NCBI GenBank assembly: GCA_045603405.1
Contig: JAZUMA010000015.1
Span: 54,933 to 118,932 of the forward strand
Length of the DNA: 64,000 nt
DNA from: Alphaproteobacteria bacterium
GTDB lineage: Bacteria; Pseudomonadota; Alphaproteobacteria; RF32; CAG-239
Direction of reading: 5' to 3'
The position numbers were made by a program, and so were the translations under genes. This document shows positions 1-64,000 of the stretch, one piece after another. The notes under the pieces are model-generated. The model was not told the DNA's origin. It saw only the letters and a list, made by a program, of their open reading frames with translations, and ran no database searches. Position 1 is the stretch's first letter. Every line of letters begins with the position of its first letter.

Positions 1-94
1 TCGGCATAGCTTTTAAAACTTCACCTGTTTTGCCTTTATCATCACCTACGATAACGATTACTTTATCACCTTTTTTAATTTTCATTTTGCTCAT
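1..94 (-). CDS. rplX: 50S ribosomal protein L24, 5' part of gene (window edge)
   Basis: Reverse-complement of 1-94 translates [31 protein letters not shown], an L24 N-terminus; ATG overlaps rplN stop (TAATG); position matches conserved operon order. Confidence 0.7.
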
Positions 95-462
95 TACAAA
101 ACCTCCGGCGCTAAAGAAATTATCTTCATAAATTTTTTCGCACGCAACTCTCTGGTAACAGGGCCAAAGATACGAGTACCGATTGGTTCACCATCTTTGT
201 TTACCAAAACAGCTGCATTGCTGTCAAAACGGATAACACTACCGTCTTTACGTCTGATGTCGCTGGCTGTCCGAACGATAACTGCACGTTGAACATCACC
301 TTTCTTTACACGCCCTTTAGGCATTGCATCCTTAACGGAAACGATGATAACATCACCGATGGAAGCATGCATTCTCTTGGACCCGCCAAGAACTTTAATG
401 CACTGCACCTGACGTGCACCGGAATTATCCGCAACATCTAGGTTGGTTTGCATCTGTATCAT
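94..462 (-). CDS. rplN: 50S ribosomal protein L14
   Basis: 122 aa, [17 protein letters not shown]... classic L14 sequence; operon context. Confidence 0.95.
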
Positions 463-479
463 AATTCATTCCTTCCTAT

Positions 480-722
480 CTAGGCATTTTCATTATTACT
501 GATTACAGTCCAAGTCTTTGTCTTAGAATACGGTTTAGATTCAATAATCGAAACAGTATCCCCGACTTTAAACTGATTGTTTTCGTCATGAGCTGCAAAT
601 TTCTTACTTCTCTTAACGATTTTCTTGTAAACAGGGTGCATAACTTGACGCTCAACACTGACCACGACAGTTTTGTCCTGCTTATCACTTACTACAACAC
701 CTTGAAGAATTCTTTTAGGCAT
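480..722 (-). CDS. rpsQ: 30S ribosomal protein S17
   Basis: 80 aa, typical S17 length and sequence; operon order rpsQ-rplN. Confidence 0.93.
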
Positions 723-733
723 TTCGTTTTCTC

Positions 734-931
734 CTAACTATTCTTCTTACGCTCTGTTAAAAGCGTATTGATTTGAGCTACTTCTTTACGAACTTTAGAG
801 ATGGCTGATGTATTTTGCAACTGACCGGTAGCTTGTTGGATACGCAAACTTAATTGCTCCTTCTTGCATTCTACCAATCTGTTCTCAAGCTCATCAACAC
901 TCATAGCTCTCAAATCTTTAATTTTTACCAT
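734..931 (-). CDS. rpmC: 50S ribosomal protein L29
   Basis: 65 aa, KxLRxxSxxEL...QQxxGQLQ pattern of L29; between rplP and rpsQ. Confidence 0.9.
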
Positions 932-1359
932 TATGCTTCTCCTTGATCAGAATTCAAGCGTTTAACAAATTTGCTCTTAACCGGCAATTTTGCTGCACCG
1001 AGCGCAAATGCATGACGTGCCAACTCTTCATCAACATCGGCAATCTCAAACATAATGCGACCAGGTTTAACTCTTGCTACCCAAAATTCAGGAGCGCCTT
1101 TACCTTTACCCATACGAACCTCAGCAGGTTTATCTGACACAGGAACATCTGGGAAAATTCTAATCCATAGTCTTCCGGCTCTCTTCATTTCACGGGTAAT
1201 AGCGCGACGGGCAGCCTCAATTTGGCGTGCGGTAACGCGCTCCGGCGAAAGAGCCTTCAATCCGTATGAACCGAAACTTAATTCAGAACCGCCTTTAGCA
1301 AGGCCATGAATACGACCTTTATGCTGTTTGCGGAACTTTACACGTTTTGGACTTAACAT
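931..1359 (-). CDS. rplP: 50S ribosomal protein L16
   Basis: 142 aa, [16 protein letters not shown]... L16 signature N-terminus. Confidence 0.95.
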
Positions 1360-1374
1360 CTTAAAACCTCATTA

Positions 1375-2043
1375 TTACTTTTGTTCAGCCAATTTCTTGT
1401 CTTGTGCCATTGGATCGTGAGCCATAATCTCACCTTTGTAAATCCAAACCTTAACGCCGCAAGCACCATAGGTGGTGTGAGCCGTTGAAGTAGCATAGTC
1501 AATATCAGCACGAAGTGTGTGCAAAGGCACTCTGCCTTCACGATAATATTCAGTTCTGGCAATTTCTGCACCGCCTAAACGACCTGAGCAGCAAACCTTA
1601 ATACCTTCAGCACCCAAACGAAGCGCAGATTGCATAACGCGTTTCATTGCACGACGGAAAGCAACACGTCTTTCCAATTGTTGTGCAACAGAATCAGCCA
1701 CCAACTGCGCATCTAATTCCGGCTTTCTGACTTCCAAAATGTTTAATTGAACTTCAGAATCAGTCAACTTTTGAATGTCTTTTCTTAACAACTCAATGTC
1801 TTGACCCTTCTTGCCAATTACAACACCTGGTCTTGCTGAATGAATAGTAACTCTTGCCTTCTTTGCAGGACGTTCAATAACGATTCTGCTAATTCCGGCT
1901 TGGGCTAACTTTTCTTTCAAAAATTTTCTGATTTTCAAATCTTCGTGGAGGTAATCGGTGAATTTCTCATCAGCATACCAACGAGAATCCCATGTGCGGT
2001 TAACACCTAAACGAAGACTGATCGGATTAACTTTCTGTCCCAT
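1375..2043 (-). CDS. rpsC: 30S ribosomal protein S3
   Basis: 222 aa, [14 protein letters not shown]... S3 KH-domain N-terminus. Confidence 0.95.
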
Positions 2044-2048
2044 TTATT

Positions 2049-2423
2049 TTACTCCCCACGCTCTGCAACAACAATGGTCAATTTAGAGAAAGGTTTCAAA
2101 ACCCTTGCACCTCTACCGCGACCACGCGCATGCATACGTTTCATTACAATGCCATTACCTGTATATGCTTCAGCAACCACCAACTTATCAATGTTAAGCT
2201 TATGATTGTTTTCCGCATTGGCAATAGCTGATTTTAATACTTCCAAAGCAACTTTTGCTATTCTCTTCTTAGAAAAGCTAAGTTCTGCAACAGCCTTTTC
2301 TGCAGATAAACCGCGGATTGTCTGTGCCACGAGATTAAGCTTGCGAGCGCTGGAACGAATAGAATTATTCTGAGCCATAGCTTGGGTATCAGAAAGTCTT
2401 CTTTTATCTTTAACCATTCCCAT
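2049..2423 (-). CDS. rplV: 50S ribosomal protein L22
   Basis: 124 aa, SARKLNLVAQTIRG...KSAIANAENN pattern of L22; operon order. Confidence 0.9.
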   Translation of the reverse strand: MGMVKDKRRLSDTQAMAQNNSIRSSARKLNLVAQTIRGLSAEKAVAELSFSKKRIAKVALEVLKSAIANAENNHKLNIDKLVVAEAYTGNGIVMKRMHARGRGRGARVLKPFSKLTIVVAERGE

Positions 2424-2425
2424 AA

Positions 2426-2704
2426 TTAACCTCTCTTAACTTTCTTATCTGCTGCGTGCCCATAGAAGGTGCGTGTTGGAGCAAATTCGCCGAACTTGTG
2501 GCCAACCATATCTTCGGTAACGAGTACCGGAATAAATTTATGACCATTATGCACACCAAATGTCAAACCGACAAATTGCGGCAACATAGTAGAACGACGA
2601 GACCAAATTTTAATCACTTCATTACGAGTAGATGCTCTTGCAGCTTCTGCTTTCTTAAGAAGATAACCATCAACAAAAGGTCCTTTCCATACAGAACGAG
2701 TCAT
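2426..2704 (-). CDS. rpsS: 30S ribosomal protein S19
   Basis: 92 aa, [18 protein letters not shown]... S19. Confidence 0.95.
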
Positions 2705-2716
2705 TTGTTTACCTCC

Positions 2717-3553
2717 TTATTTCTTTTTATTTTCATGACGAGATCTCATAATAAAGCGATCTGTCTTCTTGTTAGAACGAGTTTTAGCACCCTTAGTCGG
2801 TTTACCCCACGGTGTCACCGGATGACGACCGCCTGATGTACGACCTTCACCACCACCATGCGGGTGGTCAACAGGGTTCATTGCAACACCACGAGTAACC
2901 GGACGAATACCCAACCAACGTGAACGACCTGCCTTACCCAAAGAAACGTTTTGATTATCTGGGTTAGAAACAGCGCCAACAGTTGCTAAACATTCTTCAC
3001 GAACAATACGAAGTTCGCCTGAAGAAAGTTTTAATTGTGCATATCCGGCATCTTTACCTACAACTTGAGCATAGCAACCGGCAGAACGAACAAGCTGTCC
3101 GCCTTTGCCGACTTTTAACTCAACGTTGTGCACGATTGTACCAACTGGCATACTCTTTAACGGCATAGCATTACCCGGCTTAATATCAGCTTTCTCAGAA
3201 GAAATAACCTTATCGCCGGCTTTCAATCTTTGCGGAGCCAAAATATAAGCCTTTTCGCCATCTTCATAGTTAATCAAAGCAATAAAAGATGTGCGGTTAG
3301 GATCATATTCGATTCTCTCCACAGTTGCTTCACAATCAAATTTATTACGTTTGAAGTCGATAATACGGTACTTACGTTTATGACCGCCACCGATTCTCCG
3401 ACTTGTAACGTGTCCGAAATTATCACGCCCACCTGTTTTAGTCAAACCATAGGTCAGACTCTTCTCAGGATTGCCCTTATAAAGCTCACTTCTGTCAACA
3501 ATAACTAGTTGACGAAGACCTGGAGTAGCGGGCTTAAATGTTTTCAAAGCCAT
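2717..3553 (-). CDS. rplB: 50S ribosomal protein L2
   Basis: 278 aa, [15 protein letters not shown]... with GGGHKRKYR and HPHGGGEG motifs of L2. Confidence 0.95.
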
Positions 3554-3555
3554 GA

Positions 3556-3873
3556 CTAAATTCCTGCTGTAACATCAATATTTTGACCTTCGGCAAGCGT
3601 AACAACAGCTTTCTTATAATCAGAGCGAACGCCCTCATATCCCTTAAAGCGCTTTACCTTACCGGCTTGTGTAACGGTATTTACCTTAACAACCTTTACG
3701 TTAAAAATAGCTTCAACAGCTGCTTTAACTTCATCTTTTGTTGCAGACAACGGAACCATAAAGACAACTTTGCCGGCTTCAGATGAGGCCATAGATTTCT
3801 CGGTAATTACCGGACGAAGTAATGTATCATACATTGCTGCAGTTACATTGTTTGTTTTTTCTGATTTCTTCAT
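3556..3873 (-). CDS. rplW: 50S ribosomal protein L23
   Basis: ORF 3556-3894 trimmed to ATG at 3871-3873 (MKKSEKT...), preceded by GGAGG at -9; this ATG overlaps the rplD TGA stop (ATGA); L23-like sequence [10 protein letters not shown]. Confidence 0.9.
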
Positions 3874-4496
3874 TGTAATCTTTCCTCCAAGCAAGCAACT
3901 GCGTCTTTAGTTAATACCAACTTCTCTTTTCTCAAAATATCGTATACATTAGCACCGATTGTCGGTAATACATCAACACCAACAATATTACGGCTGGCTA
4001 ATGCAAAATTAACATCAACTTCCTTACCGTCAATAAACAAGCAGTTATTCCACCCCAAAGCATTCAATTTAGTTTTCAAATCTTTTGTTTTCGGAGCAGC
4101 CATCTTTGCTTCGTCAATAACAATAAGGTTGCCTTCTTGAGCTTTCGCAGAGAGGGCAGTTTTCAGACCTAATTTTCTAAACTTCTTAGTCAAGTCGTGA
4201 GAGTGATCTCTTACAACCGGACCAAATACAATACCACCTTTTCTAAATTGTGTACCCTTACGGCTACCTTGACGAGCATTACCGCTGCCTTTTTGCTTAA
4301 ACGGTTTTGCCGGTGTCAATGCAACATCAGAGCGACCTTTAGTCTGGTGATTACCGCATTGGCGCATAGCAAGCTGCCAATTAACAACGCGGTGTAAAAT
4401 GTCAGCACGAACTTCAACACCAAAAATAGCATCATTCAGTTCAATGCTCCCGACATTTTTATTTTCTAAATTTAAGATGTCCTGTTTCATTTTCAA
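3870..4496 (-). CDS. rplD: 50S ribosomal protein L4
   Basis: 208 aa, typical L4; ends EERLQ-TGA overlapping rplW start. Confidence 0.93.
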
Positions 4497-4508
4497 AAAT
4501 CCTTACTC

Positions 4509-5234
4509 TTATGCATTATCAGCTGCTGTTTCTTCAGCTTTAACTGCAACAGGTTCATCAACCTTTTTCAAACCGGCAGGCATCGGCAATTTGACATCAG
4601 CAGTTTTTTTAATGGCATCTGTAACGCGAACCCATGCATTTTCAGCACCAGGAACACCGCCTTTTACCATAATTAAACCACGGGCGCCATCAACAGCCAC
4701 AACTTTTAAGTTTTGAACGGTAACGCGCTCATCACCCATATGTCCGGCCATCTTTTTGCCCTTAAATACCTTACCCGGATCTTGTCTTTGTCCGGTAGAA
4801 CCATGTGAACGGTGAGAAATAGAAACACCGTGTGTTGCCTCCAAACCTGCGAAGTTGTGACGCTTCATAACACCGGCAAAACCTTTACCGATAGAAGTTG
4901 CACAAACATCAACATATTGACCGGCAACAAAATGTTCTGCAGACAATTCATCACCAACATTAAGCAAGCAGTCATCACTAACTCTGAACTCGCCTAACTT
5001 TTTCTTCGGCTCAACATTAGCCTTGGTGAAGTAACCTTTCATCGGCTTAGAAACATTCTTCGCCTTCACAGCGCCTGTACCTAATTGAACAGCGCTATAT
5101 CCGTCTTTTTCATTTGTTCTGACATTAACAACTTTCAAACCATCAACAGCCAAAACCGTAACCGGTACATGGGTGCCGTCTGCTTCAAAAATTCTTGTCA
5201 TTCCAAGTTTTTTTGCGATAAGACCAGTACGCAT
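4509..5234 (-). CDS. rplC: 50S ribosomal protein L3
   Basis: 241 aa, [16 protein letters not shown]... L3 N-terminus; short Ala/Glu-rich C-terminal extension. Confidence 0.93.
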
Positions 5235-5290
5235 TTTTATTTTTTCCTTTTCAATAGGTTGATTTTATCTTTCAAAAACCAACATTAAAA

Positions 5291-5602
5291 TTATAACTTA
5301 ATTTCTACATTCACACCGGCTGCAAGATCTAATTTCATCAAAGCATCAACGGTTTGTGGTGTAGGATCTACAATATCAAGAAGTCTTTTATGTGTACGAA
5401 TTTCAAATTGTTCACGGGATTTTTTATCAACGTGAGGAGATCTGTTAATCGTAAACTTCTCAATCTTCGTCGGCAGAGGAATAGGTCCTCTGACATTTGC
5501 TCCGGTTCTCTTAGCTGTATGAACAATCTCTTTAGTAGACTGATCTAATAAACGATGATCAAAAGCCTTAAGGCGGATTCTGATATTTTGTGTATCCATC
5601 AT
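5291..5602 (-). CDS. rpsJ: 30S ribosomal protein S10
   Basis: ORF 5291-5632 trimmed to tandem ATG at 5600-5602 ([23 protein letters not shown]10 consensus N-terminus) with AGGAAAAG SD 9 nt upstream; first gene of operon. Confidence 0.9.
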
Positions 5603-6063
5603 TTTAACACTTTTCCTATAACTAAACGGCAAAAAATCCCATCATGGAACCTGCCATCTAAAAAATTACTGCAAACTTTTGCAACACTCAGTCCGCATTT
5701 ATGGGTTATATTTAATTCACAAGAAACCTTATCCCATCAGAAGCCACAACTTTTATAATAAGTTCAACCTCTTAGAGAAATATTAAAGATTCCTTAATTT
5801 TTGTTGCTGGGCGTTTTTAACATTTAAATTTTATAATTGCAAGCAAAAAATACACAAAAAATGAAATTTTAAATCTTTTTAAAACCCTTCTGCCGATTCA
5901 CTTTGAGTCACATAGACAAAAAACAAGAAATCACTATTAAATACGACATTACAAACCGATATATTACAGATACAAAAAAAACTTTGAATTATGCAAAACA
6001 AAGAACCATTGCCAACAATAATGTTAACAATGGTTCTTAAGTTTAAGATTAATCACCATAATC

Positions 6064-6231
6064 TTAACATACATCGCAATAACCGCCATCACAGCCATCA
6101 CAGCAATCACCGCAATCATCGTCATCGTCATCATCATCATCGTCTTTGTCTACCACCATATAAAGTGCAACAGCAACACCCACTAAAATACCAACGACAA
6201 TTCCAATTCCTAAAAATAATAACTGATCCAT
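6064..6231 (-). CDS. candidate 55-aa micro-protein: one TM helix, then poly-Asp tract and Cys-rich tail (MDQLLFLGIGIVVGILVGVAVALYMVVDKD10CGDCCDGCDGGYCDVC)
   Basis: Hand-translated minus-strand ORF not in the supplied track (<60 aa); clean hydrophobic helix followed by (GAT/GAC)n-encoded Asp run and CxxCCxxCxxxxCxxC; weak SD; opposite strand gives a low-complexity His-rich ORF (5991-6251). Confidence 0.3.
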   Translation of the reverse strand: MDQLLFLGIGIVVGILVGVAVALYMVVDKDDDDDDDDDDCGDCCDGCDGGYCDVC

Positions 6232-6451
6232 ACGCAAAATATTTTAATTAATAATTGTTATAATTATGAGCTTTATATAGGCTTAAATACCGCTATCCAA
6301 AACTTTTGTCAAGTAAATTCTACGCTTCATATTTACCGTTGTAGTATTTTACAACAACATAATTATATTCGCTGCACCAACTTTCATATCTTTAAATTTA
6401 CAAAAAAGATTATATTTATAAATAAGCATAAATATCCTTGAAAGGCATAAA

Positions 6452-6895
6452 ATGTTATCACTTATTATTTCAACTTTAATATTATCGGCTGAGCCAAATC
6501 AACCGACGGAAATTATCGGTTCTGCCGCCACTCCCGACGGTCAGCGCAAGGAGGTTATTGTCGAACAACCGCAAAATGCACCTGATCCTTTCGGATACAT
6601 TACCCCTGCACCTCAAGGCGGTCCAACTGTTTATAATGCCTCGGAACCTGTATCTTCCTCACAAACACAACCTTCCCCATCAACAAACATTCTACAACCG
6701 CTTGTCAGTCAAACATCTTCAACCAATCCCCAAGATATGAGCCAAAATCCGCTTTATTACCAAAACAAAATTGAAAACACAATTTATCAAGATGGTAACA
6801 GACTTTTAGATGTTCAATCAATTCCCATCAAAGATATCAATAAAGCGCTAACTCCGAATATTCAGCCGACAATTTCCAATTATCCGGCTTGGTGA
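6452..6895 (+). CDS. hypothetical protein, N-terminal hydrophobic segment, Pro/Ser/Gln/Thr-rich
   Basis: 147-aa ORF; low-complexity PQ-rich composition, no recognisable family. Confidence 0.4.
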   Translation: MLSLIISTLILSAEPNQPTEIIGSAATPDGQRKEVIVEQPQNAPDPFGYITPAPQGGPTVYNASEPVSSSQTQPSPSTNILQPLVSQTSSTNPQDMSQNPLYYQNKIENTIYQDGNRLLDVQSIPIKDINKALTPNIQPTISNYPAW

Positions 6896-7512
6896 CTTTC
6901 TTCTTTTAAATTAAAATGCATCTCAATTGAAGATAAAAAGATTAAAAAATACCCGACAATCTCCATAGCCTCCTCATAAAACTCTTTAATATCACTAACA
7001 CGGTCAGATCCCAATACACTTTCCACAAAAGCACCATGACCGATACACTGTGCCACCGGCAAAATAAGAATAACCGTTATATACATCATATCAAACGCCG
7101 GCATAGCAAAAAATTTAAATAAATTCCGTTTAAAATGCACTAAGTCTCCGCTCGCATGAATAAATGTCATCAAAGGAAATAAAAAAGCAAACTTCCAATG
7201 AACAAAAGGTACAATCTTGTCAAATGTTGAATCTAATTCACGACAAGCAGCCATCAAGCAACAAGAAGATAATAACAACAGTATTTTAGCAAAATTTTCA
7301 TTTTCTTTTATCTGCCACAAAAAAGAAAAAGAACTGAAAAGCAACAGCAATAACTGCATATTTTCCACAACACCGTTCTCTTCAAACGTATCAGCACCAT
7401 ACACACGCGCTAAAAAATGTATTCCGAAAATAAAAGCAAAAATCAGCACAAAATAAACCGCTTGCCTACACACACGGTAAAATATTCCATTCTCACTTTC
7501 CTTTAAACTCAT
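6880..7512 (-). CDS. hypothetical multi-pass membrane protein
   Basis: 210 aa with several long hydrophobic segments; no family recognised. Confidence 0.45.
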   Translation of the reverse strand: MSLKESENGIFYRVCRQAVYFVLIFAFIFGIHFLARVYGADTFEENGVVENMQLLLLLFSSFSFLWQIKENENFAKILLLLSSCCLMAACRELDSTFDKIVPFVHWKFAFLFPLMTFIHASGDLVHFKRNLFKFFAMPAFDMMYITVILILPVAQCIGHGAFVESVLGSDRVSDIKEFYEEAMEIVGYFLIFLSSIEMHFNLKEESHQAG

Positions 7513-7663
7513 TAAGTTCTAGTCCTGATAGTTCATAATACATATTCGTTATCAACAATAAAACCTCTTTTTTCAAGCATAAATATCAGTTTATAAACAA
7601 ACAGAACCATTACTTTAATAAGACAGCATTTCTAAAGATAAATTACAAACAGTCTCAAACCTA

Positions 7664-8647
7664 TTACCTGCCACTGTTAATATCTTTTACTCCTCTTACC
7701 ACATTCTTTTGCACAGCATCATGAATTTTCTTTGCTTCTTTCCATTCTATTGCGCGCTTCGTCAGATATTTTATGCCTTCTTCATATGCTTTCTTGTCTT
7801 TCTGCTTATCTAGCACAACTTCATACACAAGACTTTTATCTTTTTTAACCTCTCTAAGTTGTTCTCTTAAATACTTTTCTCTTTTTTTACACATCTCATA
7901 TTCTTGTTGCAAAACACTATCAGGTACCTGTATATCTTCTCTAATACCATTTTTTCTAATATTATTATTTTCATTATTTTCACTTTTTTCCATAATCCTT
8001 CTTTCCACCGGTGACCACGCTTTATTCATTGCCATATTTTGCCGAATTAAATCAATTGCATTTACCCCTTTCTTATTTTCTCTATTAACATCAACACCTT
8101 TCTGTTCGGCCAAATATTTAGAAATTTCATACGCAGAAGCAAAATTTTTATTTTGCAATGCCAACATTAAACCTGTATTTCCATCTTTATCAACTGCATT
8201 CAAATTAGCGATTTTTAATGCTTCCACCACATCCTTTTTTTGACCTGTCTTACAAGCTTTCAAAAAACCATCATCATACTTCTTCTGGTACACAGACAGT
8301 TTTTCTTTAATTGTTTCCATCCTTTCCTTTAGCTCGTAAATTTCCTCAAATATCTTTTCTCTCTTTTCCGCTGAACTCGTTTTCGATGCATAAAAATAAT
8401 TGTGACTAGCATACGTATAATCCGCATCACTATATTCCCTTTTAAAAGCCTCAAATATTTCATAATCAGTAACCGAATCAGTAATCGATTGATCTTCAGA
8501 CTGATTTCCACAACTTATTGCCGTTAAACTCGCGCCACCGATTAACAAAGGAACAGCAACGCTCCCTGCTTTCTTCTTTAATTTCCTCGCTTTATTCTTC
8601 AGATCGTTTATTTTTTTCTTTACTTTTTCTTTTACGATTTTACTCAT
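7664..8647 (-). CDS. ankyrin-repeat protein with long basic N-region, lipobox-like LTAISC and coiled-coil segments (probable secreted/surface effector-like protein)
   Basis: 327 aa; ANK consensus GNTGLMLALQNKNFASAYEISKYLAEQKGVDVNRENKKGVNAIDLI; N-terminus MSKIVKEKVKKKINDLKNKARKLKKKAGSVAVPLLIGGASLTAISCGN; RBS AAAGGAG upstream. Confidence 0.75.
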   Translation of the reverse strand: MSKIVKEKVKKKINDLKNKARKLKKKAGSVAVPLLIGGASLTAISCGNQSEDQSITDSVTDYEIFEAFKREYSDADYTYASHNYFYASKTSSAEKREKIFEEIYELKERMETIKEKLSVYQKKYDDGFLKACKTGQKKDVVEALKIANLNAVDKDGNTGLMLALQNKNFASAYEISKYLAEQKGVDVNRENKKGVNAIDLIRQNMAMNKAWSPVERRIMEKSENNENNNIRKNGIREDIQVPDSVLQQEYEMCKKREKYLREQLREVKKDKSLVYEVVLDKQKDKKAYEEGIKYLTKRAIEWKEAKKIHDAVQKNVVRGVKDINSGR

Positions 8648-8955
8648 TTTCTTTCTCCTTTAGTTTAGACAGCACAAAAAATCCCGCAAAGAGCCACCCT
8701 CTTTACGAGATATTAAATCTGCCTGATTGTTGGTTAATTTTTCTCCCGGCAACACCTCTACATGTATGTATGTATGTATGTATGTATGTATGTATGTATG
8801 TATAAATCAATGACTTAGTGCTTTGCGAAGTCACAGCCCTATTCATCTTAATATTTAACATACTCCCACACATGGCATTCCCCTAGCTTTCACAACTATG
8901 CTAGAATAATACCATAAAAAAAACGTTAACGCAACAAAAAAAACATCACCTCTCT
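8640..8955. repeat. Repeat family A copy 1: ~300-bp duplicated 5' region (promoter/5'UTR/first codons MSK) shared with 34565-34870
   Basis: Near-identical blocks ttctcctttagtttagacagca(c/t)aaaaaatcccgcaaaga..., ..gacttagtgctttgc(g/a)aagtcac.gcc.tattcatcttaatat.taac..., ..ataaaaaaaacgttaac.caa.aaaaaaa in both copies, each immediately upstream of a minus-strand gene start. Confidence 0.75.
8762..8801. repeat. (ATGT)10 tetranucleotide microsatellite inside repeat family A copy 1, ~115-155 bp upstream of the ankyrin gene start
   Basis: catgtatgtatgtatgtatgtatgtatgtatgtatgtatgtataaatc read directly; paralogous copy at 34689-34722 has (ATGT)5 followed by (AT)5. Confidence 0.9.
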
Positions 8956-9075
8956 TCTTCCCCGTCATCCCTCTCGGGCGACTAATGTCGGCCGAGTCAA
9001 GGGATCTCCGCCCTCTCTCCAAGGGTAACATCTTCCCGTCACCACTCTCTCTTTCCGTCATTCCATCTTCCGTTA
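8950..9075. repeat. Repeat family C copy 1 (RPE-like, CT-rich, ORF-compatible element)
   Basis: Core caagggatctccgccctctctccaagggtaacatct (8998-9033) is identical to 38635-38670; minus-strand frame encodes MLPLERGRRSLD in both copies. Confidence 0.6.
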
Positions 9076-9327
9076 TTCTAAACAAAACCATGTTGAATTT
9101 GTTTTAGCATCCGCATAAGCTCTCAGATCGAGAGTTTTTTTTACCCGATGATTCTTAAAGTACCGATGTTAGAAACTTATTAGTAACCGCGATGTGCAAC
9201 AAAAGGTACATAAGCAAACATGATGCTTTTATGAGCAACATTATTCCTCATCACACACAATTTATAAAAAAATAACTTTTTTACGCTTGACTTTATAATT
9301 TATTATATGTAAAACAAAATGCACTAT

Positions 9328-9404
9328 GGCGGACGTAGCTCAGTTGGTAGAGCCCCGGTTTGTGGTACCGGTTGTCGTGAGTTCGAGCCTCATCGTCCGC
9401 CCCA
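9328..9404 (+). tRNA. tRNA-His (GUG) with encoded G-1 and CCA
   Basis: g-GCGGACG TA GCTC AGTTGGTA GAGC C CCGGT TTGTGGT ACCGG TTGTC GTGAG TTCGAGC CTCAT CGTCCGC C CCA; 7-bp acceptor perfectly paired, anticodon loop TT-GTG-GT, extra 5' G opposite discriminator C (His hallmark). Confidence 0.88.
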
Positions 9405-9434
9405 TTCTTAAAAAATTTCCCCACATAAACAACA

Positions 9435-9917
9435 TTAATGCCGCTGAAAGATTTTATGATTTACCGGTCTGTGTTCGTGTTTTTCAATATTTTTCCTATC
9501 TAACGGCTGAGCATGGCTTTGCTTTACATTATCATGCGAAGTTCTGCTTTTATCCGGCCTGTTCTTAGGAACATCATGCGAAGGTCTATCCTTTCTTATC
9601 TCATTCTTATGAACATCATGATGTTTATCATGCTCATGCTTTTTATCTATATGTTTTTTATCTTCATAATGCTTATCATGCACCGGTTTTTTATATTTAT
9701 AGTCAGATTTGTGATGCTTATAATGATGATGCTTCGGTGCCGGCGGACGATGATAATAATCCGTAGCCCATTCATAACTGCCAACCGGATAAAGATCATA
9801 AGAAGAATAGGAATAATAAGAAGAAGAATACAACTCATCATCAGGGACAACAATACATCCGCTCAATCCTGCTCCCACCACAAACAACACAAACAACGTT
9901 TTCACTTTTTTAATCAT
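9435..9917 (-). CDS. His/Lys-rich lipoprotein (signal peptide + LSGC lipobox, Tyr/Ser-rich segment, then long HxxH/DKKH-rich tail)
   Basis: 160 aa MIKKVKTLFVLFVVGAGLSGC...HHHYKHHKSDYKYKKPVHDKHYEDKKHIDKKHEHDKHHDVHKNE...; antisense 151-aa ORF considered spurious. Confidence 0.55.
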   Translation of the reverse strand: MIKKVKTLFVLFVVGAGLSGCIVVPDDELYSSSYYSYSSYDLYPVGSYEWATDYYHRPPAPKHHHYKHHKSDYKYKKPVHDKHYEDKKHIDKKHEHDKHHDVHKNEIRKDRPSHDVPKNRPDKSRTSHDNVKQSHAQPLDRKNIEKHEHRPVNHKIFQRH

Positions 9918-10081
9918 TTCGTACCTCTAAAAAATTATAGCATTTTACGAGCATTATCTGCTATCTGATAAAAAATTCAAGACCAAATAAAATTTTTTCT
10001 ATTCATAACCAAAATTAATAATTTATTTCCTTTTTAAAGTGTACTATAGTACAAAACAATTTTTGAAAGGATAAACTGAAA

Positions 10082-10990
10082 ATGAATGCATTAAAGGCTT
10101 TAAGTTTAGCTGTTATATATTTAGGAATAACCGCTGTCACTGCCGAAGCTACCGGAACATCTTCCATCGTAATAGATGCAAAAAGCGGCAATGTTCTTTA
10201 CTCAAACAATGCAGATGAGCTGAGATATCCGGCCTCATTAACAAAATTAATGACATTATATATCGCTTTTAATGCTTTAGAAAACGGCAAACTGAAATTT
10301 ACCGACAAATTAAAAGTTTCTGCTACAGCCGCTTCTCGTTCTCCATCCAAATTAGGCATGCCTGCCGGCTCATATATCGACGTTAAAACGCTTATTCAAG
10401 CTTTAATTGTTAAATCCGCAAACGACTGCGCTACAGTTTTGGCTGAAGCTTTAAGTCCGTCAGAAACCGAATTTGCTAACTTAATGACCAAAACAGCACA
10501 TCGTTTAGGCATGCACAACACAACTTTCAAAAATGCTTCAGGTCTGCCCAATTCTGCGCAAAAAACAACCGCTAAAGATTTAGCAATTTTGGGCGCTGCA
10601 ATTTATCATCACTTTCCGCAATACTATCACATGTTTTCTCTAACAGAATTTCAATACAATGGAATGACTTATAAAACACACAACTATTTATTAAACGATT
10701 CACTTGGTACAGATGGCATGAAGACCGGCTACACAGCGGCTTCCGGCTTCAACATTCTGACCTCCGCGCAACAAGGAAAATACCGCGTTATTGCTGTAAC
10801 TATGGGACATAAAAAAGTAAAAGAGCGCGATCAGGATATTTCCAAAATGATGGAAATTTCTCTACAACACATGCAAAAAAGTGCTCGCATAAATACAGCA
10901 ACCCTAAAGAATGCAATTAACAACTCTTTAAAAAGTACCAAAACAACAACCGCATATAACCAAACATCAAACAAATACCGTCACCGTTAA
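10082..10990 (+). CDS. dacA: D-alanyl-D-alanine carboxypeptidase (serine-type, PBP5/6 / DacF-like)
   Basis: 302 aa; signal peptide; active-site SLTKLMTLY (SxxK), SAND (SxN) and KTG motifs present in order. Confidence 0.8.
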   Translation: MNALKALSLAVIYLGITAVTAEATGTSSIVIDAKSGNVLYSNNADELRYPASLTKLMTLYIAFNALENGKLKFTDKLKVSATAASRSPSKLGMPAGSYIDVKTLIQALIVKSANDCATVLAEALSPSETEFANLMTKTAHRLGMHNTTFKNASGLPNSAQKTTAKDLAILGAAIYHHFPQYYHMFSLTEFQYNGMTYKTHNYLLNDSLGTDGMKTGYTAASGFNILTSAQQGKYRVIAVTMGHKKVKERDQDISKMMEISLQHMQKSARINTATLKNAINNSLKSTKTTTAYNQTSNKYRHR

Positions 10991-10999
10991 TAAAGAACT

Positions 11000-11665
11000 A
11001 TGTTTATACCTAAAGCACATATTATTGTCATAGATGGCGAAAAAAACTCTGGCCGCAATATGTTATGTTTTGAACTGGCTCTGATTTTGCTGTACAATGC
11101 ACAGCGCACAGCCATTGTTTTAGCCCCCGATTCGCCACTTCGCGAAGTCTTAAAAAAACGCCGTTTAACAATGTCGCAATTACTAACTCCGACAGTAATT
11201 ACTTTTGATGAGTTTTACAATGAAGCTAACAAATATCAGGCGGTCATTATTCCTGAAATATCACCGGAGCATGAGTTATCCGTCACAGCTTCAACATACA
11301 TAACGATTCTTCCCAAAAACAAACCGGCCCTAAATCGTTTTCAAAAAAAACAATACATAAATAATCTTTTCGAGCTGAAAAAGAAAATTGCCGCAACCTA
11401 TAATCATAGCTTAAATTGGATTGTTTGTGAAAATAATTTTAAAACATCACTCGCCGAAGAACCTTCCTTTGAATTACAAAAATTAGCCGGTACTTATGGC
11501 TTTCGCCTTGCCCCGCCCTTAAATTATCGCAAAGCATACAAAAACAATATAAGTGGTATTTCTGCACAAGATAAATCTTTACCGCTTTTACAAAAAGACC
11601 TTTCCTATGAAGACATTTGCGCAAAAAGAGAAATCACAAAACTTGCAGAATTTATTTTCAGCTAA
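11000..11665 (+). CDS. hypothetical protein, possible degenerate ParA/MipZ-like P-loop fold
   Basis: 221 aa; N-terminus HIIVIDGEKNSGRNM resembles deviant Walker A (xIxVxxxEKGGxGKS) but lacks the Lys; otherwise unrecognised. Confidence 0.45.
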   Translation: MFIPKAHIIVIDGEKNSGRNMLCFELALILLYNAQRTAIVLAPDSPLREVLKKRRLTMSQLLTPTVITFDEFYNEANKYQAVIIPEISPEHELSVTASTYITILPKNKPALNRFQKKQYINNLFELKKKIAATYNHSLNWIVCENNFKTSLAEEPSFELQKLAGTYGFRLAPPLNYRKAYKNNISGISAQDKSLPLLQKDLSYEDICAKREITKLAEFIFS

Positions 11666-11732
11666 TAAATAATCTTTACATCAAACACTTTTTGTTTTAT
11701 GCTCGCTATAAACTTTCGTTATAGAGGAAAAA

Positions 11733-13352
11733 ATGATTAATATTATTCAAACAACACCCTACACAGATCAAAAGATGGGAACGGCCGGTTTAAGAAAAAA
11801 AACAACCGATATAATGCAAGAAAACTATCTTGAAAATTTTATGCAAAGCATTTTCAACACCATAGAAAATCTTGAGCAAAAATCTTTTTTAGTCGGCGGT
11901 GACGGCAGATATTATAATTCTATCGCTATTCAAAAAATCATCAAAATAGCCGCAGCCAACCATGTCAAAAAGCTCTATATCGGTCAAAACGGCTTAGTTT
12001 CAACCCCAGCCGGTTCACACATTATTTTAAAAAATCATCTTGACGGTGCTTTTATTCTTTCCGCTTCACACAACCCAGGCGGCATAAATGGTGACTTCGG
12101 CATCAAATATGCTAACGCCACCGGTGGTCAATGCCAACCAAATGAAAGTGCCGCAATCTATAAACAAACAAAAAATATCACAACTTACAAAATAGCAGAT
12201 TGTTCTGATTTTGATTTATCCGCACTAAAAACTTTTCATTGCGAAAAAACGGAAATAGAAATCATTGATCCTTACATTGATTACATCCGCTTAATGCAAA
12301 GCATTTTTGATTTCGATAAAATAAAAAAACTTTTAACATCAGATTTCAAATTTATCTTTGATGCAATGAATGGTGTAACTGGTCCTTATGCCATCAAAAT
12401 CTTTGAAGAAATTTTAGGCGCACCCAAAGGCACTGTACATAACGGAATTCCTTTAGAAGATTTTGGCGGTCTGCATCCGGATCCGAACTTGATTTATGCA
12501 AAACATTTAGTTGATTTGATGTATTCCGAAAAGGCTGCTGATTTTGCTGCTGCCAACGATGGTGACGGTGACCGCAATATGATTTTAGGTAAACACTTTT
12601 TCGTCAGTCCGAGTGATTGTTTAGCCATTTTAACCGATAATTATAAGCTTATTCCCGCCTATAAAAACGGCATTTATGGTGTTGCCAAATCAGCTGCAAC
12701 TTCTTTAGCGGTTAAACATGTCGCAGAAGCTTTAAATATCGGCTATTATGAAGTCCCGACCGGTTGGAAATATTTTATTCATTTAATGGATTCCAATCGC
12801 ATCACTTTCTGCGGAGAAGAAAGCTTTGGAGCGGGTGCTTCATACATTCGTGAAAAAGATGGTATTTGGGCCACGCTGTTTTGGTTAAGCATCATTGCCG
12901 AAACAAAAAAGTCCGTAAAGCAAATAGCATTAAGTCACTGGCAAAAATACGGACGCAACTACTATCTGCGCAACGATTATGAAAACATTCCGCAAGATAT
13001 TGCCGATAAACTGATGAGTGATTTAGAAAAAAAACTTCCCTCCTTAATTGGTCAAACATTCAAAGGTTTTACTGTTTCTGATGCCTATCCTTTCATTTAT
13101 AATGATCCCGTAGATAAAACCTCCACTCAAAACGGTTTAATTGTCCACTTTTCAGATGGCTCCCGCATCGTTTACCGCTTATCTGGAACCGGTACAAACG
13201 GAGCAACATTACGCACTTATATCGAGCGTTATATCACAAACGATTTACTTGCCGAACCAAATAGCATATTAAAAGAATTAAGCGATGTATCCCGCGAAAT
13301 ATCTGATGTGTATTCCCGTACCGGCAAAATAAAACCGGATATTATAACATAA
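11733..13352 (+). CDS. pgm: phosphoglucomutase (alpha-D-phosphohexomutase family, PGM1-like)
   Basis: 539 aa; GTAGLRKKT substrate/Ser-loop region, SASHNPGG phosphoserine loop, DGDGDR metal-binding loop, GEESFG sugar-binding motif. Confidence 0.85.
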   Translation: MINIIQTTPYTDQKMGTAGLRKKTTDIMQENYLENFMQSIFNTIENLEQKSFLVGGDGRYYNSIAIQKIIKIAAANHVKKLYIGQNGLVSTPAGSHIILKNHLDGAFILSASHNPGGINGDFGIKYANATGGQCQPNESAAIYKQTKNITTYKIADCSDFDLSALKTFHCEKTEIEIIDPYIDYIRLMQSIFDFDKIKKLLTSDFKFIFDAMNGVTGPYAIKIFEEILGAPKGTVHNGIPLEDFGGLHPDPNLIYAKHLVDLMYSEKAADFAAANDGDGDRNMILGKHFFVSPSDCLAILTDNYKLIPAYKNGIYGVAKSAATSLAVKHVAEALNIGYYEVPTGWKYFIHLMDSNRITFCGEESFGAGASYIREKDGIWATLFWLSIIAETKKSVKQIALSHWQKYGRNYYLRNDYENIPQDIADKLMSDLEKKLPSLIGQTFKGFTVSDAYPFIYNDPVDKTSTQNGLIVHFSDGSRIVYRLSGTGTNGATLRTYIERYITNDLLAEPNSILKELSDVSREISDVYSRTGKIKPDIIT

Positions 13353-13367
13353 AATAAGGAACAGCCC

Positions 13368-16019
13368 ATGTTTAAAAATGACCAAAATGTCAGACCGGAT
13401 AAAATTTTAGAAACACGTTTGTTGTTATTGGTTGTTATGTTAACTTTAACAATCATAAGCATCGGTTTTCTTTTTGCTTATCCTACATTCTTACGCCCGA
13501 TAGTTTTAGCCATTTTTATTTTTATAATTTTATGCATCTTTATCACCATTAGCATACTGCAATCCGGAGAAACAGCCATTTTATACGGTGGCCTGGCTAA
13601 TGAAATACTAAAAAGCCGTAAAATCTGCTATATCATCACAAACACTGATGGCAAAACAATTTTACAAAACGAAACGGCAAAAACATTTTTAAAAGATATT
13701 CCTGTCCTGGAATTTTTAGAAAAAAACATTGTCGAAGATGATACCAACTCGCAAAAACTCAAGCAACTGCAAATTGCCGGCAATCATTTCAAAGCTGACA
13801 CATTAGAAATCGCTCTTAAATTTGATACATCAACTATTTTTTCCGGTGCTGAATGGTATCGCATAGGTCTGCGTCCGATAACCTTAAAACAAAAAATCAA
13901 TGAGTCTGAAAAAGTATCAGAATTTGATAAAAAATATAATATGTACCTGCTCTGGAGCCTGGAAAACATTACTTCAGAAAAAACACTTGATGCTATTTTT
14001 CAAGAAGAACGTTGCGCCTTTTATAATTTCCTAAACTTCTTACCGATAGGCCTGTTTTTACTAAATTCGAAAGGCAAAATAGAATATATCAATAAGACTT
14101 TAAGTTTAATTCTTAATAAACCGGAAGAAGAACTTTTAGGCAAAGATATAAACTACTTTTTACCCAAAACAACTGCCGGAGAACAACGCTATAATAACGC
14201 CTATACCCAATACTTAACCTATATCAGGGACAATACCGGCAACATTGCGGAATACTTAGTAAAAGTAGATAACTTTAAGCAAGGTGATGAAATACAAACC
14301 AGAGGCATTGTCATCAGTCACATACCAACCAACACCACCTTAAAACAAGACTATGAAAAAGCAGTCTCGGAAATGAGCAGTATTTTCGATTTATCCCCGT
14401 TTGGCATGATGCTCCTTGATTTAGATTTAATTATCAAGCGCACCAATCAACGTTTTATGGATATTTTAGGTGTTCCATCTGCTTCGCAACTACTTAATAA
14501 CTATTTGGCAAATTATTTGGATAAAGAAAGTATTGCCAAGATTAAAAAACAACTGAATACCTTTACTGCCGAAAATGAAAAACTCCAACCGGCTTATTTT
14601 GACTTAAACATAAAAAATAAAAATAAAAGCAAAATTCTTCGCCTATACATATGCCCGCTGTTTTCATCGACTGTCCCGTTAAAAGAAAACATCAAAGGCA
14701 TTGTATTATTCTGCTTAGATACAACCGAACAAAAGAATCTAGAAACCCAATTTGCGCAAGCTCAAAAAATGCAGGCGATGGGGCAAGTAGCCGGTGGTAT
14801 TGCACATGATTTCAACAATATTCTTACCGCTATGATTGGTTTTTGTGACCTACTTTTGCAACGCCACCGCTTAGGTGATGCATCATACGCCGATATTATG
14901 CAAATAAAGCAAAATGCTATTTGTGCTGCCGAGCTTGTCCGCCAATTATTACAATTTTCTCGCCAACAACCTTTACAACCAAAACTAAACAGTATTACCG
15001 ATATTTTAGTCACCTTTACCCCGCTTCTCAAACGTACGGTCGGCGAGCAAATAGAATTAAAATTCCGCCACGGTGAAAACTTGGATTACATCAAAGTTGA
15101 TACTGTTCAATTTTTACAGGTTATTTTAAACCTCTGTGTTAATGCTAAAGATGCAATGAACAAAAAAGGTACATTAACCATCTCTACCCAAAAAGAAACC
15201 CTGTTAGAACCATATCATTTCGGTGCAGAAGTTATTGAAAGCGGCAAATTCATCCGTTTAGATATCAGCGACACGGGTTGTGGCATTCCTCTTGAAAACA
15301 TGTCTCGCATTTTTGAACCATTCTTTTCTACCAAACAAAATGTAGTCGGCTCCGGTACAGGTTTAGGTCTGGCAACAGTATATGGCATTGTTCGACAAAT
15401 GGAAGGCTTCATAAAAGTTAAAAGCACTATCAATGTTGGCACCACATTCTCTATCTATCTTCCGGCATATTCTGCTAAAAGCGTTGAAAAAAAGGATGAT
15501 GAAACAACTATTCGTCGCACCTTAAATGATAAACGCGGTCGTGCTGTTTTAACTCCGGATATACTATCATCTCCTCAAAAAGATTCTAATAAACTGGTTT
15601 TAGGTTTAAGCTTATCTGCAACTGATGATTTAACACAAACCCCTGAGAACATTGAAAGCACACGCATTTTATTTGTTGATGATGAAAATTCCGTTCGCAC
15701 TTTTGCATTACGCGCACTTCGTAAAAAAGGTTACGACGTTGTTGGTGCAAGTTCAGCAGAAAATGCTCTGGAAATTTTACAAACAGATACAAATTTCCAA
15801 CTAATGATAACCGATATGGTTATGCCCGGTCAGAACGGTATTGAACTCTCTAAACAAGTTCAAAAAATAATACCTGATATTAAAATCATTTTAGCTTCAG
15901 GCTATTCGGAAGACATCTTAAAAGGAGAATTTGCTGAAATAGAAAACATGTCATTTATTCCCAAACCGTTCAGTTTAAGCGATTTAACTCAAAAAGTTTA
16001 TGAGGTCATACAAAGCTGA
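13368..16019 (+). CDS. cckA: hybrid sensor histidine kinase/response regulator, CckA-like (2 TM, PAS region, HisKA, HATPase_c, C-terminal receiver)
   Basis: 883 aa; H-box GGIAHDFNNILTAMIGFCDLLL very close to CckA; G1/G2 boxes (DTGCGIP, GSGTGLGL); receiver with ILFVDDE...D...K; sits with ctrA and hda in same window. Confidence 0.7.
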   Translation: MFKNDQNVRPDKILETRLLLLVVMLTLTIISIGFLFAYPTFLRPIVLAIFIFIILCIFITISILQSGETAILYGGLANEILKSRKICYIITNTDGKTILQNETAKTFLKDIPVLEFLEKNIVEDDTNSQKLKQLQIAGNHFKADTLEIALKFDTSTIFSGAEWYRIGLRPITLKQKINESEKVSEFDKKYNMYLLWSLENITSEKTLDAIFQEERCAFYNFLNFLPIGLFLLNSKGKIEYINKTLSLILNKPEEELLGKDINYFLPKTTAGEQRYNNAYTQYLTYIRDNTGNIAEYLVKVDNFKQGDEIQTRGIVISHIPTNTTLKQDYEKAVSEMSSIFDLSPFGMMLLDLDLIIKRTNQRFMDILGVPSASQLLNNYLANYLDKESIAKIKKQLNTFTAENEKLQPAYFDLNIKNKNKSKILRLYICPLFSSTVPLKENIKGIVLFCLDTTEQKNLETQFAQAQKMQAMGQVAGGIAHDFNNILTAMIGFCDLLLQRHRLGDASYADIMQIKQNAICAAELVRQLLQFSRQQPLQPKLNSITDILVTFTPLLKRTVGEQIELKFRHGENLDYIKVDTVQFLQVILNLCVNAKDAMNKKGTLTISTQKETLLEPYHFGAEVIESGKFIRLDISDTGCGIPLENMSRIFEPFFSTKQNVVGSGTGLGLATVYGIVRQMEGFIKVKSTINVGTTFSIYLPAYSAKSVEKKDDETTIRRTLNDKRGRAVLTPDILSSPQKDSNKLVLGLSLSATDDLTQTPENIESTRILFVDDENSVRTFALRALRKKGYDVVGASSAENALEILQTDTNFQLMITDMVMPGQNGIELSKQVQKIIPDIKIILASGYSEDILKGEFAEIENMSFIPKPFSLSDLTQKVYEVIQS

Positions 16020-16756
16020 TGCAGTCATTTTATAACGACAGAACCAAACAATATTTGCTGCATTTCAACGCCAATTCTTATCTTGGTGAAGAAGATTTTT
16101 TAGTAACTTCGTGTAATGAAATTGCTTACAATGCCATTAAAATGTGGCCAAACTGGCAACACTTTGCCCTAAACATTTTTGGTCCGCGCAATTGCGGCAA
16201 ATCACACTTAGCCCATATTTGGGTAAGCTCTGTACAAAAGAGCCTCCCCAAACCGATAGATATTCCGATTTTACAAGCCGCAAATATTAATATGAAAAAT
16301 GTCAACAAATTCATCAACAATTATAACTATTTGGTAATAGAAAATCTTTCGACTGAAATCAATGAAGAAGCGCTTTTCCATTTATACAATGCTTACAATA
16401 CAGACAAACATTTTATCTTATTTAATTCAGAAATACCGCTTTCCAAAATCCCTTTTAAATTACCGGATTTACGCTCCAGATTAAATACTATTCCGTCGGC
16501 AGAAATTTCTATGCCTGACGATGAAACTTTAACCGCCTTAATCGCCAAACAATTTAACGATCGGCAAATTATAATTTCACAAGAAATTTTAGATTATATC
16601 TTAAAAAATGCCGAACGTTCTTTTGAATACATTTCTCGCCTTGTTGAAGAAATAGACGCTATTTCTTGGGTTTATGGTCGCGCTGTTTCAATACCGATTG
16701 TTCGTGAAGCCCTTAAAAACTTAAACAAAAATCAACAGTTGGATTTATTTATATGA
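16019..16756 (+). CDS. hda: DnaA-related regulatory inactivator Hda/HdaA
   Basis: 245 aa; P-loop GPRNCGKSHLAHIW, DLRSRL sensor motif typical of DnaA domain III/Hda; start ATG overlaps cckA TGA (TGATG). Confidence 0.7.
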   Translation: MQSFYNDRTKQYLLHFNANSYLGEEDFLVTSCNEIAYNAIKMWPNWQHFALNIFGPRNCGKSHLAHIWVSSVQKSLPKPIDIPILQAANINMKNVNKFINNYNYLVIENLSTEINEEALFHLYNAYNTDKHFILFNSEIPLSKIPFKLPDLRSRLNTIPSAEISMPDDETLTALIAKQFNDRQIIISQEILDYILKNAERSFEYISRLVEEIDAISWVYGRAVSIPIVREALKNLNKNQQLDLFI

Positions 16757-17655
16757 GTTCGCACTATAATCAAAATATTAACGGCTGGGTTATACTTGAT
16801 AAACCGCAAGGAATAAGCTCCAATCAAGCTTTACGCAAAGTTCAATATCTCCTTCATGCAAAAAAAGCCGGTCATATCGGCACCTTAGACCCGTTTGCAA
16901 CCGGTGTTTTACCTTTAGCCTTCGGCGAAGCAACCAAATTAATTCCCTATTTGGAAGGAACACAAAAAACCTACGAATTCACACTTAAATTCGGTCAAGA
17001 AACAAATACGGATGATACAGAAGGTGAAATAATAAAAACCTCAAACATCATCCCGACAAAAGAACAAATTGAAGCAGTTATCCCTACTTTTATCGGTGAA
17101 ATTTCTCAAATTCCGCCCAAATATTCCGCTATTCATATCAATGGCGAACGTGCTTACAATTTAGCCAGACAGGGCAAAGATTTTACTATTCCTGCTCGAC
17201 AAATAACCATTCATAATCTGGAGTTACTATCATATAATGCCAAACAAAAAACCGCCTTTATGCGTGTTACTTGCTCCAAAGGAACTTATGTACGAACGCT
17301 GGGTCACGATATTGCATCAAAACTCAATACCTGTGGGCATTTAACCTCTCTTCGTCGCACAAAAAACGGATTTTTTGATACATCAAACACGATTTTACTG
17401 GATTTAAAAAAAAATATCTTGTATAACTCCTCTGGAGATTTTTTCGTTTTACCTGTTGAAACATTTCTGTGCGACATCACGGTTATCGCTTTAACGGAAG
17501 ACGAAACTCTTAAGCTTAAAAGTGGGCAAGCTATTGATTCTAAACGTTTTAACATACAATCAAGCATCAATGCCACCTGCTATCAAAATAAGCTTATCGC
17601 CCTGGTCGAACACAAAGATAACACTTTAAAACCGATTCGGGTATTTAATCATTAA
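16753..17655 (+). CDS. truB: tRNA pseudouridine(55) synthase
   Basis: 300 aa; GxxxxDKPxGxSS...HxGTLDPxAxGVLxL catalytic-Asp motif; ATGA overlap with hda; upstream of rpsO-pnp as in many bacteria. Confidence 0.9.
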   Translation: MSSHYNQNINGWVILDKPQGISSNQALRKVQYLLHAKKAGHIGTLDPFATGVLPLAFGEATKLIPYLEGTQKTYEFTLKFGQETNTDDTEGEIIKTSNIIPTKEQIEAVIPTFIGEISQIPPKYSAIHINGERAYNLARQGKDFTIPARQITIHNLELLSYNAKQKTAFMRVTCSKGTYVRTLGHDIASKLNTCGHLTSLRRTKNGFFDTSNTILLDLKKNILYNSSGDFFVLPVETFLCDITVIALTEDETLKLKSGQAIDSKRFNIQSSINATCYQNKLIALVEHKDNTLKPIRVFNH

Positions 17656-17678
17656 TTTAGTAAAAAAAGGAAAAACAG

Positions 17679-17948
17679 ATGTCGATTACAAATGAAAAGA
17701 AACAAGAAATTATTGCTCAATTTGGCACAAAACCTGGTGATACCGGTTCTCCGGAAGTTCAAATAGCTATTTGGACACACCGCATTAACGCGTTGATTGA
17801 ACACTTCAACACACATCACAAAGACCTTCACTCACGTTTAGGTTTAATGAAAATGGTTTCGCGCCGCCGTCACTTGCTTGACCACTTAAAAACAACAAGT
17901 GAAGAAAGATATCAAACATTGATTAAAAAGCTAGATTTGCGTAAGTAA
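17679..17948 (+). CDS. rpsO: 30S ribosomal protein S15
   Basis: 89 aa, [51 protein letters not shown] is canonical S15. Confidence 0.95.
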
Positions 17949-17960
17949 TGTTTGAACTAA

Positions 17961-18014
17961 TAGCGGAGCAATGGGGCTCCGCTATTAAAAAATCCTGACA
18001 GATTGTTTGTCAGG
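17961..18014 (+). terminator. two stem-loops in rpsO-pnp intergenic region (rpsO terminator/attenuator and pnp leader hairpin, RNase III-type autoregulatory region by analogy)
   Basis: tagcggagc-aatgg-ggctccgcta (17961-17985) and cctgacag-attgttt-gtcagg (17994-18014) read directly; weak U-tracts. Confidence 0.35.
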
Positions 18015-18045
18015 TGAGGTTTATTAGAAGGAAAGGTAAAAAAAT

Positions 18046-20160
18046 ATGGTTAATTGGAACGTATGCCGCAAAGAAATGGAATGGGGCGGCCGTAAATTAG
18101 TTTTAGAAACAGGCAAAATTGCCAAACAAGCTACAGGTGCTGTATATGCAAGCTACGGAGACACAGTTGTTGTTGCCACGGTTTGTGCAGCTAAAGAAGT
18201 AAAAGCAGACCAAGATTTTTTCCCTTTAACTGTCAACTATCAGGAAAAGTATTATGCTACCGGTAAAATCCCCGGTGGTTTTATGAAGCGTGAAGGCAAG
18301 CCTTCCGAACACGAAGTATTGCTCTCTCGCTTAATAGACAGGCCAATTCGTCCGCTATTTCCTGATGCGTTCAAAAATGAAGTACAAATTGTCTGCACCA
18401 CTGTTGCTCATGACAAAAAAACTGATTCCGATATATTAGCCATGGTCGCAGCATCTGCTGCCTTAGCTGTTTCCGGTATTCCGTTTTTAGGGCCGATCGG
18501 TGCGGCAAAAGTTGGTTACATTAATGGCCAATACGTTTTGAACCCGACAATTGAAGAGTTAAAAAATTCTGAACTGGATTTAACTGTTGCCGGTACTAAA
18601 GAAGGTGTTTTGATGGTAGAATCAGAAGCCAATGAATTACCGGAAGATACAATGTTAAATGCGGTTATGTTTGGTTTTGATAACTTCCAAAAAGTAATAG
18701 ATATGATTAACGAGCTAAAGGCTGAAGCCGGTAAAGAACCTTGGGAAACCCCGTCTTTTCCGCCGGAGTTTGATGCACTTTACACTCGTATAGAAAAAGA
18801 TTTTCGCTCTAAATATGAAGAAGCTTTTAATGAGATTGATAAACAAACTCGTGTTACTCGTTTAGGACAGTTAGCAGAAGAAGTCAATGCTACCATTGAT
18901 CCTGAAAATGAAATTGAAGTTCGTTATTCCTTAGATGCGATAGAAAAGTTAATGCACTCTGTAATGCGTGAAAAAGTATTGACCACAGGCAAGCGCATTG
19001 ACGGACGTGATACCAAAACAGTTCGTCCGATTACTTGTGAAGTAGGTTTATTACCGACAACACATGGTTCGGCATTATTTACCCGTGGTGAAACACAGGC
19101 TTTTGTTGTAACCACATTAGGTACGGCAGATGATGCCCAAATTGTTGACGGTTTAATGGATGAAGCCCGTCAGGAATTTATGTTAAATTATAACTTCCCA
19201 CCGTTTTCAACCGGTGAATGCGGACGTTTAGGTTCTCCTGGTCGTCGTGAAATCGGTCATGGTAAATTGGCATGGCGTGCTATTCATCCGATGATGCCGA
19301 AAGATAAGTCAGTATTCCCATACACTGTACGCGTTGTTTCCGACATTATGGAATCAAACGGTTCTTCTTCAATGGCAACCGTTTGCGGTTCCGTTTTATC
19401 ATTAATGGATGCCGGTGTTCCGTTGAAAAAGCCTGTTGCCGGTATTGCTATGGGCTTAATCAAAGAAGATGACGGCCGTGTTGCAATTTTAACCGATATC
19501 TTAGGTGATGAAGATCACTTAGGCGATATGGATTTCAAAGTAGCCGGTTCGGCAGAAGGCGTTACCGCTTTACAAATGGATATCAAGATTACCTCCATTA
19601 CCAAAGAGATTATGCACCAAGCTTTAATTCAGGCTCATGAAGGTCGTATTCATATTTTAGGTGAAATGGCAAAAGCTTTAGCCGCTCCGCGCGCCGAGAT
19701 TTCTCCGCGTGCTCCTCGCATTATTTCTATCAAAATTCCGGTAGATAAAATTCGTGAAGTTATCGGTACTGGTGGTAAAGTTATTCGTGACATTATTGAA
19801 AAGACTAACACCAAGATAGATATTGATGATGATGGCACAGTTAATGTTGCCGCTATTGATAAAAAGGATGCTGACGCAGCCTTAGAAATTATCAACGGCA
19901 TTGTTGCTGTTCCGGAAGAAGGCAAAAACTATCATGGTGTCATTACCAAGATTATGGATTTTGGTGCTTTCGTACGTTTCTTAGGTTCAACCGAAGGTTT
20001 GGTTCACATTTCAGAAGTTAAAAACGAGCGCATTGCTTCCGTTTGTGATTTCTATAAAGAAGGTGACAGCATTTGGGTTAAGTGCCTTGGCACAGACAAC
20101 CGTGGCAAGATTAAACTTTCTGCCAAACGCGTTAACCAAGAAACCGGTGAAGACGCTTAA
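18046..20160 (+). CDS. pnp: polyribonucleotide nucleotidyltransferase (PNPase)
   Basis: 704 aa; [34 protein letters not shown]-terminus, two RNase PH domains, KH and S1 C-terminus. Confidence 0.95.
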
Positions 20161-20226
20161 ATCTATGCGTCATGCTGAACTTGTTTCAGCATCTATTCAT
20201 GATGCAATACAGAAACATAGAAAAAG

Positions 20227-20257
20227 CAGGCACTCCCATGGGTGCCTGATTTTTTTA
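20227..20257 (+). terminator. rho-independent terminator of pnp
   Basis: caggcac-tcccatgg-gtgcctg followed by atttttttac. Confidence 0.65.
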
Positions 20258-20289
20258 CTATAATCTAGTATTGAGATTACTCACCATTA

Positions 20290-20595
20290 TATGAAAAATG
20301 GCGGAAATTTTGAGCTAATAGAGATGGGTACAAGGGAAACCAAAATTTTAATGTATACCAATAAAGCGAAAAATTTGAGATGGATAGAAGTGAATGTCCG
20401 ATACATAAATGGCAGAAAATTTTGAGCTAATAAAGATGGCTACGAGGGAAACCAAAATTTTAATGTATACCCATAAAGCGAAAAATTTGAGATGGATAGA
20501 AGTGAATGTCCGGTGGCAAAAATTTTAGTTTACATCGTAGTAAATGAATTTTTGCCAATCCGGCCTCCATTCACGATTAGACACTCAAATTTTAT
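20290..20595. repeat. Repeat family B copy 1: two tandem ~110-bp units plus terminal hairpin between convergent pnp and pfkA
   Basis: Units ggc.gaaaattttgagctaata.agatgg.tac.agggaaaccaaaattttaatgtatacc.ataaagcgaaaaatttgagatggatagaagtgaatgtcc x2, then imperfect inverted arm ccattcacgattagacactcaaattt. Confidence 0.7.
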
Positions 20596-21675
20596 CTAGA
20601 TTTCTCCGATATACATCCCCATCTCAACAGCCGCTTTCACATAAACGCTGTCAGGAGATAGCATCGTTGTCCCGCAAGCCACAACATCATCTAAAGGATA
20701 TGTTTTAATCTGATCCCCGTCAAGAGCCACCATCACATCAGTATGTCCTTCATACAATAGCTCAACAGCGCGTGCCCCGAATGCGGAAGCCAAAGCGCGA
20801 TCAAAAGCTGTCGGATCACCGGCACGTTGCACATGTCCGAGTTTAGTCACACGCGTTTGAAATTCTGAGTAGCGAGCATTTAAAGCCGCACTCAAATATT
20901 CACCGATACCGCCGTTAATTTTTTCACCGATAAGATTCTTTGCACTGGAAACCGCCTCGCCCGTTTCGGTATGTACCCCCTCAGATACAACAATAATCGC
21001 ATGATTTCTGCCTGATGCTTTAATACTCTTTAATTTATTAATAATACCATCAATCGTATAAGGAATTTCCGGCACCAAACAAACATCTGCAAAACCGGCA
21101 ACGGCAGAGTGCATTGCCAAGTGACCGGCATCACGTCCCATCACTTCCAAAATCAGTGCACGTTGGTGTGAACGAGCCGTTTTCCACAATGCATCTATTG
21201 CCTCCACACAAACCTGCCTTGCAGAATCAAAACCGACAGAATATTGTGTTTTTGGCGTATCATTATCAATCGTTTTCGGAATACCAACCATTTTAACGCC
21301 GGCATTATGACAATAATTGCTTACAATATTCATACTGCCGTCTCCGCCGACAACAACAACTGCATCAAGCCCAAGCTCAGCTACACCTTTACCAAAACGC
21401 TCAGAAACAGCCTTTTGCGATTCCATCTTTACGCCTTTGTTCAAAGAACCGAGATAAGAACCGGCAAGCCTTGGCCATGGGCTGTCCGAAAAATTCCGTT
21501 CCGTTAAAATTTCATATGAAAGAGGCGTCTCCGTCAATCCGTCTGTTCCGTTGTGAATACCATAAACTTCCCAGCCGTATTTTGTGGAAGAACGAACAAC
21601 CGAAGAAACAACTGCATTTAATCCGGCGCAATCCCCACCGCTTGTTAAAATACCGATTTTTTTAATATTAGTCAT
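20596..21675 (-). CDS. pfkA: 6-phosphofructokinase (PFK-A family; ATP- vs PPi-dependence not decidable by eye)
   Basis: 359 aa; GILTSGGDCAGLNA, VVVGGDGS, GIPKTIDNDT and MGRDAGHLA motifs of PFK-A. Confidence 0.85.
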   Translation of the reverse strand: MTNIKKIGILTSGGDCAGLNAVVSSVVRSSTKYGWEVYGIHNGTDGLTETPLSYEILTERNFSDSPWPRLAGSYLGSLNKGVKMESQKAVSERFGKGVAELGLDAVVVVGGDGSMNIVSNYCHNAGVKMVGIPKTIDNDTPKTQYSVGFDSARQVCVEAIDALWKTARSHQRALILEVMGRDAGHLAMHSAVAGFADVCLVPEIPYTIDGIINKLKSIKASGRNHAIIVVSEGVHTETGEAVSSAKNLIGEKINGGIGEYLSAALNARYSEFQTRVTKLGHVQRAGDPTAFDRALASAFGARAVELLYEGHTDVMVALDGDQIKTYPLDDVVACGTTMLSPDSVYVKAAVEMGMYIGEI

Positions 21676-21884
21676 AATTTTTAATTCCTCATTTCATAAT
21701 TTTTTAGTCCTTTGAAGCATTGATAACTTATAATTTTAATAATGCCAACACATTTTAACATTTTTCACTATTTTTTTGAAAAACACATACAAATTTTCTT
21801 GCTTTTTTCTTTAAAATAGAGTATACTATGCCCAGAAAAAGTGAGAATCGCAAAAGCGACAAAAATTTAGAGGAGTAAACAGCA

Positions 21885-22100
21885 ATGTCTATTAATAACA
21901 ATTCTTTTAACAAACTTCAAGTACAACTTTGTGAGCTGAAGTTGGAGAAAAGAAGAGTCGATGCAGATATAAAAAAGCTGGTTAAAGGCAAGCAATTAAT
22001 AGATTTTTATCAAGCACAACAATTAAATCACCAAAACACAAGTGTAAAAAGTAAAATTCAAAAAGTAGAAACCTTGATAAATCCGAATATTATTGCTTAA
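21885..22100 (+). CDS. small hypothetical coiled-coil protein
   Basis: 71-aa ORF with AGAGGAG SD 9 nt upstream; no homology recognised. Confidence 0.35.
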   Translation: MSINNNSFNKLQVQLCELKLEKRRVDADIKKLVKGKQLIDFYQAQQLNHQNTSVKSKIQKVETLINPNIIA

Positions 22101-22158
22101 ACATCATCGCATGGTCAAAAGCCGTGCCAAGTGCATATTTTTAAATCAGGTAGTTCCT

Positions 22159-23313
22159 ATGAAAAGCAGCAAATATACAACTTTATTTTTAGTTTTATTT
22201 GCTGCTTTAATTTTTTTCTCTGCCGTTTACATCCTATTTATCTACAAAACTGATTACTTAAAAATCTACGTTGTCTATTATAAACCGGCACCGTTAATTA
22301 AATCAGATATATTCGAGCCGATACAAGCCGGTCGCAAAATTGCCGATACATCATCAAGACAAGGTACTTTTTCTCAAGAGCAAATAAATTGGCTCAACAA
22401 CAATATGATTGGTGATGATACCGGCGCTAATATTTCTGAATTAAATCGTTCTTTTGCAGAAATAACCGCTCTTTATTGGCTATGGAAAAATACATCCTCA
22501 CCTTTTATCGGCATGTTCCAATACCGCCGTTTTTTAAGCATAAATGCCAATACACATTACCCGACAGTTGCTTTTCCATCCATGCGTTTTCATCATTTAG
22601 GCATCAAGCATTTAGAAACATTTTCCAAACAATTCCTGCGTGATTTAGAATTAGAAAAAAAATTTATTCTCCCTTGGTTTGCCACTCATGATATTTTACT
22701 TGCAGAACCGATAAAGCTAAATACCTACCAGCAATACCAAGAAGAACATAACATTAAAGATTTAGACCGTGCGCTTGCCATTCTCAAACAAAAATACCCT
22801 GAAATGTATAACTTTGCATTGGCAGATATAAACAGCGAGGCCGGTTTTTACCCTGCAAACTTATTCATCACCAAAAGAGAAATCTTAAACAATTATGCTG
22901 AATGGTTGTTTAGCATTTTACTACCGCTATATGATGAAATAAAAGACGAAGTTAATATGCGCGACACAGAACAAAAATTAGCTTTCGCTTATCTGGCTGA
23001 ACGTCTGTTCACTATATACTTTCGCTACCAAGCTAAATATCATGGTTTAAGAATTAAAGAATTCCCGTTTGCTCTAGCCTCAGATTTCTTTGAACCGCCT
23101 GCCGGAATTCCTTTTTTAAGTCTAAAGACAACTGAATGGCAAGACTTATTTTTAGATCAAAACGATGGCCGGCTATGTAGTTTTAACAACGCCTACCGCA
23201 ATTGCGGTAAATATCAATTTCTACCGCAAAACCGCCTCAAAATCAAATGGGATAACGGTGGCACATCTTATTTTTACCATACCCAAAGCAACAAATTTGA
23301 GTTAGAAAAATAG
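22159..23313 (+). CDS. DUF4422-like putative glycosyltransferase with N-terminal TM anchor
   Basis: Track ORF 22093-23313 trimmed to internal ATG 22159 (MKSSKYTTLFLVLFAALIFF...); motif ELNRSFAEITALYWLWKN...IGMFQYRRFL matches the DUF4422 hallmark (E.Y..W.N...G...YRR). Confidence 0.5.
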   Translation: MKSSKYTTLFLVLFAALIFFSAVYILFIYKTDYLKIYVVYYKPAPLIKSDIFEPIQAGRKIADTSSRQGTFSQEQINWLNNNMIGDDTGANISELNRSFAEITALYWLWKNTSSPFIGMFQYRRFLSINANTHYPTVAFPSMRFHHLGIKHLETFSKQFLRDLELEKKFILPWFATHDILLAEPIKLNTYQQYQEEHNIKDLDRALAILKQKYPEMYNFALADINSEAGFYPANLFITKREILNNYAEWLFSILLPLYDEIKDEVNMRDTEQKLAFAYLAERLFTIYFRYQAKYHGLRIKEFPFALASDFFEPPAGIPFLSLKTTEWQDLFLDQNDGRLCSFNNAYRNCGKYQFLPQNRLKIKWDNGGTSYFYHTQSNKFELEK

Positions 23314-23352
23314 CCATTGACACAACATAGATATTAAGATTTACAAAAAAAC

Positions 23353-24342
23353 TTATTTATATACATATGTTATAATACAACCTCTACCACACGCATCACA
23401 TGTCACACCATCTCCCATATTTTCGACCGAAACATAGACAGTTCTTAATCTGGCATTTGGCGGATAAACACCTTTTGTTAAAGCATTACATTCTTCTACT
23501 GAAACACCATTAAGATGAATTTTAAAGCCTTTGATATTTGCGGCACTATCAATAACAACTTCTTTTCCCAACTCAGAAACAATCATATCACTCCCGCTTG
23601 AGCTATCATACATTTCTTCCGGAACAGCACCAATTTGCATAGCAGAAAGATTGTTTAACCCTTGAAAATTGTTCCCATTAGAATATTTTGTAAAAACATT
23701 CATTGCAATTTGATCAATTTGTGTTATCGTCTTGTTAACCGCAAAGTTGGATATACCTTTTTTTATACCATGACCAACTCCCTTTGAAAAATAGACACCA
23801 AAAACTAGAAGAGATATTCCCAAAGTAGCACCGATAACAATACCGATAATAATTTTACTGGTCTTTTTTTGTCTTGGCGTCTCAATAATCGGATCCCCCC
23901 ATTCATTATCCCTTGAATATCCTTTACAGCAAATAAGATAAAGGCACTTGATTTGCCACCATATTGCACAAGGTATGAAAATAAAAGCCAAAAAAGTTAA
24001 CTTGTAACACAACACCCTCAAAAGAATCAAAAAACCTATCCACTTAAAGTACCAACTTATACTTTTATCAACATCATGAAGCCGCCGAAAGAAAATCGTA
24101 ATATTTGGCACAAACACTAAAAGCCCATACAAGCCAACTAACTTAGGTACAAATATGAGTAGGCATCCCAAAATAAAATTAATTAGAGTAAACCCCCAAT
24201 AATCATACCTTGAAGTACGCCCCTTGAAATTAAAATAATTGCGAAAAGCATTAATATAGGCTTCAAAAATAGATGAACTTGCTCTATTTACAGTTTTTTC
24301 AACAGTTTCAAAATTATCCATAAGACGGTCCTCCAGTTTCAC
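23353..24342 (-). CDS. DUF805 (YhaH-like) inner-membrane protein with extra C-terminal Cys-containing domain
   Basis: 329 aa; FKGRTSRYDYWGFTLINFILGCLLIF matches DUF805 signature (GR.SR.EYW.F.L); 4-5 TM segments. Confidence 0.55.
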   Translation of the reverse strand: MKLEDRLMDNFETVEKTVNRASSSIFEAYINAFRNYFNFKGRTSRYDYWGFTLINFILGCLLIFVPKLVGLYGLLVFVPNITIFFRRLHDVDKSISWYFKWIGFLILLRVLCYKLTFLAFIFIPCAIWWQIKCLYLICCKGYSRDNEWGDPIIETPRQKKTSKIIIGIVIGATLGISLLVFGVYFSKGVGHGIKKGISNFAVNKTITQIDQIAMNVFTKYSNGNNFQGLNNLSAMQIGAVPEEMYDSSSGSDMIVSELGKEVVIDSAANIKGFKIHLNGVSVEECNALTKGVYPPNARLRTVYVSVENMGDGVTCDACGRGCIITYVYK

Positions 24343-24533
24343 TTCAATTCTTACTTAATATAAAAATAAACTTAAAAAACAATTAAAGCAAAAAATCTCT
24401 CACCTTTCCTTTTCGTCATCATTAAAACCTCTTAAATATTCCTAAATTTTCCCTTCTTTAACCAAACATAAACCTTATACATGTTACACTCTCACCCGAA
24501 TTCGGATTAAATATTCAGCTTAAGGAAAAAATA

Positions 24534-26426
24534 ATGCATTCAATCAATTCACTTATTGTTGACTTGACTTTAATCACTATCTACGCCGGTATTACTACAC
24601 TTTTATGCAAAAAATTAAAACAACCACTGGTATTGGGCTACATTTTAGCCGGTATTTTCGCCGGTCCTTATTTTAGTTTTCTACCCACCATCAGCAATAA
24701 AGAAGACGTGACGCTTTGGGCAGATATCGGCATTATTTTCCTGTTATTCGGCTTAGGTCTGGAATTTAGCTTTAAAAAAATGCTCAATGTCGGTAAAGCC
24801 GCTATGATAACCGCCAATGCAAACATTTTGTTCATGCTTTTTTTAGGTTACAACACGGGTTTATTGCTTGGCTGGAGCACAATGGATAGCTTTTTCTTAG
24901 GTTCAATGATATCCATGTCCTCTACCACAATTATCATCAAAGCTTTCAATGATTTAAACATCAAAAAACAGAAATTTACCGACCTTGTTTTTGGTGTATT
25001 GATTGTTGAAGATTTAATGGGCATCTTAATGCTGGTCTTACTTCCCACCATTGCCATGGGTAGCCATATTGATGGTGCAGCACTGGGTTTGAGCGCATTG
25101 AAACTTATTTTCTTTTTAACGCTATGTTTTATAACCGGCATTTATTTAGTTCCCACATTTTTAGATAAAGTACAAAAACTTTTAACCGATGAAATGCTTT
25201 TGCTAATTACCATCAGCTTATGTTTCGGCATGGTTCTGCTTGCCACTTCTTCCGGCTTTTCTTCTGCATTAGGGGCTTTCTTAATGGGCTCCATTTTATC
25301 TGAAACAGAGTTAATCGACCGCATAGAAAAAAATCTCCGCCCTCTGAAAGACTTTTTTGGTGCCGTATTCTTCGTTTCCGTCGGTATGATGGTTGATCCG
25401 ATGATGATTATTACTTACGCCAAACCGATTATTGTTATTACCATAATTGTTTTACTGGGAATTACCACTTTTTCTATGTTAGGTTTTGTCGCTTCTGGTC
25501 AAAACTTAAAAACAGCCGTTTCCGGTGCATTTTCATTAGCCCAAGTCGGTGAATTTGCCTTTATTATTGCCACATTAGGTATGAGTTTAGGTGTATTATC
25601 AGATAAAGTCTATCCGATTATTGTGACCGTTTCCGTAGTAACCACCTTTATTACACCGATGATGATAAAGTCAGCCGATAAAGCCTATAAATTCCTAAAC
25701 AAACATCTCCCTCAATCATGGCTGGAATACATCAACAAATATTCCTCCACCGCAACTGTTACCCATAGCGAAGAACGTTTATGGAGCGCTTTATTTAAAA
25801 ATTATCTCATTCGCCTGACTTTATTTTCGATTATTTTATACAGTATTATCATTTTAGCCCTCGCTGTTCGCCCATTTGTCCGCGAGGCCATTCCTTACCG
25901 TATACCGGCTAATATCTTTATGACAACCATTACCCTTCTTTGTATGGCTCCATTTTTAAAAGCTCTCATTGGTTGGAACATTATTACCAGTAAATTTATC
26001 AAAGCCAAATTACCATGGTTTTTCCCGCAAAAAAAATCTGATGAAGAAATAGAAGCAGATAGTCAAGAAGAAAAAGAACCGACAAAAGTTGCTGCCATCA
26101 AAACAGCCATAGACCAAAAAACAACTCGCTTAAGAAACTTCTTTACCAGCAAAAACCAAGTATCAAAAATATACTACAAACTATGGATGGCCAAAAAAGC
26201 CAACCGCTTACCATTAATCATTCTAACCAGTTTCCGCATCTTGGTTTCTTCATTTTTCATTGTTACGGTCGTTCACAAATTTTTAAGTGAAAACCCGCGC
26301 TTAACTTTATTCCTGGTTATTTTAACCATTTTCTTTGTCTTGCGCTCCCGCTGGCTGTTAGATCAATACCTCAGAATAGAAAGTCAATTTTTACGCAATC
26401 TACAAGGTCATGAACCTAAAGAATAA
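24534..26426 (+). CDS. monovalent cation:proton antiporter (CPA2 / Kef-type Na+/H+ exchanger family)
   Basis: 630 aa, ~12 TM helices with CPA-type motifs; hydrophobic C-terminal extension. Confidence 0.7.
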   Translation: MHSINSLIVDLTLITIYAGITTLLCKKLKQPLVLGYILAGIFAGPYFSFLPTISNKEDVTLWADIGIIFLLFGLGLEFSFKKMLNVGKAAMITANANILFMLFLGYNTGLLLGWSTMDSFFLGSMISMSSTTIIIKAFNDLNIKKQKFTDLVFGVLIVEDLMGILMLVLLPTIAMGSHIDGAALGLSALKLIFFLTLCFITGIYLVPTFLDKVQKLLTDEMLLLITISLCFGMVLLATSSGFSSALGAFLMGSILSETELIDRIEKNLRPLKDFFGAVFFVSVGMMVDPMMIITYAKPIIVITIIVLLGITTFSMLGFVASGQNLKTAVSGAFSLAQVGEFAFIIATLGMSLGVLSDKVYPIIVTVSVVTTFITPMMIKSADKAYKFLNKHLPQSWLEYINKYSSTATVTHSEERLWSALFKNYLIRLTLFSIILYSIIILALAVRPFVREAIPYRIPANIFMTTITLLCMAPFLKALIGWNIITSKFIKAKLPWFFPQKKSDEEIEADSQEEKEPTKVAAIKTAIDQKTTRLRNFFTSKNQVSKIYYKLWMAKKANRLPLIILTSFRILVSSFFIVTVVHKFLSENPRLTLFLVILTIFFVLRSRWLLDQYLRIESQFLRNLQGHEPKE

Positions 26427-26432
26427 ATCAAA

Positions 26433-27182
26433 TTATTCTGCCCGAATGCGCTCGTACACATTATCCCATCCTTGATTATGTGTTGCACCATCAACCACCG
26501 TCACTGTTCCTTGAGATGCAAAATTTTCCACCAAAAATGGCAAAATAATCTTATCTTTTTTTCCGACATAATGTTTTTGCGGAAGTGAAAGATACAAATC
26601 CCTATAATCAGCTAAATTAAGCGATTCACTTAATGGAGGCAAACGATGATACTTTGTCCATGCCAAATGGTCTAAATTTCCTCCGATTGTTACCAACTTC
26701 TGCACGTTCACCTCTTTTTCCGTCACCGCCACCAAACCGGCAACCTGTGCTCCGCCGGAAAAACCAACCAACGTAACCTTCTGTCCACCGCTGATTATCT
26801 TAATCGCTTGAGCTTCAGAAGAAACAACCTCCGGTGCAAAACGTGCCGTTGTCCAATATTTTTGCTTACATTTCGTATCTTTAACAAACTGACAAGGTCT
26901 TGCTAAATAGGCAACGTTTTCGTGTTCATCACCAAAAGCAATCTCACGCAAGAGTGTTCCCTTTGGTGTCGGATTCATACTCGGTCTGCCGTCAGCCGCA
27001 AAAGCCGCCCCGTCACCTTCAACATATATTTTAAAAGGCGCCTTAGGATTAGTTATTTTCTGCCAACTTGCAAGTGTAAATTTATCAGTTTTAATTTCTT
27101 TATACGCAAAATCTGCCGGAACTTGTATCGTCGCCTGACATCCGCACAGCATAAGCAACAGCATTAAGATTTTTTTTCGCAC
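26433..27182 (-). CDS. alpha/beta-hydrolase-fold lipoprotein (possibly VirJ/AcvB-like)
   Basis: 249 aa; signal peptide with LCGC lipobox; nucleophile elbow GFSGG; no other family detail certain. Confidence 0.5.
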   Translation of the reverse strand: MRKKILMLLLMLCGCQATIQVPADFAYKEIKTDKFTLASWQKITNPKAPFKIYVEGDGAAFAADGRPSMNPTPKGTLLREIAFGDEHENVAYLARPCQFVKDTKCKQKYWTTARFAPEVVSSEAQAIKIISGGQKVTLVGFSGGAQVAGLVAVTEKEVNVQKLVTIGGNLDHLAWTKYHRLPPLSESLNLADYRDLYLSLPQKHYVGKKDKIILPFLVENFASQGTVTVVDGATHNQGWDNVYERIRAE

Positions 27183-27345
27183 AAAACAGTCCTCTCATTT
27201 TAAAATATGCTTATCAAAAATCAAGAAACAGTATAATCAAAAACATCAAAAATGCAACGTTTTACCCCAAATAATAACAAATAAAAGCCCATAAAAAAAG
27301 AGTTTCAATCCCATCTTATAAAAGACAAGAAAGAAACTCTTTTTT

Positions 27346-27858
27346 TTACGCCTCAGATTTATTTACCCATCGAATATCACCCGGCTTCGGAACATAAAAC
27401 AAAGGGATGAGTGACGTGGTAAAATTAACCATTAACACAACATTGAGAATTGTAAAACTCATGTGTACCATGGCATAAAGCCCAGCTGGGGCTAAAATTG
27501 TAATAATTAACGCAAACAACCAAGACTGCTGCCGCCCCCATTGTTGAGAAACTCTCCAGCCGACATACGGAGCCACAATTACCAAAATACATAAATGAAG
27601 CTCATCTACCGGTTGCACTTCCATAGCCGTAAGCATTGCACCCACACTAAGAGCATACATCCACGTCGTCGAATCCTCTTTGCTAAATTTCATCACGGCG
27701 ATAACAACAACCACAAAGACAACCATTGCAGCCCAAAAAGCTTTACCAATAAATGCAGCATAACCAAGTTGCAACACAGCAGCCGCAGTTGTAATAATAC
27801 AAACACAGTCAATAAAATCATAGACCGCAGCCAAAAATTCAAGAGAAATTTTTTTCAT
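27346..27858 (-). CDS. hypothetical membrane protein (4-5 TM)
   Basis: 170-aa ORF, strongly hydrophobic. Confidence 0.45.
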   Translation of the reverse strand: MKKISLEFLAAVYDFIDCVCIITTAAAVLQLGYAAFIGKAFWAAMVVFVVVVIAVMKFSKEDSTTWMYALSVGAMLTAMEVQPVDELHLCILVIVAPYVGWRVSQQWGRQQSWLFALIITILAPAGLYAMVHMSFTILNVVLMVNFTTSLIPLFYVPKPGDIRWVNKSEA

Positions 27859-27951
27859 ACCATAAAAATTTTTAAGTTATAACAAAAAAAATTAAAACTA
27901 ACGAGATACTATCATTTTTTGACAATTCTGTCAACACAAAAAATATAAAAA

Positions 27952-28285
27952 AATGATGATTGTCGAGCCTCCTCGACTTTGGGATGGATAGAAGTGAATG
28001 CCTTGTGGTAGAAATTTTAGATACACAAAAAAGTAATGGGTGTCGAGCCTCCTCGACTTTGAGATGGATAGAAGTGAATGTCTTCTGACATAAATTTTAG
28101 TGTACATAGAAGTACATGAATTTATGTCATGAAGCACCATTCACAATTTAGACGCTCTCCATACGAAATTAAAGGAAATTTGAGATGGATAGAAGTGAAT
28201 GTCTTCTGACATAAATTTTAGTGTACATAGAAGTACATGAATTTATGTCATGAAGCACCATTCACAATTTAGACGCTCAAATTTC
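27952..28285. repeat. Repeat family B copy 2: gtcgagcctcctcgac mini-palindromes and two tandem ~115-bp hairpin units
   Basis: Unit ttgagatggatagaagtgaatgtcttctgacataaattttagtgtacatagaagtacatgaatttatgtcatgaagcaccattcacaatttagacgctc occurs twice (28060-28165, 28178-28283); arms tgacataaatt/aatttatgtca and gtgaatg/cattcac are inverted. Confidence 0.75.
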
Positions 28286-28287
28286 CT

Positions 28288-28596
28288 TTAATTTGCTGTA
28301 CCGAAGTTTTGCAAATTCTGTATAATTGTCGCTGCTGTTGATTGAGATTCAGCGCTGATTCCGGCTGATTGTAAAGCAAGTTTTTTCACGCAAATTGCAA
28401 CGAGTTCGTCAGAAGTTGCGGATATACCTTTTGCAAAAAGCGTACCGGCCTGAAATTTAGCAGTTGCCTCACTGACTAAACATGCACGCATTCTTGTTTT
28501 AATTGGAGCTTTAGCATCTGCGGTTGAATATTGAGAAACGGTATCACAACCGGCAAGCATCAACAATGTTGCCATACAAAATAGAATTTTTTTCAT
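28288..28596 (-). CDS. small hypothetical lipoprotein
   Basis: 102 aa; MKKILFCMATLLMLAGC lipoprotein signal. Confidence 0.45.
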   Translation of the reverse strand: MKKILFCMATLLMLAGCDTVSQYSTADAKAPIKTRMRACLVSEATAKFQAGTLFAKGISATSDELVAICVKKLALQSAGISAESQSTAATIIQNLQNFGTAN

Positions 28597-28858
28597 TTTT
28601 CCCTCTCTTAAAAATTAAACATTATGTTTATAAAACAAAAGGCATCTGCTGTCAAATATTTTGGGCTGACTTTCATTGATTTTTATTCTTGCTCTCAAAG
28701 ATCTGATAATTACAAAAAACGCTACCGCTTATTTTTACAATAAATTCAATATGTTAACAAATAATATTATAACTTTTATGACTAAAGATATATTGAACTT
28801 TTGTCTATTTTGTGGTATATTTAGATAATGAGGGATTTTATTATTAAAGGGGGGAGCC

Positions 28859-29554
28859 ATGAGATACAGTTCATCAGAAAACGGCCGCTCAATGATAGAA
28901 ATGCTAGGTGTTTTAGCTATTGTCGGCATCCTCTCCACAGGCGCAATTTCTGGTTATTCCAAAGCGATGCTAAAACACAAAACAAACAAAACTGTTGAAC
29001 TAATTACTCAAATGTCTATGGGAATCAAAACAGCCTTTTCAACACAAAAAAACTATTCAGGCTCAGGCAACATAGATACCCTCAATAAATTAGGCATTAT
29101 ACCTAGTAACATTATTAAAGAAGAACGTATCAATCTCAATAATACTCCTGGTCTAGGTAATGGCGGAGGCAGAGGTGGCAGAATCGGTATCGGAACAGGA
29201 TTAGGAAATCCAAATACACAGATAGCAGATAGAATTGTTAATACATGTTCTAATCCTTTTAATGGTGAAATAGAGGTAGTAGAGGCTGATAAAAAAGAAA
29301 CTGATGACCAAAAAGCTTTTATAGTCAGAGCCACCAATCTACCTACGGAAGCTTGCTCAACTTTAGTCTCATTGATCTGGAGTAACAGCGATGAAAGCCT
29401 TGTTTCAGTTGGTATTAATACAGAAGATGATATGCAATCTCCTGAATGCGAATCAAGCGATACTCTTTTCTGCGGAGATGAAGACGTCAGCGTAGCTGAA
29501 ATCATAAGTGCTTGCAATAATAATACTAACAATGTTGCTTTCAAATTCTACTAA
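28859..29554 (+). CDS. type IV pilin-like / pseudopilin protein (class III prepilin signal, Gly-rich middle, Cys-rich acidic C-terminus)
   Basis: 231 aa; N-terminus ENGRSMIEMLGVLAIVGILSTGAISGY = prepilin-peptidase site G|RSMIE with Glu+5 and hydrophobic helix; GGGRGGRIGIGTGLG tract; 6 Cys in C-terminal third. Confidence 0.6.
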   Translation: MRYSSSENGRSMIEMLGVLAIVGILSTGAISGYSKAMLKHKTNKTVELITQMSMGIKTAFSTQKNYSGSGNIDTLNKLGIIPSNIIKEERINLNNTPGLGNGGGRGGRIGIGTGLGNPNTQIADRIVNTCSNPFNGEIEVVEADKKETDDQKAFIVRATNLPTEACSTLVSLIWSNSDESLVSVGINTEDDMQSPECESSDTLFCGDEDVSVAEIISACNNNTNNVAFKFY

Positions 29555-29614
29555 TATATTGATAAAAAACAACTCACAAAAAAAACCGCCTTTCGGGGCG
29601 GTTTTTGCATTTTC

Positions 29615-30646
29615 TTATTTAAAAAAGGAAACAATTTTTTTTACCTTATAATAAATTTGCCGAAAATAATGTTTCCACCCTGGCAAATATCGAATAGGCA
29701 ACATTTTTTCAGTTATCAAGTTAAGTGCTTGTAATTTTTCCATTCTATCCGGCGCTTCTTTAATTTGTGCCACAGCATTTTCAACAATAGCCTTTCTTAA
29801 ATCATCAAGATTAGCAGGTTTCGGTTTCCAATTGATATACTTCATATCTCGCCAATCATAAATCGGAACAATACCTTGCAAAATATCATACCGCACATTT
29901 ACCACATTTTTTGCAATAAATATAACCGGAATTCCCATTGCAATACAAGGCATTGCCACATGAATACGCGAAGTAATAACCAGAGATGCTTGATTTTTAT
30001 ATATTTCCAAAATTTCTCTGGCTTTTTGTTCAAAAGCAAGCGCATCTTCATATGTAAGTTCTTTATCTTTATCCCATTTATAAACATGTGTAATAGAAAA
30101 GTCTGCTTTTTCAGCAATTTCTTTCGGCAGTTTTTCGAGAGCTCTTTTATAAAGATCAACCACAAATATTTTTCCGTTTTCAGGCTCTTTTGTTCTTTTA
30201 TCAAAAGTCAATGTCATACAGCCTGAAAAGTAAGCTTTAACCCCGTGAGCCAATAAAAAATCACGAGTATTTCTGTCTCTGCACCCAACCGGTTCAAAAG
30301 GCTTCATATCATCTTGTATTTTTTTCTGAATAAATATTTTTCTGCTGTTATTTGTTGTATTTAAATGAAACCCTAAAAAGAGAGGCGTAATATCAGCCGA
30401 CCATGGAAACGGAAAATGACCATAGGCCTCTGCAAAATAAGATTGCATAACCAGCTTTACTTTTTCTCCATGATAATTAGCTAAATCATCCCTGTTAACC
30501 AAAATCAACTCATCTTTGGAAATACCTGCCTTAGCGTATAAGTTTTCTACTGCAATATTTTGTACGCAATCTCCCAGATTTCCTTCTTTTTTCCATCCAT
30601 TCTCCGACTTATACATATACTGCACATACAATCGAGCAAACCGCAT
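29615..30646 (-). CDS. polysaccharide pyruvyl transferase family protein (CsaB/WcaK-like)
   Basis: 343 aa; N-terminal GNLGDCVQNIA resembles pyruvyl-transferase G.N.GD motif; by recollection only. Confidence 0.5.
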   Translation of the reverse strand: MRFARLYVQYMYKSENGWKKEGNLGDCVQNIAVENLYAKAGISKDELILVNRDDLANYHGEKVKLVMQSYFAEAYGHFPFPWSADITPLFLGFHLNTTNNSRKIFIQKKIQDDMKPFEPVGCRDRNTRDFLLAHGVKAYFSGCMTLTFDKRTKEPENGKIFVVDLYKRALEKLPKEIAEKADFSITHVYKWDKDKELTYEDALAFEQKAREILEIYKNQASLVITSRIHVAMPCIAMGIPVIFIAKNVVNVRYDILQGIVPIYDWRDMKYINWKPKPANLDDLRKAIVENAVAQIKEAPDRMEKLQALNLITEKMLPIRYLPGWKHYFRQIYYKVKKIVSFFK

Positions 30647-30757
30647 CTGACCTTCCCTTCATTTAAACATCACTTATTATATTTTTAATAAATGGAAAAG
30701 CATTTGCCAAATATTTATCTTCTCTCTCCACAAATATTTTATTTACCTGTTTCACAC

Positions 30758-30830
30758 AAAAAAAAGCAGGCTTTTATTTTAAGCCTGCTTTTTTTCGTAT
30801 TCGTTCCATTTGTTCTGATAGATACGCCAC
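30758..30830. repeat. terminator-hairpin direct repeat copy 1 (partner at 31781-31850)
   Basis: aaaaaaaagcaggcttttattttaagcctgctttttttcgtattcgttccatttgttct versus aaaaaaagcaggcttttattttaagcctacttttttgtattcatttcatttgttct; palindromic stem agcaggc/gcctgct followed by T-run (bidirectional terminator). Confidence 0.7.
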
Positions 30831-31013
30831 ACATCCTTGCGCGTGAGCAACATATTCCATATCTAGTGGCTTCTTTCTCTCTGCCACAGTTGCATAGCAC
30901 AGTATGAGTAGCACAGATGCCAAATACTCCTCCAATTCAGTGCAACAAGTCATCTTATCCTCTAGCTCATCAATAAGCTCTTCAAGACCTGTGGCTTCTT
31001 TTTGATGATACAT
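30774..31013 (-). CDS. small hypothetical ORF overlapping 3' end of upstream ORF (possible frameshifted continuation)
   Basis: 79 aa; overlaps 30962-31741 by 52 nt in another frame; C-terminus encoded by terminator hairpin. Confidence 0.25.
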   Translation of the reverse strand: MYHQKEATGLEELIDELEDKMTCCTELEEYLASVLLILCYATVAERKKPLDMEYVAHAQGCVAYLSEQMERIRKKAGLK

Positions 31014-31741
31014 GAATTGATATTTCCCATAACACTACAAATCTCATTCCGCTCTTCGTCAGAAAGGTATAACATGCATGAGAACATAATTACACTGTTA
31101 ACAAGATTCTTCGCTACTTCGATATCAATGTCTTTAACAGACACCATCATAGCCAATTCACGTTTACATACCATCATTCCAAATGGCAGTGCAATCTCAA
31201 CAAGTTCACGCTTCTGCGCATCTGTTGTATGATACATGATGTCCATGTGCGAGAAGCATGCCATTTTCCCCAAAAGATTGATCGCCATCTTGCTGGAATA
31301 ATTCCTATACAGGTGAGACGTGACCTGTCTATAAACCTTCAGACGAAACGATACTTCGTCTTCCGGCTTACAAAATACCGGGTCTACCCACGAAAACTGC
31401 TCTATCCACGCCTGCAATCTTGATTGCTGTGCTGCAGACTCATCATTTTGAGAAAGCAATTCATAAACTTTCCTCATCTTAGCAATCAAATTTTTTATAA
31501 ACCAAGGCTGTTCATCATTGATAATGATGTTCTTCACCAAAAGTTCAAAAACTGTGAGGAGAAACTCAACCTCTTCTTTTTTAATTGTATTCATACCTAA
31601 AAATAACCGGCAAAACCTCCTTGAACCTGCACCGCCGAAAGCACAGAGGAAAATAATAATACTAGAAACTATAACGACTATACATTTTTTCAGAATTTTG
31701 TCAAGTTTAAATTTATCTAAGTTTCTCTCTTTAACAACCAA
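30962..31741 (-). CDS. hypothetical protein
   Basis: 259-aa ORF, N-terminal TM segment; no family recognised. Confidence 0.4.
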   Translation of the reverse strand: MVVKERNLDKFKLDKILKKCIVVIVSSIIIFLCAFGGAGSRRFCRLFLGMNTIKKEEVEFLLTVFELLVKNIIINDEQPWFIKNLIAKMRKVYELLSQNDESAAQQSRLQAWIEQFSWVDPVFCKPEDEVSFRLKVYRQVTSHLYRNYSSKMAINLLGKMACFSHMDIMYHTTDAQKRELVEIALPFGMMVCKRELAMMVSVKDIDIEVAKNLVNSVIMFSCMLYLSDEERNEICSVMGNINSCIIKKKPQVLKSLLMS

Positions 31742-31924
31742 AGGAATATCGTGCCTACTCGATATATCTGCTTATCCTACCAACAAAAAAAGCAGGCTTT
31801 TATTTTAAGCCTACTTTTTTGTATTCATTTCATTTGTTCTATCTCTTCATAGACCTGTGTTTTTTTTTCGGCGATATATAAAAAAATCATCTCTGAATAA
31901 GAAGATTTTTATACAATTAGCTGT

Positions 31925-32644
31925 CTAAAAAAGAAGTATATACAAGACAATAATGTAAAAGACTGCACAACCCACTGCTATTAATTCTTTATTTTGATCA
32001 ATATCAAAAGAATAAACCGTCATACATCCAAGGAAAATACTCGCCAAAACCAACCATAACATATCTTCTGTACGATAACGCTTTTTAGTGTATCCGAAAG
32101 CGTTCAAAACACTTTCATCTATTCCTTGTACTGAAGACACATATACATCCCCTCTTTTAGGTAACGTGCTATCCCCCTTGTTCATAGCTTCAAGTTCAAC
32201 ATATGTTATCAACTTTGGATCATGCTTAGAACGGTCATAGGCAATTTTTTCTTTAGGAAAATACCAAATATTTGGATTTTTAGCATAAATTTTATTATAC
32301 TCTTCTTGTAAAACATTAGTATAATAATTGCACCTTAACTTTTCCCCTCTCAAATTGTACCATGCTTTTAAACAATTATTTTTTCCAAACAAAACAACCG
32401 TACTATCTTCGTCATAACCGAAAAACATTTCCTCGTATTCACCAACCAAAATAAAATTTGGTGCGCCAGTTGAAGTGTAACAACGTTTTTGATCATACGC
32501 ACGATCATTCAATCTATAAATAGTTCCTTTCTCTGAACCATTTGAGTAGCTGTATACACAAATAAACTCAAGATTGTCTCTATACTTATACTCACATGAC
32601 TGCAAAATACAAGCAACTAAAAAGAAAAATAAATATTTTTTCAT
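31925..32644 (-). CDS. hypothetical lipoprotein with C-terminal TM segment
   Basis: 239 aa; MKKYLFFFLVACILQSC lipobox; Tyr/Asn-rich. Confidence 0.45.
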   Translation of the reverse strand: MKKYLFFFLVACILQSCEYKYRDNLEFICVYSYSNGSEKGTIYRLNDRAYDQKRCYTSTGAPNFILVGEYEEMFFGYDEDSTVVLFGKNNCLKAWYNLRGEKLRCNYYTNVLQEEYNKIYAKNPNIWYFPKEKIAYDRSKHDPKLITYVELEAMNKGDSTLPKRGDVYVSSVQGIDESVLNAFGYTKKRYRTEDMLWLVLASIFLGCMTVYSFDIDQNKELIAVGCAVFYIIVLYILLF

Positions 32645-32854
32645 ACTTTTTTTGCACGGACTTTTACCGTTACTGTTTTTAATAATTTAACATAATATCA
32701 TTTTATACGCTTAATCTATCTTTTATTAGATAAAAGTCAAGTTTTTTATTAATGCGCTTAGCCGTACAATTATCTGATAAAAGTCCATTTTCTAAAATCT
32801 CGAATTGCTATCTACACACAAAAAACCGCCCTTAAAGGACGGCTTTATTTGAAA

Positions 32855-32941
32855 TGGTGCGCTAGGCCGGAATCGAACCGGCACGGGATTGCTCCCAACA
32901 GATTTTAAGTCTGCAGCGTCTACCAGTTCCGCCACAAGCGC
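32855..32941 (-). tRNA. tRNA-Leu (UAA), class II with long variable arm, CCA encoded
   Basis: Reverse complement GCGCTTG TG GCGG AACTGGTAGA CGC T GCAGA CTTAAAA TCTGT TGGGAGCAATCCCGT GCCGG TTCGATT CCGGC CTAGCGC A CCA; anticodon loop CT-TAA-AA; one T-T mismatch in acceptor stem. Confidence 0.85.
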
Positions 32942-33073
32942 AAATCCATAACAGAAGACTTTATACAAACAAAAAAATATAATTGCAACATAAAACTTGT
33001 TTTTTTTTTAATTAAGGATAAAATTTTTTTGTTCAGACGATGCAGCGCACGCCTGAAAGCTTAAAAAACACGG

Positions 33074-33106
33074 CATATACGACAGAAACAGCGTTTCGGT
33101 ATATGC
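33074..33106. promoter_or_regulatory. two-tier stem-loop 20 nt upstream of pssA start (attenuator/terminator-like; T-runs on both strands)
   Basis: gcatatac-gacagaaacagcgtttcg-gtatatgc (8-bp outer stem, inner gaaac/gtttc stem); flanked by aaaaaaca 5' and tttattt 3'. Confidence 0.3.
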
Positions 33107-33128
33107 TTTATTTAAGAAAGGAAAACAT

Positions 33129-33938
33129 ATGAAAAAACAAACTGGGAAATTGCAATTTTCCGCCAATAAGTTTCCGGAAATGCCTTTCCGCAAACTTGTT
33201 CCGAACATTGTAACCATGCTAGCCCTTTGTTCGGGAATGACCTCAATTCGCTATGCTATCGGTGAAAACTGGAGCAAAGCTGTATTCTTTATCTTTTTAG
33301 CCGCTCTATTTGATGGCTTAGATGGTCGTGTTGCTCGCATGCTCAAAGCTTCATCAAAATTTGGCGCCGAACTCGATTCTTTAAGTGATTTTCTTTGCTT
33401 CGGTGTTGCTCCGGCAATTTTAATGTTCCAATGGTGTTTATTTGACCTTCCCAAAATCGGTTGGTTCTTCTGCTTGTTATATGCCATGGGCATGGCAATG
33501 CGTTTGGCTCGTTTTAATACCATGTTAGAAGATGATACCATTCCGCCATACTGGTCACATTATTTTACCGGCGTACCGGCACCTGCCGCCGCTGCTCTCG
33601 TTATGATGCCTATATTACTGGGCTTAGGTTTTCATCTCACGGGTGAACAACATTTTTTAAGAACACATTTATTCTGCAGCATTTGGATGTGCATTGTATT
33701 TTATCTTGAAACAAGCCAAATCCCGACCATATCGCTTAAAAAAGCCAAAGTAAAACCTTCAATGGTTATACCGTTACTGGTTATTGTCGCCATCATTGCT
33801 CACTTTTTATTTACGCAAATATGGCTTACTTTAGGTATTTTAACTGCATTATATGCACTAAGTATTCCTTATGGAATTTTACGCTTTTTAAGGGATAAAC
33901 GCTTATACTTAGAAGCACAAACCAAAACCAAAGACTAA
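33129..33938 (+). CDS. pssA: CDP-diacylglycerol--serine O-phosphatidyltransferase (CDP-alcohol phosphatidyltransferase family)
   Basis: 269 aa; DGLDGRVAR-x8-G-x3-D-x3-D (FDGLDGRVARMLKASSKFGAELDSLSD) CDP-alcohol transferase signature; multi-TM. Confidence 0.8.
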   Translation: MKKQTGKLQFSANKFPEMPFRKLVPNIVTMLALCSGMTSIRYAIGENWSKAVFFIFLAALFDGLDGRVARMLKASSKFGAELDSLSDFLCFGVAPAILMFQWCLFDLPKIGWFFCLLYAMGMAMRLARFNTMLEDDTIPPYWSHYFTGVPAPAAAALVMMPILLGLGFHLTGEQHFLRTHLFCSIWMCIVFYLETSQIPTISLKKAKVKPSMVIPLLVIVAIIAHFLFTQIWLTLGILTALYALSIPYGILRFLRDKRLYLEAQTKTKD

Positions 33939-33942
33939 AAAA

Positions 33943-33970
33943 AGAGGGGACTTCCCCTCTTTTCTTTTTT
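33943..33970 (+). terminator. rho-independent terminator of pssA
   Basis: agagggga-cttc-ccctct followed by tttctttttt. Confidence 0.6.
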
Positions 33971-33997
33971 AAACGACATTTATCCTTAACAAAGATA

Positions 33998-34576
33998 TTA
34001 TTTGCTTTTATTACCAAACACCATACCTTTCACATCTCTATATAAAGCTTCTGTGCGTTCCCTTCTTATCCTTTCCTTTGCTTCTTTTTGTCTTTCTTCT
34101 ATCTCTTGCTCTTCTCCTTCTTTCCTACGTTTAACTCTTCTCTCTTTTACTTCTTCTCTGGTCATACCTTTTTGCGCTAACTTGTAATCTTTTCTATGCT
34201 TAGGAGCTCTTAATATTTCATCTCCAACTATCTTGAGCAAATATCTTGTCAATTGCGCATTAAAAGCACTTCTATCTTCCTCAGGTTTTTCAGGACCTAC
34301 ACTTTTCATTTTTAAAGTACTAAGCATTAAACAATCTAAGGAATATGGATCTTTTGAAACTGTGCGTTGTGTAACTGTCTTAACAAAACTATCAGAAACA
34401 CCTTCTCTCCCCATGCTAACTTCAATTCTCATACTAAGAGAAGTTTTTTTAATATCCATCTCAAAAGTTATATCTCTATTTTTATCGTATATTTTATAAT
34501 GGCGACCATCTTTCCCCCTTATTACTCTTTCTATTGTATAATTTTTATCATCTCTGATTTCTTCCTCTTTACTCAT
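33998..34576 (-). CDS. hypothetical highly charged protein (KR/E-rich C-terminus), driven by repeat family A copy 2
   Basis: 192 aa MSKEEEIRDDKNYTIERVIRGKDGRHYKIYD...; RBS AAAGGAG; shares 5' region and first codons MSK with ankyrin gene. Confidence 0.5.
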   Translation of the reverse strand: MSKEEEIRDDKNYTIERVIRGKDGRHYKIYDKNRDITFEMDIKKTSLSMRIEVSMGREGVSDSFVKTVTQRTVSKDPYSLDCLMLSTLKMKSVGPEKPEEDRSAFNAQLTRYLLKIVGDEILRAPKHRKDYKLAQKGMTREEVKERRVKRRKEGEEQEIEERQKEAKERIRRERTEALYRDVKGMVFGNKSK

Positions 34577-34870
34577 CTTTTTTCTCCTTTAGTTTAGACA
34601 GCATAAAAAATCCCGCAAAGAACCCCATCTTTACGAAATTTCAGAACTACCGAATTGTTAATTAAATTTTGCTCGGCAACGCACTTACATGTATGTATGT
34701 ATGTATGTATGCATATATATATAAAGACTTAGTGCTTTGCAAAGTCACCGCCTTATTCATCTTAATATCTAACCGACATTCACACATAGCATAACCCTAG
34801 CCTTCATAATTATACTAGGATTATATCATAAAAAAAACGTTAACACAATAAAAAAATATCTCCACCATTT
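34565..34870. repeat. Repeat family A copy 2 (paralogous 5' region), containing (ATGT)5 + (AT)5 at 34689-34722
   Basis: Aligned by eye to 8640-8955 at ~85-90% identity outside the microsatellite. Confidence 0.75.
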
Positions 34871-34959
34871 TTCAAAGATACCGCTTAACTCAACAACCTG
34901 ATTAGTGCTATACAAACCCTATTTAAAACCGAAAAAACTTTCAATTTGAGAGTTTTTAA

Positions 34960-35160
34960 AAGGTGTACATAAAGGAGCAATTATGCAATCATGACTGTAC
35001 TAAACAATATTTAAACTAAAAAATCACTCTTTAAGGAGCGATTTTTGCCTAGAGCTTCTTAAAGCGCAGTGCTGGAAGCAAAATTGCGACTGCGGTGTAC
35101 AAAAAAGCGTACATAAAGGAGCAATTGTGCAATCATGACTGTGCTTTAAGAAGCTCCCCC
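34960..35160. repeat. palindromic/direct-repeat structured element immediately downstream of ychF stop
   Basis: Direct repeat gtacataaaggagcaatt.tgcaatcatgactgt.ct at 34964-35002 and 35107-35145; inverted repeat agagcttcttaaagc (35051-65) / gctttaagaagctc (35143-56); inner stem cgcagt...actgcg. Confidence 0.55.
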
Positions 35161-35164
35161 CCTA

Positions 35165-36277
35165 TTAAACATTGAAGAGGAAATTCATCAAATCCCCATC
35201 TTGAACCACATACTCCTTCCCTTCGGAGCGCATCTTTCCGGCCTCTTTACATCCTTGCTCACCGTCATATTTAATATAATCATCATAAGCTATTGTTTCT
35301 GCCCGAATAAACCCGCGTTCAAAATCAGAGTGAATAATTCCGGCACACTGTGGCGCTTTAGAACCTTTGAGGAATGTCCAAGCCCGCACTTCTTTCGGAC
35401 CTGCGGTAAAATATGTTTCTAAGCCTAATAGGTCATAACCGGCTTTAATAATTTTGGTCAATCCGGTCTCTTCTAAGCCGAGAGAAGAGAGAAATTCTTG
35501 TTTTTCCTCTTCACTATCCAGTTGTGCCACTTCAGATTCAATTTCTGCAGAAATAATCACCGCTTTAGCACCTTCTTTTTCAGCTTTTTCAAATACGCGC
35601 TTAGAAAAATCATTTCCGCTTGCCGCACTGTTCTCATCCACATTACAAACATAAAGCACCGGCTTTGAAGTTAAGAGTTGCATCATTTGATATTGTTTAT
35701 AGGCATCTTTATCTGCAACAGAAGGTGCAGCCGTCCGTGCCGGCTTTCCTGCTTTTAAGGCTTCAATAATCGGTTCCATAACCCTCGCCCGCACAGCTGC
35801 TTCTTTATCCCCGCCGGTTTGTGCCTTTTTCTTTGTTTGTTCAAAACGTTTTTCCAATGATTCCAAATCAGCAATCATCAACTCTGTTTCGACAATTTCT
35901 GCATCGCGTATCGGATCAACCGACCCCTCAACGTGTGTAATATTACTATCTTCGAAACAACGTAAAACATGGATAATAGCATCTGTTTCACGAATATTGG
36001 CTAAAAATTGGTTACCTAAACCTTCACCTTTAGAAGCGCCTTTAACCAAACCGGCAATATCAACAAATTCAAGTTGCGTCGGTACAATATTTTTCGGATG
36101 CACAATATCAGCCAAAGCTTGCAAACGTTTATCCGGCACAGCCACCCGACCGGTATTCGGTTCAATTGTACAAAAAGGAAAGTTTGCCGCCTGTGCTGCA
36201 ATTGTTTGTGTTAAAGCATTAAACAATGTTGATTTTCCAACGTTTGGCAACCCGACAATACCACAATTAAACCCCAT
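35165..36277 (-). CDS. ychF: ribosome-binding ATPase YchF (Obg-family GTPase)
   Basis: 370 aa; MGFNCGIVGLPNVGKSTLFNALT..., C-terminal TGS domain. Confidence 0.95.
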   Translation of the reverse strand: MGFNCGIVGLPNVGKSTLFNALTQTIAAQAANFPFCTIEPNTGRVAVPDKRLQALADIVHPKNIVPTQLEFVDIAGLVKGASKGEGLGNQFLANIRETDAIIHVLRCFEDSNITHVEGSVDPIRDAEIVETELMIADLESLEKRFEQTKKKAQTGGDKEAAVRARVMEPIIEALKAGKPARTAAPSVADKDAYKQYQMMQLLTSKPVLYVCNVDENSAASGNDFSKRVFEKAEKEGAKAVIISAEIESEVAQLDSEEEKQEFLSSLGLEETGLTKIIKAGYDLLGLETYFTAGPKEVRAWTFLKGSKAPQCAGIIHSDFERGFIRAETIAYDDYIKYDGEQGCKEAGKMRSEGKEYVVQDGDLMNFLFNV

Positions 36278-36337
36278 TTTACACTCCTATAATTTTCATA
36301 TATGAAGCGGTTATAAGCGATATTTTTGTTAATTGCA

Positions 36338-36372
36338 ATAAAAAAAGCAGTGAGATTTTTTGTCTCACTGCT
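36338..36372 (-). terminator. rho-independent terminator downstream of 36376-36921 gene (minus strand)
   Basis: gcagtgaga-ttttttg-tctcactgc with aaaaaaa on plus side (T-run on minus strand). Confidence 0.55.
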
Positions 36373-36375
36373 TTT

Positions 36376-36921
36376 CTACACATCAAAAGTAGCACTATGC
36401 CTTCCAGAGTTTTGTTCAAGCAGCTCCGGCCACTGTCTTTCCATTCGCCTCATAGCTCGGTTACTCCAGTTGTAACCTAAATCAATAAATGCTTGCTGAA
36501 GTTTCCCTTTTCCAAGAAAATTCAGAATATCTAATTCTACTTCTTCAGGTATCGTACCTTTGTGAAGTTTTACAAGCATCAGAGCAAAAAGATTTACCAA
36601 ATCTTTAGTTTCTTCAACCTTTTCCAGAGCCCTTGGTAAGTAAAGCATTTTAGGCAGAGTTAAGAGAAGTTCTAGATTTTTATCAACCAAAAAATCTATA
36701 TATGACTCTTGGGGACCAAAGCTATTCACATTTCTTTGCTCGTATTCCACCTTATCTTTTTTAATACCTCTCTTCAAAAGCTGAATAAGCTTGTCTTCCT
36801 GTTCATCATTTTTTTGGGCCATTTCGGCTCTGATTCGACCCGGAAAGAATCCCCTGTTGGTATCCAAATACCATCTTACACCTGCTTCGGCCAAATCTTC
36901 TAATGTAAATTCCATAATCAA
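36376..36921 (-). CDS. hypothetical protein
   Basis: 181-aa ORF, no family recognised. Confidence 0.45.
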   Translation of the reverse strand: MIMEFTLEDLAEAGVRWYLDTNRGFFPGRIRAEMAQKNDEQEDKLIQLLKRGIKKDKVEYEQRNVNSFGPQESYIDFLVDKNLELLLTLPKMLYLPRALEKVEETKDLVNLFALMLVKLHKGTIPEEVELDILNFLGKGKLQQAFIDLGYNWSNRAMRRMERQWPELLEQNSGRHSATFDV

Positions 36922-36957
36922 AATTAATAGTTAATAAAATAATTAAATAAAAACTTC

Positions 36958-37530
36958 TCATTTGGCATTATGCATGCCGACCACGTTAGAATAATGTGCA
37001 ATACCTTTTTTTATTAGTTCATTAATCGTTTCTGCCACAAAATTCAAACGTTCATCTAAAACTTCCATTTCCGCTTTAGAAAAGCGCGATAAAACAAAAT
37101 TTATTGTATCTGTATTATGTTCTTTGGGATTTCCTGCCCCGATACGGATACGATTATATTCTGTGCCTATATGCGCATCTATATTTTTTAATCCGTTATG
37201 TCCGCCGGCAGAACCGCCTATTTTTGCTTTTATTTTCCCCAAAGCTAAATCTTTATCATCATGAATAACAATTATATTTTCCGGTTTAATTTTATAAAAC
37301 TGTGCCACTTTCCCGACCGAGTTACCGGATAGATTCATAAAAGTTTGCGGTTTTAATAATAAAACTTTTTCTCCGTCAATCTCTCCTTCTGCAAGCAAAC
37401 CTTCAAATTTACTTTTATAAGGAGAGAATTCATAGCGGCTGTGGATTTCATCAGCCGCCATAAACCCTATATTGTGGCGTGTTTTAGCATACTCCTCACC
37501 AGGATTACCAAGACCAACCACTAAAAACAT
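36958..37530 (-). CDS. pth: peptidyl-tRNA hydrolase
   Basis: 190 aa; MFLVVGLGNPGEEYAKTRHNIGFMAADEI canonical Pth N-terminus. Confidence 0.92.
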   Translation of the reverse strand: MFLVVGLGNPGEEYAKTRHNIGFMAADEIHSRYEFSPYKSKFEGLLAEGEIDGEKVLLLKPQTFMNLSGNSVGKVAQFYKIKPENIIVIHDDKDLALGKIKAKIGGSAGGHNGLKNIDAHIGTEYNRIRIGAGNPKEHNTDTINFVLSRFSKAEMEVLDERLNFVAETINELIKKGIAHYSNVVGMHNAK

Positions 37531-37544
37531 CGTTTTAACCTTTA

Positions 37545-37835
37545 TTACTTACGCATAAAGTCAACGTGAATCGGCATATCAGAAACCGGATGGAACTGCA
37601 CATCTTTGCAAATAACTTTTTCGTTCTTTTTACCGAGTGCAATAACAATCGTTGATTTGTAGAAATCAGCCAAATCCAAAGCTTTTTCAAGCTCTACCGG
37701 GTGTAAACTGATATTAACGGCATCTTTTTTACCGCCATAAATAACAGCAGGAATGCGACCTTCTCTACGACATGCACGAGCTGCCCCCTTACCTGCTTTT
37801 TCACGCAAAACAGCATTAAATGTAATTTCAGACAT
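37545..37835 (-). CDS. rplY: 50S ribosomal protein L25 (short form)
   Basis: 96 aa; REKAGKGAARACRREGRIPAVIYGG; conserved pth-adjacent position. Confidence 0.85.
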   Translation of the reverse strand: MSEITFNAVLREKAGKGAARACRREGRIPAVIYGGKKDAVNISLHPVELEKALDLADFYKSTIVIALGKKNEKVICKDVQFHPVSDMPIHVDFMRK

Positions 37836-38046
37836 TTTTATAATCCTTTTTATAATTAATTAAGTTTAATATTACAAAAAAACCGAACAACCTCCAGGGG
37901 TGTTATTCGATTATTTCCAAACGTACCCCAAAAATTTATATTTGTCAACCCCAAATATTAGAGGACGCCATTTAAAAGCATTACAAATATGGCGGAAAAT
38001 GGCAAGAAGTCACCATTTTGCCATTACCGCCTCTATTTCTTTTTTA

Positions 38047-38610
38047 TCAATCACGTTCTGTATCTGGAAGCTTCTTTTCTGCTGCGCGCTTCTTATTTGC
38101 CGAGTTCTTTCTCACCTCAGCTTTATGCTTTTCAATCTTCGCTACAGTACTTTCTTCAACCTCGTCGCCTTTACGTTTAGATAATTTTCTTCTTGCAGTT
38201 TCAACCAAAAGCCTCGAAGAAAACGTTGTTCGTGCCGCTTCCGGCTTAGCCAACATTTTTTCAAAAATACCTTGTTCACGCATTTGGCGATATAAGGATT
38301 TAAAGTTTTCCGGCGTATTTTCAATGCCTTTTTCTTCCATACCCATACCAACCACGCGTTTACGATTAACCGGTGTATTCGGAATATATTGTTTGAGAGC
38401 TTTTTCGCGCGGCATTTTTTCAGCACGAGCCAATTCTTCATAAAATTTTTCGTGCAACACTTTATTATCGCGCCACTCTTGCGGGGTTGTCTTGCCTTCT
38501 TCGACCATTTTATCAAAAATAGCACCGGCAAGCATCCGCCCTTTTAAGCTGTGCGTACCGACAAATTTTGCCAAGCGCTGCGGCATTGCCTGATTGATTT
38601 TCCTCGTCAT
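38047..38610 (-). CDS. hypothetical basic protein; track ORF extends to 38688 into RPE-like repeat C copy 2
   Basis: Trimmed to ATG 38608-38610 (MTRKINQAMPQRLAKF...); the longer ORF would add MMWKRGRCYPWREGGDPLIFAYGKKG, which is encoded by the repeat element. Confidence 0.45.
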   Translation of the reverse strand: MTRKINQAMPQRLAKFVGTHSLKGRMLAGAIFDKMVEEGKTTPQEWRDNKVLHEKFYEELARAEKMPREKALKQYIPNTPVNRKRVVGMGMEEKGIENTPENFKSLYRQMREQGIFEKMLAKPEAARTTFSSRLLVETARRKLSKRKGDEVEESTVAKIEKHKAEVRKNSANKKRAAEKKLPDTERD

Positions 38611-38627
38611 CCCTTTTTTGCCGTAGG

Positions 38628-38720
38628 CAAAAATCAAGGGATCTCCGCCCTCTCTCCAAGGGTAACATCTCCCCCTCTTCCACATCATTCTGTCCCTTCA
38701 CTCCAAGGGGGTGCTCTCTA
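38628..38720. repeat. Repeat family C copy 2 (RPE-like) abutting the 5' end of gene 38047-38610
   Basis: Core 38635-38670 identical to 8998-9033; CT-rich tail. Confidence 0.6.
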
Positions 38721-38721
38721 A

Positions 38722-38875
38722 AAAGCACAAAAGTGATGGGTGTCGAGCCTCCTCAACTAAAGGCAGAAAATTTTGAGCTAATAAAGATGGCTACGAGGGA
38801 AACCAAAATTTTAGTGTACATAGTAGTACATGAATTTTGGTTTACCCGAAGTAACCGCTTTAGAAGCCAAAATTT
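38722..38875. repeat. Repeat family B copy 3 (gtcgagcctcctc module + hairpin unit with different stem arms)
   Basis: gggaaaccaaaatttt-agtgtacatagtagtacatg-aattttggtttaccc: loop nearly identical to copy 2 loop, but stem arms differ and still pair (covariation). Confidence 0.7.
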
Positions 38876-38884
38876 ATCCCTTTA

Positions 38885-39823
38885 TTAGGCACAAGAATCA
38901 AGATAATCCACAGCATCCATTGCTGCTATAGCACCGCTACCGGCAGAAATAACCGCTTGCTTATATTTCGGATCTTTAACATCACCGGCAGCAAAGACCC
39001 CTTCTACATCGGTTTGTGAAGAATTTTCATGAGTGACGATATACCCTTTGCTATCCAAAACAAGATTTCCTTTAAATATATCCGTATTCGGCTTATGACC
39101 GACTGCCACAAATACACCATCTGTTTTTATATTTTTAATTTCATCTGTTTCTACATTACGAATGCGGATTCCGGTAACTTTTCTTGGCTCTTCCTCACCT
39201 AAAATTTCCTCAACCACACTATCCCATTCAACAGTAATTTTACGATTTTCAAAAATCCGATCTTGCAAAATCTTATCTGCGCGGAGCTGATGACGGCGAT
39301 GCACAAGGACAACCTTTTCCGCTAATGTTGCCAGATAAAGAGCCTCTGCTGCAGCGGAATTTCCTCCGCCAACCACAACCACCGTTCGATTACGATAAAA
39401 GAATCCGTCACATGTTGCACAAGCCGAAACACCATAACCGAGATATTTCTTTTCAGAAGCGATATTGAGCCATTTAGCAGAAGATCCTGTAGCTACAATC
39501 ACCGCTTTAGCTTTATAGGAATGACCGTTTTCAGAACTGCAAATAAAAGGACGATGAGCAAAATCAACTTCAACAATATGGTCATTAACAAATTGCACAC
39601 CGAGTTTTAATGCTTGCTGTTTCATTTTCTCCATTAATTCAAAACCGCTGATTTCTTCAAATCCGGGAAAGTTTTCAATCGCGGAAGTCATTGTAAGTTG
39701 CCCGCCTTCCACATTACCGGAAACAATCATCACATTAACACCGGCGCGCGCAGCATAAATACCGGCAGTATAACCGGCCGGTCCGGAACCCAAAATCAAC
39801 AAATCAGTTGTATATAGTGCCAT
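38885..39823 (-). CDS. trxB: thioredoxin-disulfide reductase
   Basis: 312 aa; GSGPAGYTAGIYAARAG FAD site, redox-active CATCDG, GGGNSAAAEA NADPH site. Confidence 0.92.
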   Translation of the reverse strand: MALYTTDLLILGSGPAGYTAGIYAARAGVNVMIVSGNVEGGQLTMTSAIENFPGFEEISGFELMEKMKQQALKLGVQFVNDHIVEVDFAHRPFICSSENGHSYKAKAVIVATGSSAKWLNIASEKKYLGYGVSACATCDGFFYRNRTVVVVGGGNSAAAEALYLATLAEKVVLVHRRHQLRADKILQDRIFENRKITVEWDSVVEEILGEEEPRKVTGIRIRNVETDEIKNIKTDGVFVAVGHKPNTDIFKGNLVLDSKGYIVTHENSSQTDVEGVFAAGDVKDPKYKQAVISAGSGAIAAMDAVDYLDSCA

Positions 39824-39832
39824 AAGTCTCTC

Positions 39833-40507
39833 CTAGTGTAACAATTTCATCGTTTTATCACGCAAATTTTTAATTTGTTTAGCGTTTTCCCTATCTCCCA
39901 GCAACTCATATAGCACGGAAAGCTGACTGCATACATGTAAAGTATCTTGATATTTAGTATAAAAACTTTCATTCTGTGCCATCACCATTTCCAATGCCCT
40001 TGCTAAGAAGTTTGCTTTAACATACGGTTTATCTGAATTTTGAGCAAGTAGAACGTAGGCCGCAAATTTATCTTTTTCTTCATGATTCTCTGCCCATGTT
40101 TGTTCTACAGCTATCAAAGCATCATCATCACCCAAATAATAATACACATCTTTCAAAACCAACAGTGTTCGCCTTCTGTCTTCTGTTTGACGAGCAAACT
40201 GCAATGCTTGATTATAATACTCGGCTGCTAAAAAATATCTAGTATTATCTTGATTTTGTAAACCATCTTTACAATAAATATCCCCCAAGCGCATAAATAC
40301 ACGATACAAAACAGCTGAAATACGCGAAGAATACTCTTCATCTGATTGCAAAAATGTTGTAAAATAACGCAAAACAGCATTATATTGGATAACTTTTGCC
40401 TCATCACTTAAATAGCGTTCGCGCTCATACACAATTCTATAGAGATTAAAAAAACGGCCCTCTATATCATGACGTTTTTTTATGACCTCTTTCAGCATCT
40501 CACACAC
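39833..40507 (-). CDS. hypothetical protein (TPR-like helical repeats suspected)
   Basis: 224-aa ORF; Tyr/Leu-rich helical pattern; no firm family. Confidence 0.4.
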   Translation of the reverse strand: MCEMLKEVIKKRHDIEGRFFNLYRIVYERERYLSDEAKVIQYNAVLRYFTTFLQSDEEYSSRISAVLYRVFMRLGDIYCKDGLQNQDNTRYFLAAEYYNQALQFARQTEDRRRTLLVLKDVYYYLGDDDALIAVEQTWAENHEEKDKFAAYVLLAQNSDKPYVKANFLARALEMVMAQNESFYTKYQDTLHVCSQLSVLYELLGDRENAKQIKNLRDKTMKLLH

Positions 40508-40516
40508 CTAAAAAAA

Positions 40517-40792
40517 TTAGACAACCCCGCCTGTATGCAAACAATAGTCTTCATTATTCAGCGCATATTTTTTATGCACTAAACAAGTTGAACACAAGCA
40601 CCCACGATTTTCATGAATACATCCACTCTTATCAAACGCACAAAATAAAAGTTCCCAGTGCGCATCATTAACCCGTTTTAACACATCATCGTTTGTTGTC
40701 ATATTATTTTGCAACTTACAGGTTGTTGTATAAGACGGACAACTTAAACAACGACAAATTTTAGCATTACCTAAAGTTTTTTCAACACGCAT
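40517..40792 (-). CDS. small Cys-rich protein (10 Cys, CxC-type pairs), immediately upstream of trxB in same orientation
   Basis: 91 aa: ICRCLSCPSY..TC..FCAF..GCIHENRGCLCSTCLV..YCLH. Confidence 0.45.
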   Translation of the reverse strand: MRVEKTLGNAKICRCLSCPSYTTTCKLQNNMTTNDDVLKRVNDAHWELLFCAFDKSGCIHENRGCLCSTCLVHKKYALNNEDYCLHTGGVV

Positions 40793-40876
40793 ATTTTATC
40801 TCCTCTAAAAAAAACACCACCAATAAAATATGCTAAAAAAACACCAAAACAATAAAACTTTTCCTATATTTACGTT

Positions 40877-41164
40877 TTAAATGCGTACAAAACGTCCTTC
40901 AATAATTTGTGGTAAAAAATAATTTTTGACCCCGGGCATAAAAGAAATTTTATCAACTCTTGCAAAAAAAGGACCATCATAACATGCTTGTATCATCTGA
41001 TTAACAAATTCATCTTCTCCACGCATCAAAATCTCCACACTTCCGTCATCCTCATTTCTGACCCAACCGGAAAGACCGCCTATTTCCAAAGCCTTAGAGA
41101 CAGCCCACCGTCGATAGCCAATCCCCTGTACTCTGCCTTCAATTTTCAAATAAACTTCACGCAT
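40877..41164 (-). CDS. acyP: acylphosphatase
   Basis: About 95 aa; VYLKIEGRVQGIGYRRW and GWVRNEDDGSVEI match acylphosphatase signatures 1 and 2. Confidence 0.7.
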   Translation of the reverse strand: MREVYLKIEGRVQGIGYRRWAVSKALEIGGLSGWVRNEDDGSVEILMRGEDEFVNQMIQACYDGPFFARVDKISFMPGVKNYFLPQIIEGRFVRI

Positions 41165-41639
41165 TGGCAACCTTCTTTGCTTCTTTTAAACGCTCTATCA
41201 CTTCCTTATGCCTTTGTTCTATTTCATCAAGAGTTCCCCACCTTTTTTGCTCGGTCAATTCTTCGGCAAAACCATATTCAAAAGCCTCATCAACCGTAAT
41301 TTTACCCTCAACAAACAATATACCTAAAAGTACCGAGCGCAATTCCGTCGCCGATAAATAAAGCCCGACTATCTTAGAAGAATTCAATTTACCCAAATAT
41401 GCCTCAACTTTATCATTTTGCGAAACATTACTCTCGGCTGTTATAAAAGCATCACACATCTGAAAATGCGTGCTTAAAAAAGCATTAGCCACTGCTAAAT
41501 ATTTTTTCGCCGATTGATTTTCCGATAAATATAAAATCGTATCATGACAAACAAAAGAAACGAGTCGTTCAATCAACTCGCCCTTTTGTGTTTTACTCAT
41601 TAAAGAAACAATATCTTCAAAATTATTTTGTTTTTCCAT
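41157..41639 (-). CDS. hypothetical protein
   Basis: Track ORF trimmed to ATG 41637-41639 (MEKQNNFEDIV...) preceded by AAGGAAG SD; avoids overlap with asmA-like gene. Confidence 0.4.
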   Translation of the reverse strand: MEKQNNFEDIVSLMSKTQKGELIERLVSFVCHDTILYLSENQSAKKYLAVANAFLSTHFQMCDAFITAESNVSQNDKVEAYLGKLNSSKIVGLYLSATELRSVLLGILFVEGKITVDEAFEYGFAEELTEQKRWGTLDEIEQRHKEVIERLKEAKKVANA

Positions 41640-43779
41640 TTGCTTCCTTATTTTTATCCGCTGAACCGGAAAGCATATTAAACAAAGCTTTTGCAGTATC
41701 CTTAACCATATCGACACCACCATCTATAACCTGCCCGACATCATCTCCGGTTGATTTGATTATATTTGAAGACTCTGGAAATCTTGTCTCATATCCTGTT
41801 CCTTTAAGAGCTGTATAACACGGAGAATCATCATTTTCCATCACCATTTGCGCCCCTAAATAAACCGGTCCGGTCATCGTTGCACCCACAATGTTTTTCA
41901 CTGCATTTGCCGTGTCCACACCGATTGTTGGTTTTTGTAAAGTACCGGTTAGTTGTACCAAAGAAGACAACGCCTTCGCAATATTTGTATCTGTTAATTT
42001 ACCGGCAAACGGCTTAAAGCTAATATTAATTTTATCATTTTTCAAATTAATTTTACCATTAGCCACCACTGTAAATTTGTCAGCTTTAACCACTATTCCG
42101 TTTGGCATTGTTGCCAGACCATCTTTAACATCAGCACGCACAACGGCACATTGCATATTCAAATTATCATCACCCTTTGTCAAACTTAAAGTATTCCAAA
42201 GTTGTGAGAAAATATTACCCTTTACAAGGCCGATATTTCCTAAATGCATTTGTGACTGATCAATAATCAGTGCAACACTACCATTCAAACTCTCAACAAT
42301 TTCAGCATAAGTACTCCCCACACCCTTAAGCTTAACATACAAATCAGTATCACTACCGCTGATAATTTTAAACTTATCTGACTGTGCATCTAATATTTTC
42401 ATTAAATCGAGTAAATTCAACTTAACCACATTAAGATTAACATCTAAATTTTTATTTTGAGCACTCAATACGGCATCAGCCTGCAAATTACCTTTTGCTA
42501 CATTACCATTAATAACTTTAAGTGCTGCTACGCCTTTATTAACTTTTGCATTTAAAGCCAAATCACTCACAAGCATCATATTATTTTTAATAATTTCTGC
42601 CACAGCCACATCAACATCTGCATTAACACTATACAAAACATCATAAGGAATAGCCTCATTCGGTACTATTGTTGTTGCCTGAGCGGATTTTATTAAATTG
42701 ATATTCAACGCTGCTTTTTTAGGAGCAGCAAAAGAATCCAAATTAATTTTATCAGATTTCAAATTAGCTGTCACTTTAGGCGTTTTTTCTGATAAAACAG
42801 CTTTTGCTGTACCAGTAATATCATTACCGGCCACACTTACCTTATTGATAACCGCAGCAACTTCTTTCAAATTACCTTTAAGTGCCACATCTGCGGATTC
42901 TTTATAAGTACTGTCTTTTCCAAGAAAACCTTTAGCTTTAACCTTAGCATCAAAGCGAAGAGCATCAACATTCATAACATCAAATAAGATTGCATCCGTT
43001 ATAACATTAATCCCCATTACATTAACATCAGCTTTGACCGGATATCCTTTCTCACTTTTAAGCATATTAAGTGCACCAAGCATACCCTTTCCGTTATACA
43101 ATCCGTCATTAACATTAAAGTTGAAATCTATATTTTTATCATCATTTTCATCAAGGCGTAATTCTTTAACATCATAACTTTGCAGTTGCGCATCTTTTCC
43201 GATATAATTTACTTTAACGTTCTCCAATGCAACTTCTTTGATAACAACTTTAGAAAGAATATCATTAACGCTGTTTTCTTCCTCCGCAGTAAGTGCATTC
43301 TCTTGAGCATTTGCAACTTTAATCAAACTAAAGTTATAAGATGTCTTATCTGCTTTAGCCGGAGTTTTTTCTATAACTTTCGCTGTTTCAAAATTCCAAT
43401 TAGCGCGACCGTCTTTCGTTTCTTCCAAATTAACTTCCGCATTTTTAATCACAAATTTATCAACGACATAATTCCCTTTGATTAGCGGCAAAATAGCAAT
43501 ACCAACATCAATTGCCCCGATACGCGCCATCATCTTTTCTCTTGCCCAAGCTGCATTAGCTAGTGTTACATCTTTTAATTCCACGGTTGGACTAAGTGAC
43601 GCTTTAATCTGCACATCACCGATACGAAAATCACGACCGGTTGCTTCACTTACTTTTTCTTCCACAATATTTTTATAGCGATTAAAATCAACACTCTTAA
43701 TTGCGATATAACCGCCAATACCAACCAATAAAACCAAACAAATTAAAGAAACGATGATATATTTTAATACTTTAAACAT
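41623..43779 (-). CDS. AsmA-family outer-membrane biogenesis protein
   Basis: 718 aa; N-terminal TM anchor + DFNRYKNIVEEKVSEATGRDFRIGDVQIK matches AsmA N-domain; long beta-rich repetitive body. Confidence 0.7.
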   Translation of the reverse strand: MFKVLKYIIVSLICLVLLVGIGGYIAIKSVDFNRYKNIVEEKVSEATGRDFRIGDVQIKASLSPTVELKDVTLANAAWAREKMMARIGAIDVGIAILPLIKGNYVVDKFVIKNAEVNLEETKDGRANWNFETAKVIEKTPAKADKTSYNFSLIKVANAQENALTAEEENSVNDILSKVVIKEVALENVKVNYIGKDAQLQSYDVKELRLDENDDKNIDFNFNVNDGLYNGKGMLGALNMLKSEKGYPVKADVNVMGINVITDAILFDVMNVDALRFDAKVKAKGFLGKDSTYKESADVALKGNLKEVAAVINKVSVAGNDITGTAKAVLSEKTPKVTANLKSDKINLDSFAAPKKAALNINLIKSAQATTIVPNEAIPYDVLYSVNADVDVAVAEIIKNNMMLVSDLALNAKVNKGVAALKVINGNVAKGNLQADAVLSAQNKNLDVNLNVVKLNLLDLMKILDAQSDKFKIISGSDTDLYVKLKGVGSTYAEIVESLNGSVALIIDQSQMHLGNIGLVKGNIFSQLWNTLSLTKGDDNLNMQCAVVRADVKDGLATMPNGIVVKADKFTVVANGKINLKNDKINISFKPFAGKLTDTNIAKALSSLVQLTGTLQKPTIGVDTANAVKNIVGATMTGPVYLGAQMVMENDDSPCYTALKGTGYETRFPESSNIIKSTGDDVGQVIDGGVDMVKDTAKALFNMLSGSADKNKEANGKTK

Positions 43780-43786
43780 TATGACA

Positions 43787-44716
43787 TTACTCCTTAAAAT
43801 CCAAACCGAGTGAATTTAAACTATCTTTAAAATAATCCGGCAATTTTGCTTTAACAACCTTTTTTTTACCATACACAGAAGATAAATCAATTTTATAAGC
43901 ATGCAAGTATAATTTTCTCATTAATAAATTATTTTTATCTCGTTCTGTTCCAAAATATTTATCATCTCCGCAAATAGGAGCACCTAAATATTCCAAATGA
44001 GCACGAATTTGATGCGTTCTTCCCGTTAAAGGACTAGCTTCTATCAAAGCATATTTATCCCCTACATTATCAAGCACTTTATACACAGTCACTGCCGGCT
44101 TACCTGTTTCCAAAATCTGTACACGTCCATCAAGTTTTTCCAAAGGTGCTTTTATTTCTCCCTCTGTCTTTGCCGGCACACCGCGCGTTAAAGCCAAATA
44201 CGTTTTTTGTAACGTATGCTCCCGAAAAGCCTTTGTCAATATATCTGCTGTTTTTCTGTTTCGAGCTAAAACTAAAATACCGCTGGTATCTTTATCGATT
44301 CTATGCACAAGTTTCGGCTTTTCTTCTAAACCGAATTTAAGCGCATCCAGCATTCCATCAACATGCCTTGTCGTATTTGTTCCACCTTGCACTGCCAAGC
44401 CGGAAGGCTTATTTAAAACGATGATATTATCATCTTTATAGATAACCATATCAGAAATAAATTTCGTATCTTGTTGAGAAACATTTGCATGAACAATTTC
44501 TTTTTTTTCATTATCAAGCGGCGGCACGCGAATTTCTTGCCCTGCAAGCAACCTTGTATTTGCCTCCACTCTTGCCCCTTCAACTTTAATTTGTTTTGTA
44601 CGCAACAGCTTTTGCAACCGTCCTAGCGAAAGCCCCGGATAATATTTTAAAAACCATCTGTTCAGACGAATACCATCATCTTCTGTTTTAATTTTAATTA
44701 ACTTTACACCTGACAT
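43787..44716 (-). CDS. rluC: RluA-family 23S rRNA pseudouridine synthase (RluC/RluD-like) with N-terminal S4 domain
   Basis: 309 aa; HRIDKDTSGILVLARN catalytic motif. Confidence 0.85.
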   Translation of the reverse strand: MSGVKLIKIKTEDDGIRLNRWFLKYYPGLSLGRLQKLLRTKQIKVEGARVEANTRLLAGQEIRVPPLDNEKKEIVHANVSQQDTKFISDMVIYKDDNIIVLNKPSGLAVQGGTNTTRHVDGMLDALKFGLEEKPKLVHRIDKDTSGILVLARNRKTADILTKAFREHTLQKTYLALTRGVPAKTEGEIKAPLEKLDGRVQILETGKPAVTVYKVLDNVGDKYALIEASPLTGRTHQIRAHLEYLGAPICGDDKYFGTERDKNNLLMRKLYLHAYKIDLSSVYGKKKVVKAKLPDYFKDSLNSLGLDFKE

Positions 44717-44791
44717 TTAACATCTTTCAAAATCTATTTTTTCAAGATGTACTCTAAAAAAATCAATTTGACAAGAGGTATTCAAAAAGAA

Positions 44792-45433
44792 TTATGAGCG
44801 CTCTGCTGTCATCATACGCACAAACAAACTCGCATTATTTCCTCTGCCGGTATTGGTATTATTTGGAGCTAGCTCTGCCATCCGACGGTCAAAATCACGC
44901 CGTTGCTGAGCCAAAGTATCATGTATGGATCCATCAGGATAATACTCAATTTTTCGATATTGCTCAATTTGCATAAGAGCTTTATATTCTCTGCTGTTTA
45001 CATTATTAAGCCAAGAAAACCTTTTTGTTAAATCCATATCCAGTTTGACTTGTTCTTTACCAACAGATAAATCATCTTTGTTCACAACAGATTGAACAAC
45101 TGTATTGCCACCGCTTAACCCTCTGGCCACATCTTCTGCTCTTAAAGCTTCATTATAATGCAATTGCAACATTGCCGCCTGTTCTAATTTATGCGCTTCA
45201 TCTCTCTTAATACGCGCATCCATAACCGTATACACAGCTGGCAACACTTCATTAGCTTTATCACGAGATAATTCCGGCATTTTAAGCTCCATAAAACGTT
45301 CCTCATCGTTACCGCCTGTCACACTGAGCTTAACCTTCTGCCCATTAATCTTAAAAACTTGTTCTTTGCCTGGTACATAGCTAACTTCTTCAAAAGTATA
45401 CTTCTTACCATCTAAAATGTATATTCTCCTCAT
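44792..45433 (-). CDS. hypothetical protein
   Basis: Trimmed to ATG 45431-45433 (MRRIYILDGKKY...) with GGAGAAAGGA SD. Confidence 0.4.
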   Translation of the reverse strand: MRRIYILDGKKYTFEEVSYVPGKEQVFKINGQKVKLSVTGGNDEERFMELKMPELSRDKANEVLPAVYTVMDARIKRDEAHKLEQAAMLQLHYNEALRAEDVARGLSGGNTVVQSVVNKDDLSVGKEQVKLDMDLTKRFSWLNNVNSREYKALMQIEQYRKIEYYPDGSIHDTLAQQRRDFDRRMAELAPNNTNTGRGNNASLFVRMMTAERS

Positions 45434-45529
45434 ATCCTTTCTCCTCAGAACAGATACAAGAACAATATAGCACAAAATCAGCTATTTGTCAAGTTTTTTC
45501 CTACAAAATAAGCACCCACTGAAGGGTGC

Positions 45530-45784
45530 TTATTTGCGCTTTGGATAATGGTTTCTGCGTGATTTATCAACATATCTACATCCTAAAGAAACATTTTGCA
45601 TCGTACGCATATTACGCATATAATGATGTCCTTTATCCTTCCATGAAAAGAAAGGATAACAGCCTTTTTCACTGCTTGAAACCATTGCTCTAATTCTTTG
45701 CTTTTCTAGCATCTGCCCTTCTGCACTACCAATACAGCCCGAACAGACCACCCTTTGGACAATTTCTTTAACATCCATACACAA
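45530..45784 (-). CDS. small hypothetical Cys-containing protein
   Basis: 84-aa ORF with CSGC...GC; no family recognised. Confidence 0.3.
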   Translation of the reverse strand: MCMDVKEIVQRVVCSGCIGSAEGQMLEKQRIRAMVSSSEKGCYPFFSWKDKGHHYMRNMRTMQNVSLGCRYVDKSRRNHYPKRK

Positions 45785-45826
45785 AAATTTTTAAGTAATT
45801 AAGTTAAAATCTTCTAAGAAAAACAA

Positions 45827-47158
45827 CTATTCTTTATTATCATTTTTCTTCATTTTACGTTCGCGTTGTTTTTCTGCCCGCAATTTATCAAAATAATCGA
45901 TTCTCTTTTTTATTTCTCTTTCAAATCCTCTATCAACCGGATTATAAAAACGCCTTCTGCCCATTTCTTCCGGAAAATAATCCTGTCCCGAAAAACCGTC
46001 TTCTAAATCTTGGTCATAAATATAACCATCGCTATACCCCAGATTTTTCATCAATTTAGTCGGTGCATTTAAGATATGTTTCGGTGGCATTAACGAACCT
46101 GTTTGCCTAGCTGCATCAAACACTTTATGCATTGCCTTATACACTGCTGCAGATTTTGGCGCCGTTGCCAAATAAGCCACCAACTGCATAATTGCCAAAT
46201 CCCCTTCCGGCGAGCCCAATCGCTCATATGTATCTGCACAAGCAATTGCTTGCACTACTGCATTCGGATCAGCAAGAGATACATCTTCTATTGAAAAGCG
46301 TATCAACCGTCTGAGCAGATAGCGCGGATCTTCACCTGAAACCAGCATTCTTCCTGCCCAATAAAGTGCTGCATCAACATCAGAACCACGCATTGATTTA
46401 TGCACGGCAGAAATCAAATTATAATGCCCGTCACGTCCTTTATCATACACCGGTGCACGCGAACGGATAACTTTCATTAATTTATCTTTATCGAAAATTT
46501 CTCCTTCCTTTGCATACGCCCATACGCTTTCCGCCAAATTTAAAATATACCTTCCGTCCCCATCGGCAACCGTTTTCATTAATTCGCGCGCACCATCATC
46601 AACCGGCAATTTCACACCTTCTTCACGCTCGGCTCGCTGTAGCAACTCTTCAAAATTTTCTGCGGTTAAACGGTTGAGTACAAATACCTGACAGCGAGAC
46701 AAAAGTGCAGCATTAAGTTCAAACGAAGGATTTTCAGTTGTTGCACCCACTAAAATCACCGTACCGTTTTCAACGTATGGCAAAAAGCCATCCTGCTGTG
46801 ATTTGTTAAAGCGATGAATTTCATCTACAAATAAAAGCGTTCCTTTCCCCTGATTAGCTCTTCTTTCTTCTGCGTATTGAAACACACGTTTTAAGTCTGC
46901 CACACCTGAAAACACTGCTGATATTTGCTCAAAATAAAGATTAGTATATTCGGCAATCAAACGTGCAATTGTCGTTTTACCGCACCCTGGAGGCCCCCAA
47001 AGAATAAAAGAAGAGATACGACCGGTATGAAGCATTCTTCCCAACGGGGAATCTTCCCCCAAAACCTGCGCTTGTCCGACCACTTCTTCTAATTTTTTCG
47101 GTCGGAGTCTATCCGCAAGCGGGCGCTTTACTTTGCTTGAAAATAATGTTTCTTCCAT
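45827..47158 (-). CDS. rarA: replication-associated recombination protein A (AAA+ ATPase RarA/MgsA)
   Basis: 443 aa; GPPGCGKTT Walker A, LFVDEIHRFNKSQQD Walker B/sensor, MgsA C-terminal helical domain. Confidence 0.9.
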   Translation of the reverse strand: MEETLFSSKVKRPLADRLRPKKLEEVVGQAQVLGEDSPLGRMLHTGRISSFILWGPPGCGKTTIARLIAEYTNLYFEQISAVFSGVADLKRVFQYAEERRANQGKGTLLFVDEIHRFNKSQQDGFLPYVENGTVILVGATTENPSFELNAALLSRCQVFVLNRLTAENFEELLQRAEREEGVKLPVDDGARELMKTVADGDGRYILNLAESVWAYAKEGEIFDKDKLMKVIRSRAPVYDKGRDGHYNLISAVHKSMRGSDVDAALYWAGRMLVSGEDPRYLLRRLIRFSIEDVSLADPNAVVQAIACADTYERLGSPEGDLAIMQLVAYLATAPKSAAVYKAMHKVFDAARQTGSLMPPKHILNAPTKLMKNLGYSDGYIYDQDLEDGFSGQDYFPEEMGRRRFYNPVDRGFEREIKKRIDYFDKLRAEKQRERKMKKNDNKE

Positions 47159-47203
47159 TTTTGAGATTCTCTATCTTCTTTTTCCCCAATCCCCGCAAAC
47201 AGA

Positions 47204-47461
47204 TTAATCCATATACCTATTACTGTAGGGATCCGCCACTACCGGCCTTGTTTCCGGTTTTCCTTCCACCTCAAGTTGCGGATTAACATAGTTCGTTGAG
47301 CCTTTTTCATAAAAATAAAAATCTCGTCTCAAACGTGTCTGATCACGAATAGAGAGTGATTCCCACTCCTTTTCGGTTAAACCGTAAGGATACGATACTT
47401 CTTTACCGGAACAGCCGCATAAAAACAAGATTCCACATAAGACAACCCATTTTTTCATCAA
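47204..47461 (-). CDS. small hypothetical lipoprotein
   Basis: 85 aa; MMKKWVVLCGILFLCGC lipobox. Confidence 0.4.
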   Translation of the reverse strand: MMKKWVVLCGILFLCGCSGKEVSYPYGLTEKEWESLSIRDQTRLRRDFYFYEKGSTNYVNPQLEVEGKPETRPVVADPYSNRYMD

Positions 47462-47529
47462 AAAGACTCCTCAATGAACAAAAAAACTGTTATTTTATAC
47501 GGCAAAATATTATCTTTTTCAAGCAAAAT

Positions 47530-48093
47530 TTAAATTTTCAAAACCATTTCAACAAAGTTTTGTAAATATTGTTTTCGATTCTGCTGATAATCAAGGTAAT
47601 ATGCATGCTCCCAAACATCAATATTAAACAACACATCATACCCCAAAGGAAGCGGTGTATCACCATTTCTGGTTGAAATTATGTCATAATTTCCCTGTTT
47701 ATCTTTAACGAGCCACACCCAACCGCTGCCAAACAACTTAACGCCTTCATCAACCAATTGTTTAACAAAGGAGAATCCATCTCCGAATTGACTGATAATT
47801 TCATCTTTAACTGCTGGTTTTAATTTATCCCACACCCCGAAAGACTGCCAATAAATATTATGATTATAAACCTGTCCGGCATTATTATGCAGTACCTGAA
47901 AAGCCGGATTATCAAACGTTTTAACAATAATTTCCTCAAGTGTCATCTCTGCAAATTCTGTTCCTTTAATCAACTCATTAACTTTATCAACATATGCGCG
48001 ATGATGTTTTCCATAATGTATTTTAACAGTTTCTTTTGAAACAGCCGGTTCTAACGTATTTTCTGCAAATGGTAATTTTATCAATTCCAGCAT
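47530..48093 (-). CDS. sodB: Fe/Mn superoxide dismutase
   Basis: 187 aa; HYGKHH...DVWEHAYYLDYQNRR signature. Confidence 0.85.
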   Translation of the reverse strand: MLELIKLPFAENTLEPAVSKETVKIHYGKHHRAYVDKVNELIKGTEFAEMTLEEIIVKTFDNPAFQVLHNNAGQVYNHNIYWQSFGVWDKLKPAVKDEIISQFGDGFSFVKQLVDEGVKLFGSGWVWLVKDKQGNYDIISTRNGDTPLPLGYDVLFNIDVWEHAYYLDYQQNRKQYLQNFVEMVLKI

Positions 48094-48266
48094 TTTTTCC
48101 TCCTAAAAATTTTATTTTCTCATTCAAATATACAATTAAGTAACTAAATTAAAAAGGTATTTTAAATTTGTTAACAATTATTAACAACCCCCATAACAAT
48201 GATTCACAAATAAAATTTATGTATTATTATACAAATTAACAATAAACAAAACGGAGAGGAAAAACA

Positions 48267-48953
48267 ATGAGAGTTTTATTGATTGAAGACGATTACGCAG
48301 TCTCCCAAAGCGTTGAAACAATCTTAAAAAAAGAAGGCATGGTCGTAGATACCACAGATGACGGCGAAGACGGATTAGATTGCGGAAAATTATATGATTA
48401 TGACATCATCATCTTAGATTTAAATCTACCTGGTATGAATGGTTATGAAGTATTAAAGAGTTTACGCAATGCCAAAATTTCCACCCCTGTCTTAATTTTG
48501 TCAGGTTTATACGAACCGGATAAAAAGGTTAAAGGTTTGGGCTATGGCGCAGATGATTATTTAACAAAACCATTTAACAAAGAAGAATTGTTAGCGCGTA
48601 TTCAAGCCATTGTTCGTCGTTCCAAAGGTCATTCCAATTCTGTTATTCAAACCGGTCTCGTTGCTGTTAATTTGGATACACAAACTGTTTCCGTCGCCGG
48701 TAAAGATTTACACTTAACCGGTAAAGAATACGGCATTATGGAATTGTTATCATTGCGCAAAGGTTCAACTTTGAATAAAGAGCAATTCTTAAATCACCTC
48801 TATGGTGGTATTGATGAACCGGAATTAAAAATTATTGACGTGTTTATCTGTAAACTCCGTAAAAAACTGGAAAAAGCTTCCGGCGGTAAAAACTATATTG
48901 AAACTGTTTGGGGCAGAGGCTATATCTTAAAAGACCCTGACGAACACAAATAA
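48267..48953 (+). CDS. ctrA: cell-cycle response regulator CtrA (OmpR family)
   Basis: 228 aa; MRVLLIEDD...[28 protein letters not shown]...[51 protein letters not shown] is near-identical in pattern to alphaproteobacterial CtrA. Confidence 0.85.
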
Positions 48954-48970
48954 TTTTTACTTTACCCATA

Positions 48971-49003
48971 AAAAAAGGCGGTCTATGACCGCCTTTTTTT
49001 TTA
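48971..49003 (+). terminator. rho-independent terminator of ctrA
   Basis: ggcggtc-tatga-ccgcc followed by ttttttttt. Confidence 0.65.
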
Positions 49004-49242
49004 TCGATATAGTGGATGATAAGTCACTCTCTTTTGAGTTGTCACCGCATCCCCCGAATAGACATACCATTCATCAGTGATTTTTTTGACCTTCTCACCA
49101 CCTCCCCCCCCAACCATTCAGCATTAGAACGAGAGCCGCCAAATAACCTGCAAGAACATTAGCTTTTCATTTCTTTGATTAATATCTTTCTTTCTCTTGT
49201 TTATCTCTCTTAAAAATTCTTACAATATTCCCCCTCTTTCTC

Positions 49243-49270
49243 TTGACTCTATCTCATTTCGCACTATTAT
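49243..49270 (+). promoter_or_regulatory. sigma70-like promoter upstream of 49307 gene (-35 TTGACT, 16-bp spacer, -10 TATTAT)
   Basis: tcTTGACTctatctcatttcgcacTATTATct read directly; ATG 37 nt downstream. Confidence 0.35.
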
Positions 49271-49306
49271 CTATTTAATTTTATAGTCATAGCATAGGAA
49301 ATAAAT

Positions 49307-50119
49307 ATGAGTTTTAAAGATTTAGGGTTAAACGAAAAAACAATTCAAGCCATAGAAGACTTAGGTTATACCGAGCCGACAACCGTTCAAAAAGATGTTA
49401 TACCTTCCATTCTTGAAGGCAAAGATATTTTTACAATTGCTCCTGCTGCATGCGGTAAAACCTGCGCCTACATTTTCCCTTTAATTGATATTATTTCTAA
49501 AAAAACCGGTCAAAACATTCTAATATTAACCGCTGATTCTACAGAATCCGTCAACATTTCTGATAAGTTTGCCATTTTCAATAAATATCACGAAATAAGC
49601 GAAAAAGAAAATGCTGAAGAAGAAAACAGTATTGAAGCAAATGTCATTATTGCCTCTCCATCTTTGTTGCTTGAAAATATTGCAGAAAATAGCGTCGATA
49701 TTTCCAATATCAATATTTTAGTTGTTGACGATATTAATTTAATCAAGAAAAAGCGCCAACTTGCAAATCTGGAAAAGATTTTAGAACAATTACCGATAAA
49801 CAAGCAAAACATTGTTTTCACCACACGCCGCTCCAAAGAAACACAAGATACTTTAAACAAAATCTTAAAAACACCGGCAGAAATTAAAATTGATAAAAAC
49901 AAAGAAAGCGAAGTAACAGAAGTTAATCAAAATGAGCCTACTTTACCGGAATCTTTAGTATCTGAAGAAAGTAAAAATAAAAAGAAAACTAAATACCAAC
50001 GCAGGGAAGAACACCAAGACAAAAAGGCCTGTGAATTAGCTAAACGTTATAAAGTTTTCGGCAATAAAACCCCTAATTTCTTATTATCAGATACAAAGCT
50101 TGCTTCTGAGGCTGAGTAG
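49307..50119 (+). CDS. degenerate DEAD-box helicase paralog: RecA-like domain 1 only, catalytic motifs mutated, Lys-rich tail
   Basis: 270 aa; Q-motif F..LGL...AIEDLGYTEPTTVQ intact-like, motif I APAACGKT (vs AxTGSGKT), motif II VVDD (vs DEAD), motif III FTT (vs SAT); no helicase C-domain. Confidence 0.5.
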   Translation: MSFKDLGLNEKTIQAIEDLGYTEPTTVQKDVIPSILEGKDIFTIAPAACGKTCAYIFPLIDIISKKTGQNILILTADSTESVNISDKFAIFNKYHEISEKENAEEENSIEANVIIASPSLLLENIAENSVDISNINILVVDDINLIKKKRQLANLEKILEQLPINKQNIVFTTRRSKETQDTLNKILKTPAEIKIDKNKESEVTEVNQNEPTLPESLVSEESKNKKKTKYQRREEHQDKKACELAKRYKVFGNKTPNFLLSDTKLASEAE

Positions 50120-50208
50120 TTTTATACTAAAAATTAAAAAAAAACTTGCGCTATTTTGCACATTGTTTTATAGAAAAGAAAAATGTTAACCTTTTTATGG
50201 AGATCTAA

Positions 50209-50967
50209 ATGTCAGGACACTCCCAATTTAAGAACATCATGTACCGCAAAGGTGCACAGGATGCTAAGAAAGCCAGAGTATTTGCTAAACTGGCTCGTGA
50301 AATTACCGTTGCCGCCAAAAGCGGTTTACCTGAGCCGGATAAAAACCCACGCTTACGTCTAGCCATTCAGGCTGCTCGTGCAGAAAGTATGCCGAAAGAT
50401 AATATTGAACGCGCAATTGCTAAAGCAACCCAAGTTGCCGGCGGCGCAGATTTTACCACTATGCGCTATGAAGGCTTTTCACCCAACAAAGTTGCCGTTA
50501 TTGTTGAAGCCTTAACAGATAACAAAAATCGTACCGCAAGTAATGTTCGCGCTATTTTTGGTAAACGTGGCGGAACAATGGGTGAAACAGGCTCTGTATC
50601 ATTTAACTTTGAGCGCATTGGCTATATTGAATACCCGCTTTCTGTAGCAGATGCGGACAAAATGTTTGAAGAGGCTTTAGAAGCCGGTGCAAATGAAGTT
50701 ATTTCTGAAGATGATATCCACGCTATTGAAACGTTACCTGAAGATTTAGCTGCCGTAACCGAAGCACTTGAAAAGAAATTCGGCACACCATCTGCTTCTC
50801 GTCTGGACTGGAAACCGACTGTTAAAACAGAAATCACAGACTTAGAAACAGCAAAAAAATTCCTGGAATTCATTGACGCTTTGGAAGAAGATGAAGACAT
50901 ACAACATGTTTATCATAATGCCGATATTGCAGAAAACATTATGGCTCAATTGGCTGAAGGTGAATAA
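50209..50967 (+). CDS. yebC: YebC/PmpR-family transcriptional regulator
   Basis: 252 aa; MSGHSQFKNIMYRKGAQDAKKARVFAKL canonical. Confidence 0.9.
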   Translation: MSGHSQFKNIMYRKGAQDAKKARVFAKLAREITVAAKSGLPEPDKNPRLRLAIQAARAESMPKDNIERAIAKATQVAGGADFTTMRYEGFSPNKVAVIVEALTDNKNRTASNVRAIFGKRGGTMGETGSVSFNFERIGYIEYPLSVADADKMFEEALEAGANEVISEDDIHAIETLPEDLAAVTEALEKKFGTPSASRLDWKPTVKTEITDLETAKKFLEFIDALEEDEDIQHVYHNADIAENIMAQLAEGE

Positions 50968-51456
50968 ATGCGAATTTTAGGCCTCGATCCCAGTATTTCA
51001 TCAACCGGTTGGGGCATCATAGAGGTTGAAGGAAACCGTCTGTCTTATGTAGCAGACGGTTTTATTCCGACATCTGCAAAAGAACCTTTATCGCAGCGTT
51101 TACACACCATTCATAGCGAACTAAAAAAAATCATCGAATTATATAAACCAGATGAATCTTCCATTGAAATTACTTTTCTTAATTCAAATGCAGAAACATC
51201 ATTAAAATTAAGCATGGCACGAGGTGTCGTATTTCTCATGCCGGCATTATACAACATCCCTTTATATGAGTACGAACCGACAAAAATCAAAAAAGCATTA
51301 ACTGGTGTCGGCAAAGCAGAGAAGGCTCAAGTAGAAACAATGGTCAAAGTGCTTCTTCCCGGGTGCAAACCCAAAAACAACGACGCCTCAGATGCCCTAG
51401 CCATTGCCATCACTCATGCACACCTGAGAAATTCTTTCACCAATCATATCGCTTAA
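50968..51456 (+). CDS. ruvC: crossover junction endodeoxyribonuclease RuvC
   Basis: 162 aa; MRILGLDPSISSTGWGII N-terminus with catalytic Asp; yebC-ruvC conserved pair. Confidence 0.9.
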   Translation: MRILGLDPSISSTGWGIIEVEGNRLSYVADGFIPTSAKEPLSQRLHTIHSELKKIIELYKPDESSIEITFLNSNAETSLKLSMARGVVFLMPALYNIPLYEYEPTKIKKALTGVGKAEKAQVETMVKVLLPGCKPKNNDASDALAIAITHAHLRNSFTNHIA

Positions 51457-51465
51457 ATTATAGCA

Positions 51466-52125
51466 CTACTTCAAATATGCTTTATTTGCTGACAAAAATT
51501 TTTCAGCAATTTCTTCGCCTTCCGTCTTACCATTATAGTAAAAAAAATTTTTTCCTTCTTTTTTAAGCTCCAATACAGCCGGCTTTGTTACTTTTTCATA
51601 TTCTGCCAAGCGCTCCGATAAAACTTCATCATCTTTTCTTTTAATAAGTTTACCACCACAATATTGGCATACACCATTACTAACCTCTTGTCCTTTACCG
51701 CACACAGCACAAATACGCCTATTCTTAACGCGCTCTAGAATAAGTTCTTTAGGTGTATCTCTGAAAATAATTGCACTTGAAAAGTCCTTCATCAGATGGT
51801 AAAATTCTTGCACTTGCCCAACTGTTCTGGGATACCCATCTAAAATCAGCACCTTTGCATTAAGCTGACACAATTCATCAATCAACATTTTATTGACCAA
51901 ATTATCAGGTGCTAATCCGCCCTCTTTCATATTTGCAATTAATGCTTGTCCTATAGCTGTTCCTGCCTTTTTTTCCCGCCGTATAAGTTCACCCATAGAA
52001 ACATCAGCAATTTCCTCTGCAGAAAAACCATATTTTTTTTCTAAATCCTTTGTCAAACAAGAAGCAATATACCCTTTACCGGAAGCAGGAGCTCCTATCA
52101 AAGATATAACAAATTTTTTACTCAT
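51466..52125 (-). CDS. adk: adenylate kinase with zinc-binding LID
   Basis: 219 aa; GAPASGKG P-loop, LID CxxC...CxxC (CAVCGKG..CQYCGG). Confidence 0.8.
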   Translation of the reverse strand: MSKKFVISLIGAPASGKGYIASCLTKDLEKKYGFSAEEIADVSMGELIRREKKAGTAIGQALIANMKEGGLAPDNLVNKMLIDELCQLNAKVLILDGYPRTVGQVQEFYHLMKDFSSAIIFRDTPKELILERVKNRRICAVCGKGQEVSNGVCQYCGGKLIKRKDDEVLSERLAEYEKVTKPAVLELKKEGKNFFYYNGKTEGEEIAEKFLSANKAYLK

Positions 52126-52225
52126 ATCATTTCCTTAATTCTTCATACTTTTTAACTGCAAACAATAAATAAAAGCCTTCAATTCCACAGTCTGATACAC
52201 AAATTTAAAAAATATTTACAATAAA

Positions 52226-53209
52226 CTAATTTGCATACATACCTTCATATTCAGGCTCCGGCTCATCTAAAGGAACCTGATAAGCCACTGGCTGACGTGT
52301 TCCTCCCTGATAAGATGTCATCGGCTGAGAAATATTATTCGTCTGATAAGGCTGTACTGGCTGCTCTACCGGACGGCGCAAAGTCGGCGCGCCAAATCTT
52401 CCGCTAGTATTCGTAGTCAGCTTAGGATTCAGCGGATGAATATCTTCCGGCAAACGAATCATCCCATATCCTGAACCACCACCTGTCGCCGGACCGGAAA
52501 GGCCGATAGAATAATACCCACCGATATATCCATAATCCAAATCAATATAATCTATCGCAAACATAACTCGAATATTAGTAGCACCCATACTCGTCATATC
52601 ACACTTAAAGCCATTACCGTTTAATACAATATCCTTATTATTTTTAACATAAAGCATAGCCTTATCTGGTTTACATACAGTCGGTGTTTGTCCGTTATAG
52701 CTTAAATTATACCCCAAAGCAAGATTAACTGAGGTTTTTCCCTTACCCATAGTAGCATCAACAATTTTCACACCATCAAAATAAACATATGCCGGCGTAA
52801 CCCCTACTTTAGCGGGAACAGTTAAATAAGGATTAATACAAACATGAGCCTGCGCATTAGCCTCACACAACAAAGCTGTTTCATCTAAATTATTATCAAC
52901 CAATTGTGCCAACGCATTAAAAATATATTCCCGAGAAGAAGCCAATTCTGCCGGAGCGCATTGTTTATCCCTGCACACAATTAATGTATTAAGCGGAGGA
53001 ATACGCTTATTATAAACGGCAGCCGCCTCTCGCGGTGTTTCCGTAAAGACTTCATCTCCGAGAGAATCTGTTGAAACAATATAGTCATCAATAATGACTT
53101 CGTCTGCGGCTGAAACAGTATATTCATCCTCTCCGCTGTTCCACAAAGAAGAACATGAAACAACACCTAAACTGCCTATTAAGGCAAATATTTTAAAAAT
53201 TTTCCTCAC
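52226..53209 (-). CDS. hypothetical lipoprotein with Pro/Gln-rich C-terminus
   Basis: 327 aa; LIGSLGVVSC lipobox. Confidence 0.45.
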   Translation of the reverse strand: MRKIFKIFALIGSLGVVSCSSLWNSGEDEYTVSAADEVIIDDYIVSTDSLGDEVFTETPREAAAVYNKRIPPLNTLIVCRDKQCAPAELASSREYIFNALAQLVDNNLDETALLCEANAQAHVCINPYLTVPAKVGVTPAYVYFDGVKIVDATMGKGKTSVNLALGYNLSYNGQTPTVCKPDKAMLYVKNNKDIVLNGNGFKCDMTSMGATNIRVMFAIDYIDLDYGYIGGYYSIGLSGPATGGGSGYGMIRLPEDIHPLNPKLTTNTSGRFGAPTLRRPVEQPVQPYQTNNISQPMTSYQGGTRQPVAYQVPLDEPEPEYEGMYAN

Positions 53210-53274
53210 GGTAACTAACCTTTAATCAAAATTTAGTATATACTTTAGTAAGGATTATATTGTAAACTATCTGA

Positions 53275-53805
53275 ATGGAAAGAAAATTGTCAAAAATATA
53301 CACACCATATAACAGTTTGTTTTTTATTTTATTGTTGATTTTGTTGAGTACTTTTTCCACATGTTCGGCAAAAGAAATTGTTTCATCGCCAATAACTCCT
53401 GTCAACGTTATTGACGGCGACAGCCTAGAAATAGGTTCGGAACGCATTCGCTTAATGGGTATAGATGCACCTGAATACATTCAGCAATGCAAAAATAAAA
53501 AAGGTAAAAAGTACCCATGTGGCATACTCTCAAAAGAATATTTACAAAAACTTATCGGCAAAAATAACATAACCTGCAAAATACACAAAAAAGACCAATA
53601 CGAAAGAAATCTATGCACCTGCTATAGTGGCCAAACGGACTTGAATGCGGAAATGGTTCGTGCCGGCCACGCAATTCCCTACTTAGAAAGTCCCTATAAA
53701 AAAGAACAGCATGAAGCACAACAAAACAAAAGAGGTTTATGGGCTGGCCGTTTTATACAACCACGCCTTTTTCGCCGTTTACAAGAACAACAAAAAATGA
53801 ATTAA
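53275..53805 (+). CDS. secreted thermonuclease (staphylococcal-nuclease-like, SNase fold)
   Basis: 176 aa; signal peptide; VIDGDSLEIGSERIRLMGIDAPE and later R/E/Y catalytic region typical of SNase homologs. Confidence 0.7.
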   Translation: MERKLSKIYTPYNSLFFILLLILLSTFSTCSAKEIVSSPITPVNVIDGDSLEIGSERIRLMGIDAPEYIQQCKNKKGKKYPCGILSKEYLQKLIGKNNITCKIHKKDQYERNLCTCYSGQTDLNAEMVRAGHAIPYLESPYKKEQHEAQQNKRGLWAGRFIQPRLFRRLQEQQKMN

Positions 53806-53892
53806 TTTAACTTTTTTCAAGTTTTCTATTGACTCCTTTAAAAACTTATGTATATTGCACAAAAAAGTTATGTTTAAAATCTATACAAACAG

Positions 53893-54201
53893 GTGAATAA
53901 AATGTATGCAGTAATTAAAACAGGCGGCAAGCAATATAAAGTAGCATCAAATGATGTTATCAAAATTGAAAAAATTGCTGGAGACGCCGGAAGTGAAGTA
54001 ATTTTTAATGAAGTTTTAGCGATGGGCGAAAACGTTGGCACACCGTTCGTCAAAGGTGCAAGCGTAAAAGGTACTATTGTTAAGCAAGCAAAAGACGCAA
54101 AAATTATTGTTTTCAAAAAGAAGAGAAGACAAAATTACCGTCGTAAAAATGGACATAGACAAAACATCACAATCGTAAAGATTACGGATTTGTGTGAATA
54201 A
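53893..54201 (+). CDS. rplU: 50S ribosomal protein L21
   Basis: 102 aa MYAVIKTGGKQYKV... Confidence 0.95.
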   Translation: MNKMYAVIKTGGKQYKVASNDVIKIEKIAGDAGSEVIFNEVLAMGENVGTPFVKGASVKGTIVKQAKDAKIIVFKKKRRQNYRRKNGHRQNITIVKITDLCE

Positions 54202-54220
54202 TTAACTAGGAGTTATAAAA

Positions 54221-54478
54221 ATGGCACATAAGAAATCAGGCGGTAGCTCATCAAACGGACGTGACTCCATCGGGCGTCGTTTAGGTGTTAAAAAGTTTGG
54301 CGGTGAATCCGTTATTTCCGGCAACATCATTATCCGTCAACGTGGCACAAAGTTCCACCCGGGTAACAATGTTGGCATGGGTAAAGATCACACCATTTTT
54401 GCCACTGCAGAAGGTAAAGTTGAGTTCAAAACAAAAGCCAATGACAGAACTTATGTATCTGTTGTTCCTGCCGAGTAA
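54221..54478 (+). CDS. rpmA: 50S ribosomal protein L27
   Basis: 85 aa [28 protein letters not shown]... Confidence 0.95.
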
Positions 54479-54513
54479 TTTGACTCACATAAGCAAAACA
54501 AGGGGGTGTTTGA

Positions 54514-55608
<1,095 letters not shown>

Positions 55609-55609
55609 T

Positions 55610-55969
55610 ATGGAGCATAAAATGAACATCAAAGCAGATGAAAAACTATTAAAATTGATAGAAAAGACTTTAGATGACAACAAAGCCGAAAACATTGTCA
55701 CCATAGATTTAAAAGGCAAAACATCTATTGCTAATTTTATGGTTATCGCCAGTGGCACATCCAACCGTCATGTTGCCTCTCTTGCTGATAAAGTAAAGTC
55801 TGAATTAAAGAAAAATGGTTACGTATCTTCTTCAGAAGGTGAAGAAAAAGCCAACTGGGTTTTAATAGATGCCTTTGATGTTATAGTACACATTTTCTGC
55901 CCGGAAGTCCGTGATTTTTACAATTTGGAAAAAATGTGGAATTCCGTTGCCGAACTGCGCAAGAATTAA
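55610..55969 (+). CDS. rsfS: ribosomal silencing factor RsfS (Iojap)
   Basis: 119 aa; DLKGKTSIANFMVIASGTSNRHVASLADKV. Confidence 0.9.
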   Translation: MEHKMNIKADEKLLKLIEKTLDDNKAENIVTIDLKGKTSIANFMVIASGTSNRHVASLADKVKSELKKNGYVSSSEGEEKANWVLIDAFDVIVHIFCPEVRDFYNLEKMWNSVAELRKN

Positions 55970-56165
55970 TTTCCCCCTTTACCTTGAATCAACTTATAAT
56001 ACCTAGAGGAAATCTTTTTTCTCTTGCTTTTTGCCAAATTTTTAATTATAAATTGTGCATGCCAGCTATTTATTAATACTGGCATTGAGTACCTGTTTGG
56101 GTGCAAGAGAGCTGTCGTAAGCTCAATATTGGTATCGGTGTTAGGGATATAACATCGTCATTTTA

Positions 56166-56338
56166 TCAGCTGTTCATAACAGCTGACAATAGATATATCC
56201 CCGATTCATAACAATATGGTCGGGGAGCTTTTAGCGTATGTCCAAGAACTGTATGAAGATACTGTTTAAAAGGCTAAGAGAGTCATTTATACCAATATGA
56301 TTTACGAACTCTCCGACCACCTTTCATAACAGGGTGGT
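56166..56338 (+). promoter_or_regulatory. three stem-loops each displaying TTCATAAC(A) in the loop, in the 380-bp leader/intergenic region upstream of the OMP gene
   Basis: H1 tcagctg-TTCATAA-cagctga (56166-56186); H2 tccccga-TTCATAACAatatgg-tcgggga (56198-56226) followed by gcttttag; H3 accacc-tTTCATAACAg-ggtggt (56316-56338) followed by ttttaacttttt, 12 nt before RBS. Confidence 0.4.
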
Positions 56339-56364
56339 TTTAACTTTTTATGGAGAGTTTTATA

Positions 56365-56991
56365 ATGAAAAAGACTTTTTTATTGGCAGGAGTTGCCGCT
56401 TCATTGTTTGCTTTCAATGCAAACGCTTTTGATTTTCAGCAATACATTTCTGGAAAACTAACATATAGCGATATGTCTAATGATGTTAAGATAAAAGACT
56501 TCGACGGAGGTTCAGATAAAACAAATGTTGATGATAAAGTATGGGGAAGCAATTTTGCCTATGGTATAAAAAATAATGCCTTAAGAACAGAATTAGAATT
56601 GAACATTAACGATAAAGCAAAAAAGAGTCAGTTTCATGATGGAACAAATGAAAAAAGAGAATTAGAAAATAATTCAATTATGCTAAATGCATATTATGAC
56701 ATAAATACAGGAACTAAATTTACTCCGTATATTGGAGTAGGCATTGGTATGGCTAGATTAAAAGCAACATATTCTGATAATACGGGTGCAAACATCAGCA
56801 AACACAAAAATAATGTTGTTTGGCAATTAGGTGCAGGTATATCTTATACATTAACTGATAATACAGCTCTTGATTTAGGATATCGATATACCGATTCAGG
56901 AGATGTAACATTACATGATCAAGAAGGAAATAAAGCTAAATTTGATTCTCAAGCACATGAAATTTTACTCGGTATCAGATATACATTTTAA
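56365..56991 (+). CDS. outer-membrane beta-barrel protein (OmpA-like/Opacity porin family small OMP)
   Basis: Track ORF trimmed to ATG 56365 (MKKTFLLAGVAASLFAFNANA signal peptide) with GGAGAG SD; alternating amphipathic strands; C-terminal ...GIRYTF with terminal Phe. Confidence 0.6.
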   Translation: MKKTFLLAGVAASLFAFNANAFDFQQYISGKLTYSDMSNDVKIKDFDGGSDKTNVDDKVWGSNFAYGIKNNALRTELELNINDKAKKSQFHDGTNEKRELENNSIMLNAYYDINTGTKFTPYIGVGIGMARLKATYSDNTGANISKHKNNVVWQLGAGISYTLTDNTALDLGYRYTDSGDVTLHDQEGNKAKFDSQAHEILLGIRYTF

Positions 56992-57015
56992 CGTAAATAT
57001 ATAAACTATCGCTTA

Positions 57016-57052
57016 AACATCTAGGAGTTTTTTTAATCTCCTAGATGTTTTA
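57016..57052 (+). terminator. terminator hairpin after OMP gene (12-bp stem)
   Basis: aacatctaggag-ttttttta-atctcctagatgtt then tttac. Confidence 0.5.
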
Positions 57053-57150
57053 CAAAAAATATAGCACTTTCTCACACAAATAAATCTTGAACTAAAGAAA
57101 AAAGTTCTTGATTTGCGTAAAGAAATGTTTTATAAGCATTTTAGCTTGAT

Positions 57151-57191
57151 AGGGGTATAGCTCAGTTGGTAGAGCATCGGTCTCCAAAACC
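57151..57191 (+). pseudogene. tRNA-Trp (CCA) 5' fragment: acceptor 5' strand, D-arm, anticodon stem-loop; no T-arm/3' half (probable att-site remnant)
   Basis: AGGGGTA TA GCTC AGTTGGTA GAGC A TCGGT CTCCAAA ACC then caaaatagaattttcc, which is not tRNA-like; typical Trp tRNA matches to position ~41 only. Confidence 0.55.
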
Positions 57192-57364
57192 CAAAATAGA
57201 ATTTTCCAAGTATTTAAATTTCCACATTTTTTATTGATTTTTCAAACAGTTTAAGCAAAAAAAATTTTTTGCCTAGCGTACCTTGGCGTACCTAGGTATT
57301 CTCGATTTTCCGAACCGTTTCGGTATACTTTAGGTATCAGATAAACCGAAACGGAGATTTTGAA

Positions 57365-58492
57365 ATGGTAAAAAGTTTTCCTGGAGTGCGAACAGCAAAT
57401 CGCATAAGAAATGGTAGAAAAGATATTTACTTTTCTATTCGCTATACCAAAAACGGTAAGCAATGTGAAGAAGGCATCGGTTATAAATCAGACGGATTTA
57501 CAGCAGAAAAAACCTACGAAATTTTAAAAGAATTAAAACAAGATATAAAAGCAGGTAAAGTATCTTCTTTACGCGACAAAAACAACCAACGCGAACAAGA
57601 AAGAATTGCTAATGAGGCGGCAAATATGACGTTCTCAGAGCTTTTTGAAGAATATTATCAGCCGCATATTCAAAATAAAGACAAAAAATCAACATATGAC
57701 AGAGAAGTTAACCTATATAAAGTATGGCTTAGACCTTTTTTGGGAGATGTTAGGTTAAACCTCATTAGCCTCAAAAGCCTCACTAGGTTAATTCAAGCTA
57801 TGGATAAAAAACATTTATCTAATCGTACAAAACGCTATGCTATAGCACTAACGCGACAAGTTCTTAATTTTGCAATTAAATATGAGCTATTTGCAGGGGA
57901 AAATCCGGCAGCAAGATTTGACGAGCTGAAAAAGGAAGATAATCAACGTGTAAAGTTTTTAAGCGAAGAAGATTTAAACAATCTTTTAGCAGAAATAAAG
58001 AAACATAGCTATCAAGTTTATGTAATGGCACTTATTTCCGCCGATTGCGGACTACGCGCCGGAGAAATTTTCAGACTAACTTGGGCTGATGTAAGCCTAG
58101 AAGAAAAAATGCTGTTTTTGCGTGATACAAAAAATGGCAAGAATCGTTATGCCTATATGACAGACCGTGTTTTTGATGAACTTTCAAAATTAAAACAGCA
58201 TGAAGGCAATGAATTAGTCTTTCAAAGCAGAGAGGGAAAGAAAATAGAACATGTTTCACGCACTTTTGAACGTGCAGTCAAAGCATTGGGATTAAATAAA
58301 GGTGTTACAGACCGCAGGCAAAAAGTAGTTTTTCATTCTTTAAGGCACACATTTGCCAGTCGGTTAGTGCAAAAACGCGTTTCACTTTACGAAGTCAAAG
58401 AACTGTTAGGACATTCCGATATTGCAATGACTCAACGCTATTCACACTTGGCAAATGAAACGCTACGAGAGGCTGTTTCTAAGCTTAATTAG
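57365..58492 (+). CDS. int: tyrosine-type site-specific recombinase/phage integrase
   Basis: 375 aa; C-terminal catalytic region HSLRHTFASRLVQKRVSLYEVKELLGHSDIAMTQRYSHL (R..HxxR...Y). Confidence 0.85.
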   Translation: MVKSFPGVRTANRIRNGRKDIYFSIRYTKNGKQCEEGIGYKSDGFTAEKTYEILKELKQDIKAGKVSSLRDKNNQREQERIANEAANMTFSELFEEYYQPHIQNKDKKSTYDREVNLYKVWLRPFLGDVRLNLISLKSLTRLIQAMDKKHLSNRTKRYAIALTRQVLNFAIKYELFAGENPAARFDELKKEDNQRVKFLSEEDLNNLLAEIKKHSYQVYVMALISADCGLRAGEIFRLTWADVSLEEKMLFLRDTKNGKNRYAYMTDRVFDELSKLKQHEGNELVFQSREGKKIEHVSRTFERAVKALGLNKGVTDRRQKVVFHSLRHTFASRLVQKRVSLYEVKELLGHSDIAMTQRYSHLANETLREAVSKLN

Positions 58493-58653
58493 AGCAGTTT
58501 AACATATTATTTTGTTTATTATTTCGGGGCTTTTTTTTAAGTTCCGCACTCAAAATATTTTTGCACCCAAAAAAGGTGAATTGAGGTCTTTGGTCGTTAT
58601 AGCGCGAAAAAACAATGGTGTTTTTTCATAACTTTCGAAAAAGGAAACGGAAA

Positions 58654-58986
58654 ATGAAGAAAAACAATGATTTATCGCCAAGATTCTTTGAAATTTACAA
58701 AAGTAAACTTCTCGAACAAGCACCTTTAATTAGCCGAGTTAAGCTTTGCGAAATACTCCCATTTCTGAGCAGAAACACATTACGAAATATTGATTATGAA
58801 AACCCAGAAAAAGGAATAGGCGAAGTTTACTACGTAAACGGCAAAGCTTACTATGATGTAAACGATGTAATCCTATACATAAAAAAGAAATTTTGCAACC
58901 CCGAAAATGAAAAGGAGAATACAAAAAATGAAATTATTAAAAGTCGACCACAAAATTTTAGTTATAAAAGCGGAGGTATGAAATGA
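58654..58986 (+). CDS. AlpA/excisionase-like small HTH protein (putative Xis/regulator of the element)
   Basis: Track ORF 58615-58986 trimmed to ATG 58654 (MKKNNDLSPRF...) with AGGAAA SD; LCEILPFLSRNTLRNIDYENPEKGIGEVYYVNGKAYYDVNDVILYIKK resembles AlpA-family HTH layout. Confidence 0.4.
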   Translation: MKKNNDLSPRFFEIYKSKLLEQAPLISRVKLCEILPFLSRNTLRNIDYENPEKGIGEVYYVNGKAYYDVNDVILYIKKKFCNPENEKENTKNEIIKSRPQNFSYKSGGMK

Positions 58987-61328
58987 AACTAAAAAACATT
59001 TTAATTGAACAAATGGAGCGAGAGGCGCAAGCCTCTCCACTCCCTCCGAGAGAAGATGTTAGCGCATCTGCTCTCAATAACCAAAATGTTTGCAATATCA
59101 ACGAAGCGACCAACTTTTTGGATATTGCTACATTTTACGCACAACGCAATATTAAAACCTTTCCGGTAAAAAAGCAAGGCAAATCACCGCTTTGCCCGCA
59201 TGGTTTTAATGACGCAACCGCTGATAAAGTCGTATTGCAGGAATGGAATAAGCAATTTCCAGATTGCAATATAGGCATTCCGACCGGAGCAATCAATAAT
59301 ATCTTTGTTGTTGATGTAGATGGTGAAAGCGGCGCAAAATCTTTAGCTGAGTTTGAAAATAAATATGGTAAACTCAAAGCCCCGACCGTTAGCACAGGAA
59401 AAGGTAAGCATTTGTATTTCAAAATGCCGGAATGGGTAGAAATCAAATGCAGTACGAGTAAAATAGCTCCGCATATTGATATACGCGGTAATGGAGGCTA
59501 TGTTGTAGCACCACCATCTATTCACGAAAACGGTAATAAATATACTTGGGTTAATTTTGACTTTAGTCAAGATTTTCCAACTGCGCCAGAATGGTTGATT
59601 GATTTAATTAACAATCCCGAAAAAACAGATATTGATATGTTGCTTGATGAAATAGCCAACGCTCCTGAGGGAACACGGAACGATAGATTGTTAAGTAATA
59701 CTATCAAAATTTGTAATAGTGCAGATAGACAATTTCGCGATATTTCCGAAATCAAAGAAGATGTTGTAAATGCCGCGCTTGAATCAGGATTAACAAAAGC
59801 AGAGACAGTAAAAACAGTTAGCAATGCTATCAAGTTTTCAGAGGCTCACAGCGATAATCAAGCAGACACAGAGCCGGATATGGATATCCTTAAAGCTAAG
59901 GACCTATTGCCGGCTCCACAGCTTGATACAAGCATCTTTAAAAGCTTAGAGCCGTGGGTAGTGCAAACGGCACAAAATACTAATGCGCCGGTTGACTATG
60001 TCGCATTTTCATTGCTAGCCGGCGCAGCAGGTGTTATTGGTTTGTCGCGCTCTGTTTCACCTTGGGCAGAATGGATAGAACCATGCTGTTTATGGATTGG
60101 TGCTGTCGGAGAGCCAAGCTCCGGCAAAACACCGGCAACTACTCCTATTCGGCGTATTCTGAATCAAATTGAGGAAGACCATAAAGAGCCTTATTTTGCA
60201 AAACTAGCAGAATGGAAACGTACTAGAGAAGTTGCTAAGCAACGCAAAAAAGAATGGGAAGAAAAGGTCAAAGAAAATCCCGATACTGCAAGCAATTTTC
60301 CAAATACCGCTATTATTCCGGCAAAACCGCAAACATATCGCTTTGTTTACGGTGATACTACGCAAGAGGCAATTACCAAGGATATGGAACGCAACATAAA
60401 AGGCGCTATTCTTTTCCGTGACGAATTGTCAGCGTGGATTTGTGGTATGAATCGCTATAATAGCGGCAGTTCCGAGCGCGGTTTTTGGCTTGAGGCTTTT
60501 AACGGCCACAAGTTTGTATGCGATCGCGTTAAATATGACGACGACCGCTTAGAAATTAAAAATCTATTGGTATCGGTGTTCGGTACTATACAGCCTCAAA
60601 GGCTCGTAGACACGGTTTTTGATGACCGCGGCGACGGCTTCCTTGCCCGTTTTCTTTGGGTGTATCCAGCGGTTATACCGCCTGCTATCCCGCAAAATAT
60701 TGCTTTACCGGACACGGCTCTGAAAGCATTGCAAAAACTGGACACTTTATTAGATCCATATGCAGATTTTGCAGAAGAACAGAAAAAATGCTTGCAATTA
60801 AGTATAAAAGCAAAAGATGTTTTTAGCACTTGGTATATTGAACATTTAACCAGAACCCAGCAGGAAGAAAGCAATATCAAATATTTTCTTGGCAAAGGAC
60901 AAGGTTATGTCCTTAGGCTTGCGTTACTTTTAGAGCTTTTGTGGTGGAGTAATTCGGAATTTACTGAGCCGACAGAAGTCAGCGAAGACGCGGTCAAGGC
61001 AGCTATAAATCTTTACGATACCTATTTATTACCTATGTGTGAACGTGTTTATTATATGTATTATAGTCCGGTATATAATATTGAAGCACGGGCATTGGCT
61101 CGATGGATTATCGAAAATAAATCTGAAAGCTTTATTTTACGTGATGTTTATAACAATGGCACAGTAAAATATCTGCGCCGTAAGGAGCCGACAGAAACTG
61201 CCGCTAAAAAATTGGTGGAGCTGAATTGGCTACGTTATGAATGCACGCGCGCCGGAACAACCAAAGGCAAACGCCGGACAACCTACTATGTAAATCCCGA
61301 AGTCTACACTTTGGCGGAAAATTATTAG
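58983..61328 (+). CDS. primase-helicase: N-terminal bifunctional Prim-Pol domain + C-terminal P-loop NTPase (D5/DUF3987-like)
   Basis: 781 aa; Prim-Pol region FPVKKQGKSPLCPHGFNDAT...IGIPTG..NNIFVVDVDGESG...IDIRGNGGYVVAPPSIHENGNKYTW; P-loop GAVGEPSSGKT; GGAGG SD. Confidence 0.7.
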   Translation: MKLKNILIEQMEREAQASPLPPREDVSASALNNQNVCNINEATNFLDIATFYAQRNIKTFPVKKQGKSPLCPHGFNDATADKVVLQEWNKQFPDCNIGIPTGAINNIFVVDVDGESGAKSLAEFENKYGKLKAPTVSTGKGKHLYFKMPEWVEIKCSTSKIAPHIDIRGNGGYVVAPPSIHENGNKYTWVNFDFSQDFPTAPEWLIDLINNPEKTDIDMLLDEIANAPEGTRNDRLLSNTIKICNSADRQFRDISEIKEDVVNAALESGLTKAETVKTVSNAIKFSEAHSDNQADTEPDMDILKAKDLLPAPQLDTSIFKSLEPWVVQTAQNTNAPVDYVAFSLLAGAAGVIGLSRSVSPWAEWIEPCCLWIGAVGEPSSGKTPATTPIRRILNQIEEDHKEPYFAKLAEWKRTREVAKQRKKEWEEKVKENPDTASNFPNTAIIPAKPQTYRFVYGDTTQEAITKDMERNIKGAILFRDELSAWICGMNRYNSGSSERGFWLEAFNGHKFVCDRVKYDDDRLEIKNLLVSVFGTIQPQRLVDTVFDDRGDGFLARFLWVYPAVIPPAIPQNIALPDTALKALQKLDTLLDPYADFAEEQKKCLQLSIKAKDVFSTWYIEHLTRTQQEESNIKYFLGKGQGYVLRLALLLELLWWSNSEFTEPTEVSEDAVKAAINLYDTYLLPMCERVYYMYYSPVYNIEARALARWIIENKSESFILRDVYNNGTVKYLRRKEPTETAAKKLVELNWLRYECTRAGTTKGKRRTTYYVNPEVYTLAENY

Positions 61329-61343
61329 AAATAAGAAAAAGAC

Positions 61344-61374
61344 AGGGCGAGTTTTACGATTCGCCCTTTTTATT
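61344..61374 (+). terminator. bidirectional rho-independent terminator between primase gene and minus-strand cargo operon
   Basis: agggcga-gttttacgat-tcgccct + ttttatt; upstream aagaaaaaga gives T-run on minus strand. Confidence 0.55.
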
Positions 61375-61376
61375 AG

Positions 61377-61667
61377 CTAACTCAATTGACCTAAAAATTT
61401 ATTGCCTTTATTCCATCTAGCTTCGTATTTATCCCGAACCTGATAAACCCAAATATCTGCACCATATTTATCATCAACCCAACAAATAACTGCTGTTGCA
61501 CCATATTCACTATCGGAAAAATACCAAATTTCATCTTTGCAATCAGCCTCATAAATATCTCTTGTTTTGTAGAACCATAAATCAGCTTCGTATTTATCGC
61601 TAACTAAAAACACTTTTACCACCTTCGGAAAAAAATATATATCATTTGTAGCATATATTTGCGCCAT
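61377..61667 (-). CDS. hypothetical repeat protein (five ~12-aa DKY.AD.W.Y repeats), last gene of cargo operon
   Basis: 96 aa: DKYEADLWFY / RDIYEADCKDEIWYF / DSEYGATAVICWV / DDKYGADIWVYQV / RDKYEARWNKG. Confidence 0.4.
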   Translation of the reverse strand: MAQIYATNDIYFFPKVVKVFLVSDKYEADLWFYKTRDIYEADCKDEIWYFSDSEYGATAVICWVDDKYGADIWVYQVRDKYEARWNKGNKFLGQLS

Positions 61668-61749
61668 TGTTTTTACCTTTCATGAAATAAAAAAACAGGC
61701 GCATCATCTTTTAAGATGCGCCATAAATAGAAGTCGTATAGAAACAAAA

Positions 61750-62382
61750 TTATTTCTGATTTACTTTTTGATTGTTAATTTCATCAAAGATTTTAATAAT
61801 TCGAGTTTTTAATTCATCATCTGATAGCGTAAAATTAGATTTCTGCTTTTTTATAACACCCGCAATAAATCTATCTACTTCTTCATACCATTTATCATAT
61901 ATTGTCTCACCATAATCGCCAACATAGACCAGTTCCTTATACTTTTCAGATAATATATTAAAATGTTCCTTGACAATAGAATAAAGCTGTTTTTTGTATA
62001 ATTTTTCTGCGTATTTTCTATATACAAAGCTAAACAAACCAATAACAAGAAAAGAGGTAATAACAACGCAAAAAGAAATTGAATCAGATTCAACACCTAA
62101 TGATTCAAAGAAAACAATTAATCCACCCAATAAAGGAAAAAAAATCAAAGTAACAAAAAGTATAAACCATGAGGAATAAGTAAAACTAACTTTTTTTGTA
62201 TTTCCAGATATTTTATTGCCAATTGCGTTCAACGCATGCGTAGAAGTAGATGCCGAAGCCTTTATAATTTTGACGATTATTAAAAATATAATAACACAAA
62301 TAAGGTAAATTATTGGTCCTATCGGCGGAACAATCAAACAACTTATTATAAAACCAAGTATTATCAAAAGCCATGCTATCAT
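61750..62382 (-). CDS. hypothetical membrane protein (4 TM) with ~90-aa cytoplasmic C-terminal domain
   Basis: 210-aa ORF; middle gene of cargo operon. Confidence 0.45.
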   Translation of the reverse strand: MIAWLLIILGFIISCLIVPPIGPIIYLICVIIFLIIVKIIKASASTSTHALNAIGNKISGNTKKVSFTYSSWFILFVTLIFFPLLGGLIVFFESLGVESDSISFCVVITSFLVIGLFSFVYRKYAEKLYKKQLYSIVKEHFNILSEKYKELVYVGDYGETIYDKWYEEVDRFIAGVIKKQKSNFTLSDDELKTRIIKIFDEINNQKVNQK

Positions 62383-62403
62383 GTCTATTTCTCCTTTTTT
62401 CTA

Positions 62404-63249
62404 TTATTTGCACAAACCAGCCGCCCCATTACTGGTACAGCATTTAAGACTCTTATCATAAAGGTACGTTTGGTATTCTATTTCGGATATTTTGAAATTT
62501 GATTTTTTAAATGCCCTAATTCTCTTATTCTTCCAGTTATATATTCCAATATCTTTATGTAAATATTGCCAGTCTTTGTAGCATTCTCCATCGGCATAAT
62601 CATCGTCAGTATAAATGAAATATTCTTTTTCCTCACATCCAATAAGAGGATTAAGAAATAGATTTGCTAAAGGAGAAAATGTACAGCCACTTCTTACGAC
62701 AATTCCCGTATTATCATAACCGATTACCTTTAAACAGAAACTCCAGTTACTTGTACGATTCTCCGGATTAGAAGTTATAGTTTCATCCAATATCATTAAA
62801 TTGCCTTCAGAGTTGTTAAGTTCAGTATTACGTAGTTTAGCCTTTTCCATAGCCCGTTTGCAATCACTCACCTTTTCCTCTTTTTCTTTTTGTACTTTTA
62901 AAATGCTTGCCTTGTATTGTGCATATTTAGCAATATCCTCCGGGCGTTCTTCTGAACAAATTTCACAAGCTTTCAGTAATTTATCAAAAACATTATCGGC
63001 AGTATCAATCGTCAAAGTTTGATATGTTTTATTAGTATCAGTCCAATCTTTACCATATTGAATGTTTGATATGTATTGAATATTCTTATCACTATCATAT
63101 CTAAAATAATCAGAAAGAAAATGACAACTATTTGGTATTTCTGCCCTAACGTTTTTATACTGTTCTTTAAGAGCTATAAGCCTTTCATTAGTACACCCAA
63201 TTAACATCAACAAAACTAATAAAAAAAACTTTTTCATTATACACTCCAC
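62404..63249 (-). CDS. hypothetical Cys-rich lipoprotein, first gene of cargo operon
   Basis: 281 aa; MKKFFLLVLLMLIGC lipobox; 14 Cys. Confidence 0.45.
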   Translation of the reverse strand: MECIMKKFFLLVLLMLIGCTNERLIALKEQYKNVRAEIPNSCHFLSDYFRYDSDKNIQYISNIQYGKDWTDTNKTYQTLTIDTADNVFDKLLKACEICSEERPEDIAKYAQYKASILKVQKEKEEKVSDCKRAMEKAKLRNTELNNSEGNLMILDETITSNPENRTSNWSFCLKVIGYDNTGIVVRSGCTFSPLANLFLNPLIGCEEKEYFIYTDDDYADGECYKDWQYLHKDIGIYNWKNKRIRAFKKSNFKISEIEYQTYLYDKSLKCCTSNGAAGLCK

Positions 63250-63392
63250 TGCGAAAAAGGAATAATTTAAAACACAGTGTAATGTGTATTAGATTCGGTG
63301 TCAATCAAAATTACAATAAAAAACACAGCCAACCGTTATGGTATTTAACACATTAAAATGTGAAAATAACCGGTGATCTGAAAGGCTGAAAA

Positions 63393-63740
63393 ATGATTGA
63401 ATCAACGCAAATTTTAAAAATATTAGGCAAAAGAATTGCTACACTCCGCAAGCAGCAAGGAATGAATCAAGAGGAATTTGCGGATGTTTCCGGCAAAATG
63501 ATTAACACAATTTCCAATATAGAACGCGGTTTAAGCGATCCTAAAGTAACTACTTTGTTGTCTTTAGCACAAGCATTAAATGTTCCTGTCGATTCTTTAT
63601 TTAACGGCAACGAACAACAACCGATTGAAGAACTACCAGAGAACGTGCAAGCCATTGTAAAACTGATTAAAAACCAAGATAGCCACACATTAAGAGTTAT
63701 TCAAAAACAAATTGAGGCACTTCTAGAGCTAAAGAGGTAA
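63393..63740 (+). CDS. XRE-family (Cro/CI-type) HTH transcriptional regulator
   Basis: 115 aa; LRKQQGMNQEEFADVSGKMINTISNIERGLSDPKVTTLLSLAQALNVPVDSLF. Confidence 0.7.
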   Translation: MIESTQILKILGKRIATLRKQQGMNQEEFADVSGKMINTISNIERGLSDPKVTTLLSLAQALNVPVDSLFNGNEQQPIEELPENVQAIVKLIKNQDSHTLRVIQKQIEALLELKR

Positions 63741-63816
63741 CGTTTAAAAATAAATAGATATTGAGATTTTGATTTTATTAATATACAATTCAGGCATATT
63801 TTATAAGGTGCTCGGA

Positions 63817-64000
63817 ATGAATATTAATGGGATAAATATAAAAAGAACTGACAAAAACACTGTAATTTGCAAAGTTACTTCTTTTACAAATGAATTACAG
63901 CAGATAATTATAGAAAAAATTGCATCTATTGCACGTGGAAAAAATGGCACATATTTTTCGCATAATGAGATATTACGTGAAATGCTGGATATATGTCAAA
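63817..64000 (+). CDS. hypothetical protein, N-terminal part (runs off window)
   Basis: ATG at 63817, open to end of window (61 codons). Confidence 0.3.
   Translation, partial: MNINGINIKRTDKNTVICKVTSFTNELQQIIIEKIASIARGKNGTYFSHNEILREMLDICQ

Follow-up and report, generated by a model that had tools for sequence, protein, structure and literature searches.

Most elements that integrate into tRNA genes bring with them a replacement 3′ half, and integration of P4 replaces the tRNA's 3′ end while keeping the host promoter. According to a review, a 5′-half attB with the tRNA driven by a promoter of the element is "seldomly encountered in bacteria", and otherwise belongs to the archaeal pTN3-like integrases, the few bacterial 5′-half cases being attributed to Williams 2002 (PMC8371274). 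As for the phage satellites, the three-gene core of the Gram-negative PICIs consists of int, alpA and pri (PMC10111431). P4-like satellites have a median size of 10 kb, and SatelliteFinder requires psu, delta, sid and epsilon for their identification; int, AlpA and primase alone define its "Type C", which its authors consider ambiguous (PMC10085698). P4-like satellites also carry a variable locus in which anti-phage systems are swapped (PMC13586616). We found no satellite or defence island described in the literature for uncultured gut and rumen Alphaproteobacteria.

The stretch of DNA analysed here, of 64,000 nucleotides and referred to as the window, ends with a region (57151-64000) that very probably is part of a site-specific integrative element that targets tRNA-Trp, bears the 5′ half of this tRNA and a predicted promoter, and carries a swappable defence cargo. 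The region represents the integrase-proximal 6.85 kb or so (the left two-thirds) of an element of 8-11 kb, and its backbone of int, winged-helix and primase-helicase genes with variable cargo supports its inclusion in an already known kind, the tRNA-targeting integrative elements. Uncultured Alphaproteobacteria of the gut and rumen carry the family widely, and more than 100 clusters of the integrase, at an identity of at least 62%, occur in metagenomes from these habitats.

Backbone genes

Clustering of the ORFs of 17 loci (the window and 16 related loci from other species, designated L followed by a number) separated backbone from cargo: the int, winged-helix, primase-helicase and XRE genes frame two variable slots. 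The backbone features in the window are the following.

57365-58492, plus strand, tyrosine integrase, 375 amino acids, starting 173 nt after the tRNA fragment
58654-58986, plus strand, small winged-helix DNA-binding protein, 110 amino acids (ATG at 58654, ORF open from 58615)
58983-61328, plus strand, fusion of a primase-polymerase and a DUF3987 P-loop domain, 781 amino acids
63250-63392, no strand, divergent regulatory region, CACA...TGTG palindromes at 63272-63287 and 63349-63362
63393-63740, plus strand, XRE-family HTH regulator, 115 amino acids, backbone (HTH_3, 1.8e-15)

The integrase matches the full length of the Pfam domain Phage_integrase (8.9e-34), includes a SAM-like N-domain, and was identified as phrog_1 integrase (1.2e-67) in a PHROG search. 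Its catalytic residues are R231, H324-x-x-R327 and the Y found in ...QRYSHL, and it is 77-99% identical to the integrases of the 16 related loci, which belong to different species. The small winged-helix protein, which resembles AlpA by fold only, is a candidate excisionase or AlpA-like regulator. The 781-amino acid protein showed Pfam matches to Prim-Pol (6.4e-42) and DUF3987 (2.8e-61), PHROG matches to DNA primase (5.4e-35) and DNA helicase (4.1e-34), and a Walker A motif (GEPSSGKT) at residue 376; the primase-helicase gene is present in all loci long enough to include it (16/16), and its product is probably a replication protein. Copies of the XRE regulator with 62-90% identity precede differing defence systems in 10 other loci, and the palindromes upstream of the gene are, judging from their sequence, candidate XRE operators. 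A preliminary description of this region had recognised a tyrosine integrase with an R..HxxR..Y box within 175 bp of the tRNA fragment, an AlpA/Xis-like small HTH protein, a primase-helicase with Prim-Pol and P-loop domains and an XRE regulator; all four are in the sequence, the small HTH protein being of the winged-helix type.

Variable slots and defence cargo

61377-61667, minus strand, slot 1 gene 1, DUF6150 ("Septknot") protein, 96 amino acids (Pfam, 3.4e-15)
61750-62382, minus strand, slot 1 gene 2, ORF for a predicted membrane protein, 210 amino acids
62404-63237, minus strand, slot 1 gene 3, predicted lipoprotein of about 277 amino acids with a MKKFFLLVLLMLIGC lipobox
63817-64000, plus strand, slot 2 (defence hotspot), HamA-like (Hachiman) gene interrupted after 61 codons by the window end

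The DUF6150 gene is present in 8 of the 17 loci, and its product had no match in the defence library. Among the same loci, homologues of the membrane protein were found in L003 and L009 only, and partial homologues of the lipoprotein in L002, L003 and L005; neither protein had a Pfam, PHROG or PADLOC match. These ORFs had been described as a three-gene cargo operon accompanied by the XRE gene, and all of them are present, but they are better regarded as one of two variable slots and a backbone regulator that precedes the defence hotspot.

The last ORF of the window is 82% identical (50/61, E 2e-35) to a protein of L005 for which the precomputed annotation gives HamA (PF08878) and which stands ahead of a HamB-like DEAD/ResIII helicase (PADLOC HamB, 6e-31). 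A Hachiman system comprises HamA (DUF1837) and the HamB helicase. This succession of a HamA-annotated protein and HamB (6e-31) is shared by L005, L124 and L125, and the 61 codons in the window suggest that slot 2 most likely holds a Hachiman system here as well. Across the family, the slot that follows the XRE gene is occupied by Hachiman, Lamassu, AbiL, bSEFIR or PDC-M19. The matches in the relatives were HamB (6e-31) with HamA, LmuB (1e-38) with ABC-3C MC5 (5.8e-38), AbiLi (3.2e-85) with a GIY-YIG protein, bSEFIR (3.5e-93), and PDC-M19A/B (1e-102 and 8e-100); an MmeI-like RM and GHKL plus nuclease are further plug-in cargo. In its hosts, uncultured Alphaproteobacteria of the gut and rumen, the family can be viewed as a small int/Xis-like/primase chassis that accepts exchangeable defence genes in one slot.

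Mobility and cell-to-cell transfer

The window element is 97.2% identical to that of L001 over 4.6 kb, and the flanks do not align. Since this identity of 97% is found between hosts with Obg proteins only 71% identical (RsfS, 68%), the window element must have moved recently. L004 has a closer host (Obg, 86%), yet a more distant integrase (87%). Capsid, terminase, packaging-redirection and relaxase genes were found neither in the window nor in more than 20 relatives, and no close relatives of the element were found in IMG/VR or among GenBank phages. Hitch-hiking on a helper phage would be the most likely route of transfer from cell to cell.

That the element represents a genuine phage satellite dependent on a helper, of the PICI or P4 type, excised upon induction by a helper, replicated by its primase-helicase, packaged in helper capsids and carrying defence genes that benefit both host and helper, is possible though on balance doubtful; it would refine, and does not exclude, the explanation that we favour. 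The unidirectional int, the AlpA-like winged helix and the primase core resemble those of the Gram-negative PICIs (PMC10111431), and a size of 8-11 kb fits the satellites, P4-like ones in particular with their 10-kb median. A defence hotspot is found in P4-like satellites too (PMC13586616), and an element with no transfer machinery of its own has clearly passed between species in recent times. However, when the P4-like definition of SatelliteFinder (PMC10085698) was followed, the integrase was found (Phage_integrase, 8.9e-34) and a primase-helicase of the Prim-Pol plus DUF3987 type is present as a possible counterpart of alpha, but the psu-delta-sid operon had no Pfam or PHROG match among the ORFs of the window or the relatives, and no window ORF matched the Ash/epsilon derepressor (Pfam, PHROGs). 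A PICI module for packaging or capsid interference (terS, rpp, cpm/ppi, capsid gene) was likewise found in neither window nor relatives, none of 50,697 phage records showed cos- or pac-like similarity, the tRNA itself excepted, and IMG/VR yielded the element neither by protein nor by junction pattern. As the searches turned up no gene for a capsid, packaging or a relaxase, we do not assign the element to P4 or the PICIs. The P4-like/PICI architecture of the preliminary description is supported for the int, winged-helix and primase core with its cargo; membership in P4 is not supported, no homologue of psu, delta, sid or epsilon having appeared with Pfam or PHROGs, and neither is membership in the PICIs beyond the ambiguous "Type C".

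An integrative mobilizable element or a tycheposon-like shuttle, transferred by conjugative mobilisation, vesicles or generalised transduction and with no specific helper, is unlikely. Tycheposons are tRNA-integrating elements of 10-20 kb with a tyrosine recombinase, primase/helicase and cargo, many of them devoid of packaging genes (bioRxiv 10.1101/2020.12.28.424599), and the element has no phage-related genes; on the other hand, a relaxase, an oriT-associated or a coupling-protein domain was found in none of the family members scanned.

The tRNA-Trp fragment and the attachment sites

57151-57191, plus strand, attL core, left copy of a 41-nt direct repeat, exact copy of nucleotides 1-41 of tRNA-Trp(CCA)
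57192-57364, plus strand, int-proximal att arm, with repeats and palindromes between the fragment and int
57206-57217, plus strand, CCAAGTATTTAA in the att arm
57255-57272, A/T palindrome GCAAAAAAAATTTTTTGC in the att arm
57276 and 57286, direct repeats GCGTACC
57293 and 57331, direct repeats TAGGTAT
57315-57327 and 57342-57354, inverted repeat overlapping the int Shine-Dalgarno

The fragment, which had been correctly identified in the preliminary description, spans the acceptor stem to 3 nt beyond the anticodon loop and scored 26.7 bits with the Rfam tRNA model, under the gathering score of 29. ARAGORN called no tRNA at 57151 and no intact tRNA-Trp anywhere in the 64-kb window, from which the 3′ half of tRNA-Trp is also absent. 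The 32-nt inner part of the fragment occurs once in the window and in none of 100 shuffles.

Copies of the 41 nt, exact or with up to 3 mismatches, are located about 214 nt ahead of int in 16/16 related loci. In the 10 loci with long enough contigs a second copy is the 5′ part of an intact tRNA-Trp, located on the same strand 8,084-10,791 nt downstream (10/10). Because of this arrangement, the 41 nt are considered the att repeat. attL and attR are identical along nucleotides 1-41 and differ from nucleotide 42 on (C at attL, G in the tRNA). A direct repeat of the tRNA segment at both ends together with one intact tRNA is seen in the 10 relatives, while the window shows attL alone. The fragment being the displaced 5′ half of the host gene, the tRNA-Trp gene would therefore be reconstituted beyond 64000 with reversed polarity, and attR of the window element probably lies a few kb past this coordinate. 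Looked up in the contig index, the XRE, primase-helicase and integrase proteins of the window had no entry. In one relative, L002, the attR tRNA bears three damaging substitutions.

Element-free sites were also found: in 94 metagenome stretches a host-type promoter is joined directly to an intact tRNA-Trp, and the 80 that were examined (80/80) include no fragment, int, primase or XRE gene. The empty site L080 aligns over 4.7 kb with the left flank of L012 up to exactly tRNA nucleotide 41, and the alignment picks up again at the L012 attR tRNA, 9.6 kb later. A second one, L054, is 94% identical to the left flank of L008 over 6 kb, also ending at nucleotide 41. The preliminary description had suggested looking for the empty site in related strains, and these two precise sites break right after tRNA nucleotide 41. 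Neither an excised circle nor an attP junction was seen; the Logan contigs beginning within the repeat are assembly breaks and not circles.

The preliminary description had proposed that the tRNA was not reconstituted, the gene having been disrupted with an intact copy serving the cell from elsewhere, or the island having decayed. A 64-kb window with neither an intact tRNA-Trp nor a 3′ half would agree with this, but the statement holds inside the window only: the apparent loss is due to the window edge, which would lie before attR, about 3 kb short, and L005 and L124, with the same cargo, reach more than 10-11 kb from the fragment. With intact tRNA-Trp genes at the far end of the element in 10/10 relatives, and all backbone ORFs intact and 97% identical in nucleotides to a copy in a different species, decay or disruption is very improbable. 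Even less credit can be given to a fixed, vertically inherited locus of the clade in which the 41-nt repeat is an old duplication and not an att site, which would agree with the presence of integrase and fragment in 16 species representatives of related Alphaproteobacteria, but is contradicted by the precise empty sites (the L080/L012 and L054/L008 alignments), the variation of upstream host genes between loci, an element phylogeny discordant with host similarity and the rapid turnover of the cargo.

The GCGTACC and TAGGTAT repeats and the inverted repeat between fragment and int had been pointed out before, and they are in place. CCAAGTATTT and the GCGTAC doublet are conserved family-wide in the 17-locus alignment; the inverted repeat is conserved in the subgroup of the window only, and no consensus structure for it was found across the family (-0.57 kcal/mol). 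The repeats of the att arm are candidate binding sites for integrase or Xis.

A predicted element-borne promoter

57108-57136, plus strand, promoter-like sequence located upstream of the displaced fragment of tRNA-Trp: TTGATT (57108-57113), 17-nt spacer, TATAAG (57131-57136), preceded by an A-tract

The sequence CTTGATTT is invariant upstream of 17/17 attL fragments and 10/10 attR tRNAs. Upstream of the latter (10/10), CTTGATTT, the A-tract and the -10-like hexamer are kept within element DNA, where TTGATT-17-TATAAG/TATAAA is also conserved. The window copy and the element-borne region with the promoter at the L001 attR are 90.6% identical. Promoters of the element type are found at the attL of the window, L002, L009 and L010. 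A generic sigma-70 scan did not call the TTGATT/TATAAG element, as its -10 hexamer ends in a base other than T, and the promoter assignment is therefore inferred from conservation; from its sequence, TTGATT-17-TATAAG probably acts as a promoter. In this family tRNA integration is of reversed polarity: the 5′ part of the gene forms the repeat, and element DNA with a predicted promoter lies before the intact copy. What appeared to be a broken essential tRNA is resolved as a clean integration of a polarity that reviews regard as rare in bacteria, and should the hand-over of the promoter be real, expression of the cell's tRNA-Trp is under the control of a mobile element.

Proposed mechanism

In the mechanism that we propose, the tyrosine integrase would recombine attP of the element with the chromosomal tRNA-Trp gene at its anticodon stem-loop. 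The integrase-distal arm would bring the promoter (TTGATT-17 nt-TATAAG) and tRNA nucleotides 1-41, the host promoter and host 5′ half would stay as a 41-nt stub ahead of int (attL), and an intact tRNA-Trp would be remade at attR by joining the element promoter and element 5′ half to the host 3′ half. Excision would be carried out by the integrase, presumably with the small winged-helix protein as directionality factor, and the excised circle would presumably be replicated by the Prim-Pol/DUF3987 protein.

Sister elements in tRNA-His

Sister elements with integrases 59-67% identical use tRNA-His in two other configurations. L127, L132 and L133 (integrase, 63-67%) are in tRNA-His antisense to int and have the customary 3′ half and terminator on the int-distal arm; L129 (integrase, 60%) has the tRNA-His 5′ half and promoter on the int-proximal arm. 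In a neighbour-joining tree the tRNA-Trp clade, with promoter and 5′ half on the distal arm, is nested within the His grade. The cores are near mirror equivalents (Trp sense TCGGT-CTCCAAA-ACC, His antisense CCGGT-ACCACAA-ACC), and CAAAAT follows both on the int side. That one integrase lineage solved tRNA rebuilding in three ways, reversed polarity arising by retargeting to a look-alike stem-loop on the opposite strand, is a tentative scenario that we place slightly short of even. Such retargeting of an anticodon-loop integrase would have forced the element to capture a promoter. If this is true, a probably single-copy essential tRNA would depend on the promoter of a mobile element, the host tRNA promoter would now point into int, and element-type promoters would persist for good after the elements decay. 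With over 100 clusters of integrases, with precise empty sites and with sisters of opposite polarity, the family offers a large natural data set in which target change by tRNA-targeting integrases and the acquisition of gene pieces by the elements could be tested.

Comparison with known systems

The element is like the Gram-negative PICIs, e.g. EcCICFT073, in its unidirectional int, candidate AlpA-type winged helix, primase core and size of about 10 kb, and PICIs of this group are also frequently found in tRNA genes and able to carry defence genes (PMC10111431). Unlike them, it has no capsid, terS or packaging-redirection genes, its match to AlpA is by fold only, its primase is of the Prim-Pol plus DUF3987 type, the tRNA polarity is reversed and the hosts are uncultured Alphaproteobacteria. 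With the P4-like satellites it shares an integrase, a candidate AlpA-like regulator, a primase-helicase, a size of about 10 kb and a defence-swapping locus (PMC10085698, PMC13586616), but it has no Psu, Delta, Sid or Ash/epsilon.

The tycheposons of Prochlorococcus and other marine bacteria are also small and tRNA-integrating, with tyrosine recombinase, primase/helicase, excisionase, regulator and modular cargo, and with an accumulation of tandem or remnant copies at the tRNA (bioRxiv 10.1101/2020.12.28.424599). The likeness was seen at the level of gene content; the hosts are others, the cargo serves nutrient acquisition in tycheposons and defence in the element, and 5′-half polarity is not reported for tycheposons in that study.

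The polarity itself has its counterpart in the pTN3-like integrases of Thermococcales, which use a tRNA gene's 5′ half as attB and leave the rebuilt tRNA under an element-borne promoter (PMC8371274). The pTN3 integrases are archaeal and "suicidal", with attP inside int, whereas here int is intact and the tRNA piece is on the int-distal arm. The identity block ends 3 nt past the 7-nt loop, as with the anticodon-loop ("symmetric sublocation") integrases (Williams 2002, as cited in PMC8371274), and the presumed overlap region has the stem arms CGGT/ACCG on either side; in contrast to that class, the block extends from the loop as far as the tRNA's 5′ end and not to the 3′ end.

The tRNA-Trp fragment and the ends of the element

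The 41-nt piece of tRNA-Trp(CCA) located at nucleotides 57151-57191 is an exact copy of nucleotides 1-41 of the gene, and comprises the acceptor stem, the D arm, the anticodon stem-loop, and three nucleotides of the returning stem. ARAGORN does not call a complete tRNA-Trp at 57151; within the window it identifies tRNA-His (9329-9404) and tRNA-Leu (32855-32941, minus strand) and nothing else, and the Rfam tRNA model reaches 26.7 bits at 57151-57209, below its gathering score of 29. The 3′ half of tRNA-Trp was not found in the 64-kb window, where the sole match to GGTTCRANTCC, and the only T-arm-like sequence, is that of tRNA-Leu. No second upstream fragment or tandem element was found within the window.

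An integrase scan covering one genome per species identified 16 related loci, all from gut or rumen Alphaproteobacteria MAGs, with integrases 77-99% identical. A copy of the 41-nt sequence with at most three mismatches is found about 214 nt upstream of int in all 16, and an intact tRNA-Trp is called by ARAGORN on the same strand, 8,084-10,791 nt downstream, in all ten loci with long enough contigs. The int-proximal (attL) and int-distal (attR) copies are identical over nucleotides 1-41, while nucleotide 42 is C beside int and G in the tRNA. Thus, the 41 nt are the direct repeat that bounds the element, with the intact gene at the int-distal end, and the window ends short of that end. The locus is real and its core reading as an integrative element is right; the preliminary reading of the tRNA as unreconstituted is not supported, since the intact gene is present at the int-distal end in 10/10 relatives with long enough contigs.

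ARAGORN still calls the attR tRNA-Trp of one relative, L002 (20579-20654), despite three substitutions: C for G in the D-loop, a C at position 42 by which the anticodon stem is disrupted, and an acceptor-stem T.C mismatch. The gene may be decaying, it may be the central site of several elements in tandem, or the MAG consensus may be wrong at this place.

Backbone genes and attachment-site arms

Clustering of the ORFs of 17 loci defined a backbone in the order int, small ORF, primase-helicase, minus-strand variable slot, XRE, plus-strand variable slot, conserved distal arm, promoter, and tRNA. The components of the window element are as follows.

Components of the element within the window
57151-57191, tRNA-Trp(CCA) piece, nucleotides 1-41
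57365-58492, tyrosine integrase (Phage_integrase 8.9e-34), starting 173 nt past the fragment
between int and the primase-helicase, small ORF of 123/110 aa, no family match
781-aa primase-helicase, Prim-Pol (6.4e-42) and DUF3987 (2.8e-61), with a Walker A motif
minus-strand slot, DUF6150 protein (61377-61667, 3.4e-15), membrane protein, and lipoprotein with a lipobox
XRE regulator, HTH_3 (1.8e-15)

The integrase, placed within 175 bp of the fragment by the preliminary description, the Prim-Pol and P-loop primase-helicase, and the XRE regulator were all borne out by these matches. The small protein had been described as AlpA/Xis-like, an assignment that holds at the fold level but has no sequence-family match. 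Its family has 33 detectable members, found only in these elements, and an AlphaFold model built from the 33-member alignment (pLDDT 82-94 for residues 10-85) has a core with the topology beta-helix-turn-helix-beta-beta-helix. Phage excisionases lead the BFVD matches (probability up to 1.00), and neither Foldseek nor a sequence profile search against the PDB returned anything significant. At the level of the modelled fold only, the protein is a putative excisionase/AlpA-type winged helix.

The short repeats noticed earlier between the fragment and int are present. Motifs conserved among the loci include CCAAGTATTT and a GCGTAC doublet in the int-proximal arm, and AACATTGTAAATAGGTAT and GGTTTAGGGATAAAAAAGGG in the distal arm; these non-coding motifs are plausible candidates for arm-type binding sites. 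The 13-nt inverted repeat before int is kept in the window's subgroup only and has no family-wide consensus structure. It forms one of two overlapping hairpin options at 57310-57354, covering part of the int Shine-Dalgarno; the other, CCGAA-CCGT-TTCGG with a T-rich stretch after it, resembles a terminator. Neither is kept family-wide. With the host tRNA promoter directed towards int, the hairpins could limit read-through. In the divergent lipoprotein-XRE region two CACA...TGTG palindromes (63272-63287 and 63349-63362) are candidate XRE operators.

Reversed polarity and a putative element-borne promoter

Because the repeated 41 nt come from the 5′ portion of the tRNA and the complete gene sits at the int-distal end, element DNA makes up the 5′ half of the functional tRNA-Trp together with its entire upstream sequence. 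The locus is indeed unusual, as had been proposed, on account of this 5′-half polarity and not for the reason then given: the source of its oddity is that the gene is rebuilt from the other side. According to a review of tyrosine recombinases, in bacterial elements, with very few exceptions, the tRNA stays on its original promoter, and attB sites in the 5′ half, as used by archaeal pTN3-like integrases, are in bacteria "seldomly encountered" (PMC8371274).

All ten attR tRNAs are preceded by a conserved A-tract, an invariant CTTGATTT, a 17-nt spacer, and TATAAG, TATAAA or TATAGG, this -10-like hexamer ending 14-16 nt before the tRNA. Most attL copies and empty sites have a host-type version, CTTGATTT...TGTGTATCAA. 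A generic sigma-70/terminator scan called neither version, since both lack a T at the last position of the -10 hexamer; from its conservation, we infer that the element-borne TTGATT-17-TATAAG region is a putative promoter. The sequence upstream of the displaced fragment in the window (57098-57150) is also of the element type, with a TATAAG -10 and 45 nt from CTTGATTT to the tRNA, and shares 90.6% identity with the promoter region borne by the element at attR in L001, a locus from a different species. The attL promoters of three other loci (L002, L009, and L010) are of the element type as well, and 13 other attL sites are of the host type (TGTGTATCAA). An element-type promoter at attL may be what remains of a previous element that has decayed except for the single part required by the cell.

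Sister elements at tRNA-His

Elements with integrases 59-67% identical to that of the window, the same backbone, and homologous distal arms are found at tRNA-His, antisense to int. Four of them (L127, at 9780-21025, L128, L132, and L133) are conventional: a 3′ tRNA-His fragment lies beside int, and at the far end the element supplies the 3′ half and terminator of the rebuilt, intact tRNA. A fifth, L129 (9632-17331), carries on its int-proximal arm the tRNA-His 5′ half plus the 24 nt preceding it, and therefore its intact tRNA abuts int. Antisense 3′ fragments likewise adjoin int in two more distant relatives, L131 and L017. The putative crossover cores resemble each other, CCGGT-ACCACAA-ACC for tRNA-His antisense and TCGGT-CTCCAAA-ACC for tRNA-Trp, both followed by CAAAAT on the int side, and in a neighbour-joining tree without bootstrap the Trp integrases form one clade nested inside a His grade. 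The similar cores and the nesting suggest a strand-flip: an integrase that took a similar stem-loop on the other strand as its new target could have given rise to the reversed polarity at tRNA-Trp, a reading that, taken jointly with its consequences, we put forward tentatively.

At about 9480-9800 of L132, upstream of attL, roughly 70 nt of flank is duplicated together with a short extra tRNA-His 3′-end stub; it looks like the scar of an earlier integration.

Variable slots

The genes found in the plus-strand slot downstream of XRE mark it as a defence hotspot.

Contents of the defence slot in related elements
L011 and L012, Lamassu LmuB (1e-38) and an ABC-3C MC5 component
L014, bSEFIR (3.5e-93)
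L004, AbiLi (3.2e-85) and a GIY-YIG protein
L001 and L003, PDC-M19A/B (1e-102 and 8e-100; the A protein with DUF488)
L002, L006, L009, and L119, GHKL ATPase and a PD-(D/E)XK protein
L005, L124, and L125, HamA and HamB (Hachiman)
tRNA-His relatives, MmeI-like type II restriction-modification enzyme

The last ORF of the window, cut by the window end after 61 codons, is 82% identical to the L005 HamA homologue; on this basis Hachiman is the most likely cargo of the window element, and its attR would lie roughly 3-4 kb beyond 64000. The sequence past the window would then consist of the rest of hamA, hamB (about 2.3-2.5 kb), an arm with GGTTTAGGGATAAAAAAGGG about 200 nt before TTGATT-17-TATAAG, and, at that distance, a rebuilt tRNA-Trp starting with AGGGGTATAGC.

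The minus-strand slot is also variable, and includes DUF6150, membrane proteins, lipoproteins, PD-(D/E)XK, SHOCT/ankyrin, a DnaB_C-like ATPase, and RNase T. In the window it holds three minus-strand ORFs, in agreement with the three-gene cargo described before; the membrane protein, the lipoprotein, and the DUF6150 protein have no defence-library, PHROG, or informative Pfam match. The DUF6150 gene (PF19647), which immediately follows the gene for the primase in 8 of the 17 elements, has internal DKYEAD-type repeats that correspond to the DNA direct repeats D1 and D2. Precomputed Pfam labels name it "Septknot", and a literature search for this name found nothing. In some members (L007, L011, L014, L016, and L002 at 14083-14625) a PD-(D/E)XK protein has as its neighbour either a DnaB_C-like ATPase (5.5e-42), accompanied by a small partner, or an exonuclease of the RNase T type (1.9e-28). 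These may be accessory replication/recombination genes or uncharacterised defence genes.

Empty sites and transfer

A scan of metagenomes for the host-type promoter joined to a tRNA-Trp running past nucleotide 41 yielded 94 stretches, of which 80 were fetched. Each of the 80 has one intact tRNA-Trp, and none has a fragment, integrase, primase, or XRE. Two of the empty stretches are closely related to occupied loci. The first, L054, matches the left flank of the occupied locus L008 at 94% over 6 kb, up to the last base of the 41-nt fragment. A second, L080, matches 4.7 kb of the left flank of L012, stops at nucleotide 41, and picks up again 9.6 kb on at the L012 attR tRNA. These alignments indicate a precise insertion within the anticodon-loop region.

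The window element and that of L001 share 97.2% nucleotide identity over 4.6 kb (57150-61736). Their flanks do not align, the element being all that the two genomes share, and identity between the host proteins is lower (Obg 71% and RsfS 68%). L004 comes from a closer host (Obg 86%), yet its integrase is only 87% identical to that of the window. This discordance between element and host identities shows recent horizontal transfer between species. GC content does not set the element apart (0.355 versus 0.371). Logan contigs of element length that start inside the repeat were considered as circular forms and rejected as a k-mer assembly break.

Between rsfS and the tRNA-Trp site the window has a gene for an OmpA/opacity-type beta-barrel outer-membrane protein (56350-56991, OMP_b-brl 1.5e-19) with no homologue in the other 16 loci; in L004 rsfS directly abuts the tRNA promoter. 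A strong hairpin downstream of rsfS (56142-56203) probably represents a terminator or else a repeat element; its Rfam mir-875 match, at 28.7 bits against a gathering score of 84, is spurious.

Relationship to phage satellites and other islands

The preliminary description had called the element P4/PICI-like. It lacks the hijacking genes of P4 as well as any packaging or capsid gene of the PICIs, and membership in either family is not established; the combination of int, AlpA, and primase alone is the ambiguous "Type C" of SatelliteFinder (PMC10085698). No relaxase was found. Hitch-hiking on a helper phage is the likeliest route of transfer, though less likely than not: the core of int, AlpA-like protein, and primase agrees, as does the size, with Gram-negative PICIs (PMC10111431), but besides the missing hijacking and packaging functions, IMG/VR gave no match to the integrase or to the junction pattern, and whole-element blastn against 50,697 GenBank phage records returned only a phage tRNA-Trp.

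We conclude that the element probably works like a PICI or a tycheposon-type integrative replicative island. It has a defence hotspot in common with the P4-like satellites, and the cargo-carrying tycheposons are a close analogue in organization. Abundant in an uncultured host clade, it is a variation on elements already described: a defence island that targets a tRNA gene and resembles PICIs and tycheposons, with the rare 5′-half polarity and a putative donated promoter.

Follow-up and report, generated by a model that had tools for sequence, protein, structure and literature searches.

What do the three closely spaced minus-strand genes near the end of this stretch of DNA do, and do they form one unit? 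The window, by which we mean the whole 64,000-nt stretch analysed and whose coordinates are used throughout, contains at this point open reading frames (ORFs) at 61377-61667 (96 aa), 61750-62382 (210 aa) and 62404-63249, separated by gaps of 82 bp and 21 bp. The original prediction had read them as a single three-gene cargo operon, encoding a Cys-rich lipoprotein, a 4-TM membrane protein and a repeat protein, inside a PICI-like mobile element. The ORF calls match the spacing it gave, and the flanks are as it described them, with the primase terminator on one side and a divergent HTH_3/XRE gene on the other. The features of the region are as follows.

57150-57191, plus strand: attL, the 5' 42 nt of tRNA-Trp(CCA) and left end of the island, located by alignment of both island ends in relatives
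57365-58492, plus strand: tyrosine integrase (Pfam Phage_integrase, 8.9e-34)
58615-58986, plus strand: 123-aa ORF of the island backbone (57365-61328)
58983-61328, plus strand: PrimPol/DUF3987 primase (Prim-Pol 6.4e-42, DUF3987 2.8e-61; PHROG primase and helicase families)
61344-61367, no strand assigned: GC-rich hairpin terminator with a 10-bp stem, between the convergent primase and Septknot genes, called on the plus strand
61377-61667, minus strand: PF19647 (DUF6150/'Septknot') protein, 96 aa, with five D-x-Y-[EG]-A-D...W repeats
61690-61722, minus strand: conserved, terminator-like hairpin (8 bp) and T-run at the cassette boundary, immediately before the ribosome-binding site of the Septknot gene
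61730-63236, minus strand: exchangeable two-gene cassette, delimited by blastn breakpoints against sister islands
61750-62382, minus strand: 4-TM inner-membrane protein, 210 aa, second cassette gene, with GGAG 9 nt upstream and a 21-bp gap to the lipoprotein gene
62404-63237, minus strand: Cys-rich lipoprotein, 277 aa, first gene of the swappable cassette, called from its ORF and lipobox
63276-63304, minus strand: promoter-like site TTGACA-17-TACACT (10/12 matches) upstream of the lipoprotein gene
63272-63362, no strand assigned: two operator-like palindromes, CACA-N6/7-TGTG, at 63272-63287 and 63348-63362, located by repeat finding
63393-63740, plus strand: XRE/Cro-CI-type HTH regulator, 115 aa, a backbone gene divergent from the cassette (Pfam HTH_3, 1.8e-15)
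63817-64000, plus strand: 5' end of a DUF1837/HamA-like gene, the start of slot 2, read from its translation and cut by the window end

The mobile element is real. An integrase, a PrimPol/DUF3987 primase and a 42-nt tRNA-Trp half-site mark an island of about 10 kb, which is inserted in tRNA-Trp and extends beyond the window end. An intact tRNA-Trp stands at the integrase-distal end in six relatives. ARAGORN and Rfam saw no tRNA in the window, and the half tRNA-Trp at the integrase end was recognised only via the alignment of island ends. It is present as a single copy, and a second half-site in the window, as expected of tandem islands, is absent. Complete sister islands of about 9.6 kb carry only the integrase, the small ORF, the primase, slot 1, the XRE gene, slot 2 and the tRNA half. 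The label PICI-like holds as an architectural resemblance only. A PICI carries an integrase, regulators, AlpA, pri-rep and genes for packaging or capsid redirection; the island has an integrase and a primase, but Pfam detected no AlpA domain in the 123-aa ORF and none of the island genes could be assigned to a named packaging or capsid family, several small island ORFs being without assignment. A search of IMG/VR with the three slot genes found no copy, and neither INPHARED phages (searched with the three proteins) nor PLSDB plasmids (searched with the PF19647 protein) yielded relatives. The lack of relatives in IMG/VR and INPHARED means that the lipoprotein and 4-TM pair has no phage precedent.

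Comparison with sister islands redraws the proposed operon, as the exchangeable unit comprises two genes and not three. In blastn alignments, the similarity of four sister islands (L006, L007, L017 and L021) to the window ends at 61729 and picks up at 63237; between these points the four islands carry a PDDEXK_4 gene and three small TM genes. The cassette begins exactly at the lipoprotein start codon, behind a conserved promoter region that is shared with the XRE gene, and 63237-63730 has about 86% nucleotide identity to the same four islands. The XRE gene adjoins the slot in nearly all related islands. We conclude that the lipoprotein and 4-TM genes, which are co-oriented and closely spaced, form a cassette of two genes that occupies one of two variable slots. 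The frame of this slot is fixed, with the XRE-divergent promoter and 5' region at one end and the hairpin followed by the PF19647 gene at the other.

That this is a cargo and defence slot of a small integrative island, as had been proposed, is borne out by what the sisters carry there. In relatives, slot 1 holds UzuA/Uzume (PADLOC E=5e-43), PDC-S26-like PD-(D/E)XK nucleases (PDDEXK_4), other lipoprotein/TM sets, a DEDDh exonuclease or a DnaB_C-like gene. Slot 2, after the XRE gene, holds HamB, bSEFIR (1.1e-95), a REase_II-like gene (4e-28) or PDC-M19A/B (1e-102 and 8e-100); PDC-S26 and PDC-M19 are candidate, not established, systems. With at least eight different slot contents in 11 genome loci plus metagenome loci, all between conserved flanks, the site is a hotspot. 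Slot 2 of the window itself opens with the DUF1837/HamA-like gene, and 62873-63998 has 79% nucleotide identity to L018, in which a DUF1837/HamA-like gene (weak HamA match, 6e-4) is followed by a HamB helicase gene (9.4e-31).

The first cassette gene encodes the predicted Cys-rich lipoprotein. The ATG at 63237, with GGAG 8 nt before it, is its likeliest start. A lipobox, LIGC (Cys15), closes the signal peptide and fits the consensus of SPase II substrates, [LVI][ASTVI][GAS]C (MKKFFLLVLLMLIGC); Cys15 is invariant in 18/18 homologs. Since Asp is absent at position +2, the lipoprotein is probably anchored in the outer membrane. It has 12 Cys, 11 of them in the mature protein; of the 14 homologs with the same C-terminal domain, 13-14 retain six of the 12. 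The protein is modular, consisting of an N-terminal domain (A), a long K/E-rich helix and a C-terminal, beta-rich Cys domain (X), and among the 18 homologs the domains are shuffled as A+X, A+Y and B+X. Domain X is the more conserved half and is also found in LysM, MORN_2 and SHOCT-Ank fusion architectures. The family is rare, with only 67 representatives among 1.84 billion proteins. Nothing above noise was found in Pfam, NCBIfam, PHROG, PADLOC or, by sequence, the PDB; the sole match in PADLOC-DB 2.0 (WGR_XIII, E=0.035) is at chance level. Searches of the PDB with single sequences of the lipoprotein and the TM protein and with profiles A2, A4 and A5 gave no match, and for the AF2 model of the lipoprotein (pLDDT 69) Foldseek found none at E<0.1 in the PDB or BFVD. 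A Cor/Llp-type exclusion lipoprotein (PHROG 1119) was considered and rejected, as the alignment (E=0.068) covers residues 1-26, which are signal peptide only, and BFVD offered no fold match.

The second gene encodes the predicted membrane protein. It has four hydrophobic helices, whose charge distribution (positive-inside) predicts that the N terminus and the C-terminal ~90 residues are cytoplasmic; the periplasmic loops are tiny in this predicted topology. The ~90-aa C-terminal domain is helical and conserved, with 16 invariant columns across 14 homologs. No family or fold match was found in Pfam, PADLOC, PHROG, NCBIfam, the PDB or BFVD. We rejected the idea that it is a divergent member of the T4 Imm family, as there is no Pfam match at E<=1 and hhalign against the PF14373-bearing neighbours gives a probability of 0.2%. 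The original prediction, that none of the three genes belongs to a recognised family, therefore stands for these two proteins and falls for the 96-aa protein, which matches PF19647. Structural checks on both cargo proteins gave no housekeeping fold, and PADLOC defence models gave no defence-family match to either.

The two genes stay together. The 4-TM gene lies directly downstream of a lipoprotein gene in every context (the window, L001-3/19, L008-12/27/37/38, L033-35, L036 and L039), including decayed islands and non-island loci without integrase, primase or Septknot genes, and a metagenome scan with the TM family added three further loci only, all of the same architecture. Homologs thus co-occur and sit in mobile elements and are not scattered singletons. 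The pair is kept together with the XRE gene even in decayed islands, which fits defence and non-defence readings alike. The lipoprotein partners of the 4-TM family are of three types, unrelated or shuffled (X, Y and c13). The 238-aa lipoprotein c13, partner of a sister TM protein, is not a divergent member of the lipoprotein family, as only its signal peptide aligns. Which N-terminal domain the lipoprotein has is mirrored in TM helices 3-4 of its partner, even though the stretches that encode these two parts do not adjoin.

Lipoprotein homologs also have other partners. The closest full-length homolog (P0003, 57% identity) is likewise placed divergently from XRE, with a PF14373 Imm_superinfect membrane protein coming after it; another has a SHOCT+Imm_superinfect protein before it. 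PF14373 is defined by a Pfam match that includes the membrane motif LNLFLGWT..GW..AL.WA; of the two cargo families, only the lipoprotein has homologs with PF14373 neighbours.

Expression of the pair would depend on the region shared with the XRE gene. The promoter-like site at 63276-63304 is, taken alone, weak evidence because shuffled versions of the region yield at least as many sites of this kind. It sits in a backbone intergenic region that is conserved among the four sister islands with PDDEXK_4 cassettes. One palindrome (63272-63287) overlaps the -10 element of this cargo promoter and the other (63348-63362) lies before the XRE start; both are presumed to be XRE binding sites. Beyond the Septknot gene, the hairpin at 61344-61367 likely terminates transcription in both directions, its use on the minus strand being read from the sequence.

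Our best reading, which we infer and rate somewhat short of an even chance, is that the pair forms a module at the envelope which keeps out phages or other mobile elements. It would be expressed from the integrated island under XRE control, as suggested by the promoter-like site and the operator-like palindrome that overlaps it, and would act at the cell envelope. There the lipoprotein would display its disulfide-rich C-terminal domain on the long helix in the periplasm, and the 4-TM protein, with its conserved cytoplasmic domain, would work with it to block entry at adsorption or DNA translocation. The lipobox, the 11 mature Cys, the predicted N-in/C-in topology with four TM helices and the fusion architectures of domain X argue for the envelope location, and the tracking of lipoprotein type by TM helices 3-4 argues for coupling of the partners. 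The link to superinfection immunity is drawn from the pairing of lipoprotein homologs with PF14373 proteins. Against exclusion, neither protein matches Sie, Abi or defence families, the 4-TM protein is unrelated to Imm_superinfect, the pair lacks a phage precedent, some lipoprotein homologs have neighbours that could point to surface variation or host interaction, and defence hotspots also carry non-defence cargo. The 4-TM protein exposes almost nothing to the periplasm and a signalling or effector role therefore fits as well as blocking.

Such a role is central to abortive infection, in which the lipoprotein would sense the phage at the envelope and the 4-TM protein would be an effector like RexB, KwaA or other TM effectors, working via its conserved cytoplasmic domain or by membrane disruption, after which the infected cell stops growing or dies. 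The hotspot evidence favours this as much as it does exclusion, conservation within the pair peaks in the cytoplasmic TM domain with its invariant columns, the loops on the periplasmic side are tiny, and a lipoprotein that swaps among three types is what one expects of a sensor module. However, there is no similarity to known TM effectors or to the PADLOC Kiwa and Rex models, a recognisable enzymatic motif is absent, and the Imm_superinfect partners point to entry blocking. We consider abortive infection unlikely.

We see an equally small chance that the pair is 'lysogenic conversion' cargo without a role in defence, an envelope module that alters adhesion, resistance to host or protist factors, or envelope stress. 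Lambda Bor and TraT-like serum-resistance lipoproteins are the comparison here. Some lipoprotein homologs outside the island adjoin bPH_2, SHOCT, DUF805/PilS-like and ankyrin-repeat genes and invertase-type resolvases, which suggests variable surface structures; with resolvases and ankyrin or pilin-like genes alongside, surface variation or host interaction could be meant. The island hosts are uncultured Alphaproteobacteria of gut and rumen, and among their gene products are adhesin-like OMPs, a VirB8-domain protein and Sel1/Ank proteins. On the other hand, the other occupants of this slot in the island are nucleases and recognised defence genes.

The 96-aa protein has to be considered separately. 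Its match to PF19647 is clear (E=3.4e-15; 56.3 bits, the cutoff being 27; residues 16-90 aligned to positions 21-94 of a 98-position model), and its relatives are also labelled PF19647:Septknot. The repeat structure noticed earlier is confirmed, with five or six D-x-Y-[EG]-A-[DTR]...W repeats, five of which, each followed by Trp, are invariant in 10 homologs. The gene is found at 7/10 genome loci with a visible slot. Q9PR55 is a solved 7(1)-knot protein with five SFPD loops (PMC10840475). The PF19647 protein is like it in having about 90 aa and five loop motifs in a pseudo-fivefold arrangement, and differs from it in its motif, which is D-x-Y-E-A-D and not SFPD. A PDB profile search with the PF19647 subfamily did not reach 8JRM/Q9PR55.

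Could the lipoprotein, the TM protein and the PF19647 protein nonetheless be one operon and one system? The genes share a strand and short gaps, their order is the same in the window, L001-3/19, L008-12/27/37/38 and L039, and the promoter scan found no convincing separate site for the PF19647 gene. Against this, the PF19647 gene stays, at 96% identity, where a PDDEXK_4 cassette replaces the pair (L006), and each occurs without the other: PF19647 without the pair in L006, L017, L018, L021 and L024, and the pair without PF19647 in L033-36. Kept when the cassette changes, the gene therefore lies outside the swappable pair. Between them is the conserved hairpin and T-run at 61690-61722, which folds at -18 kcal/mol (z=-2.6) and in an alignment of nine loci retains eight pairs, three of them with compensatory double changes. 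A simple terminator scan missed it, apparently because a 9-nt loop exceeds the 3-8 nt that the scan accepts. We regard a three-gene system as improbable and infer that the PF19647 gene is a separate island gene.

Least probable of all is a polymorphic toxin with its immunity protein, the exchangeable lipoprotein C-terminal domain (X or Y) being the toxin and the downstream membrane protein the immunity: the shuffling of lipoprotein domains favours it, as does a segment differing between the window and L001 that spans the lipoprotein C-terminal domain and the first TM helices of the downstream protein, but there is no linked secretion or delivery apparatus, domain X is the more conserved half, and X occurs with no fewer than four unrelated membrane proteins, as one TM family does with X, Y and the unrelated c13, a promiscuity opposite to cognate toxin-immunity specificity.

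Envelope exclusion by the pair thus remains our preferred reading, and on sequence grounds the pair is a plausible new defence candidate. More doubtful is a fuller version, in which the pair would be an undescribed two-component envelope system against phages or other mobile elements, the exchangeable lipoprotein setting specificity and the cytoplasmic domain transducing the signal or executing the response, with the PF19647 protein as a fixed accessory factor of the mini-islands, for instance a protease-resistant regulator or a counter-defence protein. If the pair does protect against phages, two orphan protein families would make up a further mechanism at the level of the envelope, and small satellite-like islands of uncultured gut and rumen Alphaproteobacteria would be plug-in defence carriers, with two slots, tRNA-Trp targeting, and a promoter and a terminator-like hairpin that are both fixed. 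They would be a practical place to seek new systems in a poorly studied clade. PF19647, so far a structural curiosity only, now has a reproducible genomic context, and that it keeps a constant position in a mobile defence island is new; were this 7(1)-knot-family protein an accessory factor, the family would gain its first biological context. Should the pair be no more than ordinary surface cargo, the operon model is still corrected by the comparative map, which also identifies Hachiman-like genes that start at the window edge.

Envelope exclusion has several known forms. T4 Imm (PF14373) with Sp, and the prophage lipoproteins Cor, Llp and Ltp, act in superinfection exclusion at the envelope, and F-plasmid TraT, an outer-membrane lipoprotein of ~25 kDa, and TraS, a small hydrophobic inner-membrane protein, exclude the DNA of related elements. 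The pair is like Imm/Sp and Cor/Llp/Ltp in combining a small inner-membrane protein with a periplasmic or lipid-anchored one on a mobile element near a repressor gene; it is unlike Imm, Cor, Llp and Ltp in having no sequence or fold relationship to them and in its much larger (277 aa), modular lipoprotein. As in TraS/TraT, a lipoprotein gene adjoins a gene for an inner-membrane protein, though there is no Pfam match to TraT or anything else at E<=1 and the island has no conjugation genes. Likeness to any of these systems would be one of mode of action and not of descent.

The island itself differs from P4 and PICMIs in integrating in the 5' half of tRNA-Trp and not at fis or P4 sites, and from P4-like satellites and PICMIs in having two slots that flank an XRE regulator and in its hosts, uncultured Alphaproteobacteria of gut and rumen; the P4 genes psu, sid and delta were not assigned. 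A PICMI is defined by an integrase, AlpA (PF05930/PF12728) and a DUF3987 primase integrated at fis (PMC10803314). Of these the island has the integrase and DUF3987, with AlpA not detected and tRNA-Trp as its site, so it resembles PICMIs in architecture without belonging to them. Like P4-like satellites and PICMIs, it is small and carries an integrase, a small ORF, a DUF3987-type primase and a variable locus beside the primase. In P4-like satellites (PMC9122126) and Vibrionaceae PICMIs (PMC10803314), this locus is a variable defence locus at which related elements differ in recognised systems, alongside unknown genes, and UP2 in a PICMI proved to be a new defence gene (PMC10803314).

The locus comprises three minus-strand ORFs with intergenic gaps of 82 and 21 bp, which lie divergent from a regulator gene. 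The features of this region are as follows:

61344-61367, GC-rich hairpin after the 3' end of the PrimPol/DUF3987 gene, flanking the three ORFs
61377-61667, minus strand, ORF of the 96-aa protein
61690-61722, 8-bp hairpin followed by a T-run, directly upstream of the ribosome-binding site of the 96-aa protein gene
61750-62382, minus strand, ORF of the 210-aa four-helix membrane protein (TM protein)
62404-63249, minus strand, ORF of the lipoprotein
63304-63276, conserved promoter-like site TTGACA-17-TACACT ahead of the lipoprotein/TM pair
63393-63740, HTH_3 regulator (XRE), divergent from the three ORFs

The original prediction, a three-gene cargo operon divergent from an XRE regulator within a mobile element, described these ORFs and their divergent regulator correctly. 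The lipoprotein most likely starts at the ATG at 63237, with GGAG 8 nt upstream, which gives 277 aa and the N-terminus MKKFF. Its signal peptide terminates in the lipobox LIGC and it contains 12 cysteines. The 210-aa protein has four hydrophobic helices; its loop 38-70 has five K/R and zero D/E, its loop 94-102 is acidic, and the segment past helix 4 opens with RKYAEKLYKK. This charge pattern predicts an N-in/C-in topology, with the C-terminal ~90 residues in the cytoplasm. The 96-aa protein is built of D-x-Y-[EG]-A-[DTR]...W repeats, five clear and a sixth degenerate.

We determined the context of these genes using the primase as a query, which retrieved 11 related loci from species-representative genomes; protein-identity look-ups added further loci. 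All 11 derive from uncultured Alphaproteobacteria MAGs, from samples including rumen, yak rumen and Hadza. Alignment of both island ends placed the attachment site at 57150-57191, which corresponds to the 5'-terminal 42 nt of tRNA-Trp(CCA), and six relatives have an intact tRNA-Trp at the integrase-distal end. The island therefore brings a new tRNA-Trp 5' half, and the old 5' half stays beside int. In L017, one of these relatives, the intact far-end tRNA-Trp is rebuilt from the island-borne 5' half (17748-17876). Upstream of this half lies a region that the islands conserve; it has a TTGATTT box and may serve as the promoter of the half. To the left of the half-site in the window, 57098-57149 is closer to the island-borne region than to the relatives' chromosomal flanks, which hints at serial integration or a remnant. 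Between RsfS and the attachment site, 56350-56991 encodes a 213-aa outer-membrane beta-barrel protein that weakly matches the Adr family of rickettsial adhesins (1.1e-18, below cutoff). L006 lacks this gene, and its island, inserted at the same site in the chromosome, directly adjoins RsfS.

Complete islands measure ~9.6 kb (L017: 8169-17841), and that of the window extends beyond base 64000. Starting from int, they run through a 123-148-aa ORF, PrimPol/DUF3987, slot 1 (which lies on the opposite strand), XRE and slot 2 to the tRNA half. None of the island genes was assigned to a packaging or capsid family, and Pfam detected no AlpA domain in the small ORF.

Slot 1 is exchanged within a fixed frame. 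Four relatives (L006, L007, L017 and L021) share 80-97% identity with the window from the attachment site through the gene of the 96-aa protein. The match breaks off at 61729. It picks up again precisely at the start codon of the lipoprotein gene, 63237, and continues at ~86% through XRE. Between these breakpoints, the four relatives encode PDDEXK_4 (PD-(D/E)XK) and three small membrane proteins. Our own ORF clustering gave the slot 1 contents of other relatives, and the slot after XRE is also variable.

Slot 1 contents in other related loci
L001, L019, L039: lipoprotein whose C-terminal domain differs, TM protein
L008-12, L027, L037, L038: unrelated 238-aa lipoprotein (c13), TM protein
L018: lipoprotein, two SHOCT-TM proteins (one of them carrying ankyrin repeats)
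L020: lipoprotein, PDDEXK_4, small ORFs, DEDDh exonuclease
L023, L024: DnaB_C-like ATPase, small ORFs, PDDEXK_4
L025: GIY-YIG protein with a match to UzuA, Uzume system (PADLOC E=5e-43)
L026: another lipoprotein, MORN-like protein, PDDEXK_4

Slot 2 contents
PDC-M19A/B (1e-102 and 8e-100)
HATPase_c_3 protein and PD-(D/E)XK-like protein
bSEFIR (1e-95)
Type II restriction-enzyme-like protein (4e-28)
L018, 8161-10012: DUF1837/HamA-like gene, then HamB helicase (PADLOC 9.4e-31)
Window, 63817-64000, plus strand: 5' end of an L018-type DUF1837/HamA-like gene, truncated where the window stops

PDDEXK_4 resembles the candidate PDC-S26 (1.5e-7), and the HamA-like gene and HamB-type helicase of L018 form a putative Hachiman-like system. 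Since variable slots of relatives carry recognised defence genes, including UzuA in slot 1 and HamB and bSEFIR in slot 2, the proposed cargo/defence position is well supported.

The 96-aa protein belongs to the backbone of this frame and not to the exchanged cassette. It had been thought to match no family, yet it matches Pfam PF19647 (E=3.4e-15, 56.3 bits; gathering score 27). This family is named DUF6150 in the Pfam copy we used and Septknot in the precomputed annotation of relatives. The latter name agrees with the solved structure of Q9PR55, a 7(1) 'septoil' knot, a link by name; a profile of the local PF19647 subfamily did not reach the PDB entry of that protein. Q9PR55 has 89 residues, pseudo-fivefold symmetry and five conserved SFPD loops, and is strongly resistant to ClpXP; its function is not known (PMC10840475).

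The PF19647 gene is kept at 96% identity when the cassette is swapped, and it occurs in seven of the ten genome loci with a visible slot, once elsewhere within the slot (L024). The lipoprotein/TM pair occurs without it in L033-36. The hairpin at 61690-61722 separates the two; it folds at -18 kcal/mol (z=-2.6) and is kept in nine distinct loci, among which three of its eight pairs show compensatory double changes. Because the homology breakpoint falls just upstream, the hairpin belongs to the backbone, and it looks like the terminator of whichever cassette occupies the slot. The predicted three-gene operon thus reduces to a unit of two genes. We identified no convincing promoter site for the PF19647 gene, so partial read-through into it is possible. 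Its fixed association with such islands is a new context for a family of no known function.

Between the T-run and the PF19647 start codon (61668-61689, minus strand) lies a conserved 10-bp palindrome, TTTCATGAAA, which overlaps the ribosome-binding region, is shared by most sister loci and may bind a protein. The primase-proximal slot part lacks the PF19647 gene in L020 (12400-13416), L023 (12387-14469) and L025 (9996-11271), where its place is taken by a DEDDh exonuclease or DnaB_C-like ATPase and recurring small ORFs (c18, c54, c89), which may serve replication, interference or defence.

The two cargo proteins, as originally suggested, match no recognised family. Neither had a match in Pfam, NCBIfam, PHROGs or PADLOC, nor a PDB sequence match by single-sequence or profile search. 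Foldseek of their AF2 models, which are of moderate confidence (lipoprotein, pLDDT 69, best over residues 70-140; TM protein, all-helical, pLDDT 65) against PDB and BFVD gave nothing with E<0.1. Relatives of the lipoprotein, TM protein and PF19647 protein were not found in IMG/VR or INPHARED phages, nor those of the PF19647 protein in PLSDB plasmids.

The lipoprotein has 18 close relatives, and an exhaustive profile search of 1.84 billion proteins found only 67 representatives. Its architecture is an N-terminal domain A or B, a long K/E-rich helix and a C-terminal domain X or Y, seen as A+X, A+Y and B+X. Domain X keeps its six cysteines in 13-14 of the 14 homologs carrying it and is also fused to LysM, MORN_2 or SHOCT-plus-ankyrin architectures; we read it as a probable periplasmic, disulfide-bonded module.

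The family partners several kinds of small membrane protein, including the window-type TM protein, bPH_2 and SHOCT-TM proteins, and once a SHOCT-Imm fusion (PF14373). In L028, the closest full-length homolog adjoins a PF14373 'Imm_superinfect' protein in the same XRE-divergent slot. PF14373 takes its name from Imm of phage T4, a protein that keeps superinfecting phage from injecting their DNA. The window TM protein was compared with PF14373 and shows no relationship to it.

B+X homologs consistently have a bPH_2 (PF03703) membrane protein ahead of them (L004 8480-12021, L013 7511-8906, L029 649-2125), with overlapping reading frames in L004 and L013. This pair adjoins serine recombinases in L004/L005 and L013-15, and an ankyrin-repeat protein follows it in L004. 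In L030 (401-6198), L031 and L032, a homolog lies in a cluster adjoining an invertase-type resolvase. The cluster also has a SHOCT+Imm_superinfect gene, another Cys-rich lipoprotein and one or two near-duplicate SHOCT-DUF805-PilS-like genes, whose copy number varies from contig to contig. This looks like a variable, possibly phase-variable, surface locus.

The TM protein has 14 relatives and lies directly downstream of a lipoprotein gene (A+X, A+Y or c13) in every context recovered, even where the island is decayed or absent. These results show that the lipoprotein and TM genes form a unit in a defence hotspot. For c13, hhalign aligned the signal peptide only, and we excluded it from the lipoprotein family. 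The window TM protein has a mosaic make-up. Over residues 1-57 it shares 70% identity with the c13-partnered type; over residues 66-125 it shares 49% with the A+Y-partnered type and only 17% with the c13 type; over the cytoplasmic domain its identity to either type is 65-68%. Across only these three types, helices 3-4 thus track lipoprotein domain A although the two coding segments are not adjacent, a hint of physical contact between helices and domain. Two near-identical variants of 155-159 aa on short metagenome contigs (P0019, P0020) lack residues ~57-108, which span helix 3 and the beginning of helix 4, and represent either naturally occurring deletion alleles or artefacts of assembly.

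Our tentative reading is that the pair forms an envelope-level block to the entry of phages or rival elements. Two CACA-N6-TGTG palindromes are shared with the XRE gene, one overlapping the promoter-like site, and XRE would control both divergent promoters. The pair would be expressed in the integrated state and act at the envelope, where a helical stalk would carry domain X of the lipoprotein into the periplasm. The 4-TM protein would reside in the inner membrane, and both would jointly prevent entry. An abortive-infection sensor and effector pair is an unlikely alternative; in its favour, all 16 invariant TM protein positions fall within the predicted cytoplasmic domain. Non-defence surface cargo, to which homologs beside invertases, pilin-like genes and ankyrin genes would point, also seems unlikely to us. 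A system of all three genes is quite improbable given the independence of the PF19647 gene, and a polymorphic toxin/immunity pair is still harder to credit, since the partners combine promiscuously.

Hotspots of mobile elements that accept plug-in cargo are already a known kind of structure. PICMIs are minimalist satellites that carry int, alpA and a DUF3987 primase, the last followed by a defence hotspot (PMC10803314). The island layout resembles theirs and the hotspots of P4-like satellites (PMC9122126), but we class it with neither. The libraries searched contain no description of the island family, its targeting of the tRNA-Trp 5' half, its pair of slots flanking XRE or the two orphan protein families. 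As an entry block, the pair would work like T4 Imm/Sp, F TraS/TraT and the Cor, Llp and Ltp lipoproteins, without belonging to any of these families.
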